From positions 85,018 through 149,017 of the forward strand of contig JAHFIQ010000003.1 in the NCBI GenBank assembly GCA_023246355.1: a stretch of DNA of 64,000 bases, read 5' to 3'. The translations under genes were made by a program, and so were the position numbers. This document shows, piece after piece, positions 1 through 64,000 of this stretch. The stretch is from Candidatus Uhrbacteria bacterium (GTDB lineage Bacteria > Patescibacteriota > Patescibacteriia > UBA9934 > GWF2-40-263). How positions within the stretch are numbered: position 1 is the first letter of the stretch; each line of letters begins with the position of its first letter. The notes beneath the pieces are model-generated. The model saw nothing but the letters and a program-made list of their open reading frames with translations, was not told the origin of the DNA and did not search any database.

Positions 1-511
1 CTTTTCCGATCCAGATCAGCGACGCTTCCGCTGTCCCCGCATCACCTTCATTCCAAAGCTCAGGAAGTTCCAGGGTCGTAGCATTGGCAAGAGATTCACT
101 TCGTCTACTTCCACTCTGGATTGTCTCTTCGACCTCTGGCTCCGGGGCATCAGGCACTTCCTCCCCCACGGCTGTCTGCCCATACTCAGACTCGTATGCT
201 TCCCGTGCCGCGATCGACGCGGCGGTCTCTGTTTCTGTGGTAATGCTCCAGGTGAGAGAGACGGATGAACCAGGTGTCCACTCTGTGATGGCGATTGAAC
301 GCTCGTCGGCATCGCCACCAAAAAGATCGACAATTTTCCCTCCAAGTCCAAGCACCGTCGGCCGCAATACGATCTCGCTGCCAATGGCGAGATCGAGAGA
401 GGCAGCCGCTTGCTCTGGTGTGAGATCTGAAACAGCGACTCCCGTGCAGCCAAACCCAAAAAGCACGACAAGAAGAAGGTTCCAGAACGTGAGCTGTCGG
501 TGCTTTTGCAT
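1..511 (-). CDS. secreted/lipoprotein-like hypothetical protein (C-terminal part cut by window start)
   Basis: Frame absent from the ORF track because it runs off the window edge. Manual reverse-complement translation from ATG (RC of 509-511) gives MQKHRQLTFWNLLLVVLFGFGCTGVAVSDLTPEQAAASLDLAIGSEIVLRPTVLGLGGKIVDLFGG...ELWNEGDAGTAEASLIWIGK, open to position 1. N-terminal signal peptide with lipobox-like LFGFGC. The two track ORFs here (16..585 minus, 84..689 plus) are low-complexity and were not preferred. Confidence 0.45.
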   Translation of the reverse strand, partial: MQKHRQLTFWNLLLVVLFGFGCTGVAVSDLTPEQAAASLDLAIGSEIVLRPTVLGLGGKIVDLFGGDADERSIAITEWTPGSSVSLTWSITTETETAASIAAREAYESEYGQTAVGEEVPDAPEPEVEETIQSGSRRSESLANATTLELPELWNEGDAGTAEASLIWIGK

Positions 512-560
512 AAGACGAAAGACGCTTTTCTCTCATAGGAGAAATGAGCGTTCAAAAAAA

Positions 561-821
561 TTATCCTTTTTTCCCTGCCGCCCACTCACGGATTCTGTCC
601 TCGCTCGTGGCGCCACAGATAAAATCTTTTGTCTCGTCATTCCAGAAATACGGCACACCGCCGCACTTCCCACCGTCGGCTTTCTCTAGATGTTTTGCGT
701 TCTCCTCGTTATGCCAGGTCTCTCGCTTTTCGATGATGATTCCCTCCCCGATCAGTTTATCCACAAGAGGTAACATATGATGGCAGTGCGGGCATTCTTC
801 GCCGTAGTAGAAGTAGAGCAT
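561..821 (-). CDS. thioredoxin/glutaredoxin-like small redox protein
   Basis: 86 aa with CPHC active-site motif (YGEECPHCHHMLP) and thioredoxin-fold-like length. Confidence 0.6.
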   Translation of the reverse strand: MLYFYYGEECPHCHHMLPLVDKLIGEGIIIEKRETWHNEENAKHLEKADGGKCGGVPYFWNDETKDFICGATSEDRIREWAAGKKG

Positions 822-877
822 AATTTGGGTAGTCCCAGGCTTTAGCCTGGGCGTGATTTCAATGCTAGAATCTTAAC

Positions 878-1462
878 ATGTCGATTCGTATTCTCACAGT
901 TGTCTTGTGTCTCTCGGTCATGGGGCTGTTGGTACTCCAACGTTTTTCAGGTCCACCGGAGCTGACCGTCACAGTTGCGATGGTGAATGAGGAAAGCAAC
1001 TATCACACAGGGGAAGAACTAGAGCGTGGTGAGATGGTGACAACACAGAACGGCTTTCTCGAGTTCACCATTGGAGAAGACACACAGGTGTATCTCGCGG
1101 CACAGACGCAAGTTGAGCTTCATCGAATTTTTGAAGATGAGGTCGTGCTGAAACTCAAAAAGGGCAGAATCGTCGTTCGCACAGAATCCGAGATGCCTGT
1201 TGTCATCAAAACAAACAAGACAGAATCTCTCATTCACAAAAGCTCTGCCTCTTTTGTGAACTATGACTTTTTACAAACCGTGCATGTGATTCCACTGAGT
1301 GGATCCGTGCAGCTCACGATCGGCGATGAGAATCTGCTCACACCCGTTCCCTTCTCGATTCATGAAACGGATCCTATCAGCTATGAGACGCTCGAAGTGA
1401 ATCTTGAAGCCGGCGACGCCAAGGCGTTTTATGAGTGGACAGACCACGTCACTCGCGAGTGA
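878..1462 (+). CDS. hypothetical protein with N-terminal membrane anchor
   Basis: 194 aa ORF with a hydrophobic N-terminus (ILTVVLCLSVMGLLVL). No recognisable catalytic motif. Confidence 0.45.
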   Translation: MSIRILTVVLCLSVMGLLVLQRFSGPPELTVTVAMVNEESNYHTGEELERGEMVTTQNGFLEFTIGEDTQVYLAAQTQVELHRIFEDEVVLKLKKGRIVVRTESEMPVVIKTNKTESLIHKSSASFVNYDFLQTVHVIPLSGSVQLTIGDENLLTPVPFSIHETDPISYETLEVNLEAGDAKAFYEWTDHVTRE

Positions 1463-1523
1463 CGTGGCAGGCGTTTTGACGGATGAATAGATCCCATGTG
1501 GTTGTCCACAGACCTGCTTGACT

Positions 1524-2588
1524 TTAGTCGATGATCCCGCCGCCGAGGACTTTTTCGCCGTCGTAAAAGACAATCGACTGGCCTGGCGTGACTGCGCGTT
1601 GAGGATGGCTAAACTTGACTAAGACCCCATCACTCCCTCCCCCCTTGATCCCCCCTCGGGCAGGGGGGAAAACTTCACACTCTTGTAACGGCTGGCGGTA
1701 GCGAATCCTTGCCTGGCAGGAAAATGGAACGGTTGGTTTCTCAAACCAGTTGAGTTGTGATGCGGTTAGCTCTTTCTTAAACAACCCAGGATGGAAGTTG
1801 CTTCCAACCACCAGCTCTTTTGTCTCTGGGCGTTTTTCAATCACATAGTACGGCTCTCCCCCGCCGATCCCAAGTCCTTCACGCTGACCGATGGTGTAAA
1901 ACGCCAAACCCTCGTGCGTGCCGATGACTTTTCCGTCTGTGGTCACGACGTTTCCAGGATCCTTGGGAAGACGCTGCTGCAAAAACTTCCGCATTTCGAC
2001 TTCCCCGACAAAACAAATTCCTGTTGAATCTTTTTTCTCTGCGACTTCCAGTCCTGCCCTGCGTGCAAGATCACGAACCTCGGGTTTGGTCATCTCGCCG
2101 ATGGGAAACAGAACGTGCGGCAAAACCGAAGGTGGTATCGCCCAAAGGAAATACGATTGATCTTTGTTTGGGTCAAGGCCTGAGAGGAGGTTGTAGGGAG
2201 TACGTTGTAGGGAGGAGGGAGCCACTCGAGCGTAATGCCCTGTGGCAACAACATCACAGCCTAACCGATCCGCTTCCTGAACAAACCGATCAAACTTGAT
2301 AAATTTATTGCACAAGACGTCCGGATTTGGCGTACGGCCTGCTTCAAACTCCTCGAACATATTCTCGACAACCTTCGCCCGGTATTCTTCCTCAAAATCA
2401 AACGTCACAAATGGAATGCCAAGCTTTGCTGCCACACGCGTGGCATCTCGTTGGTCCGCACGCCAATTGCAGTCAGACCAGTTTTTCATGAACGCGCCAA
2501 TCACCTCATAGCCATCCTTCAATAACAAAACCCCGGACACAGATGAATCCACGCCTCCAGACATACCAAGAAGGACTTTTTTTGACAT
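1524..2588 (-). CDS. mnmA: tRNA-specific 2-thiouridylase MnmA
   Basis: PP-loop SGGVDSSV at N-terminus; conserved GLDPNKDQSYFL and C-terminal PGQSIVFYDGEKVLGGGII. Carries an 8-aa insertion (PARGGIKGGG) encoded by a C6/G6 palindromic element at 1639-1670. Confidence 0.95.
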   Translation of the reverse strand: MSKKVLLGMSGGVDSSVSGVLLLKDGYEVIGAFMKNWSDCNWRADQRDATRVAAKLGIPFVTFDFEEEYRAKVVENMFEEFEAGRTPNPDVLCNKFIKFDRFVQEADRLGCDVVATGHYARVAPSSLQRTPYNLLSGLDPNKDQSYFLWAIPPSVLPHVLFPIGEMTKPEVRDLARRAGLEVAEKKDSTGICFVGEVEMRKFLQQRLPKDPGNVVTTDGKVIGTHEGLAFYTIGQREGLGIGGGEPYYVIEKRPETKELVVGSNFHPGLFKKELTASQLNWFEKPTVPFSCQARIRYRQPLQECEVFPPARGGIKGGGSDGVLVKFSHPQRAVTPGQSIVFYDGEKVLGGGIID

Positions 2589-2593
2589 ACAGA

Positions 2594-3895
2594 TTAGCCC
2601 TTCAAAATTTTCTCAAACCTCTCGACATCCTCTCTCACCACAAACACATCCACAAATTTCAGCTTCTCGTTGTACTTCATCAGCAGATCTGAATATTCCA
2701 TCATCGGCATGATCCGCGAACCTGCCAATACCTTTTTTTCGACAAACACGTCATGTGACGCATCTGATCCCAAGGAGGTCAGTTCTTTGCCGGCAGAATG
2801 TGTGAACCAACGAATGTTGTTCATCTCACAGATCGACTTGATCCGCTCAAGCGTCTGTCTATCGTCGGCGACACTCTCTTGCAAACGCAAAATCCGTCGA
2901 GCCGGCAGACGAGCCATGATGTGATGCGACCAATACTGTTTCGGATCGCGCGCGGCGGCAAACAACTGCTCAATCACCGCACCATCATGCAAATCCGCAT
3001 AGACATGAGGATCGGTAGGAATCGTGAGAGGAACTTCTCGCGTGGCGATCGCTTGCTCAAGGTAATGTATGAACCCGGCCTTCGTTTTATGAAAATAGAC
3101 TTGATCAAACATGTGATAGCGCGCCAAGAGGAAGGCCTCAAAGGCTCGAACGCCATTTTCGGCGAGCGTTAGAACAAACCGACCGTCTTTCTCCTGTGCA
3201 CTCATGCTGGAAATCAACCAGTCTATATCAAAGGCGCCGTAGGCCACGCCACAAAAATAACTATCGCGTAGCAGATAGTCCATCCGATCGGCATCTGCTT
3301 CGCCTGAAATCAGCTGACGCATCAGCGGATGCAGCGATTCACATCTTGATGCGATGGTCTCAAACCCTTGCGAGGGTTTCACCCCAGCATGGACAAGTGA
3401 GGCCACATCCTGAGCCAGATGCATTTCAAGTGCGCCCTCCTTTGCCATGGTCTGAAGCAAGAGCACACTATAATCCTCGTGATGCGCTTGGCGATTCTCT
3501 GTATCACTCCACCAGGTCCAGTCCATAGGCAGCGCATGGCGCATGGGAAAAATAGACTCACACTCATGGGAGAATGGTCCATGTCCAATATCATGAAGCA
3601 GACCAGCGAGCCGAATCCTCTGGCGCAGCCCGTTGATTTCCTCGGGGGTAAATCTCTCAACAAGGTTTGGTGTTCCCTCAATCACTTTTCCAAAAAGTCG
3701 CCCAGCGACATGCATCGCTCCCAGTCCGTGCATAAACCGTGTATGAACAGCGCCGGGATACACGTACGTTTGCAAAAAAGAAAGCTGTGAAATAAAACGC
3801 AACCGTTGAAAAAACGGATGGTCAATTATCTTTCGTTCAAATTCATCAAAAGCGATGCGCTTGTGAATCGGATCCCGAATCTCGTAGGGCTGCAT
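2594..3895 (-). CDS. HD-domain phosphohydrolase (dGTPase-like)
   Basis: HD motif LLHDIGHGPFSH plus RFMHGLGAMHVA; 433 aa. Confidence 0.85.
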   Translation of the reverse strand: MQPYEIRDPIHKRIAFDEFERKIIDHPFFQRLRFISQLSFLQTYVYPGAVHTRFMHGLGAMHVAGRLFGKVIEGTPNLVERFTPEEINGLRQRIRLAGLLHDIGHGPFSHECESIFPMRHALPMDWTWWSDTENRQAHHEDYSVLLLQTMAKEGALEMHLAQDVASLVHAGVKPSQGFETIASRCESLHPLMRQLISGEADADRMDYLLRDSYFCGVAYGAFDIDWLISSMSAQEKDGRFVLTLAENGVRAFEAFLLARYHMFDQVYFHKTKAGFIHYLEQAIATREVPLTIPTDPHVYADLHDGAVIEQLFAAARDPKQYWSHHIMARLPARRILRLQESVADDRQTLERIKSICEMNNIRWFTHSAGKELTSLGSDASHDVFVEKKVLAGSRIMPMMEYSDLLMKYNEKLKFVDVFVVREDVERFEKILKG

Positions 3896-3936
3896 ACCTG
3901 CCTATCCTAGTATGCACAGGACTTGCTGGCAAACGC

Positions 3937-6039
3937 TCAATCAAACCGAATCGTCTGGCCTGAACGAACTGTCCCACTTGTTGCAGGTGCCGCCACAGGA
4001 CGGGGTGCAGGAGGAGGTGGAGGAGTCAGCGTTGATGTGGCAATCACAGGTGGTCTTGGAGCGCTCGGCTGCCCGATAGGAGATCGCTCTTCACCTGGTC
4101 CTGTGGATTTTTTTCCACGTCTGCGGCGTTTCTTTCTGAGAGGATCAGCGGATTCTGTCGATGGGCGTGGAGCAATAGGTGCTGGTGATACAGAGGGAGC
4201 CTGAGTCTGCTTGCGCGCCTCACGAATTTTTTTCAAACAATCCTCACAAAACGCTGGTCGTGAACGATCAAGCTTCACGTTCGTGGAAAAATCCTTTTTG
4301 CATTCTGAACAAGTGTATGTTTCCCTGGGAACCGCTGGAATCGCCGTGACCTCTCGCTTCGGGATCACAGGAACCTCTTGCCTTTGGATAACAGGAGCTG
4401 CTGGTGCTGGTGCTGGTGCGGACGCAGGTTTTACAGGAACAAGGGCCTCCAGTTTCACGGCGGGCTGCTCTGATATTTTTTCTACCGGTGTCCCCTCTGT
4501 TGGTTTGGGAACAGGAAGAGGTTCAACCTTCGCCACAAATGGTTTTGATTTTTTTCCTCCCTTGCGTTCCTCACGGACAATCTCAATACAATCATCACAA
4601 TAAATCGGTCGCGAGCGATCAAGCTCCACAGGCAAAATGACTTCCTTAGCACAGCGCGAGCACTTGTATTCAAATCGCGGTTTTTTGTTTTCCTTGGTCG
4701 CCTTCTTCTTCGCCTCAGCTGCCTCCAAAAGCGTGTCCATGTCCGCACCCTCCATGCCGCTCCACTGCAAAATCTTTTCTTCGATCACGCCACGAGGTTG
4801 AGCATATCGCTCCCTGGAAACTTTAATGACCTTTTCTTCAGAACCTGTCACCTGTGCAATCGGCGGCAGGGTGAGCGCAGAGAACGGCTGACTCGTCACC
4901 CCATCGATGAGCAACTTAATGTAGACGTTGTACTTGGGCAGATTGATGATGTCCTCAGGCGTGAACCGGGGCATGAACTCCGTTTCCATGAATGTCGCAT
5001 CAGGCGATCCCACTCGAAACGTAATGATGGTTCCCACGTTGCCAAACACCGCGTCGCGCACTTCTTCACTCAACTGTGCCACATACTGATGCGCCATCGT
5101 CAGACACAGCCGATACTTACGTGCCTCGGACAAAATACTCGCGAACGACTCCACGGCAAAGTTTTGAAACTCGTCGACGTAGAGATAAAAATCCTTGCGT
5201 TCACTTTCAGGAATTTCCACGCGCTCCATGGCGGCCAATTGCATCTTCGTGATCAGGAGCCCTCCCAGGAGTCGGGAGTTATCTTCTCCAATTCTTCCCT
5301 TTGAAAGGTTGATGATGAAGATTTTCTCGCTGTCCATGATTTCACGCACGTTGATGGTCGACTTCACTTGCGCGACGATATTGCGAATAACCACCGCGGA
5401 CAAAAACTGACCAATCTTGTTTTGAATCGGCGCCACGGCTTCTTGTGCGTATTTTTCATTGTACGAAGCAAACTCCACCAACCAAAACTGTTTGACCACG
5501 GGGTCCTTTACGTTCCCCACGATCCGTTTGCGAAAGTCCGCATCTGAGAGCATGCGATTGATTCCCAGCAAAGTCTGTCCGGGATTATCCAAAAGCGCCA
5601 AGAGCGTGTTATTCAAAATATATTCCATGCGGCTGGACCACATGTTCTCCCAAATTTTTTGAAAGACCCCCATCATGCCCGAGACCACAAGATGCTTATG
5701 ACTTTCACTCACGGCTTCCAAAATGTTGAAGCCCACAGGAAAATCCATGTCCGCCGGGTTGAAATACACCACGTCGTTCATCCGCCAACTCGGAATAAAA
5801 TTGATGAGACGCTCGGCGGTGTCGCCGTGAGGATCAACATACGCACAACCGTGCCCTGCGTAGATGTCCGACAAAATAAGATTTTCCAACAGTACGGTCT
5901 TGCCCATGCCTGTTTTTCCAATCACATACACGTGGCGGCGGCGGTCGTCGGTCTTAATGCCAAACTTCGTCATCTTGTTGCGAAAATTCGTTTTCGCAAA
6001 ATAGTTGACCTCATTGTCGTGATCGTGATTGTAACCCAT
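3937..6039 (-). CDS. TraD/TrwB/VirD4-like coupling ATPase (FtsK/HerA superfamily) with tandem C-terminal zinc ribbons
   Basis: Walker A VIGKTGMGKT, Walker B YLYVDEFQNF, and a T4CP-like block SEARKYRLCLTMAHQYVAQLSEEVRDAVFGNVGTIITF. C-terminus has two repeated CxxC-x17-CxxC modules (YKCSRCAKEV...CDDC and YTCSECKKDF...CEDC) separated by Pro/Ala-rich linkers. Confidence 0.65.
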   Translation of the reverse strand: MGYNHDHDNEVNYFAKTNFRNKMTKFGIKTDDRRRHVYVIGKTGMGKTVLLENLILSDIYAGHGCAYVDPHGDTAERLINFIPSWRMNDVVYFNPADMDFPVGFNILEAVSESHKHLVVSGMMGVFQKIWENMWSSRMEYILNNTLLALLDNPGQTLLGINRMLSDADFRKRIVGNVKDPVVKQFWLVEFASYNEKYAQEAVAPIQNKIGQFLSAVVIRNIVAQVKSTINVREIMDSEKIFIINLSKGRIGEDNSRLLGGLLITKMQLAAMERVEIPESERKDFYLYVDEFQNFAVESFASILSEARKYRLCLTMAHQYVAQLSEEVRDAVFGNVGTIITFRVGSPDATFMETEFMPRFTPEDIINLPKYNVYIKLLIDGVTSQPFSALTLPPIAQVTGSEEKVIKVSRERYAQPRGVIEEKILQWSGMEGADMDTLLEAAEAKKKATKENKKPRFEYKCSRCAKEVILPVELDRSRPIYCDDCIEIVREERKGGKKSKPFVAKVEPLPVPKPTEGTPVEKISEQPAVKLEALVPVKPASAPAPAPAAPVIQRQEVPVIPKREVTAIPAVPRETYTCSECKKDFSTNVKLDRSRPAFCEDCLKKIREARKQTQAPSVSPAPIAPRPSTESADPLRKKRRRRGKKSTGPGEERSPIGQPSAPRPPVIATSTLTPPPPPAPRPVAAPATSGTVRSGQTIRFD

Positions 6040-6044
6040 AAAAT

Positions 6045-7676
6045 TTATGTGGGAAGATTTGGTGGTACAAGATCGTCCTCTGGCTCTGCGGTCGGAGACG
6101 TGGGTGAAAGCGGTGTATTGAAATCCTCGTCACTGGTGGCCCAGACCGTGGATTTTTTTTCTGGGACATCGTCAGGTACGACCGCAGGAGTCGAGGCTGT
6201 TGGCGATGGTGGATGTGGAAGGGCCTCTGAAAGCGGCTCGTCAGATTCAGGCTCAGCAATACCAAATGGAGAGGCGGGTACTGTTTCTTCCTCGGCAGCC
6301 GAAATATCTGACGCTCCAGGCAAGGACTGCTCGGCAAAGGTGATGGGCAAGCCCACGGGCGGTTCACCACGTTTAGATTCGCTCTTTTTCACGAGTGGCG
6401 CCTTGATGGAGATGGCTGGGAAGTGCCAAAGGGTCGCAAGCTCTTCTGTGTTGAGGAAAACCGGATTCGCACCAATCCCCCAGTTGCGGGTTTTGTACGC
6501 CTTCATGAGCGTGTGCTGCTTTTTTGTGTACACCCAACGCATCCAAAAATAATCGTCCTTGGGAACCTGGGGAATAAACAGGGTAAATTTGTTCAAGTTC
6601 AAATTTGAGTACTGGTTCCAAATACCTTTGACAATACCTGTTCGTTCTACTTTGACGAACACATTTTTCTTGGCGATGTACACGACGCGGATCTTGGCGC
6701 CAAGTCCAACCTTGCTCGCTTTGAGGACAATCGCCTCAGCTTCCTGTTTTTGGACAGGCGAAATCTTAAACGCTTTCCAAATATCTTTTTCTTCTGCCGC
6801 AGCGCCAGGGGTGAGCAAACCGCTCAAGTCCACATCAAGTGCCTCTTTAAGCAGCTCATTTGGGAGAGTCAAAAGCGATTCACTCGCAGACTCGATCATC
6901 CCTTTTTTCTTTTTTTCTTCCACGCCGTAGGTGGCATTCACATACTTGATGCCCTTTTTCATCCAGTCGTTACTAGAAGGCTGGACAACAATCTGAATCC
7001 AAAAATGCTCACCTGGACGCATGGTCCCAAGTTGCTCAAGCGTGTATCCAAGAGGATCTTTTATTTCCTGAGAGATCCGATCCTCGAAATCCACATAGGT
7101 TCGAATCGGAAACATCGAGTCCCGATCCAAGGTCATTTCCCCACCCCACATTTCATATTCGGTATCCGGAAAATCCACAGGGAATGGCTTGGTATAATCC
7201 TCGACTTCAGAAATCTGGGCATCCGGGTAATGGGCGTAGATCCCAGCTTCGACCACATCGCGAAATCGCGTTTGCGTGCGAATCACAAATTGGATATAGC
7301 CTTCAGTGGAAACAATTTCAAAGGAAAAAACCGGGTGCAGTTTTCCGTCCATCCATGTTTCCTTCCAGGTGATGGTGGATTTGGTCCCGTAGAGGTTCGC
7401 AAAGAAATTCTCCATGGCCTTTGGTGTTTGTTCGGTCATGGAGGGAACATCCACAGCCAAGTAAGTGAACTTGAGTTTGGCCGAATACAAACCACGACGG
7501 TAATCGCGCCACAACTCGGTAAATCCCCAGGCCAGCGTGGCAGCAATCGGAATCCACCCAAACCAGATCAACAAATCAAAAAGAATAGCGTCAATCGGTT
7601 GATCAAAGTAGGAACTCGAGTGCGCCACAGCTGTTGTGGCTTGTGCCACAATCGGAATCGCAAAAAGGGGAAGCAT
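6045..7676 (-). CDS. membrane protein partner of the coupling-ATPase-like gene (hypothetical)
   Basis: 543 aa with an N-terminal TM region (FDLLIWFGWIPIAATLAWGF), a large soluble domain and an acidic/Pro-Ser-Thr-rich C-terminal tail. Stop lies 5 bp from the next gene start (same strand), so likely co-transcribed. Confidence 0.5.
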   Translation of the reverse strand: MLPLFAIPIVAQATTAVAHSSSYFDQPIDAILFDLLIWFGWIPIAATLAWGFTELWRDYRRGLYSAKLKFTYLAVDVPSMTEQTPKAMENFFANLYGTKSTITWKETWMDGKLHPVFSFEIVSTEGYIQFVIRTQTRFRDVVEAGIYAHYPDAQISEVEDYTKPFPVDFPDTEYEMWGGEMTLDRDSMFPIRTYVDFEDRISQEIKDPLGYTLEQLGTMRPGEHFWIQIVVQPSSNDWMKKGIKYVNATYGVEEKKKKGMIESASESLLTLPNELLKEALDVDLSGLLTPGAAAEEKDIWKAFKISPVQKQEAEAIVLKASKVGLGAKIRVVYIAKKNVFVKVERTGIVKGIWNQYSNLNLNKFTLFIPQVPKDDYFWMRWVYTKKQHTLMKAYKTRNWGIGANPVFLNTEELATLWHFPAISIKAPLVKKSESKRGEPPVGLPITFAEQSLPGASDISAAEEETVPASPFGIAEPESDEPLSEALPHPPSPTASTPAVVPDDVPEKKSTVWATSDEDFNTPLSPTSPTAEPEDDLVPPNLPT

Positions 7677-7699
7677 AACTCAAACTAGTATATCAAAAA

Positions 7700-7730
7700 A
7701 CTGGGGATGAACCCAGTTTGATGTCTGCTT
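7700..7730 (-). terminator. intrinsic terminator downstream of secF
   Basis: Minus-strand reading AAACTGGGttcatcCCCAGTTT followed by TTTTGATA, immediately after the secF stop. Confidence 0.5.
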
Positions 7731-8627
7731 CTATTTTTTTAGACGCTCTTCCCACTCAACCAGCGCCGGACTTGCAAAGAAAATTGAAGAGTACGTTCCC
7801 ACCAAAATGCCGATCATGAGCGCCAAGGCAAAGGGACGGGTAGATTCACCACCAAAGAAAAAGATAGCGGTGAGCGCTAACAGTGTCGTCATGGACGTAT
7901 TCACTGAGCGCACAAACGTTTGACGAATACTTTTTTCAACGACCTGAGGAAATAGCTCCCCGGTGTGATGCGCAAGGTTTTCACGTGTTCGATCAAACAC
8001 CACCACGGTGTCGGAAATCGAGTATCCCAAAATGGTCAGAATGGCCGCGACAAATCCAGATCCAACCTCCCAGTGATAGAAGTGTCCAAGCACGGCAAAC
8101 GCTCCTAAAGGAATAATCACATCATGCGCCGCACACAGAACCGTGATGAGTCCGTACTTCCAGGAGGCAATCGGATCTGAAACTTTTCGGAACGCCCAGG
8201 AGATATACAAACCAATCAGCAGAAGCGTGAGTCCCACACCGATCAAAGACGAACGACGCAATTCGTTTCCAACCGTTGGACCGATGGAATCAAATCGCAG
8301 CTCCGTAAAGTCCCCGAAGACCTGAGTGAGTGTGGTGAGCGTGGCTTGATGCGTGGCTTCGTCTTGAACTTCTGATCGAATAATTAACTTTTGATTTTCA
8401 TCGGCTGACTGGACAGAGACACTCGACAAGGATGTCAGGGCATCTCTCACATCTGTGGTGGAAGGCGCTCCCTGCGTAAACTCAAGCTCCATGAGCGATC
8501 CACCAGTGAAATCCACGCCAAACTTGAGACCAAACACGAACAGCGCGACGATGCTCGCGACGATCAAGACTCCGGAGAGCAGGAACCAGTATTTTCTCAG
8601 GTCAACAAAACTGAAAGAGGTCATCAT
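7731..8627 (-). CDS. secF: protein translocase subunit SecF
   Basis: SecF N-terminus (FVDLRKYWFLLSGVLIVASIVALFVFGLKFGVDFTGGS) and polytopic C-terminal half. 4-bp overlap with secD. Confidence 0.9.
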   Translation of the reverse strand: MMTSFSFVDLRKYWFLLSGVLIVASIVALFVFGLKFGVDFTGGSLMELEFTQGAPSTTDVRDALTSLSSVSVQSADENQKLIIRSEVQDEATHQATLTTLTQVFGDFTELRFDSIGPTVGNELRRSSLIGVGLTLLLIGLYISWAFRKVSDPIASWKYGLITVLCAAHDVIIPLGAFAVLGHFYHWEVGSGFVAAILTILGYSISDTVVVFDRTRENLAHHTGELFPQVVEKSIRQTFVRSVNTSMTTLLALTAIFFFGGESTRPFALALMIGILVGTYSSIFFASPALVEWEERLKK

Positions 8628-10699
8628 ACGTTTTTATGTCGAGTAATTCCGTAAAGGGCAGGACGCTGCAGAGCACGAACTCCACGAATATTTTTCATGT
8701 AGGTTCTGGTGACCGTAATGGCAGTGAACAGACTCAGCAGCACTCCCACAGCGAGCGTTAAGGCAAATCCACGTACGAAGCTCGACGTAAAGCTGTAGAG
8801 CACACAGGCAGAAATGAGGGTGGTGAGATGCCCATCACGAATCGGCGGCCAGGCACGCTTAAAGCCTTCGTCCATGGATGAGATGAGATCGCGACCACTG
8901 CGAAATTCGTCTTTGATGCGCTCAAAGATGAGCACGTTTGCATCCACGGCAATTCCCAACGACAGAATCAATCCAGCAATTCCCGAAAGGGTAATCGTCA
9001 CCCCAAACAAACGGTAGGCCGCCATGTTGAGAACCACGTACAAAATGAGCGCAGCCACAGCCAGGAGTCCAGGAAGACGATACAGAGCGATCATGAACAA
9101 CGCGACCAATAAGAATCCAAGATAAGCTGCCGTCAAACTCTTGTGCAAGGAAGCCAGACCGAGCGTCGGGCCGATGGTTTCTTGTGAGATCAGGTTGACC
9201 GGCACAGGAAGGGCACCTGCATTCAATCGTTGAGCAAGAATTTTTGCTTCCTCAAGGGTGAAGTCCCCTGTGATCACCGCCTTGCCGCCGTAGATGGCCT
9301 GTTGAACCATTGGTGTGGAGATGGGTGTGCCATCCAAGAAAATCGCAATCGGCTGTCCGACATACTCTTCGGTCAATTTGCCAAACAGGTCACCACCCTC
9401 AGCAGAAAACGTCAGCGCCACATACGGCGAGCCGGTGTTTTGATCAAACTGGACCGCCGCACGATCAAGATCTTTTCCCGAGAGTTCTGAATTCACCCAG
9501 GGCGAGGCCTCAGGAATGATGTCGTACATGTCAGAAAGCTCCATGAGGATGCGCTGGATTGTGTAGGTCGAAACGCTGCGCTCTTCTTGTTTGTAGATGA
9601 GATGGTAGCCAAAATCCGTTTCAACGATCTCAGAAATGCCACCCACGGGAAGCGCTGTGGCTGCCAGGCCAAAGGCTGGAACGTACTTGTCCGCCGTGGC
9701 AAACCCCAGGTCACCACTGTTGGTCGCTGCCGAAGGATCCGTAGAATTCTCAAGCGCAAGCTGCGCAAAATTTTCAGGCGTTGCTTGGTCTTTCAATTTT
9801 CCAATTTGGATGGATGCATCCAGTTGCGAGAGTCCAGTTGTACATCCAGTCTTTCCTTCAAAACAGATCAAGATGTGTGAAAGGTGCATTTCTGTTTTAT
9901 CCTCGTGGCTCACGTATTTGAAAATACTTACGCCATCCTCGTTTTCAAGAAGATTGTTGTAGAGCTGCCCTGGATTCATTCCGCGTTCAATCAAAATCGC
10001 GTATTCAGCAAAATACGAGTCATTGGTGATGCCGTCGATCACTCCCTTGGTCGTGTCTTTATTTTTTTCAATGCTGTTTTCTGCCACCAACGTATCAAAG
10101 TCCTCTCCAGCAAGGGCACGATTCAACACCGCGCGAGCCGCCGTGCGCTCTGCCTCGTTTGCGGTATCAAGCTGCGCTTGCTCTTCAGGAGTGAGGTCAC
10201 GATCAGTTTCCTTGCCAGGGGTTTTGAATTCAAGCACCGGCGTCTCGCCAATAAGCGCGATCGCTTCAGTGACATCCAGGACCCCGGCCAAATCAATAAT
10301 GACTCGATACGTTCCACCGGTCGTCGTTGTTTGTACGATGGGTTCAGAAACACCAAACGCGTTCACGCGCCGTTCAATCACATCTCGCACACCTTCCAGC
10401 GCCTCATTGCGGTCTGCTTCAGGAATCTGGCTCATGTCAGCTTCGTAGATCAGATGCGTTCCTCCTTGCAAATCAAGGCCGAGTTTGAATGGAATGTCAT
10501 TGATGGACGGAGGAGCCCAACCTGTTTGCGCTTGCACAAAGAGCGCACCGCGATTCCACAAAAACGGAAAATCATAGATACCAACTGCCACGGTCGCAAC
10601 CAGCAAAATAATGGCCGTGAGCCGCATTCCCCAAGGACTTTGTGAGGTTTTCTGCTGAGCTTTCTTCTTGAGCTTCCAGGTTTGCATAGGATCAAACAA
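8624..10699 (-). CDS. secD: protein translocase subunit SecD
   Basis: GLDLQGGTHLIY periplasmic-domain signature and a C-terminal SecD/SecF membrane domain; 691 aa. Confidence 0.9.
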   Translation of the reverse strand: MFDPMQTWKLKKKAQQKTSQSPWGMRLTAIILLVATVAVGIYDFPFLWNRGALFVQAQTGWAPPSINDIPFKLGLDLQGGTHLIYEADMSQIPEADRNEALEGVRDVIERRVNAFGVSEPIVQTTTTGGTYRVIIDLAGVLDVTEAIALIGETPVLEFKTPGKETDRDLTPEEQAQLDTANEAERTAARAVLNRALAGEDFDTLVAENSIEKNKDTTKGVIDGITNDSYFAEYAILIERGMNPGQLYNNLLENEDGVSIFKYVSHEDKTEMHLSHILICFEGKTGCTTGLSQLDASIQIGKLKDQATPENFAQLALENSTDPSAATNSGDLGFATADKYVPAFGLAATALPVGGISEIVETDFGYHLIYKQEERSVSTYTIQRILMELSDMYDIIPEASPWVNSELSGKDLDRAAVQFDQNTGSPYVALTFSAEGGDLFGKLTEEYVGQPIAIFLDGTPISTPMVQQAIYGGKAVITGDFTLEEAKILAQRLNAGALPVPVNLISQETIGPTLGLASLHKSLTAAYLGFLLVALFMIALYRLPGLLAVAALILYVVLNMAAYRLFGVTITLSGIAGLILSLGIAVDANVLIFERIKDEFRSGRDLISSMDEGFKRAWPPIRDGHLTTLISACVLYSFTSSFVRGFALTLAVGVLLSLFTAITVTRTYMKNIRGVRALQRPALYGITRHKNV

Positions 10700-10759
10700 T
10701 CAATAAAATCGGGGTCAGTGTAGACGAGAGGTAAAAGGAAGGCAAGTGGATAGATTTGG

Positions 10760-11986
10760 TCAGGACGTTGGACGAACAAGCGTCTTCTCGCCACCAACAG
10801 CAGCTGGAAGAGGTTCCTGGCTGTACATTCTTTTATCTGGCCAGTTGTTTCGAGAACGAATGAGATGCAGGTACGCCTCAGACTGCTTGTCGATTTCTGC
10901 ATCTCCTCCAGGCATGAACGAAAGACGATCCTTGATTCCCAACACGCGTGCCATGCCGTTCAAGGCTCGGGCATAGTTCAAACCATTCAGAAGATTATTC
11001 ACCTCGGAGGACGCGATCTGCGCAGAGGTCGTGAGTCTGTGCGCGGCATCTCGTGCTCCTGTCCATTCGTTGTCTGCAAACGGATCGACAATCAAGTACG
11101 TCCACTTCCCTTCTCCATTTTTGTACACACGGATATTTCCACCACCAGCCATATCAAGCATCTTGTTTGATGTTTGCGTAAACTCCATCATGCGCTCCAC
11201 AAGATCACGCAGAACATCTGCAAGTTCATCATCCACATAGGACTCCCCGAGCAGTCGTACGGTTCCCACATGCAAAAAGCTATACAGCAGGTTTGCATCA
11301 AACGGTTCCTTCTCACCAAACGCCATTCGATTTAATCGTTGATACTCGTCCAGAGGGACATCGAAACGCTCTGTATATCGAAACCCAAACGAGTGCATGT
11401 CAGGATTTTCTCCAGCTTCTTTTTTGAGCATCCTGGCGCGTTCAGGAAGAATTTCCTGATACCGAACAATCGTCGGGACTGAAACCGTTGACGCAGGAGC
11501 AAGATCCGTGAGATCACTGCGCTCGAGGATTTCACGGGCAACCTCGGGTGTCACAGGAACGTTACGAGTCACGGTGCGTGTCGAGAGAATATGATCAGCT
11601 GGAAACGCACGTCGCAGGGCTTTCACAAACTGTTCCTCACGTTCAATGGCCTGTTCCATTCGATCCGTATCATCTTCTTGTTCGGCCATGGCCCTGGCGC
11701 CTTCTCGGATCCGTGCTTCGTTGGTCGTGGCAAAGGGATGTGTTTCCCATCGCGTAAAGGCGTCGCGCATCAAACCTCGTTTCAAAAAATACATGTCAGC
11801 TTTCAACACCACCTTTCTGTGAGCTCCTTCTCGTCCTTCTTTTTGCTTCACCCGAAACACAACAGACTCCCCTCCGTGGCCGGCATATTCAAGCTCGCCA
11901 GGAAGAAGCGGATCAGCTTTGCGTTCCTGGACGTATCTCTCTGCGAGTCCTGGAACAGGATCAGATGGTGGGCGCTCATGGGGCAT
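10760..11986 (-). CDS. hypothetical protein (408 aa)
   Basis: Long ORF in the minus-strand gene run. Contains GHGGESVVFRV and LDMAGGGNIRVY...IVDPFADN segments but no confident family assignment. Confidence 0.45.
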   Translation of the reverse strand: MPHERPPSDPVPGLAERYVQERKADPLLPGELEYAGHGGESVVFRVKQKEGREGAHRKVVLKADMYFLKRGLMRDAFTRWETHPFATTNEARIREGARAMAEQEDDTDRMEQAIEREEQFVKALRRAFPADHILSTRTVTRNVPVTPEVAREILERSDLTDLAPASTVSVPTIVRYQEILPERARMLKKEAGENPDMHSFGFRYTERFDVPLDEYQRLNRMAFGEKEPFDANLLYSFLHVGTVRLLGESYVDDELADVLRDLVERMMEFTQTSNKMLDMAGGGNIRVYKNGEGKWTYLIVDPFADNEWTGARDAAHRLTTSAQIASSEVNNLLNGLNYARALNGMARVLGIKDRLSFMPGGDAEIDKQSEAYLHLIRSRNNWPDKRMYSQEPLPAAVGGEKTLVRPTS

Positions 11987-11994
11987 AGATTGAT

Positions 11995-12732
11995 TTATCG
12001 TTGAGGCTGTTGATTCAGCCAGCGAGCTGCAAACTGATCGGCAAATAATTCTTTAGGAAGGGATCGGTAGGCACGTTCTTGTATTTCTAGAAGCTGCTCA
12101 ATCGTCGTCACATCAAGCTGCAAAAGACGTTCTCTGGTTTTTGGCCGGTCATCTAAAAATGCATCAAGCGTTGGAAACGAAACAAGACTTGCCTTCAGCT
12201 CGCTGGGAGATAGACCGGGAACAGGCAACGTCTCCATCTGGCGAAAAAAGAAATCGCGCCAAACCATCGGCGCATTCTCCTGTCCGATCTCAGCGTCAGA
12301 GGCAACGTTGGAAAGATAATCGTACGCATGGCCAAGTTCATGGAGAAATATAGCGTTTTTTAATAGTCTTGGACTGAGATCCTCAAACGAAATTCCAAGA
12401 CTCTCAGCTGTGATCTGAGCTGCAACGCGTCTGTCTTGTTTAAGCTTTTCAAAATCCTTTTCATTTCCAGGTACAAGAATGATGGCTGGGTCTGGATACT
12501 CTTCATTGGGTAAAACAAACTCCCCTCCCGTAAACTGAAGGCGATGAACATCACTGGGCGTGATAATTTCCACGCGAGAGAGAATTGGATAACGTTCAAC
12601 AACCTGTATCCATAACTCAAATAGCTCAGGATCCGTTCCTTCCGGGGCTTCAACCGTTCTGGGATGTTCTGCTGAGAATCCAGAAAAATGACTCTCAGCA
12701 GAAGCATTGGTAGATGGGTATTCATGATTCAT
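11995..12732 (-). CDS. hypothetical HExxH-motif protein (putative metallopeptidase-like)
   Basis: 245 aa; contains IFLHELGHAYDY (HExxH). Confidence 0.45.
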   Translation of the reverse strand: MNHEYPSTNASAESHFSGFSAEHPRTVEAPEGTDPELFELWIQVVERYPILSRVEIITPSDVHRLQFTGGEFVLPNEEYPDPAIILVPGNEKDFEKLKQDRRVAAQITAESLGISFEDLSPRLLKNAIFLHELGHAYDYLSNVASDAEIGQENAPMVWRDFFFRQMETLPVPGLSPSELKASLVSFPTLDAFLDDRPKTRERLLQLDVTTIEQLLEIQERAYRSLPKELFADQFAARWLNQQPQR

Positions 12733-13589
12733 AGGACTGATAACTTACCTTTTGCGAAATACGTATCGACTACCTCCATCCATTTTTCAATGCGCTCTTC
12801 CCATCGATCGATTCCAATTTTGAGCACATCGAGCAACTCCTCATAAAAGACATCGTCCTTTGTGCCAGACAATTTTTCCATAGCCAACCGAAAAGGATCC
12901 TCACTTCCGGTTGCATACGCTTCGTTCACTGCACGAACAAGCGTCGGACGATCGGGTGCATGGTCAACCAGATACTGGATGTAATGCCGTTCAAGGTAAC
13001 CACTGGTTGAAACCTCCTCTTTTTCTTTTTCTGTCAGTATATCTTTCAGTGCTTCATCCGCCAGCCAGTCTGTCACGGCCTCCCAAAACAATGCGCGCTG
13101 GGCTGGTTTGTGCCTGAAATCAACCGACAGCGGATCCACTTCTCCTGTTTTCACAAACCGGCTATGTCGAAGTGGGCCAAGATACACAGAATAGACCTGC
13201 TCGTCTTCGTCACGCATATAATCGACAGCAACGTAGCTCTCGGGAGCCATCAGATGCGAGCCCTCATGAAGGAGTGTATGAAGTGTCTCCGCTCGTGAAG
13301 CACTGTGGAGTACAACGGCAGAACGGCGAACCTCATGCCCGTCTACCTGGTACCGGATCAATCCATCAGCGCCATCTTCTTTTGGATTTTCTTCACCCAT
13401 ACGATCTAGCTCCTGCCGTGTCACAAAAACCGTTTTCCTCAAAACACTCAGTCGACTCTCTAAAACTTCTGACGGAAGGACATCAGCAAACAACCCACGC
13501 AGCGTCCGCTCGGCCGTCTTTTTAAACTCGACTCGCTCGGCTTCGATCCGAGCAATTTCACGTTCAGCTGGGTTATCGTGTGAGGACAT
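12729..13589 (-). CDS. hypothetical HExxH-motif protein (putative metallopeptidase-like)
   Basis: 286 aa; contains LLHEGSHLMAPESY (HExxH); 4-bp overlap with the downstream gene. Confidence 0.45.
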   Translation of the reverse strand: MSSHDNPAEREIARIEAERVEFKKTAERTLRGLFADVLPSEVLESRLSVLRKTVFVTRQELDRMGEENPKEDGADGLIRYQVDGHEVRRSAVVLHSASRAETLHTLLHEGSHLMAPESYVAVDYMRDEDEQVYSVYLGPLRHSRFVKTGEVDPLSVDFRHKPAQRALFWEAVTDWLADEALKDILTEKEKEEVSTSGYLERHYIQYLVDHAPDRPTLVRAVNEAYATGSEDPFRLAMEKLSGTKDDVFYEELLDVLKIGIDRWEERIEKWMEVVDTYFAKGKLSVL

Positions 13590-13773
13590 AATCGAAATGA
13601 AGGGATAGCGCTTCGTTGAGATTATTTAATGCCTCCTTCCTTGTCTTTCCAAAACTCGACACATCAACATTCAAACATTGGGCAACGTAATACTTCCCTT
13701 CTTTCCAAACTTTCGTATTGTGGTCAGTACGATTCATACAGCCAAACAAGCTCAAGAAATCAAACGGATCCAA
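13573..13773 (-). CDS. HicB-like (UPF0150 family) small protein, orphan
   Basis: 66 aa; KYYVAQCLNVDVSSFGKTRKEALNNLNEALSLHF matches the HicB N-domain pattern (YxAxxPxLPGCxSQGxTxEEALxNxxEAIxLxLE). No HicA partner seen. Confidence 0.45.
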   Translation of the reverse strand: MDPFDFLSLFGCMNRTDHNTKVWKEGKYYVAQCLNVDVSSFGKTRKEALNNLNEALSLHFDYVLTR

Positions 13774-14329
13774 CCTCTTCTATCATCTTTTGAGTCTTTT
13801 CTTTCGGTAGCCCCATCAAACTCTCCATCTCGCCGTCAAAGTGAACGTACGGGAGAAATGATGGATGTTCGGCTGCCAGGCCGCCGGCATACTTCATGGC
13901 TTCTCCAGATTCAATAAAAGTTTTCACGTACTCGTCTGGGACGGGATCCATGGTCACCGTCACTTCGTCGATGGCACTGACGCGTTTACCTGTTGCGGTG
14001 TTGCAAACGACCGTGCACGAAGTTGCGGTCTGTGGTTTTGTAGAGAATGTTGAAAGAAATTCATAGGCTTCTTCTTTTGATCGAGGCTTCTCACGTACCT
14101 TGCCATCCACAACCATCACTTGATCAGACGTGATGACGATGGCATCTTCCTGAACCAATGCTAACACCGCGTCCATTTTCGCTTGGGCAATCGCCTCAAC
14201 CAACTCACGCGGATCTTCTTTTCGAATCGCCTTTTCGTCGATGTCCGGTGAGATCACCGTGAACACAAACCCCATGCTCGTAAGCACCGCCTTTCTGCTT
14301 GGTGAACTTGAACCCAAAATAATCTTCAT
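13760..14329 (-). CDS. maf: Maf-like nucleoside triphosphate pyrophosphatase
   Basis: N-terminal ILGSSSPSRKAVL Maf signature; 189 aa. Confidence 0.9.
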   Translation of the reverse strand: MKIILGSSSPSRKAVLTSMGFVFTVISPDIDEKAIRKEDPRELVEAIAQAKMDAVLALVQEDAIVITSDQVMVVDGKVREKPRSKEEAYEFLSTFSTKPQTATSCTVVCNTATGKRVSAIDEVTVTMDPVPDEYVKTFIESGEAMKYAGGLAAEHPSFLPYVHFDGEMESLMGLPKEKTQKMIEEVGSV

Positions 14330-14331
14330 AA

Positions 14332-14772
14332 CTATCGTACCCGCTGTCTCTCGTACTCAAACAATTTTTGATAGATCAACTCAATCCGATCTGGAACGAG
14401 TTTGTACCAGACATGTTCATCCAAAACGATTCCCAGACCTGAGTCGAAAGCTCTTTGCATCTTTTTCATCCATTGTTTCAAGAGATCGTCTGACGGATTC
14501 TGCACACGTTGAGCCACGCCTGAAATCTGTAAACCCTCATCTGGCATCTCAGGTCCCTGTGTCACGGCAATGGCGCCAGCAACGTGGTTGTGTCCATCAT
14601 CAATCGCCTTGGAATGCCGACGTTCGGGTTTGCTCATCCAGTAGAAATTCAAATCCTCGTCAAAAATATAAATCACATCCGCTGCCCACACGCCGTTGTC
14701 ATCTTGAACAGCGAGAGTCACCAGGTAGCCTCTTTGCAAAACCTCACGAGTAAGTTGGTTTAGGTCATGCAT
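14332..14772 (-). CDS. pyridoxamine 5'-phosphate oxidase-like FMN-binding protein
   Basis: 146 aa; split-barrel-like N-terminus (VTLAVQDDNGVWAADVIYIFDEDLNFYWMS). Moderate confidence. Confidence 0.5.
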   Translation of the reverse strand: MHDLNQLTREVLQRGYLVTLAVQDDNGVWAADVIYIFDEDLNFYWMSKPERRHSKAIDDGHNHVAGAIAVTQGPEMPDEGLQISGVAQRVQNPSDDLLKQWMKKMQRAFDSGLGIVLDEHVWYKLVPDRIELIYQKLFEYERQRVR

Positions 14773-14801
14773 AAAAATCAGCGAGTTAAAAGCGCCACGG
14801 G

Positions 14802-15239
14802 TTACGTAGCGCCAGAGTCCACGACTTCCTCTTTCTCATCTTCGATTTGCAGGAACAGGGTCATGGTGCCGATCGACTGGACACTCAGATCCAGTGACAG
14901 GAACGCTGAGGAGAACTGTCCATCGACTTTGAAGGAGAATCCTTCGATCAAGACGACACAGGCAAGGCTCGTGCCGTCGACCGTGACCCCTTCGATCGTG
15001 TTGTCTTCGTGCTCGATCACGAACCCGTGGATGTTCATCTTGCCATCGAAGTCAAGATCCGCCCACAGCTCGCGATCGTGCTCGTAGAACTCAATCTTGA
15101 ACGTCGAATCCTTGTCCAAGACCTGAACCCCATCGACCGGACTACCGTCCCCAGGAAATCCCAGGTAGGTTCCCTCAATGATGTCGATGGTCTCCCCGCC
15201 GCCTGTGCCAGCACAGGCAAGAAACAGAAGTCCGAACAT
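14802..15239 (-). CDS. hypothetical lipoprotein
   Basis: Signal peptide with lipobox MFGLLFLACAG; acidic mature region. Confidence 0.5.
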   Translation of the reverse strand: MFGLLFLACAGTGGGETIDIIEGTYLGFPGDGSPVDGVQVLDKDSTFKIEFYEHDRELWADLDFDGKMNIHGFVIEHEDNTIEGVTVDGTSLACVVLIEGFSFKVDGQFSSAFLSLDLSVQSIGTMTLFLQIEDEKEEVVDSGAT

Positions 15240-15310
15240 GAAGCACCCCCAAGTGATGCCTCCTCCGTACTCATCATACTCTGATTTTCTTCAAACAAAC
15301 AGAGAAACCA

Positions 15311-15331
15311 AAAACCACCGAGGGTGGTTTT
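15311..15331 (-). terminator. intrinsic terminator after secA
   Basis: AAAACCACCgagGGTGGTTTT directly downstream of the secA stop (symmetric A/T flanks). Confidence 0.55.
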
Positions 15332-15334
15332 GTT

Positions 15335-18019
15335 TCATGCTCCATGGCACTTCTTAAACTTTTTTCCTGATCCGCAATGGCAGGGTTCGTTGCGGCCGAG
15401 TTTTTCTTCTCGCATGCCTTCGACCCCCCTCATTCCCCCCTTGCCAAGGGGGGAAGCTTTCTGATTCCCCTCTACGGCTCCTTGCAGCACCACTCCTGCC
15501 TTCTGGAAGACAGATCGGCCGAGTTCCATTTGGACTTTCATGTCCACCGCGTGCTTGGCGTACTTAAAAAACGTATACGTAATTTCATGGTTGATTGATC
15601 CAAGAAGATTTTGGAACATACCAAAGCCTTCTCGTTTGTACTCAACCAGCGGATCGCGCTGACCGTAGCCTTGCAAGCCGATGCCGGTTCTCAGCGCACT
15701 CATCGCAGCAAGATGATCAATCCAGAGTGTATCGATCGATCGCAGAATCACCCCGCGCTCGATGTTGTAGATGCTCTTTTTGTCTTCGAAGACGTCGGCG
15801 AGCTGATCGTAGGTCTGGCGAACGACTTCCATGATTTTGATGATGACTTGCGTCCGATCTTGCGCCAGCCGCTCTCGCTCTTTTGTGGATGCTAGGTCAA
15901 GCGTTGTGAGTGAAGACTTCTGTGCATCCGTGAGCGGCACAATCGTCCCTACGGTCTCAACAATTTCTTTCATGTTCCATCCACCTTCTCCACCTTGTCC
16001 ACCCTCAGAACTATGAAACAACACGACCTGCTCCACCTCACCTTCGATCACATCCAGCACACGAGATCGAAGAGCTTCTGGTTCTTTTGCAAACAATTCA
16101 AGGATTTCCAAGCGTCTGGCATAGATGACTTCACGATGCTTGTTGAGCACGTCGTCATACTCGAGCAAATGTTTGCGTGAATCAAAATGATACCCTTCCA
16201 CGCGTGTCTGTGCCTTTTCAATTGAGCCGGTGATGAGTTTGTTTTCAATGGGCATGTCATCCGGAATTCCGAGGCGGTCCATCATGCCTCGCGCACGGTC
16301 TGAACCGAAGATCCGCATGAGTCCATCTTCCATAGACAAATAAAACTGGGTGGAACCTGGATCGCCTTGGCGACCTGAACGTCCGCGCAATTGATTATCG
16401 ATGCGCCGAGCGTCGTGGCGCTCCGTGCCGATCACATGCAATCCTCCAAGTTCTTTGACACGCGCTTCTTCCTCAGGCGTTGCTGGATTTCCGCCAAGCT
16501 TTATGTCGACTCCGCGTCCTGCCATGTTAGTGGCAATCGTCACCGCGTGAGTACGTCCTGCCTGGGCGATAATTTCCGCCTCGCGATCGTGATTTTTCGC
16601 ATTCAATACTTCATGCCTGACCCCCGCGTTTGTCAAAAGCAGGGACAGCACCTCATTTTTTTCCACGCTCACGGTACCCACCAAGACGGGTTGACCTTTT
16701 TCTTGAAGCGTCTGAATTTCTTTGACGACCGCCTCAAACTTTCCCTTTTCACTCTTAAAAATTTTGTCTCCTAAGTCAACCCGCTCCACAGGTTTGTTCG
16801 TTGGGATCTCTACGACTTCCAAATTGTAGATCTTGGAAAATTCTTCGGCTTCGGTTGCCGCGGTTCCGGTCATGCCTGACAACTTGTGATACAAACGAAA
16901 AAGATTCTGGAACGTAATGGTCGCAAGTGTTTGGCTCTCACGCTGGATCTGCACGCCTTCTTTTGCCTCGATGGCTTGATGAATCCCTTCGGAGAATCGG
17001 CGGCCCTGCATCAGACGTCCAGTAAATTCATCCACAATAATCACCTCACCTTCCTTGACCACATAATGGACGTCCTTTTGATAGTTGGCACGAGCTCGGA
17101 GCGCAGAATCAGCGTAGCGTTGATATTGTCCTTGATCGATCGCATAGAGATTTTCGATTCCAAGCGCTCGTTCAATATGTTCAATGCCTGTTTCTGTCAG
17201 CGTGGCCGCACGCATTTTTTCGTCCACATTATAATCTTCGTTCTCTTTCAACGAAGCCACGATCTGCGCAAACCGATAGTAGAGGTCATTGGATTTCTCC
17301 GCAGGTGCGGAGATGATAAGTGGTGTGCGAGCTTCGTCGATCAGGATGGAATCGATTTCGTCAACGATCGCGTAATGCAATTCGCGCATGACGCATGCCT
17401 CAATGCTCGGCGCCATGTTGTCGCGCAAATAATCAAATCCAAATTGATTGTTGGTGCCGTAGGTGATGTCCGCTTGGTAGGCTTCGCGGCGAGAGACCGA
17501 TCTGAGTCCATGCGAAGCCGCGGGATCAAACAGGAGTCCTCCTTCATGCTGAATCACACCAACACTCATGCCAAGCGCATGAAAAATTTGCCCCATCCAT
17601 GCGGCATCGCGACGGGCCAGATAATCGTTGACCGTCACCAGATGACAACCCTGACCACGAAGAGCATTCGCGTAGAGCGCAAGCGTTGAGGTGAGTGTTT
17701 TTCCCTCACCAGTACGCATCTCAGCTATCTGTCCACGATGGAGCGTGAGCCCACCAATGAGCTGAACATCAAAATGGCGCTGCCCAAGTGTTCGTTTTGC
17801 GACCTCTCGTACCACCGCAAAGGCCTCGTACACAAGATCATCAAGAGCCACGCCTTGTGCGAGGCGCGATTTAAACTCGGAGGTTTTTCCTTTCAGTTCA
17901 TCGTCCGTGAGCGATGCAATCGAAGGCTCGAGCGCGTTAATGCTCTCGATTTCACGAAACAGACTTCCGATGAGTTTCTTGTTTGGATCCCCAAAAAGAA
18001 GTTTCAAGACTCTGGACAT
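15335..18019 (-). CDS. secA: preprotein translocase ATPase SecA
   Basis: 894 aa; MRTGEGKTLTSTLALYANAL Walker A region and DEAD motor. C-terminal zinc finger CHCGSGKKFKKCHG. Linker contains an in-frame palindromic-element insertion at 15414-15445. Confidence 0.97.
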   Translation of the reverse strand: MSRVLKLLFGDPNKKLIGSLFREIESINALEPSIASLTDDELKGKTSEFKSRLAQGVALDDLVYEAFAVVREVAKRTLGQRHFDVQLIGGLTLHRGQIAEMRTGEGKTLTSTLALYANALRGQGCHLVTVNDYLARRDAAWMGQIFHALGMSVGVIQHEGGLLFDPAASHGLRSVSRREAYQADITYGTNNQFGFDYLRDNMAPSIEACVMRELHYAIVDEIDSILIDEARTPLIISAPAEKSNDLYYRFAQIVASLKENEDYNVDEKMRAATLTETGIEHIERALGIENLYAIDQGQYQRYADSALRARANYQKDVHYVVKEGEVIIVDEFTGRLMQGRRFSEGIHQAIEAKEGVQIQRESQTLATITFQNLFRLYHKLSGMTGTAATEAEEFSKIYNLEVVEIPTNKPVERVDLGDKIFKSEKGKFEAVVKEIQTLQEKGQPVLVGTVSVEKNEVLSLLLTNAGVRHEVLNAKNHDREAEIIAQAGRTHAVTIATNMAGRGVDIKLGGNPATPEEEARVKELGGLHVIGTERHDARRIDNQLRGRSGRQGDPGSTQFYLSMEDGLMRIFGSDRARGMMDRLGIPDDMPIENKLITGSIEKAQTRVEGYHFDSRKHLLEYDDVLNKHREVIYARRLEILELFAKEPEALRSRVLDVIEGEVEQVVLFHSSEGGQGGEGGWNMKEIVETVGTIVPLTDAQKSSLTTLDLASTKERERLAQDRTQVIIKIMEVVRQTYDQLADVFEDKKSIYNIERGVILRSIDTLWIDHLAAMSALRTGIGLQGYGQRDPLVEYKREGFGMFQNLLGSINHEITYTFFKYAKHAVDMKVQMELGRSVFQKAGVVLQGAVEGNQKASPLGKGGMRGVEGMREEKLGRNEPCHCGSGKKFKKCHGA

Positions 18020-18088
18020 ACGGCCAAGATTATGTCTCTTTTCCCTAAAAAAATCAAACGACGAGACCTCTGCCTCGCCGTTGCCTTA

Positions 18089-18448
18089 CTATTGCTTTCC
18101 TGGTCGTGTACCTTTTTGAGACCGATCCTGCAGCTTATCTTTGTATTCCTTAAGCTGCCGGCGTGTCTGATCGCAGGCCTGAGAGATCGCGTGATAGAGA
18201 TCTTCTTCTAGCGCCACGGATCGAATTTCTGTTCCACGCACATGTAATTGAAACTCCGCGGTGAAAAAAGGACCTTTGGAATGATGTTTGGTCGACTTGC
18301 CTACCTCGACTCTGAGCTCGGCCGCAGGTTCAAAACCAGCTGTGAACTTTTCGAGCATGGTGGCCTTGGATTCAACACGTGACTTAATGGCGTCTGTGAG
18401 CGGAAGGTTGGTGCCCTTGATGGAGACGATGTGCATAGAGAGAATCAA
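18089..18448 (-). CDS. hpf: ribosome hibernation-promoting factor (HPF/RaiA family)
   Basis: 119 aa; ribosome-associated inhibitor fold signature (LPLTDAIKSRVESK...FTAEFQLHVRG). Confidence 0.85.
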   Translation of the reverse strand: MILSMHIVSIKGTNLPLTDAIKSRVESKATMLEKFTAGFEPAAELRVEVGKSTKHHSKGPFFTAEFQLHVRGTEIRSVALEEDLYHAISQACDQTRRQLKEYKDKLQDRSQKGTRPGKQ

Positions 18449-19401
18449 AATCCTAAATAAGCTACTTCCTCTTCTAACTGTATCCCAAGTTCGTTCCGTG
18501 TGCGAGTTTTGACAAGTGCAACGAGCTGAACCACTTCATCGGCCGTGGCGTTTCCGAGATTCACCACAAAATTTCCATGCATCTGACTGATCATGGCCTG
18601 ACCGATCTTTGTGCCTTTGAGATCCAACTGGTCGATGAGCCAGCCCGCAGAGAGCCTGCGAGCTGACAACATCTCTGGTGGTATATCGAGTTTTTGAGAA
18701 AGTCGTTGCAGCTCAGTTTCATCCTGGATCTGATAATTTTTAAACAGACATCCTGCTGATCCGGCATCAAGCGGCTGAGAGGATTTGCGCTTCATAAGCT
18801 TATCATCGAGTTCGGCTTTCAGCTCTCGCGCATCGCCTTCTTCTAGTTCAAACGTAGCTGAGAGAACAATGTCGTCGGTGTGTTTAAGCACGGACTCACG
18901 ATAACCAAGCTTCAAATCCACCTTATCTACTTTTTCCACCTTCCCACCTCTTAAGACCTCAACACTCACCAACCGATCCTTCATCTCTCCACCAAAACAT
19001 CCGGCATTTCCACGCACGCCGCCGCCAACCGTTCCAGGGAGCGAAATCGCCCAGGTGAGTCCTTTGAGTCCGGCGTTTGCCGTGGCTCTGGCAAGCGCGG
19101 AAGACAAAACTCCTGCCTGCGCCACGACACGTGTGCCATGAATTTCGTAAGTTCGCATCGCGATTTTGATAACGATCCCATCAAATCCCGCGTCAGAGGC
19201 AAGCGTGTTTGAACCGCCACCAAAAACGACAAACGGAATCCTGTTTGTCTTGGCAAGATCAATAACCTGTTGAAGTTCCTCCATGGTTCGGACTTCGACA
19301 AACCACTTGGCTGGTCCACCGATCCGAAAGTTCGTGTGCTTTGAAAGCAGCTCGTTTTCAAGAACGCGTGAGCCAACGATGTGTCGCAGAGATTCTGTCA
19401 T
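18445..19401 (-). CDS. murB: UDP-N-acetylenolpyruvoylglucosamine reductase MurB
   Basis: FAD-binding HTNFRIGGPAKWFVEV and FVVFGGGSN motifs; 4-bp overlaps with hpf and murC. Confidence 0.92.
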   Translation of the reverse strand: MTESLRHIVGSRVLENELLSKHTNFRIGGPAKWFVEVRTMEELQQVIDLAKTNRIPFVVFGGGSNTLASDAGFDGIVIKIAMRTYEIHGTRVVAQAGVLSSALARATANAGLKGLTWAISLPGTVGGGVRGNAGCFGGEMKDRLVSVEVLRGGKVEKVDKVDLKLGYRESVLKHTDDIVLSATFELEEGDARELKAELDDKLMKRKSSQPLDAGSAGCLFKNYQIQDETELQRLSQKLDIPPEMLSARRLSAGWLIDQLDLKGTKIGQAMISQMHGNFVVNLGNATADEVVQLVALVKTRTRNELGIQLEEEVAYLGF

Positions 19402-20744
19402 ACGAGGTGGCGAGCAACCGCATCAATGTCTCCCGCTCCCATTATAAGCAAAACATCGTTTGGTTGCACACGTTCGCGGAGTTGAGATTCGGCGTTGGAT
19501 AGGTCAGAGGCATAGGTCAAATGGGTCCCATGGGACTTATTGACAGTCTCAACTAAATTGCGTGAGCTTATATCGTGTTCTTCATTTCTCCCTGCCACAT
19601 CATAAATCTCTGCCACAATCGTGAGATCCGCCAAGGGGAGAACTTCAACGAACTCATTGAACAACTTTTTTGTCCGGTCGTGTTGGTGAGGCTGGTAACA
19701 CAATACAACTCGACGACCAGGAAAAAATTCCCGCGCCGCTTGAATCGTCTGCTTCACAGCCGTGGGATGATGACCATAGTCAGAAATAACTTCAGCACCT
19801 TTGTACACACCGACACGCTCAAACCTTCGCCAAATTCCTGTGAAGTCTGCAAGCGTGCGACGGCATGTTTCAAATGGAACACCCAGCTCCATGGCAGCGG
19901 CCGTAGCAGAGAGAGCGTTCATCGCATTAAAGACGCCAGGAATTTTCAAAAGCAACTCCCCGTGGTTTGTGCTAACGATTTGCTCTCCTGGTTTGGTTTC
20001 GCGCCCCTCCAACACATAGGTCGCATTGGTCTTCTGTGACCCATAGTGCACCGATCTCTCTGCCGTTAATTTCATCGACACCGGGTCGTCCGCATTCAAC
20101 ACCACCAAGCCCTTGCTTTTCAGCTTATCGACAAACGTTTGAAACGTCGCCTGGATGTGATCGATGTCACGATAATAATCCAAGTGGTCTTCTTCAATGT
20201 TAGTGAGCACAATCATCTCAGGATCCAAGTGCAACATGTTCGCCCGATATTCACAGCCTTCCACGACAAAGAAACGCCCTTTCCCGATGCGCAGATTCCC
20301 GTCCTTGAAGCTCGGTACCAGAGAGCCGACCAATACCGTTGGATCATACCCAGCCGCCTCCAGAATCAATCCAAGCATGGCCGTAGTTGTTGATTTACCG
20401 TTTGTGCCTGAGACAACGATCGTTGAAAACTCGCGTGAAACTTCACCAAGAAATTCAAAATTTGAGAGCTCACGGATTCCTTGGTCACGTGCGGCCTCTC
20501 GCTCCACATTGGATTCCGGCGCAGCCGGTGTGTAGATGAGCAGATCAACCCCATGGTGGACTTGATCACTCTTATGACCCACGTACACCTTGGCCCCTCG
20601 TTCTTCAAGATCCTGTGTCATCTGACTTGCCTGAATGTCTGATCCACTTACCTTTACTCCCTCATGCAAAAACCACTTTGCCAGAGCGGACATGCCGATC
20701 CCACCGATCCCAACGAAATGGACGTGGTTGTATCTCTCAAACAT
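19398..20744 (-). CDS. murC: UDP-N-acetylmuramate--L-alanine ligase MurC
   Basis: HFVGIGGIGMSALA Mur ligase P-loop. Start assigned to MFERYNHVHF (ATG RC of 20742-20744); the track ORF extends further upstream through repeats. Confidence 0.9.
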   Translation of the reverse strand: MFERYNHVHFVGIGGIGMSALAKWFLHEGVKVSGSDIQASQMTQDLEERGAKVYVGHKSDQVHHGVDLLIYTPAAPESNVEREAARDQGIRELSNFEFLGEVSREFSTIVVSGTNGKSTTTAMLGLILEAAGYDPTVLVGSLVPSFKDGNLRIGKGRFFVVEGCEYRANMLHLDPEMIVLTNIEEDHLDYYRDIDHIQATFQTFVDKLKSKGLVVLNADDPVSMKLTAERSVHYGSQKTNATYVLEGRETKPGEQIVSTNHGELLLKIPGVFNAMNALSATAAAMELGVPFETCRRTLADFTGIWRRFERVGVYKGAEVISDYGHHPTAVKQTIQAAREFFPGRRVVLCYQPHQHDRTKKLFNEFVEVLPLADLTIVAEIYDVAGRNEEHDISSRNLVETVNKSHGTHLTYASDLSNAESQLRERVQPNDVLLIMGAGDIDAVARHLV

Positions 20745-20753
20745 ACATGCACG

Positions 20754-20762
20754 ATTGTAGCA
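20754..20762 (-). promoter_or_regulatory. extended -10 promoter (TGCTACAAT) placed for a leaderless murC mRNA
   Basis: Coding-strand TGcTACAAT followed by only 9 nt before the murC ATG. Confidence 0.45.
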
Positions 20763-20763
20763 T

Positions 20764-20866
20764 AGGTAGACAAGGTGGATTAGGTAGACAAGGTGGCAAG
20801 GAAATTTGAAATCCCTCATCCACCTGATCCACCTCTTCCACCTTATCTACCTCCTCAAAATGAAAA
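20764..20866 (-). repeat. AGGTAGACAAGGTGG direct repeats plus inverted CCACCT/CTACCT repeats upstream of murC
   Basis: aggtagacaaggtgg at 20764-20778 and 20782-20796 (18-bp period). Inverted copies atccacctgatccacctcttccaccttatctacct at 20811-20866. Confidence 0.6.
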
Positions 20867-20880
20867 ACGCCAGGCTAGGC

Positions 20881-22182
20881 CTAGCGCGTCGTTGTTGGCC
20901 TCAAGGGCCGTGCTTCTAGATGTGTGCGATCGATCCAGCGAAGGATCAAATCATCATGAACCGTGTTCCAGACGATCGAACCATCAGGGTGCTCGTGAAG
21001 GTTCCACGCGAGCGGCACAGCGGTGAGCCGACGTCCATGCACGATCGGCTTGTCCCAGACGCCATCGTGAACGATCACGGCTTCAATGGCACCTGCGTCG
21101 CTTACAAGAACCTCACGGACGACGACGCCCTCTGGAAACTCGCGATCCTCCACTGGGGTGACCAGATGCTCATGCCACTTCCCATCAAGCTTCACACGCA
21201 TACGAGCGGCAAAGGATGTCCCACTCTGTGACCAAAAAACATCTGGCCGTGCAAGCGTGAAAGCACCCTCATGGACGAGCGTCTGGTTGTTGAGCAGAAG
21301 TCTTCGTTCATCCCCCGCCGCGTCTCGAGGCCGCACAAGCGTGAGCAAACCCAAGTGGGTCGGTGAACTCCAGACCTCTTCAAGCTGTCCATCGATGGGA
21401 ACCAAGCGCGGCTTGCCGTCGACATGTTTCCCTGTCTCGATGAGAAGCGATCGGTACGGTGTGCGTGTGGCGAGCAGATGCTGACCCTGCCATCTCACGA
21501 AACGAATCGTGGGATCGATCGTACAAGGCGAAAATGGTTCGATGCCATCCTGACTGATCTCGTAGGCATACGAACGACCACCAAGTTCTTCCACCACGCA
21601 CAGTGTTTCATCTGCGTAGAGCTCAACCTTGGCTCCCGTGGCGATCGGCAGCAGTCCCCAGGGTGTGATGATCACGTTTTCCCCTGGAAAGGCAGCTTGC
21701 TCTCCCACAGGCATCCGCACGGCGCCATTTGTGTAGGAGCCGACCATGCGATTCATTGGGAAGAGATACTGACGCAGACCAGCTGCGATGAGCCAGACGC
21801 CAGGAGCATACCCACGCACCTGTCCCCAAACCAGAACATGGTTGTCATGGACACGCAGGATCCTCGTCCCGCCCTGGTCCTTCCCCACGAGCCGCTGAAA
21901 CACCATCCTGGCGTCAAAGCCACTGTGGAAGAGTTCTTCCTCCTGGTCGCGCGTCAGGATGATGGCCACATGGGAACCACTTGGCGTGCACGCAAGTTGA
22001 TCTCCGGCCATAAGCCGACGAAGCATCAGCGCACTTGGAGAGAGAGGAAGCTGACAGATCGTGTGCATCTCGCCCGAGAATCCGGGTTCAGACAAACGCA
22101 CGACGCTGCTTTGCGTCCTGGGAGTTGCGAGTGTGGTCACGGCAACCTCCTTGTTTTGCGTACACAGGATGCGTACGGTCAT
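20881..22182 (-). CDS. hypothetical protein (433 aa), moderately GC-enriched
   Basis: Long ORF with no recognised motifs and GC ~57%, above the local baseline. Several internal Met make the start uncertain. Confidence 0.45.
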   Translation of the reverse strand: MTVRILCTQNKEVAVTTLATPRTQSSVVRLSEPGFSGEMHTICQLPLSPSALMLRRLMAGDQLACTPSGSHVAIILTRDQEEELFHSGFDARMVFQRLVGKDQGGTRILRVHDNHVLVWGQVRGYAPGVWLIAAGLRQYLFPMNRMVGSYTNGAVRMPVGEQAAFPGENVIITPWGLLPIATGAKVELYADETLCVVEELGGRSYAYEISQDGIEPFSPCTIDPTIRFVRWQGQHLLATRTPYRSLLIETGKHVDGKPRLVPIDGQLEEVWSSPTHLGLLTLVRPRDAAGDERRLLLNNQTLVHEGAFTLARPDVFWSQSGTSFAARMRVKLDGKWHEHLVTPVEDREFPEGVVVREVLVSDAGAIEAVIVHDGVWDKPIVHGRRLTAVPLAWNLHEHPDGSIVWNTVHDDLILRWIDRTHLEARPLRPTTTR

Positions 22183-22207
22183 CTCAACCTAGCGAGAATC
22201 TTCCGGT

Positions 22208-22237
22208 TTGTCAATCACACAGGTGACCGAGTAGAAT
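22208..22237 (+). promoter_or_regulatory. sigma70-like promoter of glyA (TTGTCA-18-TAGAAT), near-leaderless
   Basis: TTGTCA at 22208 and TAGAAT at 22232. Only 9 nt between the -10 and the glyA ATG and no Shine-Dalgarno. Confidence 0.5.
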
Positions 22238-22246
22238 AGTGGGGCT

Positions 22247-23530
22247 ATGAAACTCAATGAAATCGACCTGGACGTTGCACGAGCCTTGAATCACGAACTT
22301 CTTCGAGAGCAGGAAGGCCTAGAAATGATTCCCAGTGAAAACTTCGTTTCCGAGGCTGTGCTTGAGGCGCTTGGTTCGATTGGCACAAACAAATATTCAG
22401 AAGGCTATCCAGGCCAACGCTACTATGGTGGCTGTGAATGGGTGGATGTGATTGAGAACCTGGCGCGAGATCGAGCAAAAGCTCTCTTTGGCGTCACGCA
22501 TGCAAACGTCCAGCCAGCCTCAGGATGCGCGGCCAACATCGCCGCCATGTTTGCCCTCTTGGAACCTGGAGACACGCTCATGGGCATGAATCTGTTCTAC
22601 GGCGGACACATGACCCACGGCCTGCCCGTCAACTTTTCAGGTCGCTACTACAAATCGATTCAATACACATCCACCAAGGACGGCTTCATGGATTTTGACC
22701 AAATGCGGTCGCTCGCTCTTGAACACAAACCAAAACTCGTGATCGTCGGAGCCACGGCGTATCCAAGAATCATCGATTGGCAGAAGGCGCGTGAAGTCGC
22801 CGATGCGGTGGGCGCCTTTCTGATGGCCGACGTTTCACATATTGCCGGGTTGATCGTCTCAGGAGATCATCCATCTCCTGTGGGAATTGCGGACGTGATC
22901 ACGACGACAACACATAAAACTCTGCGTGGTCCCCGAGGGGCCATGATCCTGTGCAATGGCAATCCCTCCACGCCGCTGAAAAAAGTCGATGTCACAAAAG
23001 AAAACATCCCCACACTCATTGATCGCGCCATCATTCCAGGTCTGCAAGGCGGGCCACACAATCACCAGACAGCCGCGATTGCAGTCGCTCTCAAAGAAGC
23101 AGCACAACCTGACTTCAAAGAATACGGTCATCAGATTGTGAAAAACGCAAAGACGTTGGCTGCTGCGCTGACACGCCAGGGCTTTGAGCTCATCACAGGC
23201 GGCACTGACAATCACCTCATGGTTGTAGATCTCACGAACAAAAATATCTCAGGGAAGCAAGCCGAACAGGCGCTCGGACTCGCTGGCATCACCGTGAACA
23301 AAAATACTATCCCCTTTGAACCCCGCACGCCGTTTGATCCATCGGGGATCCGTCTTGGCACGCCAGCTCTCACCACGCGAGGGATGAAGGAAGTTGAAAT
23401 GGAAACGATCGGCAGCTGGATCGATGAGGCGATCGTCAACTGGAACAACGAATCAAAACTTACCTCGATCAAGTCAGGTGTGAAAGAGATGACAGATCGA
23501 TTTCCTCTGTATCCAAACCTCCACTACTAG
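22247..23530 (+). CDS. glyA: serine hydroxymethyltransferase
   Basis: PLP-lysine region TTTTHKTLRGPRGAMI and glycine-rich GMNLFYGGHMTHG; 427 aa. Confidence 0.97.
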   Translation: MKLNEIDLDVARALNHELLREQEGLEMIPSENFVSEAVLEALGSIGTNKYSEGYPGQRYYGGCEWVDVIENLARDRAKALFGVTHANVQPASGCAANIAAMFALLEPGDTLMGMNLFYGGHMTHGLPVNFSGRYYKSIQYTSTKDGFMDFDQMRSLALEHKPKLVIVGATAYPRIIDWQKAREVADAVGAFLMADVSHIAGLIVSGDHPSPVGIADVITTTTHKTLRGPRGAMILCNGNPSTPLKKVDVTKENIPTLIDRAIIPGLQGGPHNHQTAAIAVALKEAAQPDFKEYGHQIVKNAKTLAAALTRQGFELITGGTDNHLMVVDLTNKNISGKQAEQALGLAGITVNKNTIPFEPRTPFDPSGIRLGTPALTTRGMKEVEMETIGSWIDEAIVNWNNESKLTSIKSGVKEMTDRFPLYPNLHY

Positions 23531-23533
23531 TCT

Positions 23534-24355
23534 ATGGCAATGATTCTAGATGGTAGAACCCTCGCACAAAACATCCGTGAAAAAATAAAAGCTCGCGTGT
23601 CAACACTGGCAACCAAGCCAGGCCTGGCCGTTCTTTTGGTTGGCTCAGATCCTGCCAGCCACACCTACGTGGCCCTTAAAAAAAAGGCCTGTGAGGAAGC
23701 AGGAATCCGTTTTGAACAGCATCTCTATTTTGCCAACGAGTCTGAAGAGACACTCATCAAAAAAATTCACGAGCTGAATGCGCGAGAAGATGTAACCGGC
23801 ATCCTCGTTCAACTCCCCTTGCCCACACAGGATGCTGACCGTGTGATCGCTGAAATAGATTCACTCAAAGATGTCGACGGTTTCCATCCGGCGAATCTTC
23901 AAAATCTGGAAGCAGGAAAACCATCCATCGCCTCGGCCGTGGCCCTGGGGATTATGAAACTGATCGGTGAGGCGAAAGGATCCCAGGCCCTCATCGTCTC
24001 TTCTCCCTTGTTTGCAAGACCTCTTCAAATTCTCTTGCGCGAACGAAAGATCTTCTCGACTGTTGTGCAGAGCCATGATCCCCACCTTGCTGAAAAAACA
24101 CGCGCGGCAGATATTCTCATCACCGCTGTTGGACAACCGGTTCTGATCACTGGTGACATGGTGAAACCTGGTGCGACCGTGATCGATGTGGGAACCACAC
24201 GAACGGAAGTTGGTCTCAAAGGTGATGTGGACTTTGATTCTGTCTCACAGATCGCCGGAGCGATCACGCCAGTTCCAGGCGGCGTTGGGCCCATGACCGT
24301 CGCGATGTTGCTTGTGAATATCCTAAAAGCGTACGATTTACAGCGTCGGCATTGA
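23534..24355 (+). CDS. folD: bifunctional methylene-THF dehydrogenase/cyclohydrolase FolD
   Basis: MAMILDGRTLAQNIREKIKARV and VGSDPASHTYVALKKKACEEAGI signatures. Confidence 0.95.
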   Translation: MAMILDGRTLAQNIREKIKARVSTLATKPGLAVLLVGSDPASHTYVALKKKACEEAGIRFEQHLYFANESEETLIKKIHELNAREDVTGILVQLPLPTQDADRVIAEIDSLKDVDGFHPANLQNLEAGKPSIASAVALGIMKLIGEAKGSQALIVSSPLFARPLQILLRERKIFSTVVQSHDPHLAEKTRAADILITAVGQPVLITGDMVKPGATVIDVGTTRTEVGLKGDVDFDSVSQIAGAITPVPGGVGPMTVAMLLVNILKAYDLQRRH

Positions 24356-24379
24356 CATTTCTGAAATTTCCTGTATCAT
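24352..24379 (+). promoter_or_regulatory. strong sigma70-like promoter (TTGACA-16-TATCAT) for the GC-rich gene at 24463
   Basis: TTGACA at 24352-24357 (overlaps the folD stop) and TATCAT at 24374-24379. Confidence 0.55.
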
Positions 24380-24415
24380 ACTCGACTCGTGAGCGTCCTG
24401 CTTGCGATTCGACCT

Positions 24416-24441
24416 GTCACGTCGGTCGCGACCGACGTGAC
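24416..24441 (+). promoter_or_regulatory. perfect 13-bp-arm palindrome/hairpin in the 5' UTR
   Basis: GTCACGTCGGTCGCGACCGACGTGAC lies between the promoter and an AGGAG Shine-Dalgarno 8 nt before the ATG at 24463. Confidence 0.5.
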
Positions 24442-24462
24442 CTGCCACAGGAGACTGGACCG

Positions 24463-24798
24463 ATGTTGCCTCTCAAGCATATCAGTGGTCAGCAGCGTGT
24501 CGCCGCTCACGTCTTCATCGAAGACGGAGAGCGCGCGGTGTGTGTCGTGCTCTACAGCCGAGAGACCTCCAAGGCCGTGGACGCCCTGAGGTTGGAGGAG
24601 CGAGACATCGAGGTCGCGACGACCGAAGTCCGTCGCTGGATCCGTCCGCGGTTTCTCGATCGTGAGAGCCTCGATGAACTCATCGCCTGGGTTCGCGAGG
24701 ATCACGAAACCTGGCTCGAAGTCCTCTCCGGCGGCAACCCCATGACCGCCTGGCTGGGCTCGCGAGGCCGTCGCAGGATCCCCCAGATCGAGGCCTAG
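24463..24798 (+). CDS. hypothetical protein (111 aa), high-GC (foreign-looking) gene
   Basis: ORF MLPLKHISGQQRVAAHVFIEDGERAV...RRRIPQIEA at ~63% GC with GC3-rich codons, preceded by its own promoter, hairpin and SD. The competing antisense ORF 24376..24816 was not preferred. Confidence 0.5.
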   Translation: MLPLKHISGQQRVAAHVFIEDGERAVCVVLYSRETSKAVDALRLEERDIEVATTEVRRWIRPRFLDRESLDELIAWVREDHETWLEVLSGGNPMTAWLGSRGRRRIPQIEA

Positions 24799-24846
24799 AC
24801 TTTGGGCCTTCGCCAATCACGCAGATCCTGATTCGCTACCAGGATC

Positions 24847-24901
24847 AAACCCGCCATATGACTCATGAGCAACCATGGGGATCTATGGCGGTTTTATTTT
24901 T
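24847..24901 (+). terminator. intrinsic terminator after the 24463 gene
   Basis: AAACCCGCCATA...TATGGCGGTTTT stem followed by ATTTTTG. Confidence 0.45.
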
Positions 24902-24906
24902 GCTGA

Positions 24907-25032
24907 GACCTCTGCAAAACTCGCGATCTTGCGTTTCACGGGCGCCCGTCGACCCCACTCTACATAGATAACCTACGTTTCGTGGGGCTCGACAGCCCGT
25001 TCAACGCAATCTCATCGAGTTTTTGAGAGGTC
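24907..25032 (-). repeat. MITE-like structured repeat, copy D (inverted orientation, diverged core)
   Basis: Termini GACCTCTGCAAAACTCGCGATCTTGCG ... CGCAATCTCATCGAGTTTTTGAGAGGTC match the reverse complement of copies A-C. The core has diverged. Overlaps the 3' end of CDS 25012-25419. Confidence 0.7.
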
Positions 25033-25419
25033 TCGTTTTGGTCGAGCTGCCGCAATCGCTCCAACGATAATCGCGACCACGTTGATCCAGTTGGCGTTGA
25101 TCACACCCCAATTCAAGATGCTGGACCAGCCAAGCCCATAGACAGGTCTCACAAGAACGATGGCTACCACGAACATGAGGATGATCCATCCAAAGGCGGT
25201 GACAAAACGCGCAGACCAGTTATTTTGAGCCCGACGAAAATAGAGATAACTGACTAGCAGGGTCCACAAAGGTGTAAAAATATTGACCGCAACATAGACG
25301 GCCGGATGTGCGGTCGCCTGATAAGCGCTCACCAGAAGAAACGAGACTGGATACCACACAAGAACGTACAGGAGAAAAAAGGCAAACCATCGCTTCGTGA
25401 AATAAAATGAGTCGTTCAT
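25012..25419 (-). CDS. small polytopic membrane protein (hypothetical)
   Basis: 135 aa with four hydrophobic segments. The last ~7 codons derive from repeat copy D. Confidence 0.4.
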   Translation of the reverse strand: MNDSFYFTKRWFAFFLLYVLVWYPVSFLLVSAYQATAHPAVYVAVNIFTPLWTLLVSYLYFRRAQNNWSARFVTAFGWIILMFVVAIVLVRPVYGLGWSSILNWGVINANWINVVAIIVGAIAAARPKRDLSKTR

Positions 25420-25425
25420 AGAAAA

Positions 25426-26580
25426 TTAGATACGTGTTTGAATGATCTCCAAAATAATTCCGATGAGAAATACCACCATAAGCATCCGAGTGAGTGGCGT
25501 GGGGAAGTTAATGCACTGTGGCTGCTTGCACAATCCTTTGCCTCGCATCACTTCATAGGAACGCGCGATCAAGATCGCCAAGATCCCTCCGAAGATACTT
25601 CCGACAAAACCAATGATCGTCATAAACTCCCGCACGCCAAAGGCAAAAAGGAATATCGGCACCAGAGTCGTGAGCAGCCACGCGTGAAGATGCGAGAGTC
25701 GGAAATCGAATTTGAAAATGTTTAAAAGTTCGATGCCCAGGATCAGATAAATCGAGATGACCGTGATGAGACCCAAGAGTGGTGCAAGAAAGCCGAACGT
25801 ATTTCCCAGAACTGTGAGCCCGTCAAAGGCAATGGGTGTGGTCGCGGACCCGGAGACCCCAACCACGGCCACACTAAAAAGACCGTACAAAACGCCAATC
25901 ACGGACATGGCGACGATGATGGCACGAGCTAATTCACGTTTATGCCTCACTCCAAGGACTTCTTTCATTTCCGGCACAATGCCAAACCCCGAAAGCGCAA
26001 ACAACAGAACACCGAAGGGAAAAAACCATTGCGAGGAATGCAACGTAAAAAGCGCGCTGGCTGAAATATGTGGAAGACTCGCAAAGATCACGAAGACAAA
26101 AAGGAACAAGAGAAGAATCACCACAAGCACCTCGATTCGTGAGGCGAGCCGCAGACCTCCCCAGATGAGCATAGAGGCGACAATGCCGATGACATAGGCA
26201 TGTTGGATCGCCGCGTCGCCAACGGCTCCGGTCATGAGCGAAAGAAACTGGCCACCCACCACCATGTAGGCCTGCATCGCTCCCCAAACCGCACAAGCCA
26301 TGCAGACCAAGGCTACCCATTTCGCGCGATCTCCAAGATACACATGCAGAGCGCTCACCAACCGGTGTCGACCTGGGGTTTGGACAATCACCTCGGCAAA
26401 CATGAGCTGAAGAATCGTCAGCGCGGCACAGAGCAACAACAATTCAAGCAGACCAAGCGCCACACCACTTTGCGCAAAAGCATACGGCAAGCCAAAAACG
26501 CCTACGCCAACAATGGCGCCAATCATGAGACCTACGGATCGTAAAAAGGGAACGTTTGGATGGACCACAGTTATCCTCAA
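25426..26580 (-). CDS. amino acid permease (aromatic/hydroxy amino acid transporter family-like)
   Basis: 384 aa, ~11 TM segments, with GLPYAFAQSG-type N-terminal motif typical of Trp/Tyr/Ser permease families. Confidence 0.75.
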   Translation of the reverse strand: MRITVVHPNVPFLRSVGLMIGAIVGVGVFGLPYAFAQSGVALGLLELLLLCAALTILQLMFAEVIVQTPGRHRLVSALHVYLGDRAKWVALVCMACAVWGAMQAYMVVGGQFLSLMTGAVGDAAIQHAYVIGIVASMLIWGGLRLASRIEVLVVILLLFLFVFVIFASLPHISASALFTLHSSQWFFPFGVLLFALSGFGIVPEMKEVLGVRHKRELARAIIVAMSVIGVLYGLFSVAVVGVSGSATTPIAFDGLTVLGNTFGFLAPLLGLITVISIYLILGIELLNIFKFDFRLSHLHAWLLTTLVPIFLFAFGVREFMTIIGFVGSIFGGILAILIARSYEVMRGKGLCKQPQCINFPTPLTRMLMVVFLIGIILEIIQTRI

Positions 26581-26593
26581 GTTTCACTCAGAT

Positions 26594-26621
26594 TATAACA
26601 TAAACGCGGCTTGCTTGTGCG
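26594..26621 (+). promoter_or_regulatory. putative dnaB promoter (TTGCTT-16-TAAGAT), short leader
   Basis: cTTGCTTgtgcggctcctcgtgcTAAGATgcacgacgttATG; about 10 nt between the -10 and the ATG. Confidence 0.35.
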
Positions 26622-26636
26622 GCTCCTCGTGCTAAG

Positions 26637-28127
26637 ATGCACGACGTTATGTCCAAAGATCGCATTCCCCCACACAACCTTGAGGCCGAGCAATCGTTGC
26701 TTGGCTGTTTGTTGATTGATCGCGACGCCATCATCAAGGTCGCCGATGGGGTGCATGGTGAAGATTTTTACCGGGAGGCGCATCAAAAAATTTTCGAGGC
26801 TGTGCTTCAATTATTTGAACGCCATGATCCCATCGATATCTTGTCCGTGGGCAATCGCCTCGAAGAGCAAGGTCTCACGGCTCGAGTGGGAGGTCGTGCG
26901 TATCTCGTTGAATTATCAAACATGGTACCGACGTCTGCTCATGTCGTGCATTACGGTGAGATCGTTCAAAAAAAAGCAACCCTTCGCCGTTTGCTTTCCG
27001 CGGCATCCGAAATCACCACCATTGGTTTTGACGAAGACGAGGATGTAGAAATGTCGATCGATGCTGCTGAGCGCGCGCTGTTCAATGTCTCGGAAAAATA
27101 TAACAAGCAGACCTTCGTTTCCATTCGCTCTGTCTTACACGACGCATTTGATCGCATCGATGAATTGCACAAAGGCCAAGGCAAGTTGCGCGGTGTGACC
27201 ACGGGCTTTCGTGAGCTCGATAACCTTCTCGCAGGACTCCAAAAATCTGACTTGGTGATTTTGGCGGCCCGTCCATCGGTTGGAAAAACATCGTTAGCAT
27301 TGGATATCGCACGGCAAATAGGTGTGGAAGCAAAAATTCCTGTTGGATTCTTTTCGCTGGAAATGTCCAAGGAACAACTCGTGGATCGCATGATTTGCGC
27401 TCAGGCGAACGTGGATCTTTGGAAACTGCGCACCGGAAGACTCTCAGATGCGGACGATGACTTTCCTCGCATCGGTCATGCACTTGGCGAACTTTCCGAA
27501 GCACCCATCTTCATCGACGACTCGGCAACTCTGAACGTCATGCAACTGCGTACCAAAGCCAGACGACTCAAAACCGAACATGGGCTTGGCATCATCATGG
27601 TCGACTATCTCCAGCTCATGGAAGGACGATCGCGCAAAGGTTCTGACAACCGCGTACAAGAGGTTTCCGAAATTTCTCGCGGCCTCAAGCAGATCGCCAA
27701 GGAATTGAACGTGCCTGTGCTTGCTCTGGCGCAGCTCTCTCGTGCCGTGGAACTTAACAAGCCTGCCATTCCTCGACTCTCCCATCTGCGCGATTCAGGA
27801 TCGATTGAGCAGGACGCGGACGTGGTATTGTTCATCTATCGCAAAGCCGCGGACCGAGGATTTCGCACGGAAGATATTCCACCTGAGGAAGCAAACATCG
27901 CTGAGATCCACATCGCCAAGCATCGCAATGGCCCCACCGGCATGGTCAGACTCTTCTTTGAAAAAAAACGCGCGTCGTTTTTGAACCTCGATACCAAACA
28001 CGGCGCGCCACCTCCACCCGCGGCCAAGGAATCAGAGGTCGGAGGATTCGCCCCGTTTGCGCAAGCCCCACAGCGCAACATTGCTCCCCCTCCTGTGGAT
28101 CCAAATCCTGGATTCTCACCCCCCTAA
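26637..28127 (+). CDS. dnaB: replicative DNA helicase DnaB
   Basis: Walker A ARPSVGKTSLALD, Walker B IIMVDYLQLM and an N-terminal DnaB helical domain, with an extra Pro-rich C-terminal tail. Confidence 0.95.
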   Translation: MHDVMSKDRIPPHNLEAEQSLLGCLLIDRDAIIKVADGVHGEDFYREAHQKIFEAVLQLFERHDPIDILSVGNRLEEQGLTARVGGRAYLVELSNMVPTSAHVVHYGEIVQKKATLRRLLSAASEITTIGFDEDEDVEMSIDAAERALFNVSEKYNKQTFVSIRSVLHDAFDRIDELHKGQGKLRGVTTGFRELDNLLAGLQKSDLVILAARPSVGKTSLALDIARQIGVEAKIPVGFFSLEMSKEQLVDRMICAQANVDLWKLRTGRLSDADDDFPRIGHALGELSEAPIFIDDSATLNVMQLRTKARRLKTEHGLGIIMVDYLQLMEGRSRKGSDNRVQEVSEISRGLKQIAKELNVPVLALAQLSRAVELNKPAIPRLSHLRDSGSIEQDADVVLFIYRKAADRGFRTEDIPPEEANIAEIHIAKHRNGPTGMVRLFFEKKRASFLNLDTKHGAPPPPAAKESEVGGFAPFAQAPQRNIAPPPVDPNPGFSPP

Positions 28128-28145
28128 TCCACCTTTTCCACCTCT
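28125..28145 (+). repeat. CCACCT repeat (TAATCCACCTTTTCCACCTCT) abutting the ybaB start codon
   Basis: Same CCACCT family as upstream of dnaK and murC. Confidence 0.5.
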
Positions 28146-28451
28146 ATGTTCTCAAAACTCAAACACATCCGCGATCTCAAAAAGCAAGGCAAGGACATGC
28201 AAAATGAACTCGCGACCATCGTCAACGAAGGCTCTGCTGCCTGGGGCAAAGTCAAACTGGTTGTGAATGGAAATCGCGAGCTCATGAGTGTGTCGATCGA
28301 TGACGAGATGATGAAGGACCGACCCAAGCTCGAGGAAGCCATCAAGAACGCATTCAAGGACGCCACGGGGATGAAGTTTCAAATGAAGCTCGCCAAGAAG
28401 ATGCAGGACATGGGAGGAATGGATATCCTGAAGAAATTTGGTGGTGAATAG
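28146..28451 (+). CDS. ybaB: nucleoid-associated protein YbaB/EbfC
   Basis: 101 aa; KLVVNGNRELMSVSIDDEMM YbaB signature. Confidence 0.92.
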   Translation: MFSKLKHIRDLKKQGKDMQNELATIVNEGSAAWGKVKLVVNGNRELMSVSIDDEMMKDRPKLEEAIKNAFKDATGMKFQMKLAKKMQDMGGMDILKKFGGE

Positions 28452-28457
28452 CGAACA

Positions 28458-28510
28458 GGCGGGTGGCACGGAACTGGTCTGCACCGTGACAGGACCCGCC
28501 TTATTTTTAT
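28458..28510 (+). other. hairpin with T-run between ybaB and recR (possible attenuator/terminator)
   Basis: GGCGGGT...ACCCGCC stem then TTATTTTTAT. The loop is large (29 nt) and the T-run overlaps the recR ATG. Confidence 0.3.
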
Positions 28511-29111
28511 GCGTAGGTTTCCCGAACCCATTACCAATCTCGTCGCGGCTTTTGCACGACTTCCTGGCGTGGGGCCCAAAACGGCTCTTCGCTATGTTTT
28601 TTATCTTCTGCAACAGCCCAAGGCAGATTTGGAAGTGATGGCACGCGCCCTTATCCAGTTAGGAGAACGCATCCAAACCTGTCCGCGTTGCTTCACCTAC
28701 ACCGAAGCTCAGATGTGCGAAATTTGTTTGGATCCAAAGCGCGACAGTAAACTCCTCTGTGTGGTGGAAGAAGCACGTGACATCGCAACAATCGAATCCA
28801 CGGGCGGATTCAACGGTCTCTATCACGTGATGGGAGGATCGCTCAACCCGATCGAAGGCATCACGCAAGACGTGATCCGTTTTCGTGAGTTGAAAAATCG
28901 TATTGAGACAGAGCCAGGCATCGAGGAGGTGATTCTTGCTCTTTCGCCGACCACGCAGGGCGAAACAACGATCCTCTTTTTACAAAAACAGCTCGCGCCT
29001 CTGGTGCGTTCTCTGACTCGCCTCGCCCGCGGCCTCCCCATGGGCGCCACCCTCGAGTTTGCCGACGAGGTGACCTTGGGAGATGCGCTCAAAGGAAGGA
29101 GGAAATTATAA
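28509..29111 (+). CDS. recR: recombination protein RecR
   Basis: HhH LPGVGPKTALRYVFYLL, C4 zinc finger CPRC...CEIC and Toprim domain. Confidence 0.95.
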   Translation: MRRFPEPITNLVAAFARLPGVGPKTALRYVFYLLQQPKADLEVMARALIQLGERIQTCPRCFTYTEAQMCEICLDPKRDSKLLCVVEEARDIATIESTGGFNGLYHVMGGSLNPIEGITQDVIRFRELKNRIETEPGIEEVILALSPTTQGETTILFLQKQLAPLVRSLTRLARGLPMGATLEFADEVTLGDALKGRRKL

Positions 29112-29116
29112 CGAGG

Positions 29117-29139
29117 CTCCCCCCTGCCCGAGGGGAGGG
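29117..29139 (-). repeat. C6/G6 palindromic element, intergenic copy
   Basis: ctcccccctgcccgaggggaggg; its reverse complement matches the mnmA-internal copy core CTCGGGCAGGGGGGA. Confidence 0.55.
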
Positions 29140-29209
29140 TTTCATAAAAGCAAGAGCGCACCCGACGGCGAGCCGAAGGGGGGCTCAAGCCGCGCGAGTG
29201 CGCAGAGGG

Positions 29210-29821
29210 TCATGTTGCCGTGGAAATGAGCCGCGGCTTCACGAACAGGATGAACATCATGGTGCTCTCGATGGCCAGGAACGTGATGGGCTGTGCTGCG
29301 TCATCGAGCGACCACGAGGGCACTGCCGCTACCGCGAGCAGACAGGAAATCCAGTACAGCGTCCAGGCCAACTTGTCTTCTTCCCCTGGCTTGCCCCAGG
29401 CATTCTGGAAGGTCGGCACGGAGCCGATGAACATCGCGGTCAGGCTGGTTGTCAATCCAATGGTCGGACTGTCAAACACCTGCCACAAGACGATGGCCAG
29501 AGCCGCGCACAAGAGACAGAACTTGTCGAGCCACGTCCATCCTGGCTTGCCGTATTTGAGCGCGAGTGTAGCCACCGTCCATGTGCCGATGACGGCGGCG
29601 GTGATCTGGCCGTTCACGGAGTGACGCGCGAACATTCCGGTGAACGTGATCGAGTCCAGAGCACCCCAGATGATCCAGGACGTCTTCTGCGGCCTCGTCT
29701 CACCGCGCACCACTGCACAAATGTAAGGGATGTACGCAATGATGAACACGATGGCGGAGAGAGTGGAGAGGATCTGCACGTTGACCTCCTGTCGTATGCA
29801 ATCGACTAATGATTCTAGCAA
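29210..29821 (-). CDS. polytopic membrane protein (hypothetical; possible PQ-loop-like)
   Basis: 203 aa, ~6-7 TM, with RGETRPQKTSW after the first helix. Start uncertain. Confidence 0.4.
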   Translation of the reverse strand: MLESLVDCIRQEVNVQILSTLSAIVFIIAYIPYICAVVRGETRPQKTSWIIWGALDSITFTGMFARHSVNGQITAAVIGTWTVATLALKYGKPGWTWLDKFCLLCAALAIVLWQVFDSPTIGLTTSLTAMFIGSVPTFQNAWGKPGEEDKLAWTLYWISCLLAVAAVPSWSLDDAAQPITFLAIESTMMFILFVKPRLISTAT

Positions 29822-29858
29822 AAAACAGGCCGTCTGTCAATCGATGGGCCTGTTTTTG
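29821..29858 (-). terminator. hairpin terminator after the ABC exporter gene
   Basis: AAAAACAGGCC...GGCCTGTTTTTG. Confidence 0.45.
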
Positions 29859-29865
29859 CTTGGAT

Positions 29866-31650
29866 TTACTGGATGAATCCACCGGCTTGGATCTCCCAAA
29901 GTTTTTTGTAGATGCCTTCGTCTTTTTTGAGAAGCTCCTCGTGCGTGCCAGTGTCAATGACTTTGCCTTTTTGGATGACCACGATTCTGTCCATCTTCAT
30001 AATGGTGGAAAGTCGGTGGGCAATGACGATGGTTGTCTTGTCACGCATCAGCTCTTCGAGCGCTTCTTGGATGAGGGACTCAGATTCTGAATCAAGACTG
30101 GATGTGGCCTCGTCCAGAACCAGGATCGGCGCATTCTTGAGGATCGCTCGAGCAATTGCAATGCGTTGGCGTTCACCACCGGACAACTTCACTCCACGTT
30201 CACCAACAAACGTCTCGTACTTTTGCGGCAGCTCTTCAATGAACTCATGGGCATGGGCTTTTTTCGCTGCCTCGATCACTTCCTCATCCGTGGCCTCTCG
30301 CCGACCATAGCGAATATTTTCCATCACCGATCGATGAAACAGAATCGGCTCCTGCGGCACAAGCGCGATGTTGCGACGCAGACTCTCCTGCGTGACCTTG
30401 GCAATGTCCTGATTGCCAATCAGAATCTGACCGCCTTCTAGGTCATGGAATCGAAACAGCAATTTCACCACCGTCGACTTCCCTGCTCCAGACGGTCCCA
30501 CCAATGCGACTTTTTCTTTTGGCTTGATGATGAGATTCATCTTACTGAGCACACGACGTGTCTTGTTGAAACTGAACGTGACATTCTTGAACTCAATCCG
30601 ACCTGATTGCACTTGCAACTCTTTGGCACGTCGTGCGTCCACCACCTCGTGAGGCATCTTCAAAATCTGTACCATTTCATCAGCATCAGCCAACGACGTG
30701 AAGACTCGGCGAATGGCTCGGCCAAAATCCCAAATTTTGAAAAAGATTCCCAGAAGCGATCCTTGAATAAGCGCAAAGTCACCGATCGTCAGCAGTCCCT
30801 TCTCCCACAGACGGATAGCCACGTACATGATGACAAACTCAATCAAGAACATGAACGAAGACTGAAACGCATCCATAAGCTCACCCAGTCTCCAGGTGAA
30901 CGTCTGGGCTCGACGCATTCTCTCTGTCACCTCGGCAAACAGTCCGTCCTCAAACAACCGTCCGGTAAACAACTGAACCGTTACCGCGTTGGATATTGAG
31001 TCAGCCAACACGCCTGTTGCCTCTGAGTCGATCGCCGCGCTCTTGAAGTCATACTTCAATTTCCAACGAGCATACACCACGTTGACAAATAGAAAAATAA
31101 AAATCCAGATCAGCAAGATTCCTGCCAGAACCGAACTTCGGCTGTAGAGAACCACTAAGTTTCCGATCAGCGTGAACGTGAGTGGAATAAAATGAAACTG
31201 GACTTGGTCGGCAAAATCTTCAAACGATCTTGCCAGACGTGTGACTTTTCTCACGAGTGCGCCAGCAAAGTTGTTCGAGAAGAATCGAAAGGAATGCTGG
31301 TGCAGGTATGACAGAGACGTCTGCTCCAGATCCGCCATCACGCGGGGCTGAAACCAGGAACTCATGAGTCCTGAGACGCGCCAGCCCAACCATTCCAATC
31401 CATGAAGAACCCCGATGATGACAATCGTCCCGATGAGCAGATGGGCGATCGTTTCTGTTCCTGGCGAGAGATCCCCAGACAGCAAATCGAAAAATCGTTT
31501 ATAAAAAACCGGCACAAGTACATCGATTGCATTGGCAAATGCAATCAACAACAGCATGAATAGGGTGCTGCCTTTGTACTTGGACACCTGTTCCCAAAAG
31601 ACCCTGAGAACATCACGCGTGTGAATTTTTTGTCTGGCGTGTTCATTCAT
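29866..31650 (-). CDS. ABC exporter, fused permease-ATPase (MsbA/type I exporter-like)
   Basis: 6-TM N-terminal domain followed by Walker A GPSGAGKST, signature LSGGERQRIAIARA and Walker B ILVLDEATS. Confidence 0.9.
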   Translation of the reverse strand: MNEHARQKIHTRDVLRVFWEQVSKYKGSTLFMLLLIAFANAIDVLVPVFYKRFFDLLSGDLSPGTETIAHLLIGTIVIIGVLHGLEWLGWRVSGLMSSWFQPRVMADLEQTSLSYLHQHSFRFFSNNFAGALVRKVTRLARSFEDFADQVQFHFIPLTFTLIGNLVVLYSRSSVLAGILLIWIFIFLFVNVVYARWKLKYDFKSAAIDSEATGVLADSISNAVTVQLFTGRLFEDGLFAEVTERMRRAQTFTWRLGELMDAFQSSFMFLIEFVIMYVAIRLWEKGLLTIGDFALIQGSLLGIFFKIWDFGRAIRRVFTSLADADEMVQILKMPHEVVDARRAKELQVQSGRIEFKNVTFSFNKTRRVLSKMNLIIKPKEKVALVGPSGAGKSTVVKLLFRFHDLEGGQILIGNQDIAKVTQESLRRNIALVPQEPILFHRSVMENIRYGRREATDEEVIEAAKKAHAHEFIEELPQKYETFVGERGVKLSGGERQRIAIARAILKNAPILVLDEATSSLDSESESLIQEALEELMRDKTTIVIAHRLSTIMKMDRIVVIQKGKVIDTGTHEELLKKDEGIYKKLWEIQAGGFIQ

Positions 31651-31656
31651 AAAAGA

Positions 31657-31685
31657 AAATCACCGCGTTAGGCGGTGATCTTTTC
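31657..31685 (-). terminator. intrinsic terminator overlapping the rplU stop codon
   Basis: ATCACCGCctaaCGCGGTGAT on the coding strand followed by TTTTC. Confidence 0.5.
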
Positions 31686-31988
31686 GATCTTGATTTTTGT
31701 AAATGGCTGGCGATGCCCGACATTGCGTCGATAACGAACTTTGGACTTGTACTTGATCACGGAAACTTTTTCCGCGCGTCCTTGTTCTTGCACCGTGGCC
31801 GACACCTTGGCACCGCTGACCAAAGGCGTACCCAATTGTGTGTTGCCCCCGTCTTCGTCACAAATGAGGAGCGCGTCAAAATGGACGCTGGCTCCAGATT
31901 CGTTTTCAAGTTTCTCAATCGCAAGGATCTGTCCTTCGTGGACGAGATATTGTTTTCCTCCTGTCTGAATCACGGCTCGTTGTGACAT
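31668..31988 (-). CDS. rplU: 50S ribosomal protein L21
   Basis: 106 aa; MSQRAVIQTGGKQYLVHEGQ L21 signature. Confidence 0.93.
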   Translation of the reverse strand: MSQRAVIQTGGKQYLVHEGQILAIEKLENESGASVHFDALLICDEDGGNTQLGTPLVSGAKVSATVQEQGRAEKVSVIKYKSKVRYRRNVGHRQPFTKIKIEKITA

Positions 31989-32059
31989 AGTATCATGACG
32001 CGGCTCCTTCCATCTATGGATGCAGTGTGCCAGCGACGATTAAGAATACGAGCGAAATC

Positions 32060-32572
32060 TTACTTGTCCCCAAGCTCTACGTCAAGAACATCCCCTACCT
32101 GCACGCCGTTTTGAGCCACAAATCCCGCTTGTACCTCAAGAACACGATCAACAGGCACTGGAGAATAATAAATCGTATGCACCGGATCTTCTAAAGGCGC
32201 GTCCTGTTGAAACCCCACAACCGTGTCCCCATCGATCCAAATGATGTCGATGGGAAACAGCATGTCCTTCATCCAAAACCCTTGAATTTCTTTCGTCTCA
32301 AACAGAAACAGCATTCCCTCATTTTCAAGAAGGGGCTCATGAAAAGACAACCCCTGAACGCGCTCAGCGGCTGTATCTGCGATCTCCACGTTCACTCTTG
32401 TTCCGTTGACAAACTCGACCGTTGGAGTTGGAAGTGAACGCTGTTCTCTCATATGAGAAAAAAGCGTTTGCGCATTCGGAAACCAAATCACGGCAAGTGC
32501 GATCAAGCACAGCATGACTCCCAGGAGCGTCCATGGCCGATTACCGTTGAGCATGTCGTTCTTTTTGTACAA
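32060..32572 (-). CDS. DUF192-family protein
   Basis: 170 aa with N-terminal TM and FPIDIIWIDGDTVV motif characteristic of DUF192/COG1430. Confidence 0.65.
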   Translation of the reverse strand: MYKKNDMLNGNRPWTLLGVMLCLIALAVIWFPNAQTLFSHMREQRSLPTPTVEFVNGTRVNVEIADTAAERVQGLSFHEPLLENEGMLFLFETKEIQGFWMKDMLFPIDIIWIDGDTVVGFQQDAPLEDPVHTIYYSPVPVDRVLEVQAGFVAQNGVQVGDVLDVELGDK

Positions 32573-33581
32573 AAAATAACGCGGTAAGCAGCATCACCAG
32601 ACACAGCACGATGAGCGCCACGAGTTTTTCACGGCTCTGAAGGAAAAGCGCGGTCACACCGAACGCTGCGGCGACCGCCACATACAAAATCACGATCCGT
32701 GTTTGTCCCCAACCGAGTGCGAGCAGCCGATGGTGAAGATGTTTTTTGTCGCCGAGAAAGACGCGAGCAATGCCGCCTTCGCGAAAACGCCGAGAGATCA
32801 CCCACAGAACATCCAAAAGGGGAATGCCCAGGACCAGCAAAGCGGTTGCGACTTTGCCGCCAGAGATCACCGCAAGGATTCCAAGCATGAATCCGACAAA
32901 CGTCGAGCCACCTTCACCCAAAAAAATCGAGGCAGGATGCACATTCCAAAACAAGAATCCGAGATAGGATCCAATCGTCACAGCTGAAAGCAGGGCAACA
33001 TCTGGTTGAAAATAAGCAGCGGTAAGTGACAGCAGCATGATCATCACGGCTCCAACGGAGGTGACAGAGGTCGCCAGTCCATCAAGCCCATCCAAAAATT
33101 TGGTCGTATACATGACCAGCATGAGCCAGACAAACACCAGGATGTCAGATTGCCAGCTCAAAAGCACGATCACCCCTCCAAACGGATTGGTCAGCTTATC
33201 CACTTCGATTCCAAACGCGATCACTGTGAGCGTGGCCAGGATCGGAGCAACGATCGTGGCGTGTGCAGGCAGATCAAAACGATCATCGAGGATCCCACCG
33301 ATCATGAGGATCAACCCTCCGATCAAGACGCCGATGTAGTGGGCGGTCACGATCTCTCCGGATGTGAGTGCCTCGCTGGTTGAGAGAATGCCAATCACCA
33401 CCGCGCTGACAGAAACAAAAATCGCCAGTCCTCCTAACCGCGCCACAGGCCGCGTGTGAATTTTCCGGCTGCTCGTCGGTTTGTCAACGACACCCATCAC
33501 CAGGGCGACACGCCGAATCAACACCGTCAAGAGGAACGAAAGGATGAACGCCAACAGTCCCCAGAGGATGAGCAAAGTCAT
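32541..33581 (-). CDS. glycosyltransferase family 4 polyprenyl-phosphate sugar-1-phosphate transferase (MraY/WecA family)
   Basis: Polytopic protein with GGILDDRFDL (DDxxD) and KHLHHRLLALGW (MraY-like HHH region). It could be the mraY that is missing from the ftsI-murF cluster. Confidence 0.7.
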   Translation of the reverse strand: MTLLILWGLLAFILSFLLTVLIRRVALVMGVVDKPTSSRKIHTRPVARLGGLAIFVSVSAVVIGILSTSEALTSGEIVTAHYIGVLIGGLILMIGGILDDRFDLPAHATIVAPILATLTVIAFGIEVDKLTNPFGGVIVLLSWQSDILVFVWLMLVMYTTKFLDGLDGLATSVTSVGAVMIMLLSLTAAYFQPDVALLSAVTIGSYLGFLFWNVHPASIFLGEGGSTFVGFMLGILAVISGGKVATALLVLGIPLLDVLWVISRRFREGGIARVFLGDKKHLHHRLLALGWGQTRIVILYVAVAAAFGVTALFLQSREKLVALIVLCLVMLLTALFFVQKERHAQR

Positions 33582-36196
33582 AGAGCGGCGGCTTCTTCTA
33601 TGCGAATCCCTCCTCCTGCCTCAAGCACAATCGTGTCACGTCGTTTCACTTTTCCTTCCAACAGAGCGTTGGCAATCGCGTTGTCAACTTCCTCCTGTAC
33701 CAGACGCCGCAGAGGTCGCGCGCCAAATTTTGGATCAAAGCCTTTTTGCGCGAGCTCGGCAATCGCCTCAGGAGCCGCCCGAAATCCGATGCCTTTTGGC
33801 TCCAACCGTTTTGCCACCTGGGCCATAAACAATTCTGTAATCGAAAGGACATCTTCACGTGCAAGAGGCTTGAACACAATCACCCCATCAAACCGATTCA
33901 AAAATTCAGGTCGATAAATTCCGCGCAATGCTTCTTCCAACAACTGCGTTTTCACACTCGCCAGATCTTCGCCACGTCCTACGGCATCTTGGATATACTG
34001 CGTGCCGGCATTGGAAGTCGCGATGATGATCGTGTTGGTAAAATCAACCGTGCGTCCTGCCGCATCTGTCAAACGTCCGTCATCAAACACCTGCAAAAAG
34101 AGATTCAAAATATCGGCGTTTGCTTTTTCAAGCTCATCCAACAGGACAATGGAAAAAGGATTTTTCCGCACGGCCTCGGTGAGCAACCCACCTTGTCCTG
34201 ATCCTGGCACACCGATCATCCGATGGATGCTCGAGGGATCTTGATACTCGGACATGTCCAGGCGAATCATCAGGTCCTCTGAACCGAAGTAGGTCTGTGC
34301 GACGGTTTTCGCCAGCTCTGTCTTTCCCACACCAGTTGGTCCGAGAAACAAAAACGTGGCGATGGGTCGAGCTTGGGAACGCAATTCTGTCCGTGCTCGA
34401 CGGAGCGCGGCGGACACGGCTGACACGGCTTCGTCTTGGCCGATCACGCGACCATGCATGCGGCTTTCAAGGGCCAACAACTTTTCTGTTTCATCGGATT
34501 GAACCGAAGTGGTTGGGATTCCCGTCTTGCCGGCGACGATCAGACTCACATCTTCCCCTGTCACCAACGCATCCTTACCTCTCGTCTTCGCCACCTGCAG
34601 CGCGGTCTCACGAGCAATTTCAATCGCCTTCTTTGGCAAGTAGGTTTCATGCATGTACCGATCGGTGAGTGTCACGGCCTTCTCCACGGCCTCGTAGCTG
34701 AACACCACGTGGTGCTCATATTCCATTCCACCAATTTTGGATTCAAGGATGTGAATGGCCGCTTTGTGATCGGGTTCCAACACATCGACCTTCTGAAATT
34801 CGCGACCGAGCACAGATCGCTCCACCACTTCGCTGTAGGCCTGTGGCGTGGTGGTGGCAATCGCGAATGTCCCGCTGCGTGAGAGAAAATCCACAAGCGT
34901 TGAGGCGAGATCGTTGGCCCCGTTTTGCGAAACGAGTTGATCGATGTCGGTGATCGCTAGAATAATATTGCGAGACTTGGCGACTTCCGAGAGCACAAGC
35001 AGCAACCTCTCCTGAGCCTCTGCCTCAGAGGCACCAGACACAAGATGAGGAATCGAAAGACGCACAAGACGTTTGTCTTGCAAAATCGTTGGCACACACT
35101 CTTCCACCATCAGCTCAGCCACACCAGCCACGATGGATGTTTTTCCTACCCCTTCAGATCCCACGAGGATCACACTTTGACGACCACCTTCGATCACGCG
35201 AAACAATTCTTCGATCTCGCTCTCGCGCTCAATCAGCATGGGCAATCTGCCGGACACGGCCGCGGTGGTGAGATCCTCAGAAAGGGCATCGAGCATGGGC
35301 GTGACCACGCTGGTCATTGATCGATTCATGGCGCCTGTGGGTTTGTAGAGCGCGGCTTTTTTAAAACGTTCGTAGCGCTCACGCATCTTTTCGTGAATGC
35401 CAAGCCACGCCACCATGTTCCAAAATTGATTCTCATCCACGTGGTTGTCCAAGAGGAGCTCCTGCAAAAAAGGATCTGCTTGATAGCTTGCCGCAAACAC
35501 CGCAAGCGCGGTCACGTGCTCTTGTTTTTCTCGCAGAGCCCCACGAAAGCCTTCCAACAGGACCCGCTCAGCATCCAAAGAAAACTGCGTGGGTTTACTC
35601 AGTGGCCGCGTTGAAAGCCGGCGTGTCAGAGGATCTTTCAGTACATCGACTGTCAACCCAAGACGATTAAACACAACATGCACGTTCACATCATCAAGCG
35701 CCCCGACAAAAAGATGAATCGGCTCGACCGTTGCGTGTCCGTAGGAATTTGCCAGCTCAAAGGCCGCCTCAACGGCTTTCTTGGCATCGGGTGAAAAGAA
35801 CGTTTCGATGTTGATCGCCTCGTTCACTGCATCCACCTCTTCCACCTTCCCCACCTCTTCTCCCACTGGCATCTTCACTTCACGATGCGCCACAAGACGC
35901 TTGTGATACCAAACAAACAACAGCGCGAGCCCTGTTCCCCAGACGAACACGAGAGTCCAAGAAGGCTTCATCCAAAAGGCAGATGTCAAAACACGTGTCG
36001 GATCTGTGATGAGCAACAGAAGGATCGCCACCGCCGCAAAAACGCAGGTCTTCACCACACTTAAGATAAACAACACCTGCATGGCTTTTTCGTGAGCTGA
36101 GCGATCCATCACGATTGCCTCGTCCAGGACCGCAGACCAGACATAGGTCTTGCCACCAAGTTGTACGGCGAGCTTTGGCATATCAGAAAAGGACAC
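33578..36196 (-). CDS. ClpA/ClpC-like double-AAA+ chaperone with an N-terminal transmembrane region
   Basis: Two AAA modules (GSEGVGKTS and GPTGVGKTE Walker A; DELEKA sensor region) about 255 aa apart (no ClpB M-domain). The first ~110 aa contain 2-3 hydrophobic helices. An alternative start at MPVGEEVG would remove them. Confidence 0.8.
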   Translation of the reverse strand: MSFSDMPKLAVQLGGKTYVWSAVLDEAIVMDRSAHEKAMQVLFILSVVKTCVFAAVAILLLLITDPTRVLTSAFWMKPSWTLVFVWGTGLALLFVWYHKRLVAHREVKMPVGEEVGKVEEVDAVNEAINIETFFSPDAKKAVEAAFELANSYGHATVEPIHLFVGALDDVNVHVVFNRLGLTVDVLKDPLTRRLSTRPLSKPTQFSLDAERVLLEGFRGALREKQEHVTALAVFAASYQADPFLQELLLDNHVDENQFWNMVAWLGIHEKMRERYERFKKAALYKPTGAMNRSMTSVVTPMLDALSEDLTTAAVSGRLPMLIERESEIEELFRVIEGGRQSVILVGSEGVGKTSIVAGVAELMVEECVPTILQDKRLVRLSIPHLVSGASEAEAQERLLLVLSEVAKSRNIILAITDIDQLVSQNGANDLASTLVDFLSRSGTFAIATTTPQAYSEVVERSVLGREFQKVDVLEPDHKAAIHILESKIGGMEYEHHVVFSYEAVEKAVTLTDRYMHETYLPKKAIEIARETALQVAKTRGKDALVTGEDVSLIVAGKTGIPTTSVQSDETEKLLALESRMHGRVIGQDEAVSAVSAALRRARTELRSQARPIATFLFLGPTGVGKTELAKTVAQTYFGSEDLMIRLDMSEYQDPSSIHRMIGVPGSGQGGLLTEAVRKNPFSIVLLDELEKANADILNLFLQVFDDGRLTDAAGRTVDFTNTIIIATSNAGTQYIQDAVGRGEDLASVKTQLLEEALRGIYRPEFLNRFDGVIVFKPLAREDVLSITELFMAQVAKRLEPKGIGFRAAPEAIAELAQKGFDPKFGARPLRRLVQEEVDNAIANALLEGKVKRRDTIVLEAGGGIRIEEAAAL

Positions 36197-36560
36197 CGAT
36201 CAAGGAACCAAAAAAACCAAACAGGGCAAGAGGAAAAGCAAAGATGTACAAAAAGAAAAGGAAGACGGCGACCAGAAACCAGGCAACCACTCCGAGACTT
36301 CGGATGACAATCACCGCCGAGCGCACACCGATGCTGATGAGTGAGCCAGCAATCGAATCATCACCATACATCGGCACAAACCAATTTTTCACCCAGACGT
36401 CGACACCAAAAAATTTCACTGATCCGCGGACGGAATTCAGCAGCCATAAGGATGTTTCGGACAAGCCTCGCGAGTACCACCACACAGGCCAAAACAACCC
36501 TTCCCGGATTCCTGTTCCTAAAAGCGTGCGAAAGACGAGTTGTCGTGAGGGCGTGATCAT
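36183..36560 (-). CDS. small membrane protein (hypothetical)
   Basis: 125 aa hydrophobic ORF overlapping the clp-like gene start by 14 bp. Weak support. Confidence 0.3.
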   Translation of the reverse strand: MITPSRQLVFRTLLGTGIREGLFWPVWWYSRGLSETSLWLLNSVRGSVKFFGVDVWVKNWFVPMYGDDSIAGSLISIGVRSAVIVIRSLGVVAWFLVAVFLFFLYIFAFPLALFGFFGSLIGVLF

Positions 36561-36577
36561 GCAGATAATCTTATCAC

Positions 36578-36604
36578 AAAAGCCGCCCAGTTAGGCGGCC
36601 TTTT
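36578..36604 (-). terminator. bidirectional hairpin terminator overlapping the tgt stop codon
   Basis: AAAAGCCGCCcagttaGGCGGCCTTTT. Confidence 0.5.
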
Positions 36605-37763
36605 CTATCCACTGACGTAAACGCTGCATCAGTGTCAGATAAAAATGAAGATTATGAATCGTGGAAAGACGTAGAGCTAAAATTTCGTTCACAGAAAAAA
36701 GATGGCGAAGATAGGCCCGAGACGTCGTCTTGCAGGTTTCGCAGGAACAGAATGGATCAATGCGGCCTTGGTCGAGTTGATATGTTTCGTTGGTTACGCG
36801 CAGCTTGTCATAAAAAGTCCGTAGTCCGACCTGACCCCATTCGATCGTTTCGGGTCGCTGGGTCCACACAAACAACGTTCCGTGTCTGGCATTGCGAGTC
36901 GGCAAAACACAATCAAACATGTCCACACCCATCTTCACATACTCCACAATTTCCTCTGGCATGCCGCCGCCCATGAAGTAGCGAGGTTTATCTTCCGGCA
37001 AAAGTTCGCAGACTCTGGAGGTTATCCTGTACGCATCTTCTCGAGACTCGCCCACGGAAAGTCCACCGATCGCATAGCCATCAAAACCAATGTCGACCAA
37101 TCCATTGACTGATCGCTCGCGAAGATCTTCGTGTATGCCGCCTTGGACGATACCAAACAGCTGAGCTGCCGCGTCGATATTGTCTCCGGGCCGCCGGACT
37201 GTCGCCGTCGTTCCCTCCGACAACATCGACGTGGCAGCTTTGTAAAACACATCTTTACATCGCCTCGCCCAACGTAAAGATCTCTCCATGGCTTCTTCGT
37301 ACCGCTCACGCGAGGAATCTCCCGCGGCCACATCATCAAATTGCATCGCGATATCAGATCCGATCGCGGATTGCATCTCCATGGACAGCTCTGGTGTCAG
37401 TGTGATGCGCGAGCCGTCCAGATGAGACTGAAAGATCACACCGTCTTCGGTCGTCTTATTCATCTTTGAAAGGCTGAATACTTGATAGCCGCCCGAGTCG
37501 GTTAAGATCGGCCCGTCCCAGTTCATGAATCGATGAAGTCCCCCGAGGGCTTTCATGTGTTCGAGTCCAGGGCGCAACAACAGATGGTAGGTGTTGGAAA
37601 GCAAGATCTGCGCGCCCAAATTTTTCATGTCAGCGCTCGACATCGTTTTAACCGCACCCTTGGTCGCAATGGGCATGAAAAATGGCGTCTCGATGATTCC
37701 ATGAGGCGTCGTGAGCTGCCCGCGTCGAGCACGGCCATGTGTTGTCTGCACATCCATTCCCAT
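36591..37763 (-). CDS. tgt: queuine tRNA-ribosyltransferase
   Basis: DSGGYQ catalytic region and zinc-site CSCETC; 390 aa. Confidence 0.95.
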   Translation of the reverse strand: MGMDVQTTHGRARRGQLTTPHGIIETPFFMPIATKGAVKTMSSADMKNLGAQILLSNTYHLLLRPGLEHMKALGGLHRFMNWDGPILTDSGGYQVFSLSKMNKTTEDGVIFQSHLDGSRITLTPELSMEMQSAIGSDIAMQFDDVAAGDSSRERYEEAMERSLRWARRCKDVFYKAATSMLSEGTTATVRRPGDNIDAAAQLFGIVQGGIHEDLRERSVNGLVDIGFDGYAIGGLSVGESREDAYRITSRVCELLPEDKPRYFMGGGMPEEIVEYVKMGVDMFDCVLPTRNARHGTLFVWTQRPETIEWGQVGLRTFYDKLRVTNETYQLDQGRIDPFCSCETCKTTSRAYLRHLFSVNEILALRLSTIHNLHFYLTLMQRLRQWIEKAA

Positions 37764-37786
37764 AGGTCCTATTGGTCTCAGACGAC

Positions 37787-38881
37787 CTATGTCTTCAGGT
37801 TAAGCTCTTCAAGCAATTTTTTCTGCTCGCGTGAAAGTCTCTCTGGTGTCTTCACTTCCACGGTCACGATTTGATCGCCACGACCACGATTGGATGGCAC
37901 GCCCTTACCGCGCAAACGAAACTGAGAACCAGATTGTGTTCCCGCAGGAATTTTCAAGTCGCCTTTGCCATCAACCGTTTCGATTTCGATCGTGTCGCCC
38001 AAGGCCGCTTGGGTGAAACCGATCGTCGACTGGCTATGGATGTGAATCCCATCGCGCTCAAAACGAGGATCGTGCTTGACGTGGAGTCTCACAAATAAGT
38101 CTCCGGTGCGGCCACCACGCACCGCTTCACCTTTTTCGCGAACGCGAAGCACGGCTCCGTCATCCACACCCGCAGGAATCCCAACGGACAGCCGTTCGCG
38201 TTTTCGCTCTACTCCCTCACCATGACAGGTCGAACAAATCTTGTTTGGAATCTCTCCTGTTCCCTGACAAACCTCGCAACTTCTCTTGCTCTGCATGGTT
38301 CCCAAAATCGTTCTTTGCATCGTGACCTGCACGCCGCTCCCCTTACACGTGTCACACGTCTTCATTCCAGACCCTGGTTCACCACCCGTGCCTGCACAGC
38401 GTTCACATGCGGCATTTTTTGTGACCTCGATGTCTTTATTCACGCCAAAAACAGATTCAGAGAACGACAGATCCGCATCGACTTGAATGTCACTTCCGCG
38501 TGGCTGACCTCGGCCACCTCCTCGACCACCGAACATGTCTCCAAACAAGTCACCCAAATCTTCAAACCCTCCCGCCTGTTGGAAACCGGAAAAATCCCAG
38601 GCGGAGCCTGGTCCGCCTCTGGAGGAAAAACCTCCAAAGCCTTGACTTCCCCCAAAGCCAGACGACCCATCAAAGGCGGCGGACCCAAATTGATCGTACT
38701 TCGCGCGCTTTTCCGGATCGCCCAAAACTTGGTATGCCTCATTGGCTTCCTTGAACTTCGCCTCATCGCCGCCAGCCTTATCAGGATGATACTTGTGCGC
38801 CTGAGTGCGAAACGCTTTTTTGATGTCGTCGGCCGATGCGTTTTTGTTGACGTTCAGTATTTTGTAATAATCTTTGGGCAT
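37787..38881 (-). CDS. dnaJ: chaperone DnaJ
   Basis: J-domain KDYYKILNV...HPDK, G/F-rich region and four CxxCxGxG repeats. Start set to MPKDYY (ATG RC of 38879-38881). Confidence 0.95.
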
Positions 38882-38888
38882 ACGGTGA

Positions 38889-38916
38889 GTAGACGGTAGA
38901 CAGTTGACAGTAGACA
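38889..38916 (-). repeat. GTAGAC repeat block (downstream flank of the four-helix-bundle gene, upstream of dnaJ)
   Basis: gtagacggtagacagttgacagtagaca; inverted relative to the block at 39275-39304. Confidence 0.6.
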
Positions 38917-38917
38917 A

Positions 38918-39271
38918 CTACCTTTGAGACTCGCGCAAGGAACACAATTTTTTCCAAAGGATATTGGATGAAGCATCCATTCGCGACCAAGTATCTTCGC
39001 TGATATAAGAAAGTTTTAAAGCGATTTTGAAAGCCGCATGAACTTCAACAAGAGAAGCAAGACCAATAGTAATGTATCTTGAGAATTCTTTTCTACTTCC
39101 ACGTGCAGAACCTTCAGCGAGATTAAGATAGATCGAGTAAGCCGCTCTACGAACCTGACTTGTTAATCCGTACTTCTCCTCAGGAGGAAAGGATGCGGTC
39201 GTTGCATGCACCGCATCAACGAAGGCAAGTATGTCCTTCCCGACCCTCAATTCTTCATATCGAAATCCCAT
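38918..39271 (-). CDS. four-helix-bundle protein (23S rRNA intervening-sequence protein family, TIGR02436-like)
   Basis: EEKYGLTSQVRRAAYSIYLNLAEGSARGSRKEFSRYITIGLASLVEV matches the family consensus (E.RYGLTSQLRRAA.SI..NIAEG..R...KEF..FL.IA.GSL.E). Confidence 0.9.
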   Translation of the reverse strand: MGFRYEELRVGKDILAFVDAVHATTASFPPEEKYGLTSQVRRAAYSIYLNLAEGSARGSRKEFSRYITIGLASLVEVHAAFKIALKLSYISEDTWSRMDASSNILWKKLCSLRESQR

Positions 39272-39274
39272 ATT

Positions 39275-39304
39275 CTGTCTACCGTCTACTGTTAACCGTC
39301 TACC
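39275..39304 (-). repeat. GTAGAC repeat block (upstream flank of the four-helix-bundle gene)
   Basis: Coding strand reads GGTAGACGGTTAACAGTAGACGGTAGACAG immediately before the ATG. Confidence 0.6.
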
Positions 39305-39768
39305 TTTTCAACAACGTCAACCACCGTCGGTTTCTCGATCGACAGATAGTCGCTGTACTTCATGTTGATCGAATCAGTGAGTGAACCCGCGTTGAAGTGT
39401 ATCACGTCATTCTCAGCAAGCCGACGGTCGACGTACGTTTTGAGTCCGATCACAGAACCAAACGGAGGTACGGATCCCTTCACGCAACCCGTGACGGCCT
39501 CGGGCTCAGTGGCAAAACTGATGTTCTCACCCAGAATGGCTTTTGCTTTTTTCCCATCCAACCGCAAATCCGCCGGCATCACAAATAAGACATGCTGCTT
39601 GGTCTTGCTCCCCCGCACCACCAACGCCTTAGCTCCAGCATGTAACGGCACGCCACGAATCCTGGAGGCATCTTCACTCGTATACGTCGGCTCGTGATGA
39701 GCGGTGTGATATTCAGTGCCAGAGGAATCCAGTAGCGATTTAATTTTTTCAAAGATGTGCGTCGACAC
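39292..39768 (-). CDS. YbaK/ProX-family aminoacyl-tRNA deacylase-like protein
   Basis: 158 aa; GCVKGSVPPFGSVIGL (GxVxPFG deacylase motif). Confidence 0.7.
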   Translation of the reverse strand: MSTHIFEKIKSLLDSSGTEYHTAHHEPTYTSEDASRIRGVPLHAGAKALVVRGSKTKQHVLFVMPADLRLDGKKAKAILGENISFATEPEAVTGCVKGSVPPFGSVIGLKTYVDRRLAENDVIHFNAGSLTDSINMKYSDYLSIEKPTVVDVVEKVDG

Positions 39769-39770
39769 AA

Positions 39771-41669
39771 CTATTCCTTCTTCTCTTGAAACTCCGCATC
39801 AATTGGCTCGTCTTTTTTTTCTTCCTGCCCACCTTCTCCACCTTGTCCACCTGTTCCACCTTGTCCACCTGCCGTTTGATACATCTTCGCACCCACTTTC
39901 TGTGCAGCGGTCGACAACTCGTCGGCGGCTTTCTTGATAGCTTCGTGATCATCACCATCCTTCACGGCCTTGAGCGCAGCAATCTTGTCTTCGATGTCTT
40001 TCTTTTCCTCAGGAGTGGCTTTTTCCCCAGCCTCTTTCATCATTTTCTCCGTTGTGTAAATCATGGTATCTGCTAAATTCTGATGCTCAACCTTTTCTTT
40101 GAGCTTCTTATCTTCCTCTGCATGACTTTCCGCGTCGCGCTTCATGCGTTCCACTTCGTCCTTGGAAAGTCCTGTGGATCCTTGAATGGTAATTTTCTGA
40201 CTCGTACCCGTGCCTTTGTCCGTGGCCGACACATTCAAAATGCCGTTGGCATCAATATCAAACTTCACTTCCACCTGAGGCACGCCGCGAGGTGCCATGG
40301 GGATGCCGGACAAAATAAATCGACCGAGCGTCTTGTTGCCAGACGCCACTTCACGTTCCCCTTGCAGCACATGAATCTCCACCGTTGTCTGGTTGTCTGC
40401 GGCTGTGGAAAAAATTTGTGACTTGCCAGCAGGAATCGTCGTATTGCGTTCAATCAGTTTCGTCATCACGCCACCGAGTGTTTCAATGCCAAACGAGAGT
40501 GGGGTGACATCCAACAGAAGCACGTCTTTCACTTCACCTTGAAGAACGCCCGCTTGCACCGCAGCGCCAAGGGCCACGACTTCGTCTGGATTCACGGTGA
40601 TGTTCGGCTTCTTTCCAAAAAAATCCTCAACGGTTTTTAAGACCAACGGCATGCGGGTCATCCCTCCGACCATGACGATTTCTTCGATCGCTCCCTTGTC
40701 GAGTCCCGCGTCTTTGAGCGCGGCCTTGAGCGGCACGAGTGTTTTGGCAACCAAGTCATGACACAGCTCTTCAAGCTTGCTGCGCGTCATGCTGAGCACC
40801 AAGTGCTTGGGGCCATTTGCATCAGAGGTAATAAACGGCTGGTTGATTTCCGTTTGTGCGGCTGTGGAGAGTTCGATCTTGGCACGCTCAGCCGCATCTT
40901 TCACACGTTGAAGCGCCAGAGAATCCTTGGACAGATCAATCCCCTCTTGCTTCTTGAACTCCTCCAAAATCCAATCAATGATCACGCGATCAAAATCATC
41001 GCCGCCCAGATGGGTATCGCCATTGGTGGATTTGACTTCGACGGTATCTTCAGAAACTTCCAGCACAGACACATCAAACGTGCCGCCACCCAAATCGTAG
41101 ACCACAATTTTCTGACCTTTCTTTTTATCGAAGCCGTAGGCAAGGGCCGCCGCTGTTGGCTCGTTGATGATGCGACGCACCTTGAGACCAGCAATCTCGC
41201 CAGCGGTTTTTGTTGCCGCGCGCTGTGCGTCATCAAAATACGCCGGTACGGTAATAATCGCTTCCTCGATTTTTTCGCCAAGTTTTTCCTCCGCATCCGC
41301 TTTCAATTTTTGCAGCACCATCGCGGAAATTTCCTCAGGCGTGTATTCCTTCTCTGCCATCTTGATCGCGACTCCATCGCCGCGTTTCACAATTTCAAAC
41401 GGCATGACCTTTTGGTCACGCATGACTTCCGCATCGTCAAAACGACGTCCGATCAATCGCTTGATGGAGTACAACGTATTTTTCGGATTGGTGACCGCTT
41501 GTCGTTTGGCTGACAAACCCACAGAGCGTTCACCAGCTTTGTTGACCGAAACCATCGACGGGGTGGTACGGGCGCCTTCTTTGTTTTCCAAAACCTTGGG
41601 CTGACCACCTTCGATGATCGCCACGCACGAGTTGGTTGTTCCAAGATCGATTCCGAGAATTTTTGGCAT
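39771..41669 (-). CDS. dnaK: chaperone DnaK (Hsp70)
   Basis: [21 protein letters not shown] and [10 protein letters not shown] signatures; Gly-rich [15 protein letters not shown] tail. Confidence 0.98.
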
Positions 41670-41764
41670 ATGGGAAAGGTATGTAAGGTAGACTAGGTAG
41701 ATGAGGTGGTAAAGAGGAATTGCACACCTCGGCCACCTTTTCCACCTTAACCACCTAAGTTGTT
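41670..41764 (-). repeat. AGGTGG direct repeats and CCACCT/CTACCT inverted repeats in the grpE-dnaK intergenic region
   Basis: Coding strand AGGTGGTTAAGGTGGAAAAGGTGG...CCACCTCATCTACCTAGTCTACCTTACATACC. The first repeat overlaps the grpE stop codon. Confidence 0.6.
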
Positions 41765-42217
41765 AATAATCACCTTCGCTGGACGGACAATGCGGTCACC
41801 GAGCTTCCAGCCGCGATGGATGACTTCCAAAATTTGATCATCGAGCGCGCTCTCATCCGTTTTTTCACCAACCGCTTCGCACGACGTGCTATCGAACAGC
41901 TCTCCGGCGTTTCCAAATGCCTCCAGTCCCAGATTTTTCAAAACACCTTCCAGACCCTGTCGTACATGCAGAATGCCTGCGAGCCATTTTTCTATTTCCG
42001 GTGAACCTCCTTCTGGTTTGTGCTTGAGTGCTTGATCGAAATGATCAATCGATTCGATCAGATCGTGGGCGAGAAATTCTTTTGTGCCTTCACGAATGGC
42101 CGTGCGCTCTTTGGCGAGATCTTTTTTGAGATTATCGTAGTCGGCCAAAGCGCGTTTCCATCCTGTGAGATACTCGTCACATTTCACACATGGGTCGATT
42201 GGTGTTTTATCACTCAT
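41747..42217 (-). CDS. grpE: nucleotide exchange factor GrpE
   Basis: Start set at MSDKTPIDP (ATG RC of 42215-42217). The track ORF extends to 42424 only because repeat copy A lacks stops in that frame. Confidence 0.88.
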
Positions 42218-42285
42218 AAGACATTTTTCAAAATAAGATGAGATCGGCTTGAACGGGCTGGCAGACGCTGAAAACCTACTCATGG

Positions 42286-42409
42286 GACCTCTGCAAAACT
42301 CGATGAGATTGCGATGCGCGGGGAAGCCAGCCTCCGAGACGTAGTGAAAACTACGTTGAGGAGGTGGCGGGGCCCCGCAAGTCGCAAGATCGCGAGTTTT
42401 GCAGAGGTC
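42286..42409 (+). repeat. MITE-like structured repeat, copy A (124 bp)
   Basis: GACCTCTGCAAAACTCGATGAGATTGCGATGCGCGGGGAAGCCAGCCTCCGAGACGTAG-tgaaaa-CTACGTTGAGGAGGTGGCGGGGCCCCGCAAGTCGCAAGATCGCGAGTTTTGCAGAGGTC. Terminal inverted repeats of ~17 bp. Lies in the hrcA-grpE intergenic region. Confidence 0.8.
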
Positions 42410-42410
42410 A

Positions 42411-43100
42411 CTATAGTTGTTCAATGACGTTACGCGCTGATTCGACCAAAGCTAAGTTTCGACGATAATTCATTCTGAGTGGCCCGGTGACACCGACAAA
42501 CCCTTCCTCACCACTGTGGATTTGGTAGCGCACCACGACCGTGGCCATCTGTGAACCAAAGGGATTTTCAGAACCGATCCACACATGCGGCTCTTGGCCT
42601 GCACGCGCAAACAATCCCATCAGGAGTTCATCAAATTGATCGATCACATCTGAAAGTTCCATGATGATTGCCAAATTCTGAAAATCCGGTTTGTGAAACA
42701 AATTGGCCACGCCTGAGTAATAGCTCCACTCATCATTGAAGGCGAGAATCGCGGTCTCTCCCGAAACTTCACCAAGCGTTTTGACCACAGACTTCAGCGC
42801 GCTTTGCGTGTTGTCCTCATCGGGAACCGGCAAGGCTTTCACAAGCGTGGAAACTTTTTTCTCCACCAAATGCTTCAGGTAATAAACGTACGCTTTTTCC
42901 GTTGGTACACGACCGGCCGAGGTGTGCGGGGCGACAAGATAGCCTTCGCCCTCAAGTACAGCCATTTCGTTTCGAATCGTGGCAGCGGAAACCCCCAAAT
43001 CAAATTGCTCGTTGAGGACCTTTGAACCAACCGGCTCAGCACAGCGGATGTATTCCTCAATCAGGATCTTTAAAATGAGTTCTTTTCTGGAATCCAGCAT
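42411..43100 (-). CDS. hrcA: heat-inducible transcription repressor HrcA
   Basis: wHTH N-terminus (ILKILIEEYIRCAEPVGSKVL) and HrcA C-domain. Start set at MLDSRKEL (ATG RC of 43098-43100). Confidence 0.9.
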   Translation of the reverse strand: MLDSRKELILKILIEEYIRCAEPVGSKVLNEQFDLGVSAATIRNEMAVLEGEGYLVAPHTSAGRVPTEKAYVYYLKHLVEKKVSTLVKALPVPDEDNTQSALKSVVKTLGEVSGETAILAFNDEWSYYSGVANLFHKPDFQNLAIIMELSDVIDQFDELLMGLFARAGQEPHVWIGSENPFGSQMATVVVRYQIHSGEEGFVGVTGPLRMNYRRNLALVESARNVIEQL

Positions 43101-43108
43101 AAAACAAA

Positions 43109-43135
43109 TTAGCACTCACCATTATAGAGTGCTAA
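43109..43135 (-). promoter_or_regulatory. CIRCE operator (TTAGCACTC-N9-GAGTGCTAA), perfect match
   Basis: ttagcactcaccattatagagtgctaa immediately upstream of hrcA. Confidence 0.9.
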
Positions 43136-43148
43136 ATAGGCTTGTCAA
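43121..43148 (-). promoter_or_regulatory. sigma70 promoter of the hrcA-grpE-dnaK operon (TTGACA-16-TATAAT)
   Basis: Coding strand TTGACAagcctatttagcactcTATAAT; the -10 sits inside the CIRCE spacer. Confidence 0.75.
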
Positions 43149-44095
43149 ATGGTGTGCACGACCGCGGCGAGATCACCGGCCTCAGCCCTGCCTGGCCGTG
43201 TGGTTTTTTTCCCAGCTTCATCATCGGCGGAGCGCTGAAGGACATCTTCCGCTTGAAGATCGTCCTGAAGAGTCGAAACCCAGTTTTGGATATCACGTGT
43301 GGTGAGATTGCTCTGCACGGTTCCGTTGACGATGACGAGTCGATCGCCTCTTTGCACATCATAGACATCGACCTCAGGCGTGATGCGTGTACTATTTCTT
43401 CCTGTCACTGAAACCACGTCATGGCGCAGAGGAAACAGTTGCTGATGCTCGTGTGAGAGCTCACTTGGGGAACGCGACTGGTCGATCTGTTCGAAATCCT
43501 CCGATGAAAGAAACCCTGCGTGCATCTGTTGAGTGAGCCCCGTGTCATCCTGAGTCATCTGTGTGAGACGTTCTCCACGAAGAAGATACACTCGAGCATC
43601 ACCCAGATGTGAGAGATATAATCGTTTACGTGCATGGGGAAGATCAACGAGCTTGGCGATCGACGCGCGAAGTCCCGCATGATCAAATTCTTTCTGCACC
43701 ACACTTCGTGACCTCACCTTGGCAATGGTCGGTAAAAAAATTTCCTTGAGTTTTGACTCAACGAGTGCATCGACTCTTGCGATTCGTTCATCCATGGAGC
43801 CTGCGGCGTACAGATTATTTTGAATCTGGCGATCGAGTGAGGCACCAAGATCCTGTGCCACTGTTGAAACCAAATCTTTCGCCACAAGCGAAGCAACTCT
43901 TTCTGATCCACGTCCCTCTGCGACCCCAAATAAGCCGTGTTCAGGATCGTTGAGTTTCGCGACTCCTGGGACGACTTTACGCTGTTCACTTCCTAACTCA
44001 ACACGTCCTTTGAACTCGGGCGCTCCTAAGTTGAATTCCGCTGATCCCCTTCGGTCCAGCGTCTCTTGAACATACGTCATGCCTTGTTCTCTCAT
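43145..44095 (-). CDS. PP2C/SpoIIE-like protein phosphatase domain protein (putative)
   Basis: Motifs LFGVAEGRGSE, LYLSHLGDARVYLL, MTQDDTG and GDRLVIVNGTV resemble PP2C blocks. Start chosen at internal MREQG to avoid an 80-bp overlap with kef. Confidence 0.45.
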   Translation of the reverse strand: MREQGMTYVQETLDRRGSAEFNLGAPEFKGRVELGSEQRKVVPGVAKLNDPEHGLFGVAEGRGSERVASLVAKDLVSTVAQDLGASLDRQIQNNLYAAGSMDERIARVDALVESKLKEIFLPTIAKVRSRSVVQKEFDHAGLRASIAKLVDLPHARKRLYLSHLGDARVYLLRGERLTQMTQDDTGLTQQMHAGFLSSEDFEQIDQSRSPSELSHEHQQLFPLRHDVVSVTGRNSTRITPEVDVYDVQRGDRLVIVNGTVQSNLTTRDIQNWVSTLQDDLQAEDVLQRSADDEAGKKTTRPGRAEAGDLAAVVHTI

Positions 44096-44117
44096 AGACT
44101 CCCAGTATACCAAATCC

Positions 44118-45773
44118 TTAAACTGTTTTTGTAAGCGTCTGCCAAGATCGCTTGACGGTCTTTTTTTCACGCAGCATCTCGGAAAACTTTTTTCCACTTA
44201 AAACAGGCGGCACAATCACATAGGTAGCACCAAGCTCATAGCAGCGTGCGGCCTCCTGTGCGCTGTGAGCTGAGACAATCACCACGCCCTTGAAGTGCCG
44301 AGCCCGCAGATACGAGAGCAGCGATGTACTGATAAGCACATTGGGAATGGTGGAGATGACCAACCGAGCTTTGGTCACACATAGCTCGTCAAGAAAACTC
44401 TCATCGCCGACATCCCCATACACGGCCGGTTCTTGTAGACTCGCCAGTTCGCGAATCGCCACAGGATCAAAATCCACAACCGTGTACGATTGTTTCATTC
44501 CACGAATCGTCTTTAAGAGCTCAGCGCCGGTCCGATGATACCCAAAAAGCAACACCTGTGTTGGCCGATGTTGAGCCTCCCTCTCCGCGTGCAACATCCT
44601 TCCTGGCTCAAGCCAACGCAAAAGCGGATGAAGGCGTTTGAAAATTCGGTCATTGTGTTCGATCAGAAATGAGCTGGCCGTGATGGTCACCAAACCCACG
44701 GCCGTGGCGAGAACCAGCGCATGTTCATTCACCTGTCCGGCGGCAATTCCGGCAATAATCACGATGAACGAGAATTCAGAAATTTGCGCCACGGTCGTGC
44801 CAGCCAGAAATCCGGTCCGTGGATGATAGCCCAGGAGCCGCATGATGATCATCATAATCAGTGGATTGCCGATGAGCACATAGAGACTCAGCACGATGGT
44901 TGGAATCAAAAGCGTACTCAGGTTTTCAAATCCCAGACGGGTGCCAAGCACGATAAAGAAGATAATAAGAAAAAAATCTCGCAAGGGTCGAATACGCGCA
45001 TTGATTTCCCTCTCGTACAAGGAACCCGAAAGCGTGATCCCAGCGATGAGCGCACCCATTTCGATCCCAAAGCCCAGAGCAACCAAGGCGCTCGCAAGTA
45101 AAAAGCACCAGGCAACAGCAAAAACGGAAAGCAGTTCCTGGGACTTGGCAACCTCGCGCAACAGAGGCGGCAGGATTTTCGTGGAAACAAGCCACAGGGC
45201 AGGAATAAGCAGCGCGACCTTCACAAGAGTCGTGGCGGTAACGGTTTCAAGGCTGGCACCCGTGTTGATGGTCGAGAGGCCCAGGAGGATGAGCATCGCG
45301 ATAAAATCTTGCACCAACAAAAATCCAACGCTGATACGGCCGTAGAGCGTGTCCAGATCCTGTTTGTCCATGAGGAGCTTCACGATGATGATCGTGCTGG
45401 AAAACGAAAAAGCAACAGCGATGTACAGACTCGTCATCGCATCAAACCCAAGCGATGCGGTGATCACAAACCCAACAATCGACGTCACGATGACCTGCGC
45501 CATGCCAGTGGCCAGCGCGATGCCCCCCACGTCACGGACGTTTCTCCAGTTGAGACCGAGCCCGACCGTGAACAACAAAAATGCCACACCGATTTGCGAC
45601 AGGACATCAAAAACGGCAGGTGAACGGGTGAGCGCAAAAACGCCTGGGCCAACCAAGATGCCTGTGATGATATAGGCGATGATGAGCGGCTGACGCAGTC
45701 GATGCACGATGAGTGCAACCGCTGCGGCGATGATCAAAATCACCCCGATCTCAAAAAAAAGTTCCTCCAGCAT
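44118..45773 (-). CDS. Kef-type monovalent cation:proton antiporter (CPA2) with C-terminal RCK/TrkA-N domain
   Basis: 12-13 TM helices and a GYHRTG Rossmann RCK domain. Start set at MLEELFFEIGV (ATG RC of 45771-45773). Confidence 0.85.
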   Translation of the reverse strand: MLEELFFEIGVILIIAAAVALIVHRLRQPLIIAYIITGILVGPGVFALTRSPAVFDVLSQIGVAFLLFTVGLGLNWRNVRDVGGIALATGMAQVIVTSIVGFVITASLGFDAMTSLYIAVAFSFSSTIIIVKLLMDKQDLDTLYGRISVGFLLVQDFIAMLILLGLSTINTGASLETVTATTLVKVALLIPALWLVSTKILPPLLREVAKSQELLSVFAVAWCFLLASALVALGFGIEMGALIAGITLSGSLYEREINARIRPLRDFFLIIFFIVLGTRLGFENLSTLLIPTIVLSLYVLIGNPLIMMIIMRLLGYHPRTGFLAGTTVAQISEFSFIVIIAGIAAGQVNEHALVLATAVGLVTITASSFLIEHNDRIFKRLHPLLRWLEPGRMLHAEREAQHRPTQVLLFGYHRTGAELLKTIRGMKQSYTVVDFDPVAIRELASLQEPAVYGDVGDESFLDELCVTKARLVISTIPNVLISTSLLSYLRARHFKGVVIVSAHSAQEAARCYELGATYVIVPPVLSGKKFSEMLREKKTVKRSWQTLTKTV

Positions 45774-45831
45774 GGCAGAAGTATACCATGGGTTGAAAAA
45801 CAGAAACGAATGTGATACATTTTGCGCCGTT

Positions 45832-47289
45832 ATGGGAGCTGGAAATGTCATCGTACGATTTGAAGATGTGTCCTTTGGATACCAACGCGAGAACCCCATT
45901 CTCGATGAGGCGAGTTTTTCGGTTCGCGAAGATGTGAAGCTCACGCTCATGGGACAAAATGGTGCGGGCAAAAGTACCATCTTCAAACTCATCACAGGGG
46001 AATTGAAAGCAGACAAAGGCAACGTTCATATCCTTCCTGGAAAGACCATCGCCACTGCCAAGCAAGTCATGGCGCGTGAACACCTGACTGAATCTGTCCG
46101 CGACTATTTTGGTCACGCGTTTGTTGACGTGCCATACAACCTCGATAAAAAAATCAAAGACGTTCTGGAGGTTGTGAATCTCACAGCCCCCCTTGAAAAA
46201 CCCGTCGGTGATTTTTCTGGTGGACAACAGGCGCGGCTGTTGTTGGCGTTTGCGCTCATCCAGGAACCAGACATCTTGCTCTTGGACGAACCTACAAACA
46301 ATCTGGATCGCGACGGCATCGATCATCTCACCATGTTTCTCATTCTCTATCCCAAAACCGTGCTCGTCATTTCTCACGACGCGGATTTCTTAAACAGCTT
46401 CACTGAAGGCGTGCTCCATCTGGATGTCTTCACAGGCAAAGTGGAAAAATACGATGGCAACTACACGGACGTGGTAGAAGAAATCGCTGCACGCGTTGAA
46501 CGTGACCGTGCAAAAAATGCCCAGCTTCTCAAAACCATTCAAGATCGAAAAGACAAAGTCAATTTTTTTGCACACAAAGGTGGCAAGATGCGTAAACTTG
46601 CAAGCAAACTTCGTGAAGAAGTAGCCGAGGCCGAAGAAAATATGGTCGATGTCCGCCGCGACGACCGAACGATCACAAATTTTACCATTCCCTGCCAGGC
46701 GTTCACTGAACCGATCGTCAAAATTACGGGAGTGAAAGTCATCCAAAACCACGAGCCGCATCACGTCAAAATCGATCTTGAACTCCGTCGCAGAAATCAC
46801 CTCCTGATCGCGGGCCCAAACGGGATCGGCAAAAGCACATTGCTTCGATCACTCGCCGAGGGAAAAAATCCTGACGCGGTCATCACACCAGGTGTGAAGG
46901 TCGGCTACTACAAACAGGATTTCTCTGGACTTGATTTTGCAAAAACGGCCTATGCTTCACTAGAGGAAGTCATGGATCAACCTGACAACGAAACCATTCG
47001 ACGCACGGGCGCACGATTTCTCTTGGACGGCGATGCTCTTGCCACACCAGTGGGCGCCCTCTCTGAAGGCCAAAAAGGATTGCTCTGCTTTGCACGATTC
47101 GTCCTGCAAGAACCAGGCCTGCTCATCTTCGACGAACCAACCAACCACATCAATTTCCGCCACCTCCCGGTTATCGCCCGCGCTTTGAACGACTTTGAAG
47201 GCTGCCTCATCGTGGTCAGCCACGCCGAGGATTTTGTGAAGCAGATTCGATTTGACCAGACGCTGGATCTCTCGTCCTTGATAAAATAG
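45832..47289 (+). CDS. ABC-F family ATPase (tandem ABC domains, no TM)
   Basis: Two Walker A sites (GQNGAGKST and GPNGIGKST) and two ABC signatures (FSGGQQARL and LSEGQKGLL). Start set at MGAGNVIVRF to leave room for divergent promoters. Confidence 0.88.
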   Translation: MGAGNVIVRFEDVSFGYQRENPILDEASFSVREDVKLTLMGQNGAGKSTIFKLITGELKADKGNVHILPGKTIATAKQVMAREHLTESVRDYFGHAFVDVPYNLDKKIKDVLEVVNLTAPLEKPVGDFSGGQQARLLLAFALIQEPDILLLDEPTNNLDRDGIDHLTMFLILYPKTVLVISHDADFLNSFTEGVLHLDVFTGKVEKYDGNYTDVVEEIAARVERDRAKNAQLLKTIQDRKDKVNFFAHKGGKMRKLASKLREEVAEAEENMVDVRRDDRTITNFTIPCQAFTEPIVKITGVKVIQNHEPHHVKIDLELRRRNHLLIAGPNGIGKSTLLRSLAEGKNPDAVITPGVKVGYYKQDFSGLDFAKTAYASLEEVMDQPDNETIRRTGARFLLDGDALATPVGALSEGQKGLLCFARFVLQEPGLLIFDEPTNHINFRHLPVIARALNDFEGCLIVVSHAEDFVKQIRFDQTLDLSSLIK

Positions 47290-47295
47290 TCGTGA

Positions 47296-47419
47296 GACCC
47301 CTGCAAAACTCGATGAGATTGCGGTGCGCGGGGAAGCCAGCCACCGAGGCGTAGCGATAGCTACGTTGAGGTGGTGGCGGGGCCCGCAAGCCGCAAGATC
47401 GCGAGTTTTGCAGGGGTCT
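47296..47419 (+). repeat. MITE-like structured repeat, copy B (124 bp)
   Basis: GACCCCTGCAAAACTCGATGAGATTGCGGTGCGCGGGGAAGCCAGCCACCGAGGCGTAG-cgatag-CTACGTTGAGGTGGTGGCGGGGCCCGCAAGCCGCAAGATCGCGAGTTTTGCAGGGGTC. Confidence 0.8.
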
Positions 47420-47461
47420 CTTGTATTGACAACATCACTACATCTGCTACCCTGGTATTAT

Positions 47462-47740
47462 ATGACAACGGTGCAAGTTCGTATTGATGAAAAAACAAAA
47501 CGCGAAGCCAAGCGTGTGCTGGACGGTCTTGGCATTGACATGAGTGGCGCCATCAAACTCTACCTCCGCCAAATTTCTCTGCACCGAGGGATTCCACTGC
47601 CTCTGAGAACAAAAAATGGGTTAACACCTCAACAAGAAGTTGAGATTCTCACCGCGTCAAGTGAGGCAAAAGAAGGAAAAAACGTTTCAAAAAAAATGAG
47701 TCCTCGTCAGGCTCTCGACTATCTGAATTCACTCTCATGA
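47462..47740 (+). CDS. dinJ: RelB/DinJ-family antitoxin
   Basis: MTTVQVRIDEKTKREAKRVLDGLGIDMSGAIKLYLRQISLHRGIPLPL matches the DinJ ribbon-helix-helix pattern; 4-bp overlap with the toxin gene. Confidence 0.85.
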   Translation: MTTVQVRIDEKTKREAKRVLDGLGIDMSGAIKLYLRQISLHRGIPLPLRTKNGLTPQQEVEILTASSEAKEGKNVSKKMSPRQALDYLNSLS

Positions 47741-48000
47741 AAATTCAGTTTCACAAACGTTTTGAAAAACGTTTCCAACGACTCCCACCGCACTTGAAGC
47801 ACAAGGCAACGGAAGCCATCAATCGGTTCATGACAGATCCGTTCCATCCACTTTTACGGAATCACGCTCTCACAGGACGCATGAATGGAAAACGTGCATT
47901 TTATGTTTCGGCAAACGTTCGAATCATTTTTGAGGAACTGGATGGTTACACGCTGATTCTTCTCCTTGATATCGGATCTCACGAGATGGTTTACCGGTAA
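47737..48000 (+). CDS. yafQ: YafQ/RelE-family mRNA interferase toxin
   Basis: 87 aa; KRFQRLPPHLKHKATEAINRF...HPLLRNHALTGRMNGKRAFYVSANVRIIFEELDGYTLILLLDIGSHEMVY. Confidence 0.85.
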   Translation: MKIQFHKRFEKRFQRLPPHLKHKATEAINRFMTDPFHPLLRNHALTGRMNGKRAFYVSANVRIIFEELDGYTLILLLDIGSHEMVYR

Positions 48001-48056
48001 AAGATTCCCTTGATCCGACTGGCATTGTTATGCTACGCTTCGCCGCACCAAAAGAC

Positions 48057-48131
48057 GGCCCCATCGTCTAACGGTTAGGACGGCAGGTTCTCATCCTGCA
48101 AACCGGGGTTCGATTCCCCGTGGGGTCACCA
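48057..48131 (+). tRNA. tRNA-Glu (anticodon CUC), CCA encoded
   Basis: Cloverleaf: acceptor GGCCCCA/TGGGGTC, D-arm GTCT-AACGGTTA-GGAC, anticodon arm GCAGG-TTCTCAT-CCTGC, T-arm CGGGG-TTCGATT-CCCCG, 3' ACCA. Confidence 0.85.
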
Positions 48132-48173
48132 ACTAAAACACCTGAGTTTTCTCGGGTGTTTTAGTTGGTGACC
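48124..48173 (+). repeat. 19-bp perfect inverted repeat that includes the tRNA-Glu 3' acceptor/CCA end
   Basis: GGTCACCAACTAAAACACC-tgagttttctcg-GGTGTTTTAGTTGGTGACC, followed at 48175-48215 by an inverted partial copy of the tRNA T-arm region (GTGGGGAATCGAAC) interrupted by the palindrome GCACATGCCctgcGGCATGTGC. Confidence 0.7.
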
Positions 48174-48291
48174 TAAGCACATGCCCTGCGGCATGTGCGT
48201 GGGGAATCGAACGCCGGAGCCATATGCGGCCAGCAGGCCGCATGGCGAGGCGGTGCCCAGCCCGAGCCGCTGCAGCGGCGAGAGGCGCGGG

Positions 48292-48312
48292 CGATTCCCC
48301 GTGGGGTCACCA
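48292..48312 (+). repeat. 21-bp direct repeat of the tRNA-Glu 3' end (att-like)
   Basis: cgattccccgtggggtcacca is identical to 48111-48131. The intervening 48216-48291 is ~70% GC and packed with palindromes (GCCGCTGCAGCGGC, CCATATGCGGCCagcaGGCCGCATGG). Confidence 0.7.
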
Positions 48313-48365
48313 CAAAAAGACGTACCCGTGATATGTTCGCTACCGATCACTCGTACGTCTTTTTG
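48313..48365 (+). other. 13-bp-stem hairpin (CAAAAAGACGTAC...GTACGTCTTTTTG) after the att-like repeat
   Basis: Perfect 13-bp arms with a 27-nt loop and flanking A/T runs. Possible bidirectional terminator. Confidence 0.4.
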
Positions 48366-48400
48366 TTTGTCTAAAAAGTCCGTAGTCGGACCTGACCCCA

Positions 48401-49366
48401 TTACTCCGGATACTCACTTACATACACCATGAAATACGAACCGTCGGCTAGCTCGGCGACGGCCATATCTTGGATGTAGCCGCTTCCGAGCGTGGAAGCC
48501 GCTGTGGCATCCAGGGCAATGTCGTCAGCCGTCCAGGTGGTTGCATCCGTTGTTGTGAACGAACGAATATTTGAATCAGGAAGAGAGAAACCAAATAGGC
48601 GCATCATGGAACCGTTAAACGTCGGATTAGAAATAATGTAGCCGCGCAGTGGAAGCTCAACGGTCGAAGGTGTCGTAAGGGTAAATGTTTTCCCGTCGGT
48701 TGAGGTTGCGTGATGTTGTTCCCCTGTCTTTTCATCCAACACAAACATATGCCACAGGCCATCAAAGAACATCGTGGAGGAATCGTTGAGATTATGTGTT
48801 GGGGATAGCGCAACACCTTTGTACGTAAACGCGATGCCGTCAGGACTCTCTGCATAGGCGATCCCCAGCGTGTTGTCCTGTTTCACGTTGGTCGTAAAAA
48901 ATAATCGGAAGGTTCCATCATCAAGCAAGACTATATCTGGATCACTTGGCGGGCGGTCAGACGTGGAAGGCCAATTGAGGCGCGTGGTGAAATGATAGGT
49001 CCACGTCTTCCCGTTGTCGCTTGAAATCGCCACAGGCATTGTTTCTTTTCCTTCTTCAATCCCTTGACCAATGTAGTACAGATAGATGGTTCCCTCGTCA
49101 GTCACTACCATGTCGGGAACGTTTCCCTGCTCGGTGAAAATCTCTCCCGTTGGTGTGAAATGAATCCCATCCGTGGAGGTTGCTGTAAGCAGTCGTCGTT
49201 CTCCTGCACTGGCAGGTGGTGGATTTTCTGCTTTTTCCGTTGGCGGAGTGAAATCACTCGTCTGTGTCTGTACGTCCGCATCACTCACGGACGATTCACT
49301 TGCCGATGAACAACCAAACCCAAGTATGACGATTCCCATCAGCACAAAAGATAGATATTTTTTCAT
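48401..49366 (-). CDS. BNR/Asp-box repeat lipoprotein (sialidase/glycosidase-like beta-propeller)
   Basis: Lipobox ILGFGCSS and Asp-box repeats SSDNGKTW and STDGKTFT; 321 aa. Confidence 0.6.
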   Translation of the reverse strand: MKKYLSFVLMGIVILGFGCSSASESSVSDADVQTQTSDFTPPTEKAENPPPASAGERRLLTATSTDGIHFTPTGEIFTEQGNVPDMVVTDEGTIYLYYIGQGIEEGKETMPVAISSDNGKTWTYHFTTRLNWPSTSDRPPSDPDIVLLDDGTFRLFFTTNVKQDNTLGIAYAESPDGIAFTYKGVALSPTHNLNDSSTMFFDGLWHMFVLDEKTGEQHHATSTDGKTFTLTTPSTVELPLRGYIISNPTFNGSMMRLFGFSLPDSNIRSFTTTDATTWTADDIALDATAASTLGSGYIQDMAVAELADGSYFMVYVSEYPE

Positions 49367-49419
49367 ATGAATAAAGTATACCTGAGTTTGCCTTTCTAGG
49401 TGAAAAAACGCTATCCTTC

Positions 49420-50448
49420 ATGTATATGAAAAAGTCTTTTTTCTTTTTGTCACTGTTACTCATGGGAGCCGGGTGCGCGAGCATCGAGCCTGCAGAATCT
49501 ATTCCTGAAACGAATTCAACCCAGATCGAGGATCCTGTTTCTGTGGATGTAGACGATGCACAAACTGAACCTGTTGTGCAGGACGAAACAGCCACATCTC
49601 AGGACTCTTCGGAGGACCAAACCGACACATCTTCTGTCCAAGTCGTCGACGACAACACCAATATTGTTGGTTCACTTTTTACAACGGCTCAGGGCGCTGT
49701 AGACACTCGTTCACTGTCCTCCCCTGCGCGCAATAGCCTCTACTCGTGTACCGCAACAAAAATGGGAACAGCTCTTGATCGATCCTGGGTGGGTGAAGAT
49801 GGCGTGATTGCGCTTGCCGATAAACCTGTGGTCGAAGGATCGATTGACTGGGAGAGTTCACTCAACGTCGCTGTAGATTCCGCTGTGCGCCTGATCACAG
49901 GCAACGGTCTCCCAGATCATAAAACTGGTGGATTTCCTGTGCGCCCAGGATCTGAGGCAAGCTCCTATGACCGCAATCCAAATCGTATTTCCAGCTACTC
50001 CCTGAGCTATGAAATTCCTGCGGACCCGGTGATCGCCGAGGAACCAGGCTGTCTCCCCATGGGACCGATCGGGGTGATGCTCACCGGAGCGGTTTTCTAC
50101 AACGCGCTGGATGCAGACAACCGCGATGCTGTCGCCAATGAAGTTTTCGATGCCTGCGAGGGACACCCACAGGATCGTGGTCAGTACCACTACCATCACC
50201 TCTCGTCGTGCATGGACTATGAAGATGGCATAGGACACTCTCCGTTGATCGGCTATGCGCTCGATGGCTTTGGCATCTACGGACCGTTTGGAGATGATGG
50301 ATCTGTGATCACGAATGCGGATCTCGATGAATGCCACGGGCATGTAGGGATGGTCGAAGATGAGAATGGCAGCATCCTAGAAATCTATCATTACCACGCC
50401 AACAACGAATTCCCCTACACGCTGGGCTGCCTCAAAGGCGAGAAATAG
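49420..50448 (+). CDS. YHYH-domain lipoprotein
   Basis: Lipobox LLMGAGCAS and motifs GQYHYHHLSSC...ECHGHVG...EIYHYHAN characteristic of the YHYH family. Confidence 0.65.
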   Translation: MYMKKSFFFLSLLLMGAGCASIEPAESIPETNSTQIEDPVSVDVDDAQTEPVVQDETATSQDSSEDQTDTSSVQVVDDNTNIVGSLFTTAQGAVDTRSLSSPARNSLYSCTATKMGTALDRSWVGEDGVIALADKPVVEGSIDWESSLNVAVDSAVRLITGNGLPDHKTGGFPVRPGSEASSYDRNPNRISSYSLSYEIPADPVIAEEPGCLPMGPIGVMLTGAVFYNALDADNRDAVANEVFDACEGHPQDRGQYHYHHLSSCMDYEDGIGHSPLIGYALDGFGIYGPFGDDGSVITNADLDECHGHVGMVEDENGSILEIYHYHANNEFPYTLGCLKGEK

Positions 50449-50462
50449 AAAAACGCCCCTGG

Positions 50463-51155
50463 TTAGGAGACGTCAAGAAGGAGTGCTGACGCATTTTCAA
50501 TTTGGCCATCCTCGTGCAGCAGTGCACGAAGGGCATCGCGGGCTTCGACCAGCGTTGGGCGATCAAGAAGAGCCGCGAGCGCTCGAGAGGTCATGAGATG
50601 ATCATCGAGCACACGCCAGACTTCGTCAGTGGCAAGCAGCACCCACCTGCCAGCATGAAGCTTGTCGATGATGCGAACCGTCGGGGTAGATGGAACGTGA
50701 GACGCTCGGTCACCGAGTGAACGCGTCAACCTTCCTTTGTATCCTTGATGATCCTCTGTGAGCTCAATCACGTGGTGTCTGGTGACAAGCGCGGCGCGCG
50801 AATCTCCGACATGCGCCACAACCACGCGATTCGGTGAATGGTCAAACATGACCAGAGTCGTTCCGCCTTTGTAACGGCGTTTCAGCTCCATGTCGATGAC
50901 CTCACAGGCATGCGTGAGAGACAGGATCGGACAGCCGGTCGCATATCCGTTTTCACGCAACAACACAGGCAGACGCCGGGAGGCGAACTCCGCGGCATCG
51001 TCTCCGTCTTCTCCGTGACCATCGGCAACAATGCCGATCACGGATCCTGAATGAAGCCAGTCATCTTGCACGTACAGTCGATCAGCCTGATGAGGCCGTG
51101 AACCCCGCATCGCAAACCCTGCCCAACGATCAGAGCGAATCAGCATGAACCGCAC
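50463..51155 (-). CDS. PP2C-family Ser/Thr protein phosphatase
   Basis: IGIVADGHGEDG, GGTTLVMF, VAHVGDSRA and VLLATDEVW blocks. Confidence 0.8.
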   Translation of the reverse strand: MRFMLIRSDRWAGFAMRGSRPHQADRLYVQDDWLHSGSVIGIVADGHGEDGDDAAEFASRRLPVLLRENGYATGCPILSLTHACEVIDMELKRRYKGGTTLVMFDHSPNRVVVAHVGDSRAALVTRHHVIELTEDHQGYKGRLTRSLGDRASHVPSTPTVRIIDKLHAGRWVLLATDEVWRVLDDHLMTSRALAALLDRPTLVEARDALRALLHEDGQIENASALLLDVS

Positions 51156-51205
51156 CTAAAGCTCGGCCGAAATAGTACCCGTTTTTACAAAATCGAACAA
51201 GGGAT

Positions 51206-52498
51206 CTATTCCCAGGCTTTTTCTTGACGTACGAGGAGGTCTTGCGCACGCAAGGGTTCTGCCATGACATCCTTCACCACCCGTTCCATGCGTGCGGACT
51301 GAGAGCCTTTGACCAAAATGATGTCGCCTTTTTTGATGTGTGGATCTAGCCAGCGACCCGCCTCTATTGCATCGGAAACATGTTGTGTGTGATCCTCCGG
51401 AATGCCGGACTCAATCGCGCCGCGCTGTGTGTGCAGCGACAACTCGCCAACCGTGATGAGCAGATCCACGCCAGCCTCGGCCGCGCGCATGCCCAGCATT
51501 CGGTGCTCACTCTCGCTCGCGGGTCCAAGCTCTGCCATGTGACCCAACACTGCGATGCGGCGACCAGGATCAACAGGGGTAAACTCCTTGAGGACCTCCA
51601 GAGCCGCGGCCATAGATGCGGGCGCGGCATTGTAACTGGCGTCCAAAATCAACGATCCTTTAATTCCTGGAATCGGGTTCATACGCCCAGGTTCAAGTTT
51701 GACCTCTGAAATCTTTGAAAGAATCTCATCATGGGTAAGCCCAAGGTGCTTGGCAATCGCGATCGCAGGAAGAAACGCACTGACATTTGCCTTTCCCAGG
51801 ATATTCACGAGCTCAAGTGCAAGTTGATCGTGATCGGTGGAGGTGACATCGACCTTGACCGTTGAAAATGTTTCCCCAGGTTCAAAAGAAAAATCCGTAC
51901 GCGTGGTCAATGTGTAGTTGCTTGCGTGGACCTGTGCAGATTCCGAAAAACCGTACGTGACCACAGGAGCCGCTGCGTGACCTGCTGTTCCCATCACAAG
52001 AGCATCATCGGCATTCAAGACACAGAGTCCATCAGGTGCTGTGCGCGAGAGAAGCACGGCTTTTTCCTCCGCAAGCGCTGGGATCGAGGGAAAAAACTCC
52101 GCATGCACCGGCGAGATTCGAGTAAGAACAGAAATGTTCGGACGCGCGATCTCACACAGATGCGCCATGTCGCCAGGATGATCGATCCCGTACTCGAGCA
52201 CAAAGACCTGCGGGACTTCGTGAGGTGTGGAAAGCAAAATCTTCAGCCATCCGAAAATAGATTTGCCTGGTGACATGACTCCCAAAATAGTGAGAGGGAC
52301 ACCAAACTCGTTGTTGTAATTTTTGATCGTCGAAGCGACCTGAAACTTTGCCGACAGAATCGTCGCAATCGCATTGCGAACGCTGGTTTTTCCAACTGAA
52401 CCTGTCACCGCGATGATGAGAGGCTTGTGCGCAGCAATAACCTTCTGAGCTTTTTTGGTGATCAAATTTTGGATGAATCGCTTCATAAAATTATTCAA
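51206..52498 (-). CDS. murF: UDP-N-acetylmuramoyl-tripeptide--D-alanyl-D-alanine ligase MurF
   Basis: IIAVTGSVGKTSV P-loop, NYNNEFGVPLT and Mur ligase C-domain. Confidence 0.92.
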   Translation of the reverse strand: MNNFMKRFIQNLITKKAQKVIAAHKPLIIAVTGSVGKTSVRNAIATILSAKFQVASTIKNYNNEFGVPLTILGVMSPGKSIFGWLKILLSTPHEVPQVFVLEYGIDHPGDMAHLCEIARPNISVLTRISPVHAEFFPSIPALAEEKAVLLSRTAPDGLCVLNADDALVMGTAGHAAAPVVTYGFSESAQVHASNYTLTTRTDFSFEPGETFSTVKVDVTSTDHDQLALELVNILGKANVSAFLPAIAIAKHLGLTHDEILSKISEVKLEPGRMNPIPGIKGSLILDASYNAAPASMAAALEVLKEFTPVDPGRRIAVLGHMAELGPASESEHRMLGMRAAEAGVDLLITVGELSLHTQRGAIESGIPEDHTQHVSDAIEAGRWLDPHIKKGDIILVKGSQSARMERVVKDVMAEPLRAQDLLVRQEKAWE

Positions 52499-54257
52499 TG
52501 CTTCTTACAGGAGGAACCTCGAAATACTGTAGCAGAAACTCGGCGATTTCCCCAAACAAGGGCGCGGCGGTCGATTCGGCCCAGACCACGTCTTTTGGAT
52601 TGTCGATGCGCACGATCATGGCAAATTTTGGATCCTCAACCGGACCAAATCCCGCAAAGGAGCCGATGGTATTGTCAGAGGCATACCCGATTCCATCCGT
52701 CCTTGCCACTTGAGCTGTCCCTGTCTTCCCACCGATATAGTACCCAGGGACGCCGGCACGCTTTCCATGTCCGTATTCCACCACCGAGACAAGCATGGCT
52801 GCCAGGGTCCTGGCGGTTTTAGAATCAATGACTTGCGCGAGATCTTTCGTTTCACGTTTTTCAACGCTTCCATCGGCATGGCGAATTTCATCCACAATGA
52901 GCGGCTGTTTTAACATCCCGCCATTGGCAATGGCTGCGTAGGCCATCACGATCTGCAAAGGCGTTACCGTGATGCCTTGTCCGAACGTCGCGGTGGCAGA
53001 ATAAATTTCTGATGCGTTATCCAACGAAGAGATATCCCCACTTGATTCTGTCTCAAGTTCAATCCCGGTTGGAGAGCCAAACCCAAACGCATGAACGTAC
53101 TGCTCAAACACGGTCATGCCCATCGCCCGCATGGCAAAAATCATGCCTGTGTTGATGGAGTCTTCCAAGACCTGCGTCATCCCGACCGTCCCGTACACTT
53201 TTCCTTCCGCGTTCCCGATCGGCTTGGGCCATCCATCCACCATCACAGATCCGGTGTCTGTAAACGTCGTGGTCGGCGTGACAGCCCCCACATCCACGGC
53301 CGCGGCCATGGTGATCGGTTTAAACACAGAGCCTGGCTCATAGGAACCAAAAATCGCTGGATTGTTAAACACGTCAATGGAATCCACCTCACCGTAGTGG
53401 TTGGGATCAAAGTCAGGCGCGCCACACATGGCTAAAATTTTTCCCGTGGCTGGATCGACAATAATAATGCTTCCTCCCTCAGCACCATGTTTCAATACCG
53501 CTGCCTGGAGCGTTGAGCAGGCTTTGTATTGAATGGTTCTGTCGATCGTGAGCACGACATCAGATCCATCAACCGCAGGAATAAGATCTTGGTCTGCCAC
53601 GGCGATCAAACGTCCAGCAATGTCGCGTTCTGAACGAAGTGAGCCTGCGCTACCTGTCAGCACGTCATTAAAATATCCTTCGATGCCGTACTTTCCCGAG
53701 ACGCTCCCATCTTCATTTGCGCCAACAAAGCCAAGCACATGTCCGCTCATCTCAGGCTCGGGATAGACTCGAGAAGACTCACGGACATACGAGATTCCAG
53801 GAAGATCAAGATCGAGAATCTTTTGCAAGGTTGCATCATCGACTTCCCTTTCGATCGGTTCATACGGATCTTCCGGTTGATCAAGACGTTCTTCCAGGAG
53901 GAGAATAGCTTCATCGTCATAGCCAAAAATTTCTCCAAGAGCCTCTGCGGTATCGTCTGGTTCATCCACGAGCCTTGGATCGGCCCAGATAAACGCCAGC
54001 TCTTCATTGGTGGCCACAGGCACGATCGTCTCGTCCTTGTAGTCATGCAAATAAATATCTCCGCGCTCGGGAATCAATTCTTGAAACAGCTCATGCTGGC
54101 CGCTGGCAAGGGCCTCATAATAATCGTGTTCCAACACCTGCAAGACAACGAGCTTTAACACAATCACCCCAGCAAACGCCACAAGCGCATATCGAAACAC
54201 CTCCAGACGAATGTCCAGATCTCCACGCGCTGATGGTCCCCATCTGCCTCGTTTCAT
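52491..54257 (-). CDS. ftsI: penicillin-binding protein 2/FtsI-type transpeptidase
   Basis: N-terminal TM, SxxK (GSVFKP), SxN (DSINTG) and KTG (GKTGTAQ) motifs. Confidence 0.9.
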   Translation of the reverse strand: MKRGRWGPSARGDLDIRLEVFRYALVAFAGVIVLKLVVLQVLEHDYYEALASGQHELFQELIPERGDIYLHDYKDETIVPVATNEELAFIWADPRLVDEPDDTAEALGEIFGYDDEAILLLEERLDQPEDPYEPIEREVDDATLQKILDLDLPGISYVRESSRVYPEPEMSGHVLGFVGANEDGSVSGKYGIEGYFNDVLTGSAGSLRSERDIAGRLIAVADQDLIPAVDGSDVVLTIDRTIQYKACSTLQAAVLKHGAEGGSIIIVDPATGKILAMCGAPDFDPNHYGEVDSIDVFNNPAIFGSYEPGSVFKPITMAAAVDVGAVTPTTTFTDTGSVMVDGWPKPIGNAEGKVYGTVGMTQVLEDSINTGMIFAMRAMGMTVFEQYVHAFGFGSPTGIELETESSGDISSLDNASEIYSATATFGQGITVTPLQIVMAYAAIANGGMLKQPLIVDEIRHADGSVEKRETKDLAQVIDSKTARTLAAMLVSVVEYGHGKRAGVPGYYIGGKTGTAQVARTDGIGYASDNTIGSFAGFGPVEDPKFAMIVRIDNPKDVVWAESTAAPLFGEIAEFLLQYFEVPPVRSIE

Positions 54258-55447
54258 AATCCAAGTCCAAAACTAAACAACGATCCCTTTCCTCGTGGAT
54301 TTTTTCCTGAACGCACCTCATCCCCATCACTCACCCCATCGCCGTCCGTATCAGCGCGGCCTCGATCTGTTCCATAAAACGCTTCCAAAATATCATCGAG
54401 TCCATCGCCATCTTGGTCATCGGATGCTTCGACAGTGGTGACGGGCAAGCGCGCAGTCTGCTCATCCAAGAGTGTAGCCTCGCCCAAACTTAGACTCGCT
54501 CCCGCAGACTCAGGAAACACGGCATGCAAAATATCCACAAACGAAATGGCATCAGAAGGCGCGGCGATGTCGCTCATCTCGTTGAACTTGGAAAAATCCA
54601 CGCGTGCATCAACCGGAATCAGATCCGTACTCCCCTCCTGTACAAATCCACCGGCCGCCTGCACTCGATACAGAACGTGGTCATCCATGCCGATCCAAAA
54701 CCGAAGCGTGAGTCGTGCGAGTTGCTTGGCCTGCGTGTGAGCAAGAATTCGATCTGTATCTTCTGGTTCCTTTCCTTCTTTGGCGCGAACAGCATCGAGC
54801 AGGAATGCTTCTGTTGCATCTTGATCAAACCTCCCGTCAATGATGTGGGTGTTGGTGCCATCGATGATCTCGGTAAGACCGTTATACTCGGCCACGACGA
54901 TATCGGTCAGCGCCAGCATGTAGCGAAGTCGAGTGATCGCGGCGGGATTCCAACCCGTCAGCGGCGTGATGAAGGTAAGCGGCGCCTGAAGCCCAGGCAC
55001 GATCTCACCCCAGCCTTCTATCTCTCCCTCATCAAAGACCACCCAGGTGTCACCATCAAATGACACACCTGGCACAGCAGGTCCAGGCACAGCGTAAGTC
55101 AGATACGTTTTTTCACCGATCGTCTTTACTTCACCTGAGAGATCTGTGTAATCATCGTTTTTGGAAATATGAATCACGCGAAACTCTGTATCCTGTTCTA
55201 GATTCTCGTCCTCATCAGCCTGCACATTGCCTGAGGCATACAAAGTCGTGCTCACACGTTCCCCGCCTTGCTCGCGGCTCCAGCTAAAACCGTCGTCATG
55301 GGAAAAACTCGAGAGACTCGCCATGGCAATGGCCATGCGCCGCATCTCAACCTCAGGTCGAAACTTGGTGAGCACCACGTAAGCAGCAAACGTCAAAGCC
55401 ATCACGACCACCACGCCAAGGGTTATAAATGTCAATAGGTGTTTCAT
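54254..55447 (-). CDS. membrane-anchored hypothetical protein with C-terminal calcium-binding-like DxDxDG repeats
   Basis: Start set at MKHLLTFITLGVVVVMALTF (ATG RC of 55445-55447). C-terminus DQDGDGLDD...DTDGDGVSDGDE. The track extension to 55552 runs through repeat copy C. Confidence 0.5.
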   Translation of the reverse strand: MKHLLTFITLGVVVVMALTFAAYVVLTKFRPEVEMRRMAIAMASLSSFSHDDGFSWSREQGGERVSTTLYASGNVQADEDENLEQDTEFRVIHISKNDDYTDLSGEVKTIGEKTYLTYAVPGPAVPGVSFDGDTWVVFDEGEIEGWGEIVPGLQAPLTFITPLTGWNPAAITRLRYMLALTDIVVAEYNGLTEIIDGTNTHIIDGRFDQDATEAFLLDAVRAKEGKEPEDTDRILAHTQAKQLARLTLRFWIGMDDHVLYRVQAAGGFVQEGSTDLIPVDARVDFSKFNEMSDIAAPSDAISFVDILHAVFPESAGASLSLGEATLLDEQTARLPVTTVEASDDQDGDGLDDILEAFYGTDRGRADTDGDGVSDGDEVRSGKNPRGKGSLFSFGLGL

Positions 55448-55450
55448 ACA

Positions 55451-55574
55451 GACCTTTGCAAAAATCGATGAGATTGCGATGCGCGGGGAAGCCAGCCGCC
55501 GAGACGTAGGTAATCCTACGTTGAGGTGGTGGCGGGGCCCCGCAAGTCGCAAGATCGCGAGTTTTGCAAAGGTC
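55451..55574 (+). repeat. MITE-like structured repeat, copy C (124 bp)
   Basis: GACCTTTGCAAAAATCGATGAGATTGCGATGCGCGGGGAAGCCAGCCGCCGAGACGTAG-gtaatc-CTACGTTGAGGTGGTGGCGGGGCCCCGCAAGTCGCAAGATCGCGAGTTTTGCAAAGGTC. Confidence 0.8.
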
Positions 55575-55612
55575 TATAACAAAAGAGACAGCGTTTGCTG
55601 TCTCTTATTCTA

Positions 55613-56056
55613 TCAAAGTTCGGTCACATCGTCTTCTGAAACATACCTCCCCAGGTAGACCAGATTCTCCCCTGTTTCCTCGTTGCCGATGATTCTCAAA
55701 ATTTCACCTTCTGCTGTTTGATAATCGCTCACGAGAAACGTGTCGTCGACTTCGGCCACGGATTCACCGTTGGTGTCCATGACCGTGCCAGCTTCCTCAG
55801 AGGTGAATTCGTATTCCTTCTCTTTGAGCGTGACCGTGTCGCCTTCTGGCTCGATTTCGTCGTCGATCTCTTTGAAGAAAATAAGCTCTTCGTCTTTGAG
55901 GGACACAGAGAACAGATTTCCCTCGTCATCATAGAACCAACGCAGCTTTGCGCCGTCGTCGATTTCGATTTGCGCGTGACCAACGTAGGTAAACGGATCC
56001 GTGCCAATTTTGAGTGCGTCACCTAAATGTAGTCTCCAAAGGTCTTTGATCGTCAT
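55613..56056 (-). CDS. hypothetical acidic protein (147 aa)
   Basis: ORF rich in D/E (EIDDEIEPEGDTV) with no recognised catalytic motif. Confidence 0.45.
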   Translation of the reverse strand: MTIKDLWRLHLGDALKIGTDPFTYVGHAQIEIDDGAKLRWFYDDEGNLFSVSLKDEELIFFKEIDDEIEPEGDTVTLKEKEYEFTSEEAGTVMDTNGESVAEVDDTFLVSDYQTAEGEILRIIGNEETGENLVYLGRYVSEDDVTEL

Positions 56057-56133
56057 AATGGTTCCTCCTTAAAAATACAGGAGGATTAAAACACGCCAAC
56101 GCTTTTGTGTCTACTCCTCTAGTTTTCCCCACC

Positions 56134-56158
56134 CAAGTTGGGAGCCTGGCTCCCAACT
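56134..56158 (+). promoter_or_regulatory. 25-bp perfect palindrome AAGTTGGGAGCC-T-GGCTCCCAACTT followed by a T-run
   Basis: At the low-GC/high-GC boundary. Could be a terminator-like hairpin or a dimeric protein-binding site. Confidence 0.4.
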
Positions 56159-56182
56159 TTTGGCTTATTTTAGCTACGTACC

Positions 56183-56211
56183 CTTGACAAAACCGTCAAA
56201 ATATGATATCT
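56183..56211 (+). promoter_or_regulatory. sigma70-like promoter (TTGACA-17-TATCTT) for the high-GC gene at 56306
   Basis: cccTTGACAaaaccgtcaaaatatgaTATCTTac; TTGAC...GTCAA also forms a small palindrome. Confidence 0.45.
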
Positions 56212-56305
56212 TACTCGCCTCAGAATGTGGCGGGTTATCTGAGTGACGGACAGAAGTCACTGAGACCACCCGCTGCTTCTGCAGCACTTTTCCCAGGAGT
56301 ACATC

Positions 56306-56986
56306 TTGTCTGTTCCCCAACTCAAGCCGCCGTTCGCGCGCGTCTTCCTGATGATCCGCATCAACCCGCGGAAGGTCAGCCGCTTCGAGCAAGCCGGCAT
56401 CCGTATCGTCCGGCGCACGGCCGAGCGTGACGAGGCCATCCGTGCGAGGCATGCCGAGCAGGTCGGCGAGGAGAAGTACGAACGGTTCGGACTCCGGCAG
56501 GACGCGGAGGGCAACCTTCGCGGCCACTCGGGAGAACCCGTGTTCGGCTTCAACCGCAAGGGCATCCCCCACGAAGCGATCAAGCTGTTCCACCTCCACG
56601 ACGACCTCCAGACGGCCGGCTACAGGCTGATCCGGATGGAGATCGTGATCAAGCCGCGCACGGAGGAGAACAAGCTCGAGAAGAAGCCCGACATGGGCGT
56701 GCTGGTCCTGGCCTACGAGCAGGAAGGCACGGAGGTCGCCCTCACGCAGCTTCAGCTCCAGATGCTCGGCAACGAGCTCTCACGCTACTTCCAACACGTC
56801 CACGTCTGGGACAACAGGGACGCCGACGGCTCTGCCGCGGTGAACCCGTCCCACGTGGTCGAGGAGAAGGACGAGGGGAAGCTCACCGACCCGCGCCTGC
56901 TGCGCCTCCAGATCCTCGACAGCGGGGAGCCGGAGTGGATCAACGAGCCCGAGGCGGCCCCTGCCGCGATGGCCGCCAACGGCTAG
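56306..56986 (+). CDS. hypothetical protein (226 aa), high-GC (~65%) island gene
   Basis: ORF with strongly GC3-biased codons (CTG, GGC, GAG, AAG, GAC), unlike the core genes. No family assigned. An alternative start exists at MIRINPRKV. Confidence 0.5.
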   Translation: MSVPQLKPPFARVFLMIRINPRKVSRFEQAGIRIVRRTAERDEAIRARHAEQVGEEKYERFGLRQDAEGNLRGHSGEPVFGFNRKGIPHEAIKLFHLHDDLQTAGYRLIRMEIVIKPRTEENKLEKKPDMGVLVLAYEQEGTEVALTQLQLQMLGNELSRYFQHVHVWDNRDADGSAAVNPSHVVEEKDEGKLTDPRLLRLQILDSGEPEWINEPEAAPAAMAANG

Positions 56987-57005
56987 CAACGCACTGCCCC
57001 GTGCG

Positions 57006-57070
57006 AAGAAGAGTCCCCGCGTGATTTCGATCACCGGAAACGAGACTCGACTTCGCGCGGGGCTCTTCTT
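57006..57070. other. 15-bp perfect inverted repeat (AAGAAGAGTCCCCGCG ... CGCGGGGCTCTTCTT) between convergent island genes
   Basis: Stem with a 34-nt loop. Possible bidirectional terminator. Confidence 0.4.
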
Positions 57071-57081
57071 ATCCAAAAAAT

Positions 57082-57627
57082 CTACCGTCGATACAAAAAG
57101 ACATTCGGCTGACCTTGTGCCATATCGATGACGTCATCTTCCCAACCATCGATCGGCCAAACATAACTCACGACTCTGGCTCCTGGTTTCAATTCCGCTT
57201 CCAGCTTTGGACGGATTTTTTTGTAGGCCGCGGGCATGAGAAATAGATAAACCACGTCGTAATCTGAGAGGGGGTGCTTGAATACATTTCCAAGGACGAT
57301 TTCAGGAAAAGTGACGATCGCAAAATTTTGAAACTTTTTTTGCGATCGCAAAAAGGCCACCTGCATTTTTGCGATCGTCCACTGGAGCAGGGACAACTCC
57401 ACTCCCACGATCCTTCCTGCCTGAGTCGTTTGTGCTAGATGCCGACAGACGCGTCCATTCCCACAGCCAAGCTCCACAAACATTTCCCCTGGTTGCAGAG
57501 CTACCAACCGCTCGATTCGTTTCAAATCCTTCTTCCACGTCGGCACCCACGGCGCGCCTTGGGTACTGGCATAAGCAACAGAGGCAAGAAGAATCAACCC
57601 GAGACTCAACAAAATATTTGGAACCAT
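57082..57627 (-). CDS. class I SAM-dependent methyltransferase with N-terminal signal/TM segment
   Basis: Motif I VELGCGNGRV. Start set at MVPNILLSLGLILLASVAYA. High GC. Confidence 0.65.
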   Translation of the reverse strand: MVPNILLSLGLILLASVAYASTQGAPWVPTWKKDLKRIERLVALQPGEMFVELGCGNGRVCRHLAQTTQAGRIVGVELSLLQWTIAKMQVAFLRSQKKFQNFAIVTFPEIVLGNVFKHPLSDYDVVYLFLMPAAYKKIRPKLEAELKPGARVVSYVWPIDGWEDDVIDMAQGQPNVFLYRR

Positions 57628-57659
57628 ACGACAACAAGTATAACAAAAAACCGCCGCGA

Positions 57660-58610
57660 CTACTCGCGACGGATGACGTTGACGTCGAACCCGAAGATGT
57701 CTCGTTCTCCTCGTGTGGCAGCGATGCCATCCTCGTCTGCAACCGCCGTCACGCAGTGCCACAAAGGGCTGCCCTTGTCTGCGTGGAAAATGCCCAGACC
57801 TGGGGTAAGTGTGAGATCCAGCAAGTGCGTCTGCTTGTCGGCTCCGGTGATGTAGCTCACTCCACCGACCACTCCTTCTCGCACCACAACGAGTGCTGAG
57901 ACGATGTAGTCGGCGCCGTCTTGATGCAATCCCTCAGGCGCATTGCTGCGCGCTTCACCAGGTCGAGCCAGAAGCCCCATCTGATGAAACGTGATCTCGA
58001 GGTCTTGAATGACGCGGCCTTGATCCCCCTCGGCATCCTCGGTCATCTCAGCAACAGCGATGACGAGACGATGAAACTCGACATGCTCCACCAGCTCGGC
58101 AGCCGTGGGATCGAAGATGCGTTCGATCGTGCGAGGATCGCTTCCACCCACCTCTTGGGTAAACCCGTGACACTCGGTTCTGACCACATGCCACTGCGCA
58201 TCCCAGTTTCCCGTCGCCCGGTTGGTGAGATGAAATCTCGCGATCGACCGTCGTCGATAGGAACGAATCCGCTCGAAGCGAATCTGATCCTGCGTTGGCA
58301 GTCGACGGAAGTACGGAATGAGGTCAATGACGTTTCCCTCCTGTGCAAAGTAGCTGGGGAGGAAACGGTCAAACCACGGCGCGTCAGCAGGAAAACGTTC
58401 CCGAAGAAACGCGACCTGCTCACGTTTCACATCATAGAGATCCCACGAAAGCCTTTGAAAGCTTGGCGCGAGATCTCGGAGAAACCGCTCAGGGTGAACC
58501 CCGATGCCTTCCAGGTTGAACACGCGAATGGGATGTGTGATCACCACGCCGCGTGCTCTTGCAATCTCTTCCTCTGTCAGCACGTACCTGATCCCAGATT
58601 GGCGTTCCAT
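57660..58610 (-). CDS. 2OG-Fe(II) oxygenase-like/cupin-type protein (putative)
   Basis: HQDGADYIVSALVV (HxD) plus downstream WHCV His, suggesting a 2-His-1-carboxylate facial triad. Start set at MERQSGIRYV. Family assignment tentative. Confidence 0.4.
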   Translation of the reverse strand: MERQSGIRYVLTEEEIARARGVVITHPIRVFNLEGIGVHPERFLRDLAPSFQRLSWDLYDVKREQVAFLRERFPADAPWFDRFLPSYFAQEGNVIDLIPYFRRLPTQDQIRFERIRSYRRRSIARFHLTNRATGNWDAQWHVVRTECHGFTQEVGGSDPRTIERIFDPTAAELVEHVEFHRLVIAVAEMTEDAEGDQGRVIQDLEITFHQMGLLARPGEARSNAPEGLHQDGADYIVSALVVVREGVVGGVSYITGADKQTHLLDLTLTPGLGIFHADKGSPLWHCVTAVADEDGIAATRGERDIFGFDVNVIRRE

Positions 58611-58618
58611 GATTCCTC

Positions 58619-60568
58619 CTACCTCGGCGCGCGGCCATCGAGTTCCATCTGGCGGATCTCGGCCATCCATTTCACCTTGAGGGCTTTGGCCTCTGCCTTG
58701 GTCATCTCAGTACCTCCTGGCAGCAAGGCCTTCACCGTACAGTTCACCAGCGCCTGAAGCGTCTGGTAGCGACGAGTGTCCTCGATGTCAGAAGGAAGTC
58801 GGTCTTCTATGAGTCCGATCACCTCTTCCACCGTGAGCCCGTCTTCGTCGGCGGCGGCAGTGAGATCCGCACGCAGCGAACCGAAGTCGGCTGCTGAGTA
58901 TCCTTCCGTGGCCGCACACAGCGCTTTCCACGGCTCCCCATGCATGGCGATCTCCGGGAGAACCGGCTTGATCGCCCACAGGATGAATGCATCCCGATCT
59001 GCGCCTACCGCATCCAGCACAGGAATGATGAGATCACCGGCGCGTCCAGGTCGCCGCATGTCTGGCGACAAGTCCTGGATCCGTGCCGTCATGAGGCACC
59101 ACACGACTTTTCCACGCAGCTTGGGATCGCTCATCCACTTCTGGAATTCACCGGTGAGCCGACGTTCGGTCTCGTGGGTATCAGCACCAACGCCACCAAA
59201 CACCGTGTCAGCTTCGTCCACAAACGGCATGGCACGATCGAGACTCGTGAGAACCCGGTACAAACGCTCCAGCATGATGTCGGTTTCCCCGAACCACTTG
59301 CTGCGAAGGTTGCCCAGCTCCAGCACGACCATTCCCAGTTCAGCCGCGAACGCCTCGAAGATGAAGCTCTTGCCACCGCCGATGGGACCTGAGACCCCGA
59401 AACCTGAGATCGCCTTTTTTCCTCCCGCCTTGATGCGCGGGAGAATTTTCGTGGTCAAAAACACGACCAAATCCGTTGCCCCAACCACATCCTTCAGTCG
59501 ATGCGCCGGCTTCTTGAACTTCACGACGCCTTCGCCCAACTGCGAGATGATGTAGGCCTCCACACGAGAGAGCACATGAGAAGGATCGAGGATCTGACCG
59601 TCGTAGACGTTGCCCATCAACATCTGCCGCAGAGCATGGATCGTGAGACCCGCAGAGAGCTCCGAGAGTTCTGCCTGTGTCCCCCAAAGCTTGATCTTGT
59701 TTCCTTCCTCCTGGTTACGGTTGAACCAGGTGATGAAGTGGCTTCGCGCTTCGGTGTTGGGACTGGGAATCGCCACACGCAAGACTTGCGGCAGCTTGAC
59801 CACGCGATGATTCACGCTTGCAGCTGACTCGGCGATCAAGACCACGGAGTCCTGTGCATGGAGAAACTCCGGATCCGAGAACCAGCTTTGGCAGATCATC
59901 ACTCGATGACGATCCGCCTCGTTGAGACTCGTGATCTGTCCTTCAGGAATGATCGTGTCCGCGCGCTCGATCAGAATCACCAGTCGCCTGCCATACAAGG
60001 CATCGCCCTGCACGGCCGCACGAGAAACCTTGCACATCTCGGCAAGCAGGGTGAGAGCCACCGCAGGTTTGCCCATTACGCGGGTGAGGTACTCGTCGAA
60101 TTCTGGTCCGGACGCCGCGAGCTTCTTGGCCTCTTCGCCGTGAGAGAGCATGCGCCGAATCGCCAGATCATCCGCGGATAGCCCGGTCTGCTGCTTCACC
60201 CAATCAGTCCTCATGGCCTCACGGTCGCTTTCGCGAGCAAATCGGATGGGACCATTGAGACTATAGGTCAGAAGCACCACACTCTCGGGCTTCCCCCAAT
60301 GCGCCCTGAGATTGTCGGCGATTGGGACGTAGCGCCCGAACTCGCTGTCTTGAGACAGGGTGGGTGGAAGCCAGAACAGGTCCTCGACATTGCCGGTGAG
60401 CACAATCGTGCGGGCAGAACCCGCATTCAAGATGTCCGCCGCCTCGCGACGCCAGGGGTATTCCAGATGGGGAATGGACATGAATCCTCCAGAGAACTTG
60501 TCTTCGGACGACGAATCATTCGTCGTCCAGAGAAAAGGGTCGATGTGAAATCGACCGGTGAGCGACAC
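58619..60568 (-). CDS. classic-clade AAA ATPase with a ~370-aa N-terminal domain of unknown function
   Basis: C-terminal module GVSGPIGGGKSFIFEAFAAELG...LRSKWFGETD...PFVDEADTVFGG...TARIQDLSPDMRRPGRAGD follows the CDC48/FtsH-type AAA consensus (Walker A/B, SRH-like, Arg finger). Confidence 0.8.
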   Translation of the reverse strand: MSLTGRFHIDPFLWTTNDSSSEDKFSGGFMSIPHLEYPWRREAADILNAGSARTIVLTGNVEDLFWLPPTLSQDSEFGRYVPIADNLRAHWGKPESVVLLTYSLNGPIRFARESDREAMRTDWVKQQTGLSADDLAIRRMLSHGEEAKKLAASGPEFDEYLTRVMGKPAVALTLLAEMCKVSRAAVQGDALYGRRLVILIERADTIIPEGQITSLNEADRHRVMICQSWFSDPEFLHAQDSVVLIAESAASVNHRVVKLPQVLRVAIPSPNTEARSHFITWFNRNQEEGNKIKLWGTQAELSELSAGLTIHALRQMLMGNVYDGQILDPSHVLSRVEAYIISQLGEGVVKFKKPAHRLKDVVGATDLVVFLTTKILPRIKAGGKKAISGFGVSGPIGGGKSFIFEAFAAELGMVVLELGNLRSKWFGETDIMLERLYRVLTSLDRAMPFVDEADTVFGGVGADTHETERRLTGEFQKWMSDPKLRGKVVWCLMTARIQDLSPDMRRPGRAGDLIIPVLDAVGADRDAFILWAIKPVLPEIAMHGEPWKALCAATEGYSAADFGSLRADLTAAADEDGLTVEEVIGLIEDRLPSDIEDTRRYQTLQALVNCTVKALLPGGTEMTKAEAKALKVKWMAEIRQMELDGRAPR

Positions 60569-60579
60569 GGGATCCGTGT

Positions 60580-61527
60580 CTATGAGCGAGGGGCGAGAAC
60601 CCCCTCGGCTTGGCCTTGTGCAACCGTTTCCCAGAACGTGCGGTGTTCATGGGGATCGAGATCCCGCCCATCGAAGACGATCTCGTAGAGCTCCTCAGCT
60701 TGGTGCGTGATGCGACCGTTCCTGATCGGATCAGACGCGTGGAAGACGGGCGCGGCCTTGTCGTAGACCACACGCGCTCCTCGACCATCTCGTCCCTTCC
60801 AATGCTTGGAAAGGCCGATCACACGATCGCCGACATGCACAGCTTCTTCCAATTGATGGGTGACCATGATGACCGTGTGCGGAGGTTCCCCTCCTTCCTG
60901 AACAGCCTTCATGTTTTCGTCATAGAGATCCAGCAAGACCCGACGTGCGTCGTGGCGCGTTTCCTCGTCGAGGGCTCCGAAGGGCTCATCCAGAAGCAGA
61001 ATCTCCGGCTGCATGATGAGTGCCCTGGCAATCGCGACACGTTGCCGCTGACCACCAGAGAGCTGATGGGGAAACTTGTGCGTATGGCCTGCAAGACCAA
61101 GGCGCGCAAGCATCGCTTCACTTGCTTCCAGTTGTGCTTTGCGTGCCCGACGCCAGGAGCCGGTGATCGATCCCACCAGCCTTGCGGGAATGGTTGTGCT
61201 CCCCAGCATGAGGCCCAGAGCCACATTGTGAAGCGCACTCAGATGCGGGTACAGCGAGTACTCCTGGTACACCATGCCGCGGTCCGGTCCATGGCCCTGC
61301 ACCTCGTAGCTCTCTCCGGCTCGCGTGAGTAGGATTCTCCCGGACGTGGGTTCATGCGTCCCAACGATCATGTTGAGCAGCGTGGACTTTCCACAGCCGG
61401 AGGAGCCGACCATGGCCACGATCTGACCGCGAGCGATCTTCACGTTGATGCCGGTGAGCACCTGCGTGGCTCCAAATGCCTTGTGAACATCCACACAATC
61501 CAGGGCGACCTGGTAGCGAGCTTCCAT
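60580..61527 (-). CDS. ABC transporter ATP-binding protein (NitT/TauT-type importer)
   Basis: GSSGCGKST Walker A, LSGGQRQRVAIARAL signature and LLLDEPFGALD Walker B. Start ATG overlaps the permease stop (ATGA). Confidence 0.9.
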   Translation of the reverse strand: MEARYQVALDCVDVHKAFGATQVLTGINVKIARGQIVAMVGSSGCGKSTLLNMIVGTHEPTSGRILLTRAGESYEVQGHGPDRGMVYQEYSLYPHLSALHNVALGLMLGSTTIPARLVGSITGSWRRARKAQLEASEAMLARLGLAGHTHKFPHQLSGGQRQRVAIARALIMQPEILLLDEPFGALDEETRHDARRVLLDLYDENMKAVQEGGEPPHTVIMVTHQLEEAVHVGDRVIGLSKHWKGRDGRGARVVYDKAAPVFHASDPIRNGRITHQAEELYEIVFDGRDLDPHEHRTFWETVAQGQAEGVLAPRS

Positions 61528-62366
61528 CACTGTCCCTCCCGGACATACCAGGGGCAGAGCAGCCGCTGGACTTGGTTGAAAAACACTTGGATCCCGATTC
61601 CCATGAACCCGAGGGCCATGAGATACGGAATCACCACGTCCATGCGAGCCGATCGGTACAGACGCAGGAAGCGATAGCCATAGCCCGCCTGTCCTGCAAC
61701 CCATTCGGTTGCGACCAGCAAGATGAGGGCCAGCCCCACACTTGCTCGAATGGCATCGATGATCTGGGGAAGCACCTGCCAAAACAGGATGCTCCAGACA
61801 ATCTCTTGGTTGCTGGCGCCAAGCGTCTTGGCACTGAAGATGTGTTCGTCGTGCACTTCGCGCACCGCGGCGTAGACCCTGCCGGCAATCACTGGCAAAA
61901 TCCCGAACACGATGACCGCGGCAAACATCTTGAACTCGAACCCGAACAGGGTGATGAACACGACCATGGCGACATTGGGAACGATGTTCTCCTCGAAGTT
62001 GAGAAGGCGTCCCCACATGCTTTCGGCCGCGACATAGGTTCCCATGTAGAGCCCCAGCACCACTCCCAGAACACTGGCGATCCCGATCGCTGGCACGAGC
62101 CGGGCGTAGGAATCGATCGTGTCCTTCAAGAGGACATAGTCACCGCTCTTGGGATCCTTCCACATCTCGCCCACGCCGTGGAACAACTTGCCCCACGTCG
62201 GAATCAGCGTGTTGTCGCCCAGGTAGGCCAGAGCCGTGTAGGCGGTAAGGATGAGGAGAATCGCCAGGGCGAAGTAGCAACGAGAGAGCCAGGCAGGCAG
62301 ACTCTCGCGCATGGTGAAGGTGGCGCGAATGTAGTCACGCCAAGAGCGCGTACGAATCTGGTCCAT
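61527..62366 (-). CDS. ABC transporter permease (NitT/TauT family)
   Basis: 6-TM binding-protein-dependent permease with an EAA-like loop region. Start set at MDQIRTRSW. Confidence 0.8.
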   Translation of the reverse strand: MDQIRTRSWRDYIRATFTMRESLPAWLSRCYFALAILLILTAYTALAYLGDNTLIPTWGKLFHGVGEMWKDPKSGDYVLLKDTIDSYARLVPAIGIASVLGVVLGLYMGTYVAAESMWGRLLNFEENIVPNVAMVVFITLFGFEFKMFAAVIVFGILPVIAGRVYAAVREVHDEHIFSAKTLGASNQEIVWSILFWQVLPQIIDAIRASVGLALILLVATEWVAGQAGYGYRFLRLYRSARMDVVIPYLMALGFMGIGIQVFFNQVQRLLCPWYVREGQ

Positions 62367-62471
62367 GGTGGACTCCGTGGAAAAAACGTCTCTTCGGATG
62401 ACGACCATCGTCATCCAGAGAAAAGGGTCGACGCACCTGGCTTCAAGAGCCAGGGGTCGACCTGAGTGCGG

Positions 62472-63653
62472 CTAGCGCACGAGCGACGTGTCGAAGCGCA
62501 GCAGCGCGGTGGGAGCGGACTCCTTCGTGCCCCAGGCCATGGGGATCGCGTCCACGGAATCCACGAGCTTGTGGACGACCGAGAACTCCTGCACGAGCGG
62601 CATGTTGGCGCGGAACGTCGGCGAGTCCAGCACATCCGCGTCGTTGGGACCCATCATGTGGGTCAGCTCCATGGAGCGGCCGATTGCGCCGTTGTCCAGG
62701 TCGTTGAACTGCGGGCTGATGGCCCGGTAGGTCTGTGCCTGCTGCGAGGGATCCCGACTGCGAGCGGTCATGCTCTGCATGGCCAGCCCCAGGACCCGCA
62801 CACCTTCACGTCCGCCGGCTCGATCGAGCGCCTTCTGGCCCACCACCAACATGTCGGTGATCTCGTAGTCCTGGAGCATCGAGCTGTTGAACAGGTCGCG
62901 CACATCGTCGGCTTTGTCCTCGTTGCCGTTTCGGGTATCCAGGACCGTGAAGGTCTCCGGACTCCATCCACCGAAGGCGCGCAGCGCCGGATCTTGGCGA
63001 CCCGCGAACTGCGTGGAACCCACGACCGGGTCGAGGTTCACGAACGTGTAGTCGGATCCGTAGCGGCCGGCCACGTTGTTCACGGTGCAGGCACGCCAGT
63101 ACAGGTACTGGGTGACCGAGAACTCGGCGCCGTGCACGGGCACGCCCGCGAGGTCTGCCCAGGTTGCGATCTCATCTTCCACGAGGATCTTGTCCGCGCC
63201 GTCCGACCAGGAGGTCGGAAACACGGCCACGGTTGCGTCCCCGCTGCTCTTCTTGCGCTCACCGGCAACCGCGAAGGCGTCGGTGTTGGTGATGAGCAGC
63301 GCGTCCACGGTCCCGGCGCCGTACACGCCGAAGGACTGCACGTAGTCCATGCGCTGGAGCACGACATCCACGCCGTTGTCCCGTTCGAACTGGCCCTGCC
63401 AGCCCTGCCGGTTGTCGATGTAGCCGAAGGCCTCGGCACTCGCCAGAGCCGACCACGAGGTGTAGGGCGACCAGGCGAGCGTGAAGACCGGCGTCCCTGC
63501 GGGCGCTTCGGTCTTCTGCGCGAGAGGATTGGCCGCGCTGCTGGGCTGAACGGTCACCTCCGGAGGGGAACCGATTCCGTCACTGGGACCCGAATTGCGG
63601 TTGTCCTGGCTGGCGCAGGCGATGAGCATGATGAGAGGAACGAGGGGAAGCAT
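62472..63653 (-). CDS. ABC transporter substrate-binding lipoprotein
   Basis: Signal peptide with lipobox LIMLIACASQ. Periplasmic-binding-protein-size mature domain. Start set at MLPLVPLIML. Confidence 0.75.
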   Translation of the reverse strand: MLPLVPLIMLIACASQDNRNSGPSDGIGSPPEVTVQPSSAANPLAQKTEAPAGTPVFTLAWSPYTSWSALASAEAFGYIDNRQGWQGQFERDNGVDVVLQRMDYVQSFGVYGAGTVDALLITNTDAFAVAGERKKSSGDATVAVFPTSWSDGADKILVEDEIATWADLAGVPVHGAEFSVTQYLYWRACTVNNVAGRYGSDYTFVNLDPVVGSTQFAGRQDPALRAFGGWSPETFTVLDTRNGNEDKADDVRDLFNSSMLQDYEITDMLVVGQKALDRAGGREGVRVLGLAMQSMTARSRDPSQQAQTYRAISPQFNDLDNGAIGRSMELTHMMGPNDADVLDSPTFRANMPLVQEFSVVHKLVDSVDAIPMAWGTKESAPTALLRFDTSLVR

Positions 63654-63775
63654 CTGACGTCTCCGTGTTGAACGGCTCGCAAGCGAGCCTTGGGTGATCA
63701 CTCTTTCCGGGTTTCCCCGGTCAGGGTGGTGAAAAGTCACGTCGGTATGATCGACGTGACAGCTTGTGCGAAGCG

Positions 63776-64000
63776 CTAGCTCAGCTTCTCTGCAGCGGCC
63801 GCCGGCGCATCCGGTACCCTGGTCTTGGTCTCGACCTGCTCGGCCAGGCCCAAGAGCGCCGCGAACTCGATGGACGCTTGGGCTTCGTGAGCAGAGGCGA
63901 GGTACTGCGACTCGCTGACAGCCGCATCCGTTCCCGCGAGCTCGGAGGAGACACGCGCTTCGGCTTCGGCCTGACCCACGACCTCGCGAATCGAGGAGAG
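63776..64000 (-). CDS. possible 3' part of a gene continuing beyond the window end
   Basis: High-GC minus-strand ORF (GTG start in the track; may extend upstream past 64000) ending ...LGLAEQVETKTRVPDAPAAAAEKLS. Weak. Confidence 0.2.
   Translation of the reverse strand, partial: LSSIREVVGQAEAEARVSSELAGTDAAVSESQYLASAHEAQASIEFAALLGLAEQVETKTRVPDAPAAAAEKLS

Follow-up and report, generated by a model that had tools for sequence, protein, structure and literature searches.

Comparative genomics has already described operons in which a PspA-family protein, a membrane-anchored Snf7 protein and a two-domain AAA+ ATPase are joined by an ABC ATPase, a permease and a PBPb+OmpA binding protein, with OGG56892.1 of Candidatus Handelsmanbacteria as an example (PMC11237479, mSystems 2024). 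The AAA+ ATPase of these operons carries an inactive N-terminal domain and an active classical AAA domain at the C-terminus. Here, we analyzed a window of 64,000 nucleotides from a Candidatus Uhrbacteria contig, which ends in a GC-rich stretch. This stretch is genuine, yet it is not a recent foreign island, and it is built around the operon type described above.

Positions 56170-64000 had a GC content of 0.5967, compared to 0.5117 for positions 1-56169, a gap of approximately 8 standard deviations of same-sized baseline windows (7.8 kb; mean 0.5115, SD 0.0108, maximum 0.532). The tetranucleotide correlation with the baseline was 0.72-0.88 for the block and 0.93-0.97 for baseline windows. Both measures, computed across the window, confirmed the deviation reported by an earlier sequence-only reading. 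That reading had put the entire tail at 62-65% GC; the step is real, but the level is approximately 60%, and 62-65% is found only in the last 2 kb (0.63-0.66 at 62-64 kb). Its statement that every gene here is GC3-rich applies with exceptions: values per gene were 0.62-0.91 against a baseline mean of 0.54 (SD 0.06), but the methyltransferase gene lies at baseline (GC 0.495, GC3 0.53) and the 2OG-Fe gene is intermediate (GC 0.574, GC3 0.62). The contrast drawn with core genes held, as SecA and DnaK genes are present in the window with baseline composition and GC3 that is not high, and two further sites pointed out as GC-rich indeed are (small ORF 24463-24798, GC 0.634; 48216-48291, GC 0.776). 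The window, which is identical to ENA contig k141_1963465, contains the left 8 kb of a block of approximately 14 kb (56.3-69.9 kb) that extends past 64 kb on the source contig. Likelihood change points were located at 56326 and, on the source-contig extension, at 69895, both coinciding with gene starts, and the right-hand boundary that had been expected beyond 64000 thus lies at approximately 69.9 kb. The block is a composite of a GC-extreme orphan gene, a baseline-GC methyltransferase gene, a lineage-specific CPR-type 2OG-Fe gene and then the operon.

Most of the block consists of this nine-gene operon on the minus strand, which encodes an NMT1-type binding lipoprotein, a VWA protein, a PBPb+OmpA protein, a membrane-anchored helical protein, a PspA-like protein, a second binding lipoprotein, an ABC permease, an ABC ATPase and an AAA+ ATPase. 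The last gene (58619-60481, minus strand) encodes a classical AAA+ ATPase of the SpoVK/Ycf46/Vps4 type with 620 amino acids, in which an AAA domain is recognised only in the C-terminal half (PF00004, residues 363-482), while the N-terminal 350 residues are conserved as well. More than 1800 homologues were found, with identities of approximately 50% across phyla. The ABC ATPase of the nitrate/sulfonate/taurine type (60580-61527, minus strand, 315 aa, PF00005) had its best NCBIfam matches among sulfate, nitrate and taurine ATPases, and the permease (61527-62366, minus strand, 279 aa, PF00528) among the SaoP, TauC and NtrB permeases, all below the cut-off; an exact-sequence look-up of the ATPase returned the source contigs. 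The following solute-binding lipoprotein (62472-63653, minus strand, 393 aa; GC 0.657, GC3 0.86), whose signal peptide ends in LIACAS, matched the putative urea ABC substrate-binding protein family TIGR03427 of NCBIfam with E = 3e-24, also below the cut-off. None of the importer genes reached the curated thresholds for NitT/TauT systems (for example, 171.6 vs. 342.75 bits and 85.7 vs. 333.9 bits). Judged by these matches, the ABC importer is related to the nitrate/sulfonate/taurine-type (NitT/TauT) family, and a substrate cannot be assigned from them.

The PspA/IM30-like gene (276 aa, minus strand), the product of which is of the ESCRT-III type, has its 3′ end in the window (63776-64000) and runs to 64606 on the contig extension L001, where four more operon genes follow up to 69920. 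A profile of 13 homologues matched Vipp1/PspA structures with E = 4e-4 over approximately 180 positions (56-233), and seven of the 13 matched PF04012 (best E = 5e-6); the window's own copy alone gave no significant match. A 252-aa operon protein contains N-terminal hydrophobic segments followed by a helical region, for which HMMER profile searches of PDB sequences and Pfam returned no significant Snf7/ESCRT-III match. In the 515-aa protein, a TIGR03427/SsuA-like part (residues 92-310) is combined with an OmpA domain (residues 414-502), and it may serve as a peptidoglycan-anchored binding protein. With regards to function, the protein families and the published operons (PMC11237479) suggest that the PspA-like protein and its AAA+ partner would remodel or repair the cytoplasmic membrane using ATP, and that this activity could be coupled to small-solute uptake by the ABC importer, the binding proteins of which would be tethered to the wall.

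Between DUF4178 and the operon lies a separate, faster-changing slot, which here contains the methyltransferase gene, the dioxygenase gene and the orphan ORF226, the latter equipped with a promoter, a structured leader and a terminator of its own. At the left boundary, both the palindrome and the promoter proposed earlier are present, but the palindrome spans 56135-56159 and not 56134-56158. Read directly, it forms a hairpin with arms of 12 nt around a single central base, which together with a subsequent T-run is terminator-like on the plus strand. It lies in the divergent DUF4178/ORF226 intergenic region and was missed by a simple terminator scan because its loop is too short for the rules of the scan. 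Hairpin and T-run are retained at loci L013 and L012, where the arms have changed in a compensatory manner, as from GGGAGCC/GGCTCCC to GGGAACC/GGTTCCC. The sigma-70-type promoter of ORF226 (56184-56212, plus strand), with TTGACA, a 17-nt spacer with extended TG, and TATCTT, matches 10 of 12 consensus positions, was the sole match in the region scanned and is conserved at the same two loci. It is followed by a structured 5′ leader (56213-56305, plus strand), in which a long outer stem, CAGAAUGUGGCGGG / CCCGCUGCUUCUG, surrounds a variable inner hairpin. The leader is near-invariant at four loci whose encoded proteins are 61-78% identical, and double compensatory changes occur in 4 of 24 predicted pairs; an Rfam search matched no family. 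ORF226 itself (56306-56986, plus strand; start at TTG 56306 or at the conserved ATG 56351) has the most extreme composition of the block (GC 0.66, GC3 0.91). Between the convergent ORF226 and methyltransferase genes, a long hairpin was read from the sequence at 57006-57070 (AAGAAGAGTCCCCGCG ... CGCGGGGCTCTTCTT), which is probably a two-way terminator.

The methyltransferase gene (57082-57627, minus strand, 181 aa) encodes a predicted class I SAM-dependent enzyme (Pfam Methyltransf_11/25) with an N-terminal hydrophobic segment and an NCBIfam match to protein-lysine N-methyltransferase below the cut-off. With its baseline composition, the gene does not belong to the GC anomaly, and its counterparts in the relatives have core-like GC too. 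The 2OG-Fe(II) dioxygenase gene (57660-58610, minus strand, 316 aa) lies between it and the AAA+ gene and covers positions 4-191 of the 192 in PF10014 (81.7 bits, gathering threshold 23.1). Hydroxylases of free amino acids, such as L-isoleucine dioxygenase, belong to this family. The gene is missing from the equivalent slot in L015, L018, L028 and L104, and on this comparison it is an accessory gene, apparently inserted in one lineage. Its named homologues include Candidatus Uhrbacteria (48%), Sungbacteria (43%) and Parcubacteria (40%), and also Armatimonas and Bacteroidota.

The operon was found at the same locus in six relatives, with AAA+ identities of 78% (L018), 62% (L015/L022, Candidatus Uhrbacteria GW2011_GWF2_39_13), 61% (L104) and 50-51% (L028 and L101). 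In all loci that extend into the left flank, the operon adjoins the methyltransferase, DUF4178, TSP3 and PBP genes, mostly followed by MurF, and in L101 a CobA-NUDIX gene is located 6 kb upstream. No relative with an empty site at this locus was found. Compared to L018, operon genes were 69-79% identical (PspA-like gene 55%) and core genes 62-82%; compared to L015, the values were 41-72% and 50-71%, respectively. By these identities, block and core proteins diverged in parallel wherever both were comparable. In a neighbor-joining tree of the AAA+ ATPase, from which L104 was left out, five clade relatives grouped with the window, and after midpoint rooting the clade was sister to the other phyla and nested inside none. 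The closest named homologue belongs to Candidatus Uhrbacteria. A scan of 185,579 species genomes, of which the best 80 loci were taken, revealed one further close operon relative (L029); among these 80, the flanking synteny of the host was present only in L022 and L028, and L022 alone carries the title of a CPR genome. Outside CPR, the operon is widespread with the same nine-gene order in Verrucomicrobiota, Planctomycetota, Desulfobacterales, Acidobacteriota and others. The difference between operon and flank GC had a median of +0.008 (29 loci, 3 of them from this clade) and vanished in the low-GC Verrucomicrobiota L059, L083 and L052, whereas in the clade and L029 the GC of the block lies +0.05 to +0.10 above that of the flanks. 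The offset is present in all six syntenic relatives at background GC values from approximately 0.42 to 0.60.

Fourfold-degenerate sites had GC contents for block and core of 0.75 and 0.59 in the window, 0.53 and 0.33 in L015, 0.87 and 0.79 in L018, and 0.79 and 0.41 in L028. Between deeper relatives, these sites are near saturation (excess identity of 0.02 +/- 0.03 for L015-L028), and block and core are still apart by 0.20 and 0.38 in L015 and L028, respectively. For leftover composition alone to explain this, the initial contrast must have reached at least 0.7-0.9, a borderline value, and slow amelioration explains the persistent offset only marginally.

Several explanations for the block were weighed. 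The sequence-only reading had raised the concern of a chimera from assembly or binning, in which the contig of a high-GC organism was joined to a 51%-GC genome; the metagenomic source of the assembly and the abrupt GC step would fit it. However, the sequence across both block edges agrees completely (100% identity) in three independent assemblies, which comprise MEGAHIT-style ENA contigs and the Logan contigs of other runs; in two such runs, the Logan contigs match with 100% identity over 55539-70269 and 58678-70261. The left junction is carried by at least 5 samples, and the same junctions recur in divergent relatives. A mis-join is therefore excluded, its probability being negligible. It is also very improbable that the block is a recent genomic island confined to this genome and derived from a high-GC donor such as an actinobacterium. 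The sharp step, the actinobacterium-like GC3 of ORF226 and two tRNA genes at the right edge would fit such an island; however, the block sits at the same locus down to 50% AAA+ identity and diverged in parallel with the core, and other metagenomes contain ORF226 homologues with 61-78% identity that adjoin DUF4178 and show the same contrast in GC. None of the AAA+ or 2OG-Fe matches carries an actinobacterial name; Candidatus Uhrbacteria supplies the closest named AAA+ homologue, and three CPR lineages are among the named 2OG-Fe homologues. Among the called genes at 56.3-69.9 kb, searched with Pfam and NCBIfam, no integrase, transposase or other mobility domain was detected, and the best result of an att-like direct repeat search (blastn-short, 55400-57200 vs. 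69500-71527) was a chance 20-mer with 90% identity on the opposite strand. The neighboring tRNA-Pro genes have their 5′ side, and not their 3′ side, towards the block.

A more serious competitor, which we nevertheless regard as rather doubtful, is that the high GC is actively maintained in the clade and is no fading donor trace, in which case the operon could be old or even native. Such maintenance could act through selection at synonymous positions, favoring for instance C-ending codons or the stability of the long mRNA, or through GC-biased gene conversion at an often-recombining locus. It would account for an offset that persists in six syntenic relatives and L029 across widely drifted backgrounds and for the gap at nearly saturated fourfold sites. 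Moreover, the block retains more fourfold-site identity in closer pairs (0.28 vs. 0.12 for the core, window-L018), which suggests constraint on synonymous sites, its enrichment is mainly in C on the coding strand, and slot genes from two unrelated families beside the operon share a GC3 of 0.73-0.91. With a similarly low probability, the operon and the adjacent orphan slot genes could form a compositional domain in which third-position GC, mainly C, was maintained clade-wide while genomes drifted from approximately 42% to 60%. On the other hand, operon GC equals flank GC in other phyla, including low-GC Verrucomicrobiota, and there is therefore no general functional need for high GC; DnaK and SecA are not GC3-rich, so high expression is not tied to high GC3 in this genome; and, in a rough calculation, a neutral model still fits most pairs if lineage rates are unequal and the donor was very GC-rich. 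We favor, with some reservation, an ancient acquisition by the clade ancestor followed by vertical inheritance. The ancestor of the Uhrbacteria-like CPR clade would have acquired the operon once from a more GC-rich, non-CPR bacterium, with insertion between the CobA-NUDIX gene and the DUF4178-TSP3-PBP gene group, and the excess GC may be a remnant of the donor, possibly reinforced by local bias. Of the horizontal acquisition proposed earlier, the foreign origin is favored by the spread outside CPR and the deviation in every relative, but the implied recency is contradicted by the shared locus in six relatives. The suggested search for a donor by homologues named no taxon; all non-clade homologues are approximately 47-52% identical. 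Direction and timing of the transfer are read from distribution and composition only, because no donor can be named and the clade is sister to the other phyla.

For annotation, this locus is a warning: next to tRNA genes, a GC island with sharp edges gave the impression of a fresh acquisition, while the relatives reveal a fixed clade-wide feature, so that composition alone badly misdates the block. The analysis also shows that CPR bacteria with their small genomes carry a complete operon for predicted PspA/AAA+ membrane remodelling, including a dedicated ABC importer; maintaining the envelope and scavenging solutes are central to the episymbiotic lifestyle of such bacteria. In addition, it documents the nine-gene order of the operon as conserved across many phyla. 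Being GC-richer than its core neighbors in six related genomes of very different background GC, the block may represent stalled amelioration and provides a concrete data set for testing selection and biased gene conversion on synonymous sites in uncultivated bacteria. A stable local GC equilibrium, if indeed maintained by synonymous-site selection or by GC-biased conversion at a hot spot of recombination, would indefinitely look like a 'foreign island'.

In comparison with classical tRNA-linked genomic islands, the block shares deviant GC, GC3 and tetranucleotide usage, sharp edges, tRNA genes at one edge and a self-contained operon as cargo. However, it comes without integrase and att duplication, its tRNA genes face the wrong way, and it is fixed and syntenic clade-wide instead of variable between close relatives. 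Lawrence and Ochman (1997) reportedly modeled the amelioration of horizontally acquired DNA; in agreement with such a model, the block GC has moved with the host, with fourfold sites at 0.53 in a 42%-GC relative and 0.87 in a 60%-GC relative, but the offset from the core is unclosed despite near-saturated synonymous sites, and a fit needs an extreme initial contrast. The 2OG-Fe gene clearly matches the PF10014 dioxygenases, and here it is an accessory gene with named homologues that include other CPR bacteria. The closest counterparts remain the published operons (PMC11237479), with which this operon shares the PspA-family protein, the membrane-anchored helical protein, the ABC ATPase, the permease, the OmpA-fused binding protein and an AAA+ ATPase of approximately 600 amino acids with a recognisable AAA domain in its C-terminal half. 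In contrast to these, it also encodes a VWA protein, a lipoprotein of the NMT1 type and another, stand-alone binding lipoprotein, and its nine genes stand in a fixed order found across many phyla.

The compositional anomaly at the end of the window is genuine. Between 56170 and 64000, the GC content was 0.5967, compared with 0.5117 for 1-56169, and baseline windows of the same size had a mean of 0.5115 (sd 0.0108), none exceeding 0.532. Tetranucleotide usage correlated with the baseline at 0.72-0.88 within the block, compared with 0.93-0.97 for baseline windows. The GC-rich stretch described by the sequence-only reading, including its deviating GC3, thus stands quantitatively, although the claimed 62-65% GC was reached in the last 2 kb only. 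High GC persists to approximately 69.9 kb on the source contig, where the right boundary suspected beyond 64000 was located, and likelihood change points fell at 56326 and 69895, each coinciding with a gene start; the block therefore spans approximately 14 kb. The GC3 of 50 baseline ORFs averaged 0.54 (sd 0.06), and secA and dnaK, cited as core genes, are both encoded with baseline composition. Within the block, GC3 was 0.91 for the orphan gene ORF226 (56306-56986, plus strand), 0.62 for the 2OG-Fe dioxygenase, 0.70 for the AAA+ ATPase, 0.66 for the ABC ATPase, 0.77 for the permease and 0.86 for the binding protein. However, not every gene is GC3-rich as had been stated, since the methyltransferase gene (57082-57627; GC 0.495, GC3 0.53) is at baseline. 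At the left boundary, the reported promoter was found, and the 25-bp palindrome (12-nt arms, one central base) lies at 56135-56159 rather than 56134-56158.

The concern that the block might be a chimeric mis-join was ruled out. Searched for as an exact sequence, the ABC ATPase matched the ENA contig ERZ27276474:k141_1963465 (168,750 bp), and the source-contig extension L001, identical to the window across 13,421 shared bases, extends 7.5 kb past the window end. Logan contigs of the runs SRR14366787 and SRR14366785 were 100% identical across 55539-70269 and 58678-70261, respectively, and additional contigs of both ENA and Logan, derived from other samples, also carried the DUF4178/ORF226/methyltransferase junction. 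The block is no assembly artefact. On a separate 13.5-kb contig of sample ERZ27296333, the DUF4178 protein is identical to that of the window, and past the repeat copy (window region approximately 55450-55613) an RVT_1 reverse-transcriptase gene and glycosyltransferases are found instead of TSP3-PBP, reflecting a structural variant or else a repeat-induced mis-join.

The operon of the block occupies the same locus in six related loci, with AAA+ identities to the window of 78% (L018), 62% (L015/L022), 61% (L104) and 50-51% (L028 and L101). Loci that extend far enough show, next to the operon and in this order, the methyltransferase, a slot gene, DUF4178, TSP3 and PBP, mostly with MurF thereafter. 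L101, the sole useful locus obtained by scanning metagenomes with the NMT1 protein, carries a CobA-NUDIX gene 6 kb upstream that is 60% identical to that of the window. The best named AAA+ homologue among the matches listed was found in Candidatus Uhrbacteria GW2011_GWF2_39_13 (62%), with whose contig the window shares synteny and protein identities of 62-71%. Block and core proteins diverged in parallel, and in a neighbour-joining tree the AAA+ proteins of the included clade members cluster with the window. The shared locus, the parallel divergence and the tree grouping show that the host is an Uhrbacteria-like CPR bacterium, placed by synteny and identity only, and that the block predates the split of these lineages. 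L028 (CAZIDX010000001.1) is titled 'uncultured Gammaproteobacteria', yet it carries the operon-DUF4178-TSP3-PBP-MurF synteny and a PBP 72% identical to the Uhrbacteria-like clade; its title or binning is probably wrong.

The genes left of the operon are less uniform. Directly after it come the 2OG-Fe dioxygenase gene (PF10014) and then the methyltransferase gene; the former is absent from the corresponding position of L015, L018, L028 and L104. With Uhrbacteria, Sungbacteria and Parcubacteria among the sources of its named homologues, the dioxygenase gene is a within-CPR accessory rather than high-GC cargo. ORF226, on the strand opposite to the operon, has a promoter of its own and a conserved, structured leader, as well as a terminator. 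It shows coding-sequence evolution, and its only five homologues all adjoin DUF4178, with a GC3 of 0.86-0.91 throughout; L015 carries a distant copy, and structure prediction gave no usable fold. In L018 (12417-13052) and L104 (12609-13298), the slot between methyltransferase and DUF4178 is filled by a GC3-rich gene common to both and unrelated to ORF226, while the slot of L028 (orphan gene at 8096-8872) contains a 258-aa ORF alongside a radical-SAM-like gene. Across the relatives, the slot orphans comprise at least two unrelated families, always on the opposite strand, with a GC3 of 0.73-0.91 for those measured (window, L015, L018, L104). The 5' leader of ORF226 (56213-56305) is more conserved than ORF226 itself and folds into a long stem around a variable hairpin, with 4 compensatory pairs among four sequences. 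At the gathering threshold, Rfam gave nothing but tRNA-Glu, and for the leader only chance-level matches arose in E-value mode; as no family matches it, the leader is regarded as a candidate cis-regulatory RNA.

To the right of the block, tRNA-Pro(CGG) and tRNA-Pro(GGG) lie on the plus strand at 70223-70387 (L001 1141-1305), followed by the NUDIX-CobA gene at baseline GC. This tandem pair reads GC-rich proline codons and abuts the GC-rich block; no tRNA gene was present within 10 kb on the corresponding operon side of L101. Elsewhere in the window, the last approximately 20 nt of tRNA-Glu (GATTCCCCGTGGGGTCACCA) recur approximately 180 nt downstream at 48293-48312 (region 48057-48312), separated by a spacer of 78% GC, an arrangement that resembles the att-type scar left by an integrated element. 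Directly upstream of tRNA-Glu lies a RelB/YafQ toxin-antitoxin pair (47462-48000). A 124-nt intergenic repeat family occurs at 24907-25032 (minus strand), 42286-42409, 47296-47419 and 55451-55574; its copies are 77-93% identical, with ends that are mutual inverted copies as in a miniature mobile element. The last of these, immediately left of DUF4178, is the repeat copy that had been noted upstream of the boundary. Several small GC-rich patches exist in the genome apart from the main block, and four isolated ORFs without a Pfam match (20881-22182, 24352-24798, 29210-29821, 14802-15239) show a GC of 0.55-0.61 and a GC3 of 0.62-0.77. A region of baseline composition at 3937-6039 encodes a coupling protein of the TrwB/TraG type (type IV secretion or DNA transfer).

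With regard to the origin of the block, a recent island was rejected, since the operon sits at the same locus in six relatives and diverged in parallel with the core. No integrase was present among the block genes, and a search of the left edge revealed neither att-like repeats nor a tRNA fragment. The scan covered one genome per species, and its distribution figures rest on the matches listed. Among these, the nine-gene order was found in Verrucomicrobiota, Planctomycetota, Desulfobacterales, Acidobacteriota, CSSED10-310 and others, and a shorter pair of PspA-like and AAA+ genes in Poribacteria, Hydrogenedentota and Nitrospiraceae. In those other genomes, operon GC equals flank GC (median difference +0.008). 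In the CPR-like clade, operon GC lies above the flanks in every case: 0.58-0.66 vs. 0.51-0.53 for the window block, 0.48-0.57 vs. 0.42-0.43 in L015, 0.61-0.68 vs. approximately 0.60 in L018, 0.60-0.64 vs. 0.535-0.554 in L104, and 0.57-0.66 vs. 0.48-0.52 in L028 and L101. Because the operon is broadly distributed elsewhere and narrowly in CPR among the matches listed, with deviant composition only in the clade, we favour an ancient transfer into the clade ancestor. The proposed horizontal acquisition is thus retained as an old event, while no donor taxon could be named among the matches listed. The block was probably acquired long ago, and it keeps one fixed position throughout this CPR clade.

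This accounts for the clade-wide GC excess incompletely. The block/core GC at conserved fourfold-degenerate codons was 0.75/0.59 in the window, 0.53/0.33 in L015, 0.87/0.79 in L018 and 0.79/0.41 in L028. Fourfold identity above chance between L015 and L028 was 0.02 ± 0.03 for the block and 0.01 ± 0.03 for the core, and 0.06-0.13 for other deep pairs. Under an equal-input substitution model, excess identity is proportional to the product of both lineages' memory factors, and the residual GC offset of a lineage equals the ancestral offset multiplied by its own factor. By our calculation, an ancestral block-core contrast of approximately 0.7 or more is required (>0.9 for L015-L028), a contrast that only a recipient very rich in AT and a donor very rich in GC could provide. 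The saturation is suggestive evidence against neutral amelioration but no outright refutation, as with unequal lineage rates most pairs can still be fitted at an initial contrast of approximately 0.7. Since so extreme a contrast is required, and since closer pairs kept a higher synonymous identity in the block (0.28) than in the core (0.12), active maintenance of the block GC, through selection at synonymous sites or through biased gene conversion, is a serious rival, if in our judgement the less likely reading. However, low-GC Verrucomicrobiota carry the operon at flank composition, which speaks against high GC as a general functional requirement.

All nine operon genes lie on the minus strand. 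From the right end at 69.9 kb, they encode an NMT1-type lipoprotein (616 aa), a VWA protein (310 aa), a fusion of a binding-protein domain with OmpA (515 aa), a 252-aa protein whose N-terminal hydrophobic segments precede a helical tail, a helical protein of 276 aa, a binding lipoprotein (393 aa), an ABC permease (279 aa), an ABC ATPase (315 aa) and, leftmost, the AAA+ ATPase (620 aa). The 276-aa protein belongs to the PspA/IM30 family, as its 13-homologue profile matches Vipp1/PspA structures (E = 4e-4) and seven of the 13 homologues match PF04012. A Snf7 assignment of the 252-aa protein was not recovered with HMMER, and its weak ZorA match (E = 0.004) was judged to be noise. PADLOC found no known defence system; its only clear match, mad2 for the methyltransferase, was dismissed as generic methyltransferase similarity. 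Comparative genomics has already reported such an association of PspA, Snf7, AAA+, ABC and PBPb+OmpA proteins (PMC11237479). There, the Snf7 protein is divergent and membrane-anchored, the N-terminal domain of the AAA+ ATPase is inactive, the ABC components are an ATPase and a permease, and ATP-dependent membrane remodelling tied to solute transport is proposed. The block is one more example of this operon type, here fixed at a single locus in a CPR clade.

Follow-up and report, generated by a model that had tools for sequence, protein, structure and literature searches.

A tandem AAA ATPase encoded with PspA-family and ABC importer genes in a conserved operon of a Candidatus Uhrbacteria genome

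In the ESCRT-III/Vps4 system, Vps4 pulls subunits from the ESCRT-III polymer for recycling. Bacterial members of the ESCRT-III superfamily include PspA and Vipp1, and a passage of a 2025 review states that a Vps4-like ATPase 'appears absent in bacteria' (PMC7619361). Operons combining PspA, TM-Snf7, 'inactive-AAA + AAA', ABC ATPase, permease and PBPB-OmpA are described in the comparative genomics study of Ravi et al. (2024, mSystems; PMC11237479), one example being OGG56892.1 from Candidatus Handelsmanbacteria. This operon type is known from comparative genomics and is conserved across many bacterial phyla; no experimental study of any member of the PspA-AAA-ABC type was found in the literature searched. 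For the oxygenase family PF10014, a further source reports that characterised members oxidise free amino acids (PMC3684760).

The window, a stretch of 64,000 nucleotides from a Candidatus Uhrbacteria contig, ends in a row of minus-strand genes that probably represents the distal part of an operon of ~12 kb, encoding a PspA/ESCRT-III-type membrane-maintenance system with its own ATPase, for which we infer a recycling mechanism. The window edge cuts the operon, and five further genes lie upstream in the source contig. The order there is NMT1-like binding protein, VWA, PBPb-OmpA, a two-TM coiled-coil protein (c4), a PspA-family protein (c2), SBP lipoprotein, permease, ABC ATPase, tandem AAA ATPase, 2OG oxygenase, terminator and methyltransferase. 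Continuity of the operon is seen in the source contig and in relatives with AAA identities of 78%, 62% and 46%. The GC content is raised across the operon and tRNA genes adjoin it. An Rfam scan of the operon in the source contig (L001:1-14500) detected only two tRNAs, both upstream, and no riboswitch from which the solute might be identified.

The transporter genes agree with a NitT/TauT-type importer, having a BPD_transp_1 permease and an NMT1/SsuA-like binding protein whose nearest model is TIGR03427. The SBP lipoprotein (62472-63653, minus strand, 393 aa) has the lipobox LIAC and a weak TIGR03427 match (E 3e-24) under the curated cut-off. It is followed, after 105 bp, by the permease gene (61527-62366, minus strand, 279 aa; PF00528, 45 bits). 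An alternative permease start at 62414 would shorten the gap to 57 bp, while the 279 aa start is backed by the gene caller and by homologues. The permease is nearest to SaoP, TauC and NtrB, below the equivalog cut-offs, and its stop codon overlaps the start codon of the ABC ATPase gene (60580-61527, minus strand, 315 aa; PF00005, E 4e-33) by 1 nt. Two further binding proteins are encoded outside the window: PBPb-OmpA (L001:3469-5016), a solute-binding, peptidoglycan-anchored protein with an OmpA match (PF00691) and TIGR03427/SsuA-like matches, and the NMT1-like protein of 616 aa. The six minus-strand genes reported in the preliminary description of the window all exist, but the spacing of 8-32 bp given there does not apply throughout, the junctions ranging from the 1-nt overlap to 105 bp.

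The 98 bp between the ABC ATPase and AAA genes (60482-60579, minus strand) form a structured spacer with conserved hairpins, in which a hairpin GGTCGAT..ATCGACC (60556-60538) is followed by CTTTTCTCT. L083, L085 and L087 retain this hairpin, with changes in both arms of its stem, and together with CTTTTCTCT it may be an attenuator placed between the transporter genes and AAA. In a scan for sigma-70 promoters and terminators the total counts were not above those of shuffled controls; this hairpin and the one at 57672-57651 were singled out because they are conserved in relatives.

The AAA gene (58619-60481, minus strand) encodes 620 aa from an ATG at 60481 with a GGAGG site upstream, a start on which the gene caller and all homologues agree. 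The GTG at 60568, which gives the previously reported length of 649 aa, lacks support. The motifs GPIGGGKS, FVDEAD and RRPGRAGD are present as reported. The protein was also called an orphan with a novel N-terminal domain, a view that did not hold: a search with the N-domain only gave 397 cluster representatives (50%-identity clusters), and the family is large, of ~605 aa and with ~50% identity across phyla. The Pfam scan matched PF00004 to the second AAA domain (D2) only. The AF2 model (pLDDT 85.7) aligned in Foldseek over the full length to the D1-D2 ATPases Rix7, p97, Cdc48 and NVL, and in D1 the Walker A motif (GxxxxGK[ST]) is replaced by LTGNxxDLF, with loss of Walker A in 19 of 19 aligned members. 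Motif alignment and structure model together identify the N-terminal region, about residues 1-340, as a degenerate AAA D1 that lacks the Walker A lysine and precedes an intact D2. In D2 the GPIGGGK[ST], DEAD, KWFGE pore loop and RRPGR motifs are invariant in the same 19 members. The former 'orphan N-domain' can accordingly be annotated as a degenerate AAA D1.

The 3' end of the c2 gene lies at 63776-64000 (minus strand) and comprises the last 74 codons; the translated sequence matches the C-terminus of L001:5876-6706 exactly, the whole protein being 276 aa in the source contig. The gene lies at and beyond the window edge and could not be seen by the earlier reader, who missed the PspA partner. 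Single-sequence Pfam and NCBIfam scans of c2 and c4 themselves gave no significant family, so that the assignment of c2 needed a family-wide scan and a structure model. PF04012 matches 14 of 23 c2 family members (best E 1.5e-8), Vipp1 and PspA rank top in a PDB profile search with the family, and some members are annotated by JGI as 'phage shock protein A'. The AF2 model of c2 has the alpha0 / long-hairpin / alpha4 / alpha5 layout, and Vipp1 accounts for nine of its top ten Foldseek matches. By family profile and predicted fold, c2 is a member of the PspA/Vipp1 family (ESCRT-III superfamily). An hhalign comparison of the c2 profile with an approximate single-sequence E. coli PspA gave no signal, the low Neff of the target making it uninformative. 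The c4 protein combines hydrophobic helices at its N-terminus with a coiled coil. No signal of Snf7/PspA homology was found for it in Pfam, in the PDB profile search or with hhalign against c2 (c4 profile against c2 profile, probability 1.7%), which lends no support to a PspA/Snf7-like assignment. Poribacteria have as many as four or five tandem paralogues of the PspA-type subunit.

The gene neighbourhood was compared in 80 AAA-anchored genome loci, 63 of which extend 7 kb or more upstream of AAA and were used as the informative set. The c2 gene is beside the AAA gene in 61 of these 63 loci, and the PspA-AAA pairing is near-obligate. ABC genes are found in 26/63 loci, PBPb-OmpA in 23/63 and VWA in 20/63. 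PspA and AAA occur with no transporter in 36/63 loci, which shows that the core does not require the transporter. In a variant locus, L088, PspA and AAA are both missing while the genes for the transporter, c4 and the oxygenase are retained, indicating that the transporter half can work alone. The SBP-permease-ATPase set nevertheless immediately precedes AAA in about 40% of genomes (~35/80, many phyla); the ABC ATPase is 45-52% identical to the ATPase immediately upstream of AAA in 35 genomes, and SBP homologues hold the same position in 30+ loci. The linkage of ABC importer and AAA that had been proposed is real and evolutionarily conserved. The neighbourhood search that had been suggested as a check against chance leaves a fortuitous juxtaposition of unrelated genes with a negligible probability: the recurrence of the SBP/permease/ATPase-AAA order in ~35/80 loci of many phyla rejects it for these genes, as do at least ten loci in three gene orders for the oxygenase, and it is plausible for the methyltransferase only, given the preceding terminator, the variable orientation and conservation at the level of the block.

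The presence of VWA in 20 of the 63 loci bears on a different role for the ATPase. AAA-VWA pairing is common in bacteria, and the AAA protein could be a MoxR-VWA-like chaperone or extractor for an envelope complex of VWA and transporter, with PspA as a merely co-regulated stress protein. This is very unlikely, since VWA is found in about a third of the loci as against 61/63 for PspA, and since the ATPase belongs to the classical AAA clade with a substrate-threading pore loop and not to MoxR.

The oxygenase gene (57660-58610, minus strand, 316 aa) starts 8 bp after the AAA gene. The protein matches PF10014 (2OG-Fe_Oxy_2, E 7e-23) with 81.7 bits against a gathering cut-off of 23.1, and 26 sequences all share H229, D231, H285 and R303, which make up the HxD...H iron triad and a conserved Arg. 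Its relatives in the PDB are BsmA-domain proteins and TqaL. The gene is absent from all 80 AAA-anchored loci and from the two closest relatives. The reading taken from these loci, that it is unique to the source genome, was overturned by a search anchored on the oxygenase, which found it linked to system genes in ten or more other loci with three gene orders (among them L087, L088, L090, L099-L101, L105, L112 and L122). The oxygenase is an accessory gene recurrently tied to the PspA/AAA/transporter system. The trio of AAA, oxygenase and methyltransferase put forward in the preliminary description is not upheld, occurring in that order in only one other lineage, L087.

An intrinsic-terminator-like hairpin (57651-57672, minus strand; 9 bp, 7 of them GC, followed by T6) spans the stop codon of the oxygenase and fills the 32 bp gap to the methyltransferase gene (57082-57627, minus strand). 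In L083 and L085, both of which are devoid of the oxygenase gene, the equivalent hairpin with TTTTTGTTATA[CA]T comes after AAA. The methyltransferase gene encodes a class-I enzyme of 181 aa with an N-terminal hydrophobic anchor and Pfam methyltransferase matches; the called start is backed by the homologues from L083, L085 and L087, which measure 167-175 aa. In the PDB it matches a protein-lysine N-methyltransferase (5fa8/5jwj, E 2e-18) over the whole catalytic domain, and the aKMT model NF041081 gives 58.6 bits (cut-off 200). In sequence the protein resembles aKMT-type protein-lysine methyltransferases. In L006 the homologue is encoded on the other strand, and the gene is conserved no better than the syntenic block as a whole. 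Lying behind the hairpin, the methyltransferase is probably a separate transcription unit and not part of the operon in which it had been included.

These two enzymes would be central if the cluster were mainly metabolic, with the importer taking up a substrate that the oxygenase oxidises and the methyltransferase methylates, and with the AAA protein as an accessory. In loci that lack AAA and PspA (L088; L099-L101) the oxygenase does still accompany the transporter, PBPb-OmpA and VWA genes, and the use of free amino acids is reported for characterised PF10014 enzymes (PMC3684760). Such a pathway is nonetheless unlikely: the oxygenase is missing from 80/80 AAA-anchored loci and the two closest relatives, the methyltransferase comes after a terminator, is inverted in L006 and is nearer to protein-lysine than to small-molecule methyltransferases, and the invariant partner of AAA is PspA, not an enzyme.

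A stress or defence-type system had also been suggested. The stress type comes near the mark, whereas an anti-phage island, MADS-like or Detocs/IetA-like, is extremely improbable. The matches to mad2 (methyltransferase, 3e-16), mad3 (ABC ATPase, 4e-30) and IetA (AAA, 1e-4) are weak and, like the raised GC and the adjoining tRNA genes, would fit such an island, but they span only generic methyltransferase, ABC and AAA domains. A full defence system was not found in PADLOC-DB 2023, which gave partial generic-domain matches to mad2, mad3, mad8 and IetA. There is no nuclease or other effector, PHROGs gave nothing relevant, and the synteny is chromosomal and stable among CPR relatives.

In the preferred reading, a membrane-maintenance system with its own ATPase, the PspA-family protein would polymerise on stressed or curved membrane, possibly nucleated by the membrane-anchored coiled-coil protein c4. 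By analogy with Vps4, the AAA hexamer would extract PspA subunits from the polymer through the D2 pore loop KWFGE and recycle them, while the dead D1 may serve as a scaffold or a substrate-recognition ring. The NitT/TauT-type importer and the wall-anchored binding proteins would contribute to the same envelope response by importing a small polar solute. Characterised PF10014 members oxidise free amino acids, and the oxygenase most likely modifies the imported solute or a related metabolite in the cytoplasm.

The AAA-PspA pair is a concrete candidate for the disassembly of bacterial ESCRT-III-superfamily polymers (PspA, Vipp1). The AAA family comprises hundreds of 50%-identity clusters and is nearly always encoded beside a PspA gene in the 80 genomes examined, and the recurrent coupling to a peptidoglycan-anchored ABC importer, sometimes with an oxygenase, hints that membrane repair and solute uptake may be connected. 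More tentatively, and with some doubt, many uncultured phyla including CPR might have a true ESCRT-III/Vps4 counterpart, in which a dedicated tandem AAA remodels a PspA polymer and is physically coupled to a wall-anchored ABC complex, with an unreported accessory slot after AAA for a PF10014 oxygenase or a RaSEA-like radical-SAM protein. If true, this would contradict the passage on bacterial Vps4 absence in the 2025 review (PMC7619361).

Compared with known systems, the locus is closest to the operon type of Ravi et al., with which it shares a PspA-family gene, a two-AAA protein with a dead N-terminal copy, ABC ATPase and permease, PBPb-OmpA and a membrane-anchored helical protein. It differs in gene order; this and many other loci add VWA, the 616-aa NMT1-like protein and a separate SBP lipoprotein, and in this CPR lineage the PF10014 oxygenase is added. 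The terms 'vWA', '2OG' and 'dioxygenase' were not found in the supplementary text of that study, nor was the 2OG association found in the article (PMC11237479). The oxygenase is like the amino-acid oxygenases of PF10014 (BsmA/IDO/HilB/TqaL) in its score above threshold, iron triad and conserved Arg, but has an extra N-terminal region of ~110 aa, conserved in the sub-clade, and a PspA/transporter operon as its context instead of an amino-acid or secondary-metabolite cluster.

The AAA protein has its best sequence matches in the PDB (D2, E about 1e-29) and its best structure matches across the whole D1-D2 length among the type-II unfoldases Cdc48/p97/VAT/Rix7. Unlike Cdc48/p97 it lacks the N-terminal double-psi-barrel, having no N domain ahead of D1 and no Walker A in D1, and the NCBIfam CDC48 model TIGR01243 scores 46 (cut-off 802.65). 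The classical Psp/Lia systems (E. coli PspF-ABC, B. subtilis LiaIH) likewise combine a PspA-family effector with a partner anchored in the membrane, a likeness that is consistent with an envelope-stress role. No PspF (bEBP-type AAA+), PspB/C or LiaI was detected here, and the ATPase is of the classical AAA unfoldase type, not a transcription activator as in Psp. With ESCRT-III/Vps4 (CdvB/CdvC) the locus shares an ESCRT-III-superfamily polymer gene adjoining a classical-clade AAA gene whose product has a pore loop (SKWFGE) like that of Vps4/p97. In place of a Snf7-type polymer subunit there is one of the PspA/Vipp1 type, the ATPase has two AAA domains where Vps4 has one, no MIT domain was matched in Pfam or NCBIfam, and the NCBIfam CdvC model scores 20.9 against a cut-off of 650. 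At most, the PspA-AAA system would be a functional analogue of ESCRT-III/Vps4.

The region 57082-63653 contains six co-directional genes on the minus strand, according to ORF listing, inspection of start codons and ribosome binding sites, and profile scans. The genes encode a substrate-binding (SBP) lipoprotein of 393 amino acids (lipobox LIAC, weak similarity to TIGR03427), a permease (BPD_transp_1), an ABC ATPase with a start ATG that shares one base with the permease stop, an AAA protein with a single Pfam AAA domain near the C-terminus, a 2OG/Fe oxygenase (PF10014, E 7e-23) and a class-I methyltransferase whose N-terminus bears a hydrophobic helix (57082-57627). All six had been listed in the preliminary description and were confirmed, but the gene models and gaps need adjusting. 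The AAA protein comprises 620 amino acids and not 649: its ATG at 60481 is preceded by a GGAGG site, the gene caller of the source contig picks the same start, and the alignment begins at about residue 1-8 in every homologue. Because of this start, the spacer between the ATPase and AAA genes is 98 bp instead of 11 bp. The gap from SBP to permease is 105 bp, and the gaps do not all fall within 8-32 bp as had been stated.

The ATPase-AAA spacer (60482-60579, minus strand) contains three hairpins, of which GGTCGAT..ATCGACC (about 60538-60556) plus CTTTTCTCT is conserved in the homologous loci L083, L085 and L087 with both sides of the stem changed; in non-CPR loci the spacer is just about 20-30 bp. 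The conserved hairpin is possibly an attenuator setting the ratio of transporter to AAA expression.

Several contigs carry the exact AAA protein, among them the 168-kb metagenome contig L001, and its nearest named relative in the protein search is from Candidatus Uhrbacteria. On L001 the cluster continues upstream, past the end of the window, with five more co-directional genes: an NMT1/SsuA-like protein of 616 amino acids, a VWA protein, a protein of 515 amino acids that combines a PBPb-like region with an OmpA domain (PBPb-OmpA), a membrane coiled-coil protein of 252 amino acids (c4) and a protein of 276 amino acids (c2). Of c2, the window contains the codons of the last 74 residues, in its final 225 bases (63776-64000, minus strand). 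Two tRNA genes, a typical landmark of island insertion, are located immediately 5' of the first gene of the operon (L001:98-259). Downstream, the synteny of the DUF4178, TSP3-repeat protein, PBP2 and Mur ligase genes is kept in relatives. The GC content of the operon is 0.57-0.62 against about 0.51 in the remainder of the genome, roughly 10 points higher (56000-64000 vs 1-56000; L001:1-14000), and the offset recurs despite very different base composition in L085 (0.505 vs 0.403) and L087 (0.613 vs 0.487). Lateral acquisition long ago, or a constraint on base composition, could account for it.

The methyltransferase is read here as lying outside the operon, a conserved neighbour transcribed from a promoter of its own, with read-through possible. 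The 32-bp gap 5' of the gene is occupied by a terminator-like hairpin, with a 9-bp stem (7 GC) and T6 extending across the 2OG stop codon (57672-57651). An equivalent hairpin, with the same motif TTTTTGTTATA[CA]T after it, is located 3' of the AAA gene in L083 and L085, both without the oxygenase, and in L006 the homologous methyltransferase has the opposite orientation. The catalytic domain resembles the protein-lysine methyltransferase aKMT (PDB 5fa8/5jwj, E 2e-18). The caller of the source contig cut the gene to its last 108 codons (GTG 57408), losing the SAM-binding motif, and homologues favour a protein of 181 amino acids from ATG 57627. This ATG has no Shine-Dalgarno sequence and a TATACT motif about 13 nt upstream, and the mRNA may therefore be leaderless or very short-leadered. 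A long imperfect palindrome (AAGAAGAGCCCCGCG ... CGCGGGGACTCTTCTT; 56986-57082), probably a bidirectional terminator, separates the methyltransferase from a convergent ORF of 226 amino acids (56306-56986, plus strand); a similar palindrome is present in L083 and L085. The ORF had no family match in Pfam, NCBIfam, PADLOC or PHROGs. Its position is conserved in L083, L085 and L087, where the ORF has 211-270 amino acids and likewise lies on the opposite strand, and its gene calls differ between L001 and the otherwise identical contig L002.

The AAA protein had been considered an orphan with a novel N-terminal domain, and neither view holds. The protein search gave at least 120 full-length homologues of about 605 amino acids with 45-78% identity, from Verrucomicrobiota, Planctomycetota, Sumerlaeota, Myxococcota, Acidobacteriota and CPR bacteria. 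A search with residues 1-340 alone matched 397 cluster representatives (clustering at 50% identity), 76 with E <= 1e-30. In most full-length matches the domain forms the N-terminal part of a protein of about 520-650 amino acids, and the others are shorter and fragment-like in appearance. Profile matches to solved structures were limited to the C-terminal module (VAT, Cdc48 and p97, E ~1e-29). The AlphaFold2 model (pLDDT 85.7), in contrast, aligns to tandem D1-D2 ATPases across about 630-650 columns, with N-terminally deleted Rix7 (TM 0.45-0.52), NVL, Cdc48 and p97 as matches. In all 19 aligned sequences the Walker A position of the N-terminal domain (D1) reads LTGNxxDLF, without the lysine, while the C-terminal domain (D2) retains GPIGGGK[ST], DEAD, the SKWFGE pore loop and RRPGR; the Walker-B glutamate is E423. 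The structural match and the loss of the D1 Walker A together identify the supposedly novel domain as a degenerate AAA domain, and the model and motif alignment give the protein a dead-D1/active-D2 architecture.

The locus comparison establishes the gene content, order and conservation of the system; chance juxtaposition was one of the rival explanations weighed. Eighty genome loci with AAA homologues were fetched and their ORFs called and clustered, and partners were counted in the 63 loci whose sequence extends 7 kb or more upstream of AAA. The c2 gene was found near the AAA gene in 61 of these 63 loci, c4 in 38, ABC genes in 26, PBPb-OmpA in 23 and VWA in 20. The order SBP-permease-ATPase-AAA is nearly always seen where ABC genes are present, and the ATPases of those loci are 45-52% identical to that of the window. 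The system is real and conserved, though it differs from the one proposed in the preliminary description. In Poribacteria and some Hydrogenedentota c2 alone adjoins the AAA gene, often as multiple tandem paralogues; in Poribacteria a protein of 600 amino acids sometimes separates the two.

Profile and model comparisons place c2 in the PspA/Vipp1 family. The c2 of the window genome itself had no Pfam match; PF04012 was matched by 14 of 23 family members (best E 1.5e-8), and several are annotated by JGI as 'phage shock protein A'. A PDB search with the family profile gave Vipp1/PspA on top (E 0.005). The AlphaFold2 model has an alpha0, a long hairpin formed by alpha1/alpha2-3, an alpha4 and an alpha5, and nine of its top ten Foldseek matches are Vipp1 structures, the tenth being an Smc5/6 arm (best E 2e-4, identity ~20%, full-length). 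At its C-terminus c2 has a conserved tail with the pattern EFDxLxGL...LPE. No support for c4 as a Snf7-like protein was obtained in the comparisons made.

The oxygenase is tied more to the transporter/envelope half of the system than to the AAA protein. Its gene was found in none of the 80 AAA-anchored loci (0/80), and it is also missing from the two nearest relatives (78% and 62% AAA identity), in which the methyltransferase lies directly 3' of AAA. Searches from the oxygenase side gave the AAA-2OG-methyltransferase order of the window in L087 (AAA 46%, 2OG 47% identity) and SBP-permease-ATPase-AAA, a 206-aa ORF and then 2OG in L090. In L099, L100, L101, L112 and L122 the gene sits between VWA and PBPb-OmpA, and in L105 it is divergent from these two. 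This linkage makes the oxygenase a recurrent accessory of the system; PF10014 homologues of 35% identity or less are mostly without linkage to system genes. L088:1860-10936 has NMT1-VWA-PBPbOmpA-c4-SBP-permease-ATPase-2OG with both PspA and AAA missing, and the transporter/envelope half can therefore exist alone. Six loci (L006, L011, L014, L024, L033 and L062) have a RaSEA-like radical-SAM protein of about 340 amino acids (TIGR01210, E 2e-31, CX4CX2C motif) directly 3' of AAA. The 3' end of the operon has the look of a site for variable accessory enzymes, occupied by 2OG or the RaSEA-like protein.

The other rival explanations weighed were a pathway of purely metabolic function, a chaperone for VWA and a defence system. 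By analogy with Vps4 and ESCRT-III, the AAA ATPase would act as a hexamer extracting PspA subunits from membrane-bound polymers, which c4 may anchor or nucleate. The NitT/TauT-type importer and the peptidoglycan-anchored binding proteins would take up a small polar solute in the same envelope response, and the oxygenase might modify the imported solute. The iron triad and one conserved Arg are invariant in the oxygenase family alignment, and its relatives among solved structures are BsmA-domain proteins and TqaL. According to PMC3684760, the PF10014 members characterised so far oxidise free amino acids.

No experimental study of the AAA ATPase or its system was found in the literature. According to a 2025 review (PMC7619361), a Vps4-like ATPase 'appears absent in bacteria'. 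The system bears on the recycling of bacterial ESCRT-III-like polymers. Two to five tandem PspA-family paralogues were observed in the Poribacteria loci L034-L037, L043-L045, L049, L050, L053, L057, L058 and L073, reminiscent of archaea and eukaryotes, which have several ESCRT-III paralogues; these loci have no ABC transporter, and between PspA and AAA they carry a protein of about 600 amino acids (c22) with no Pfam match. Bacterial PspA was reported to co-occur occasionally with a protein whose two AAA+ domains include an inactive N-terminal copy, with OGG56892.1 as an example in Table S3 (Ravi et al., PMC11237479). A term search of the supplementary text of that study gave no mention of vWA, 2OG or dioxygenase. 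The PspA and dead/active AAA system of Ravi et al. matches the present one: the core is already known from comparative genomics, and the instance in the window is a variant whose association with an oxygenase is newly noticed.
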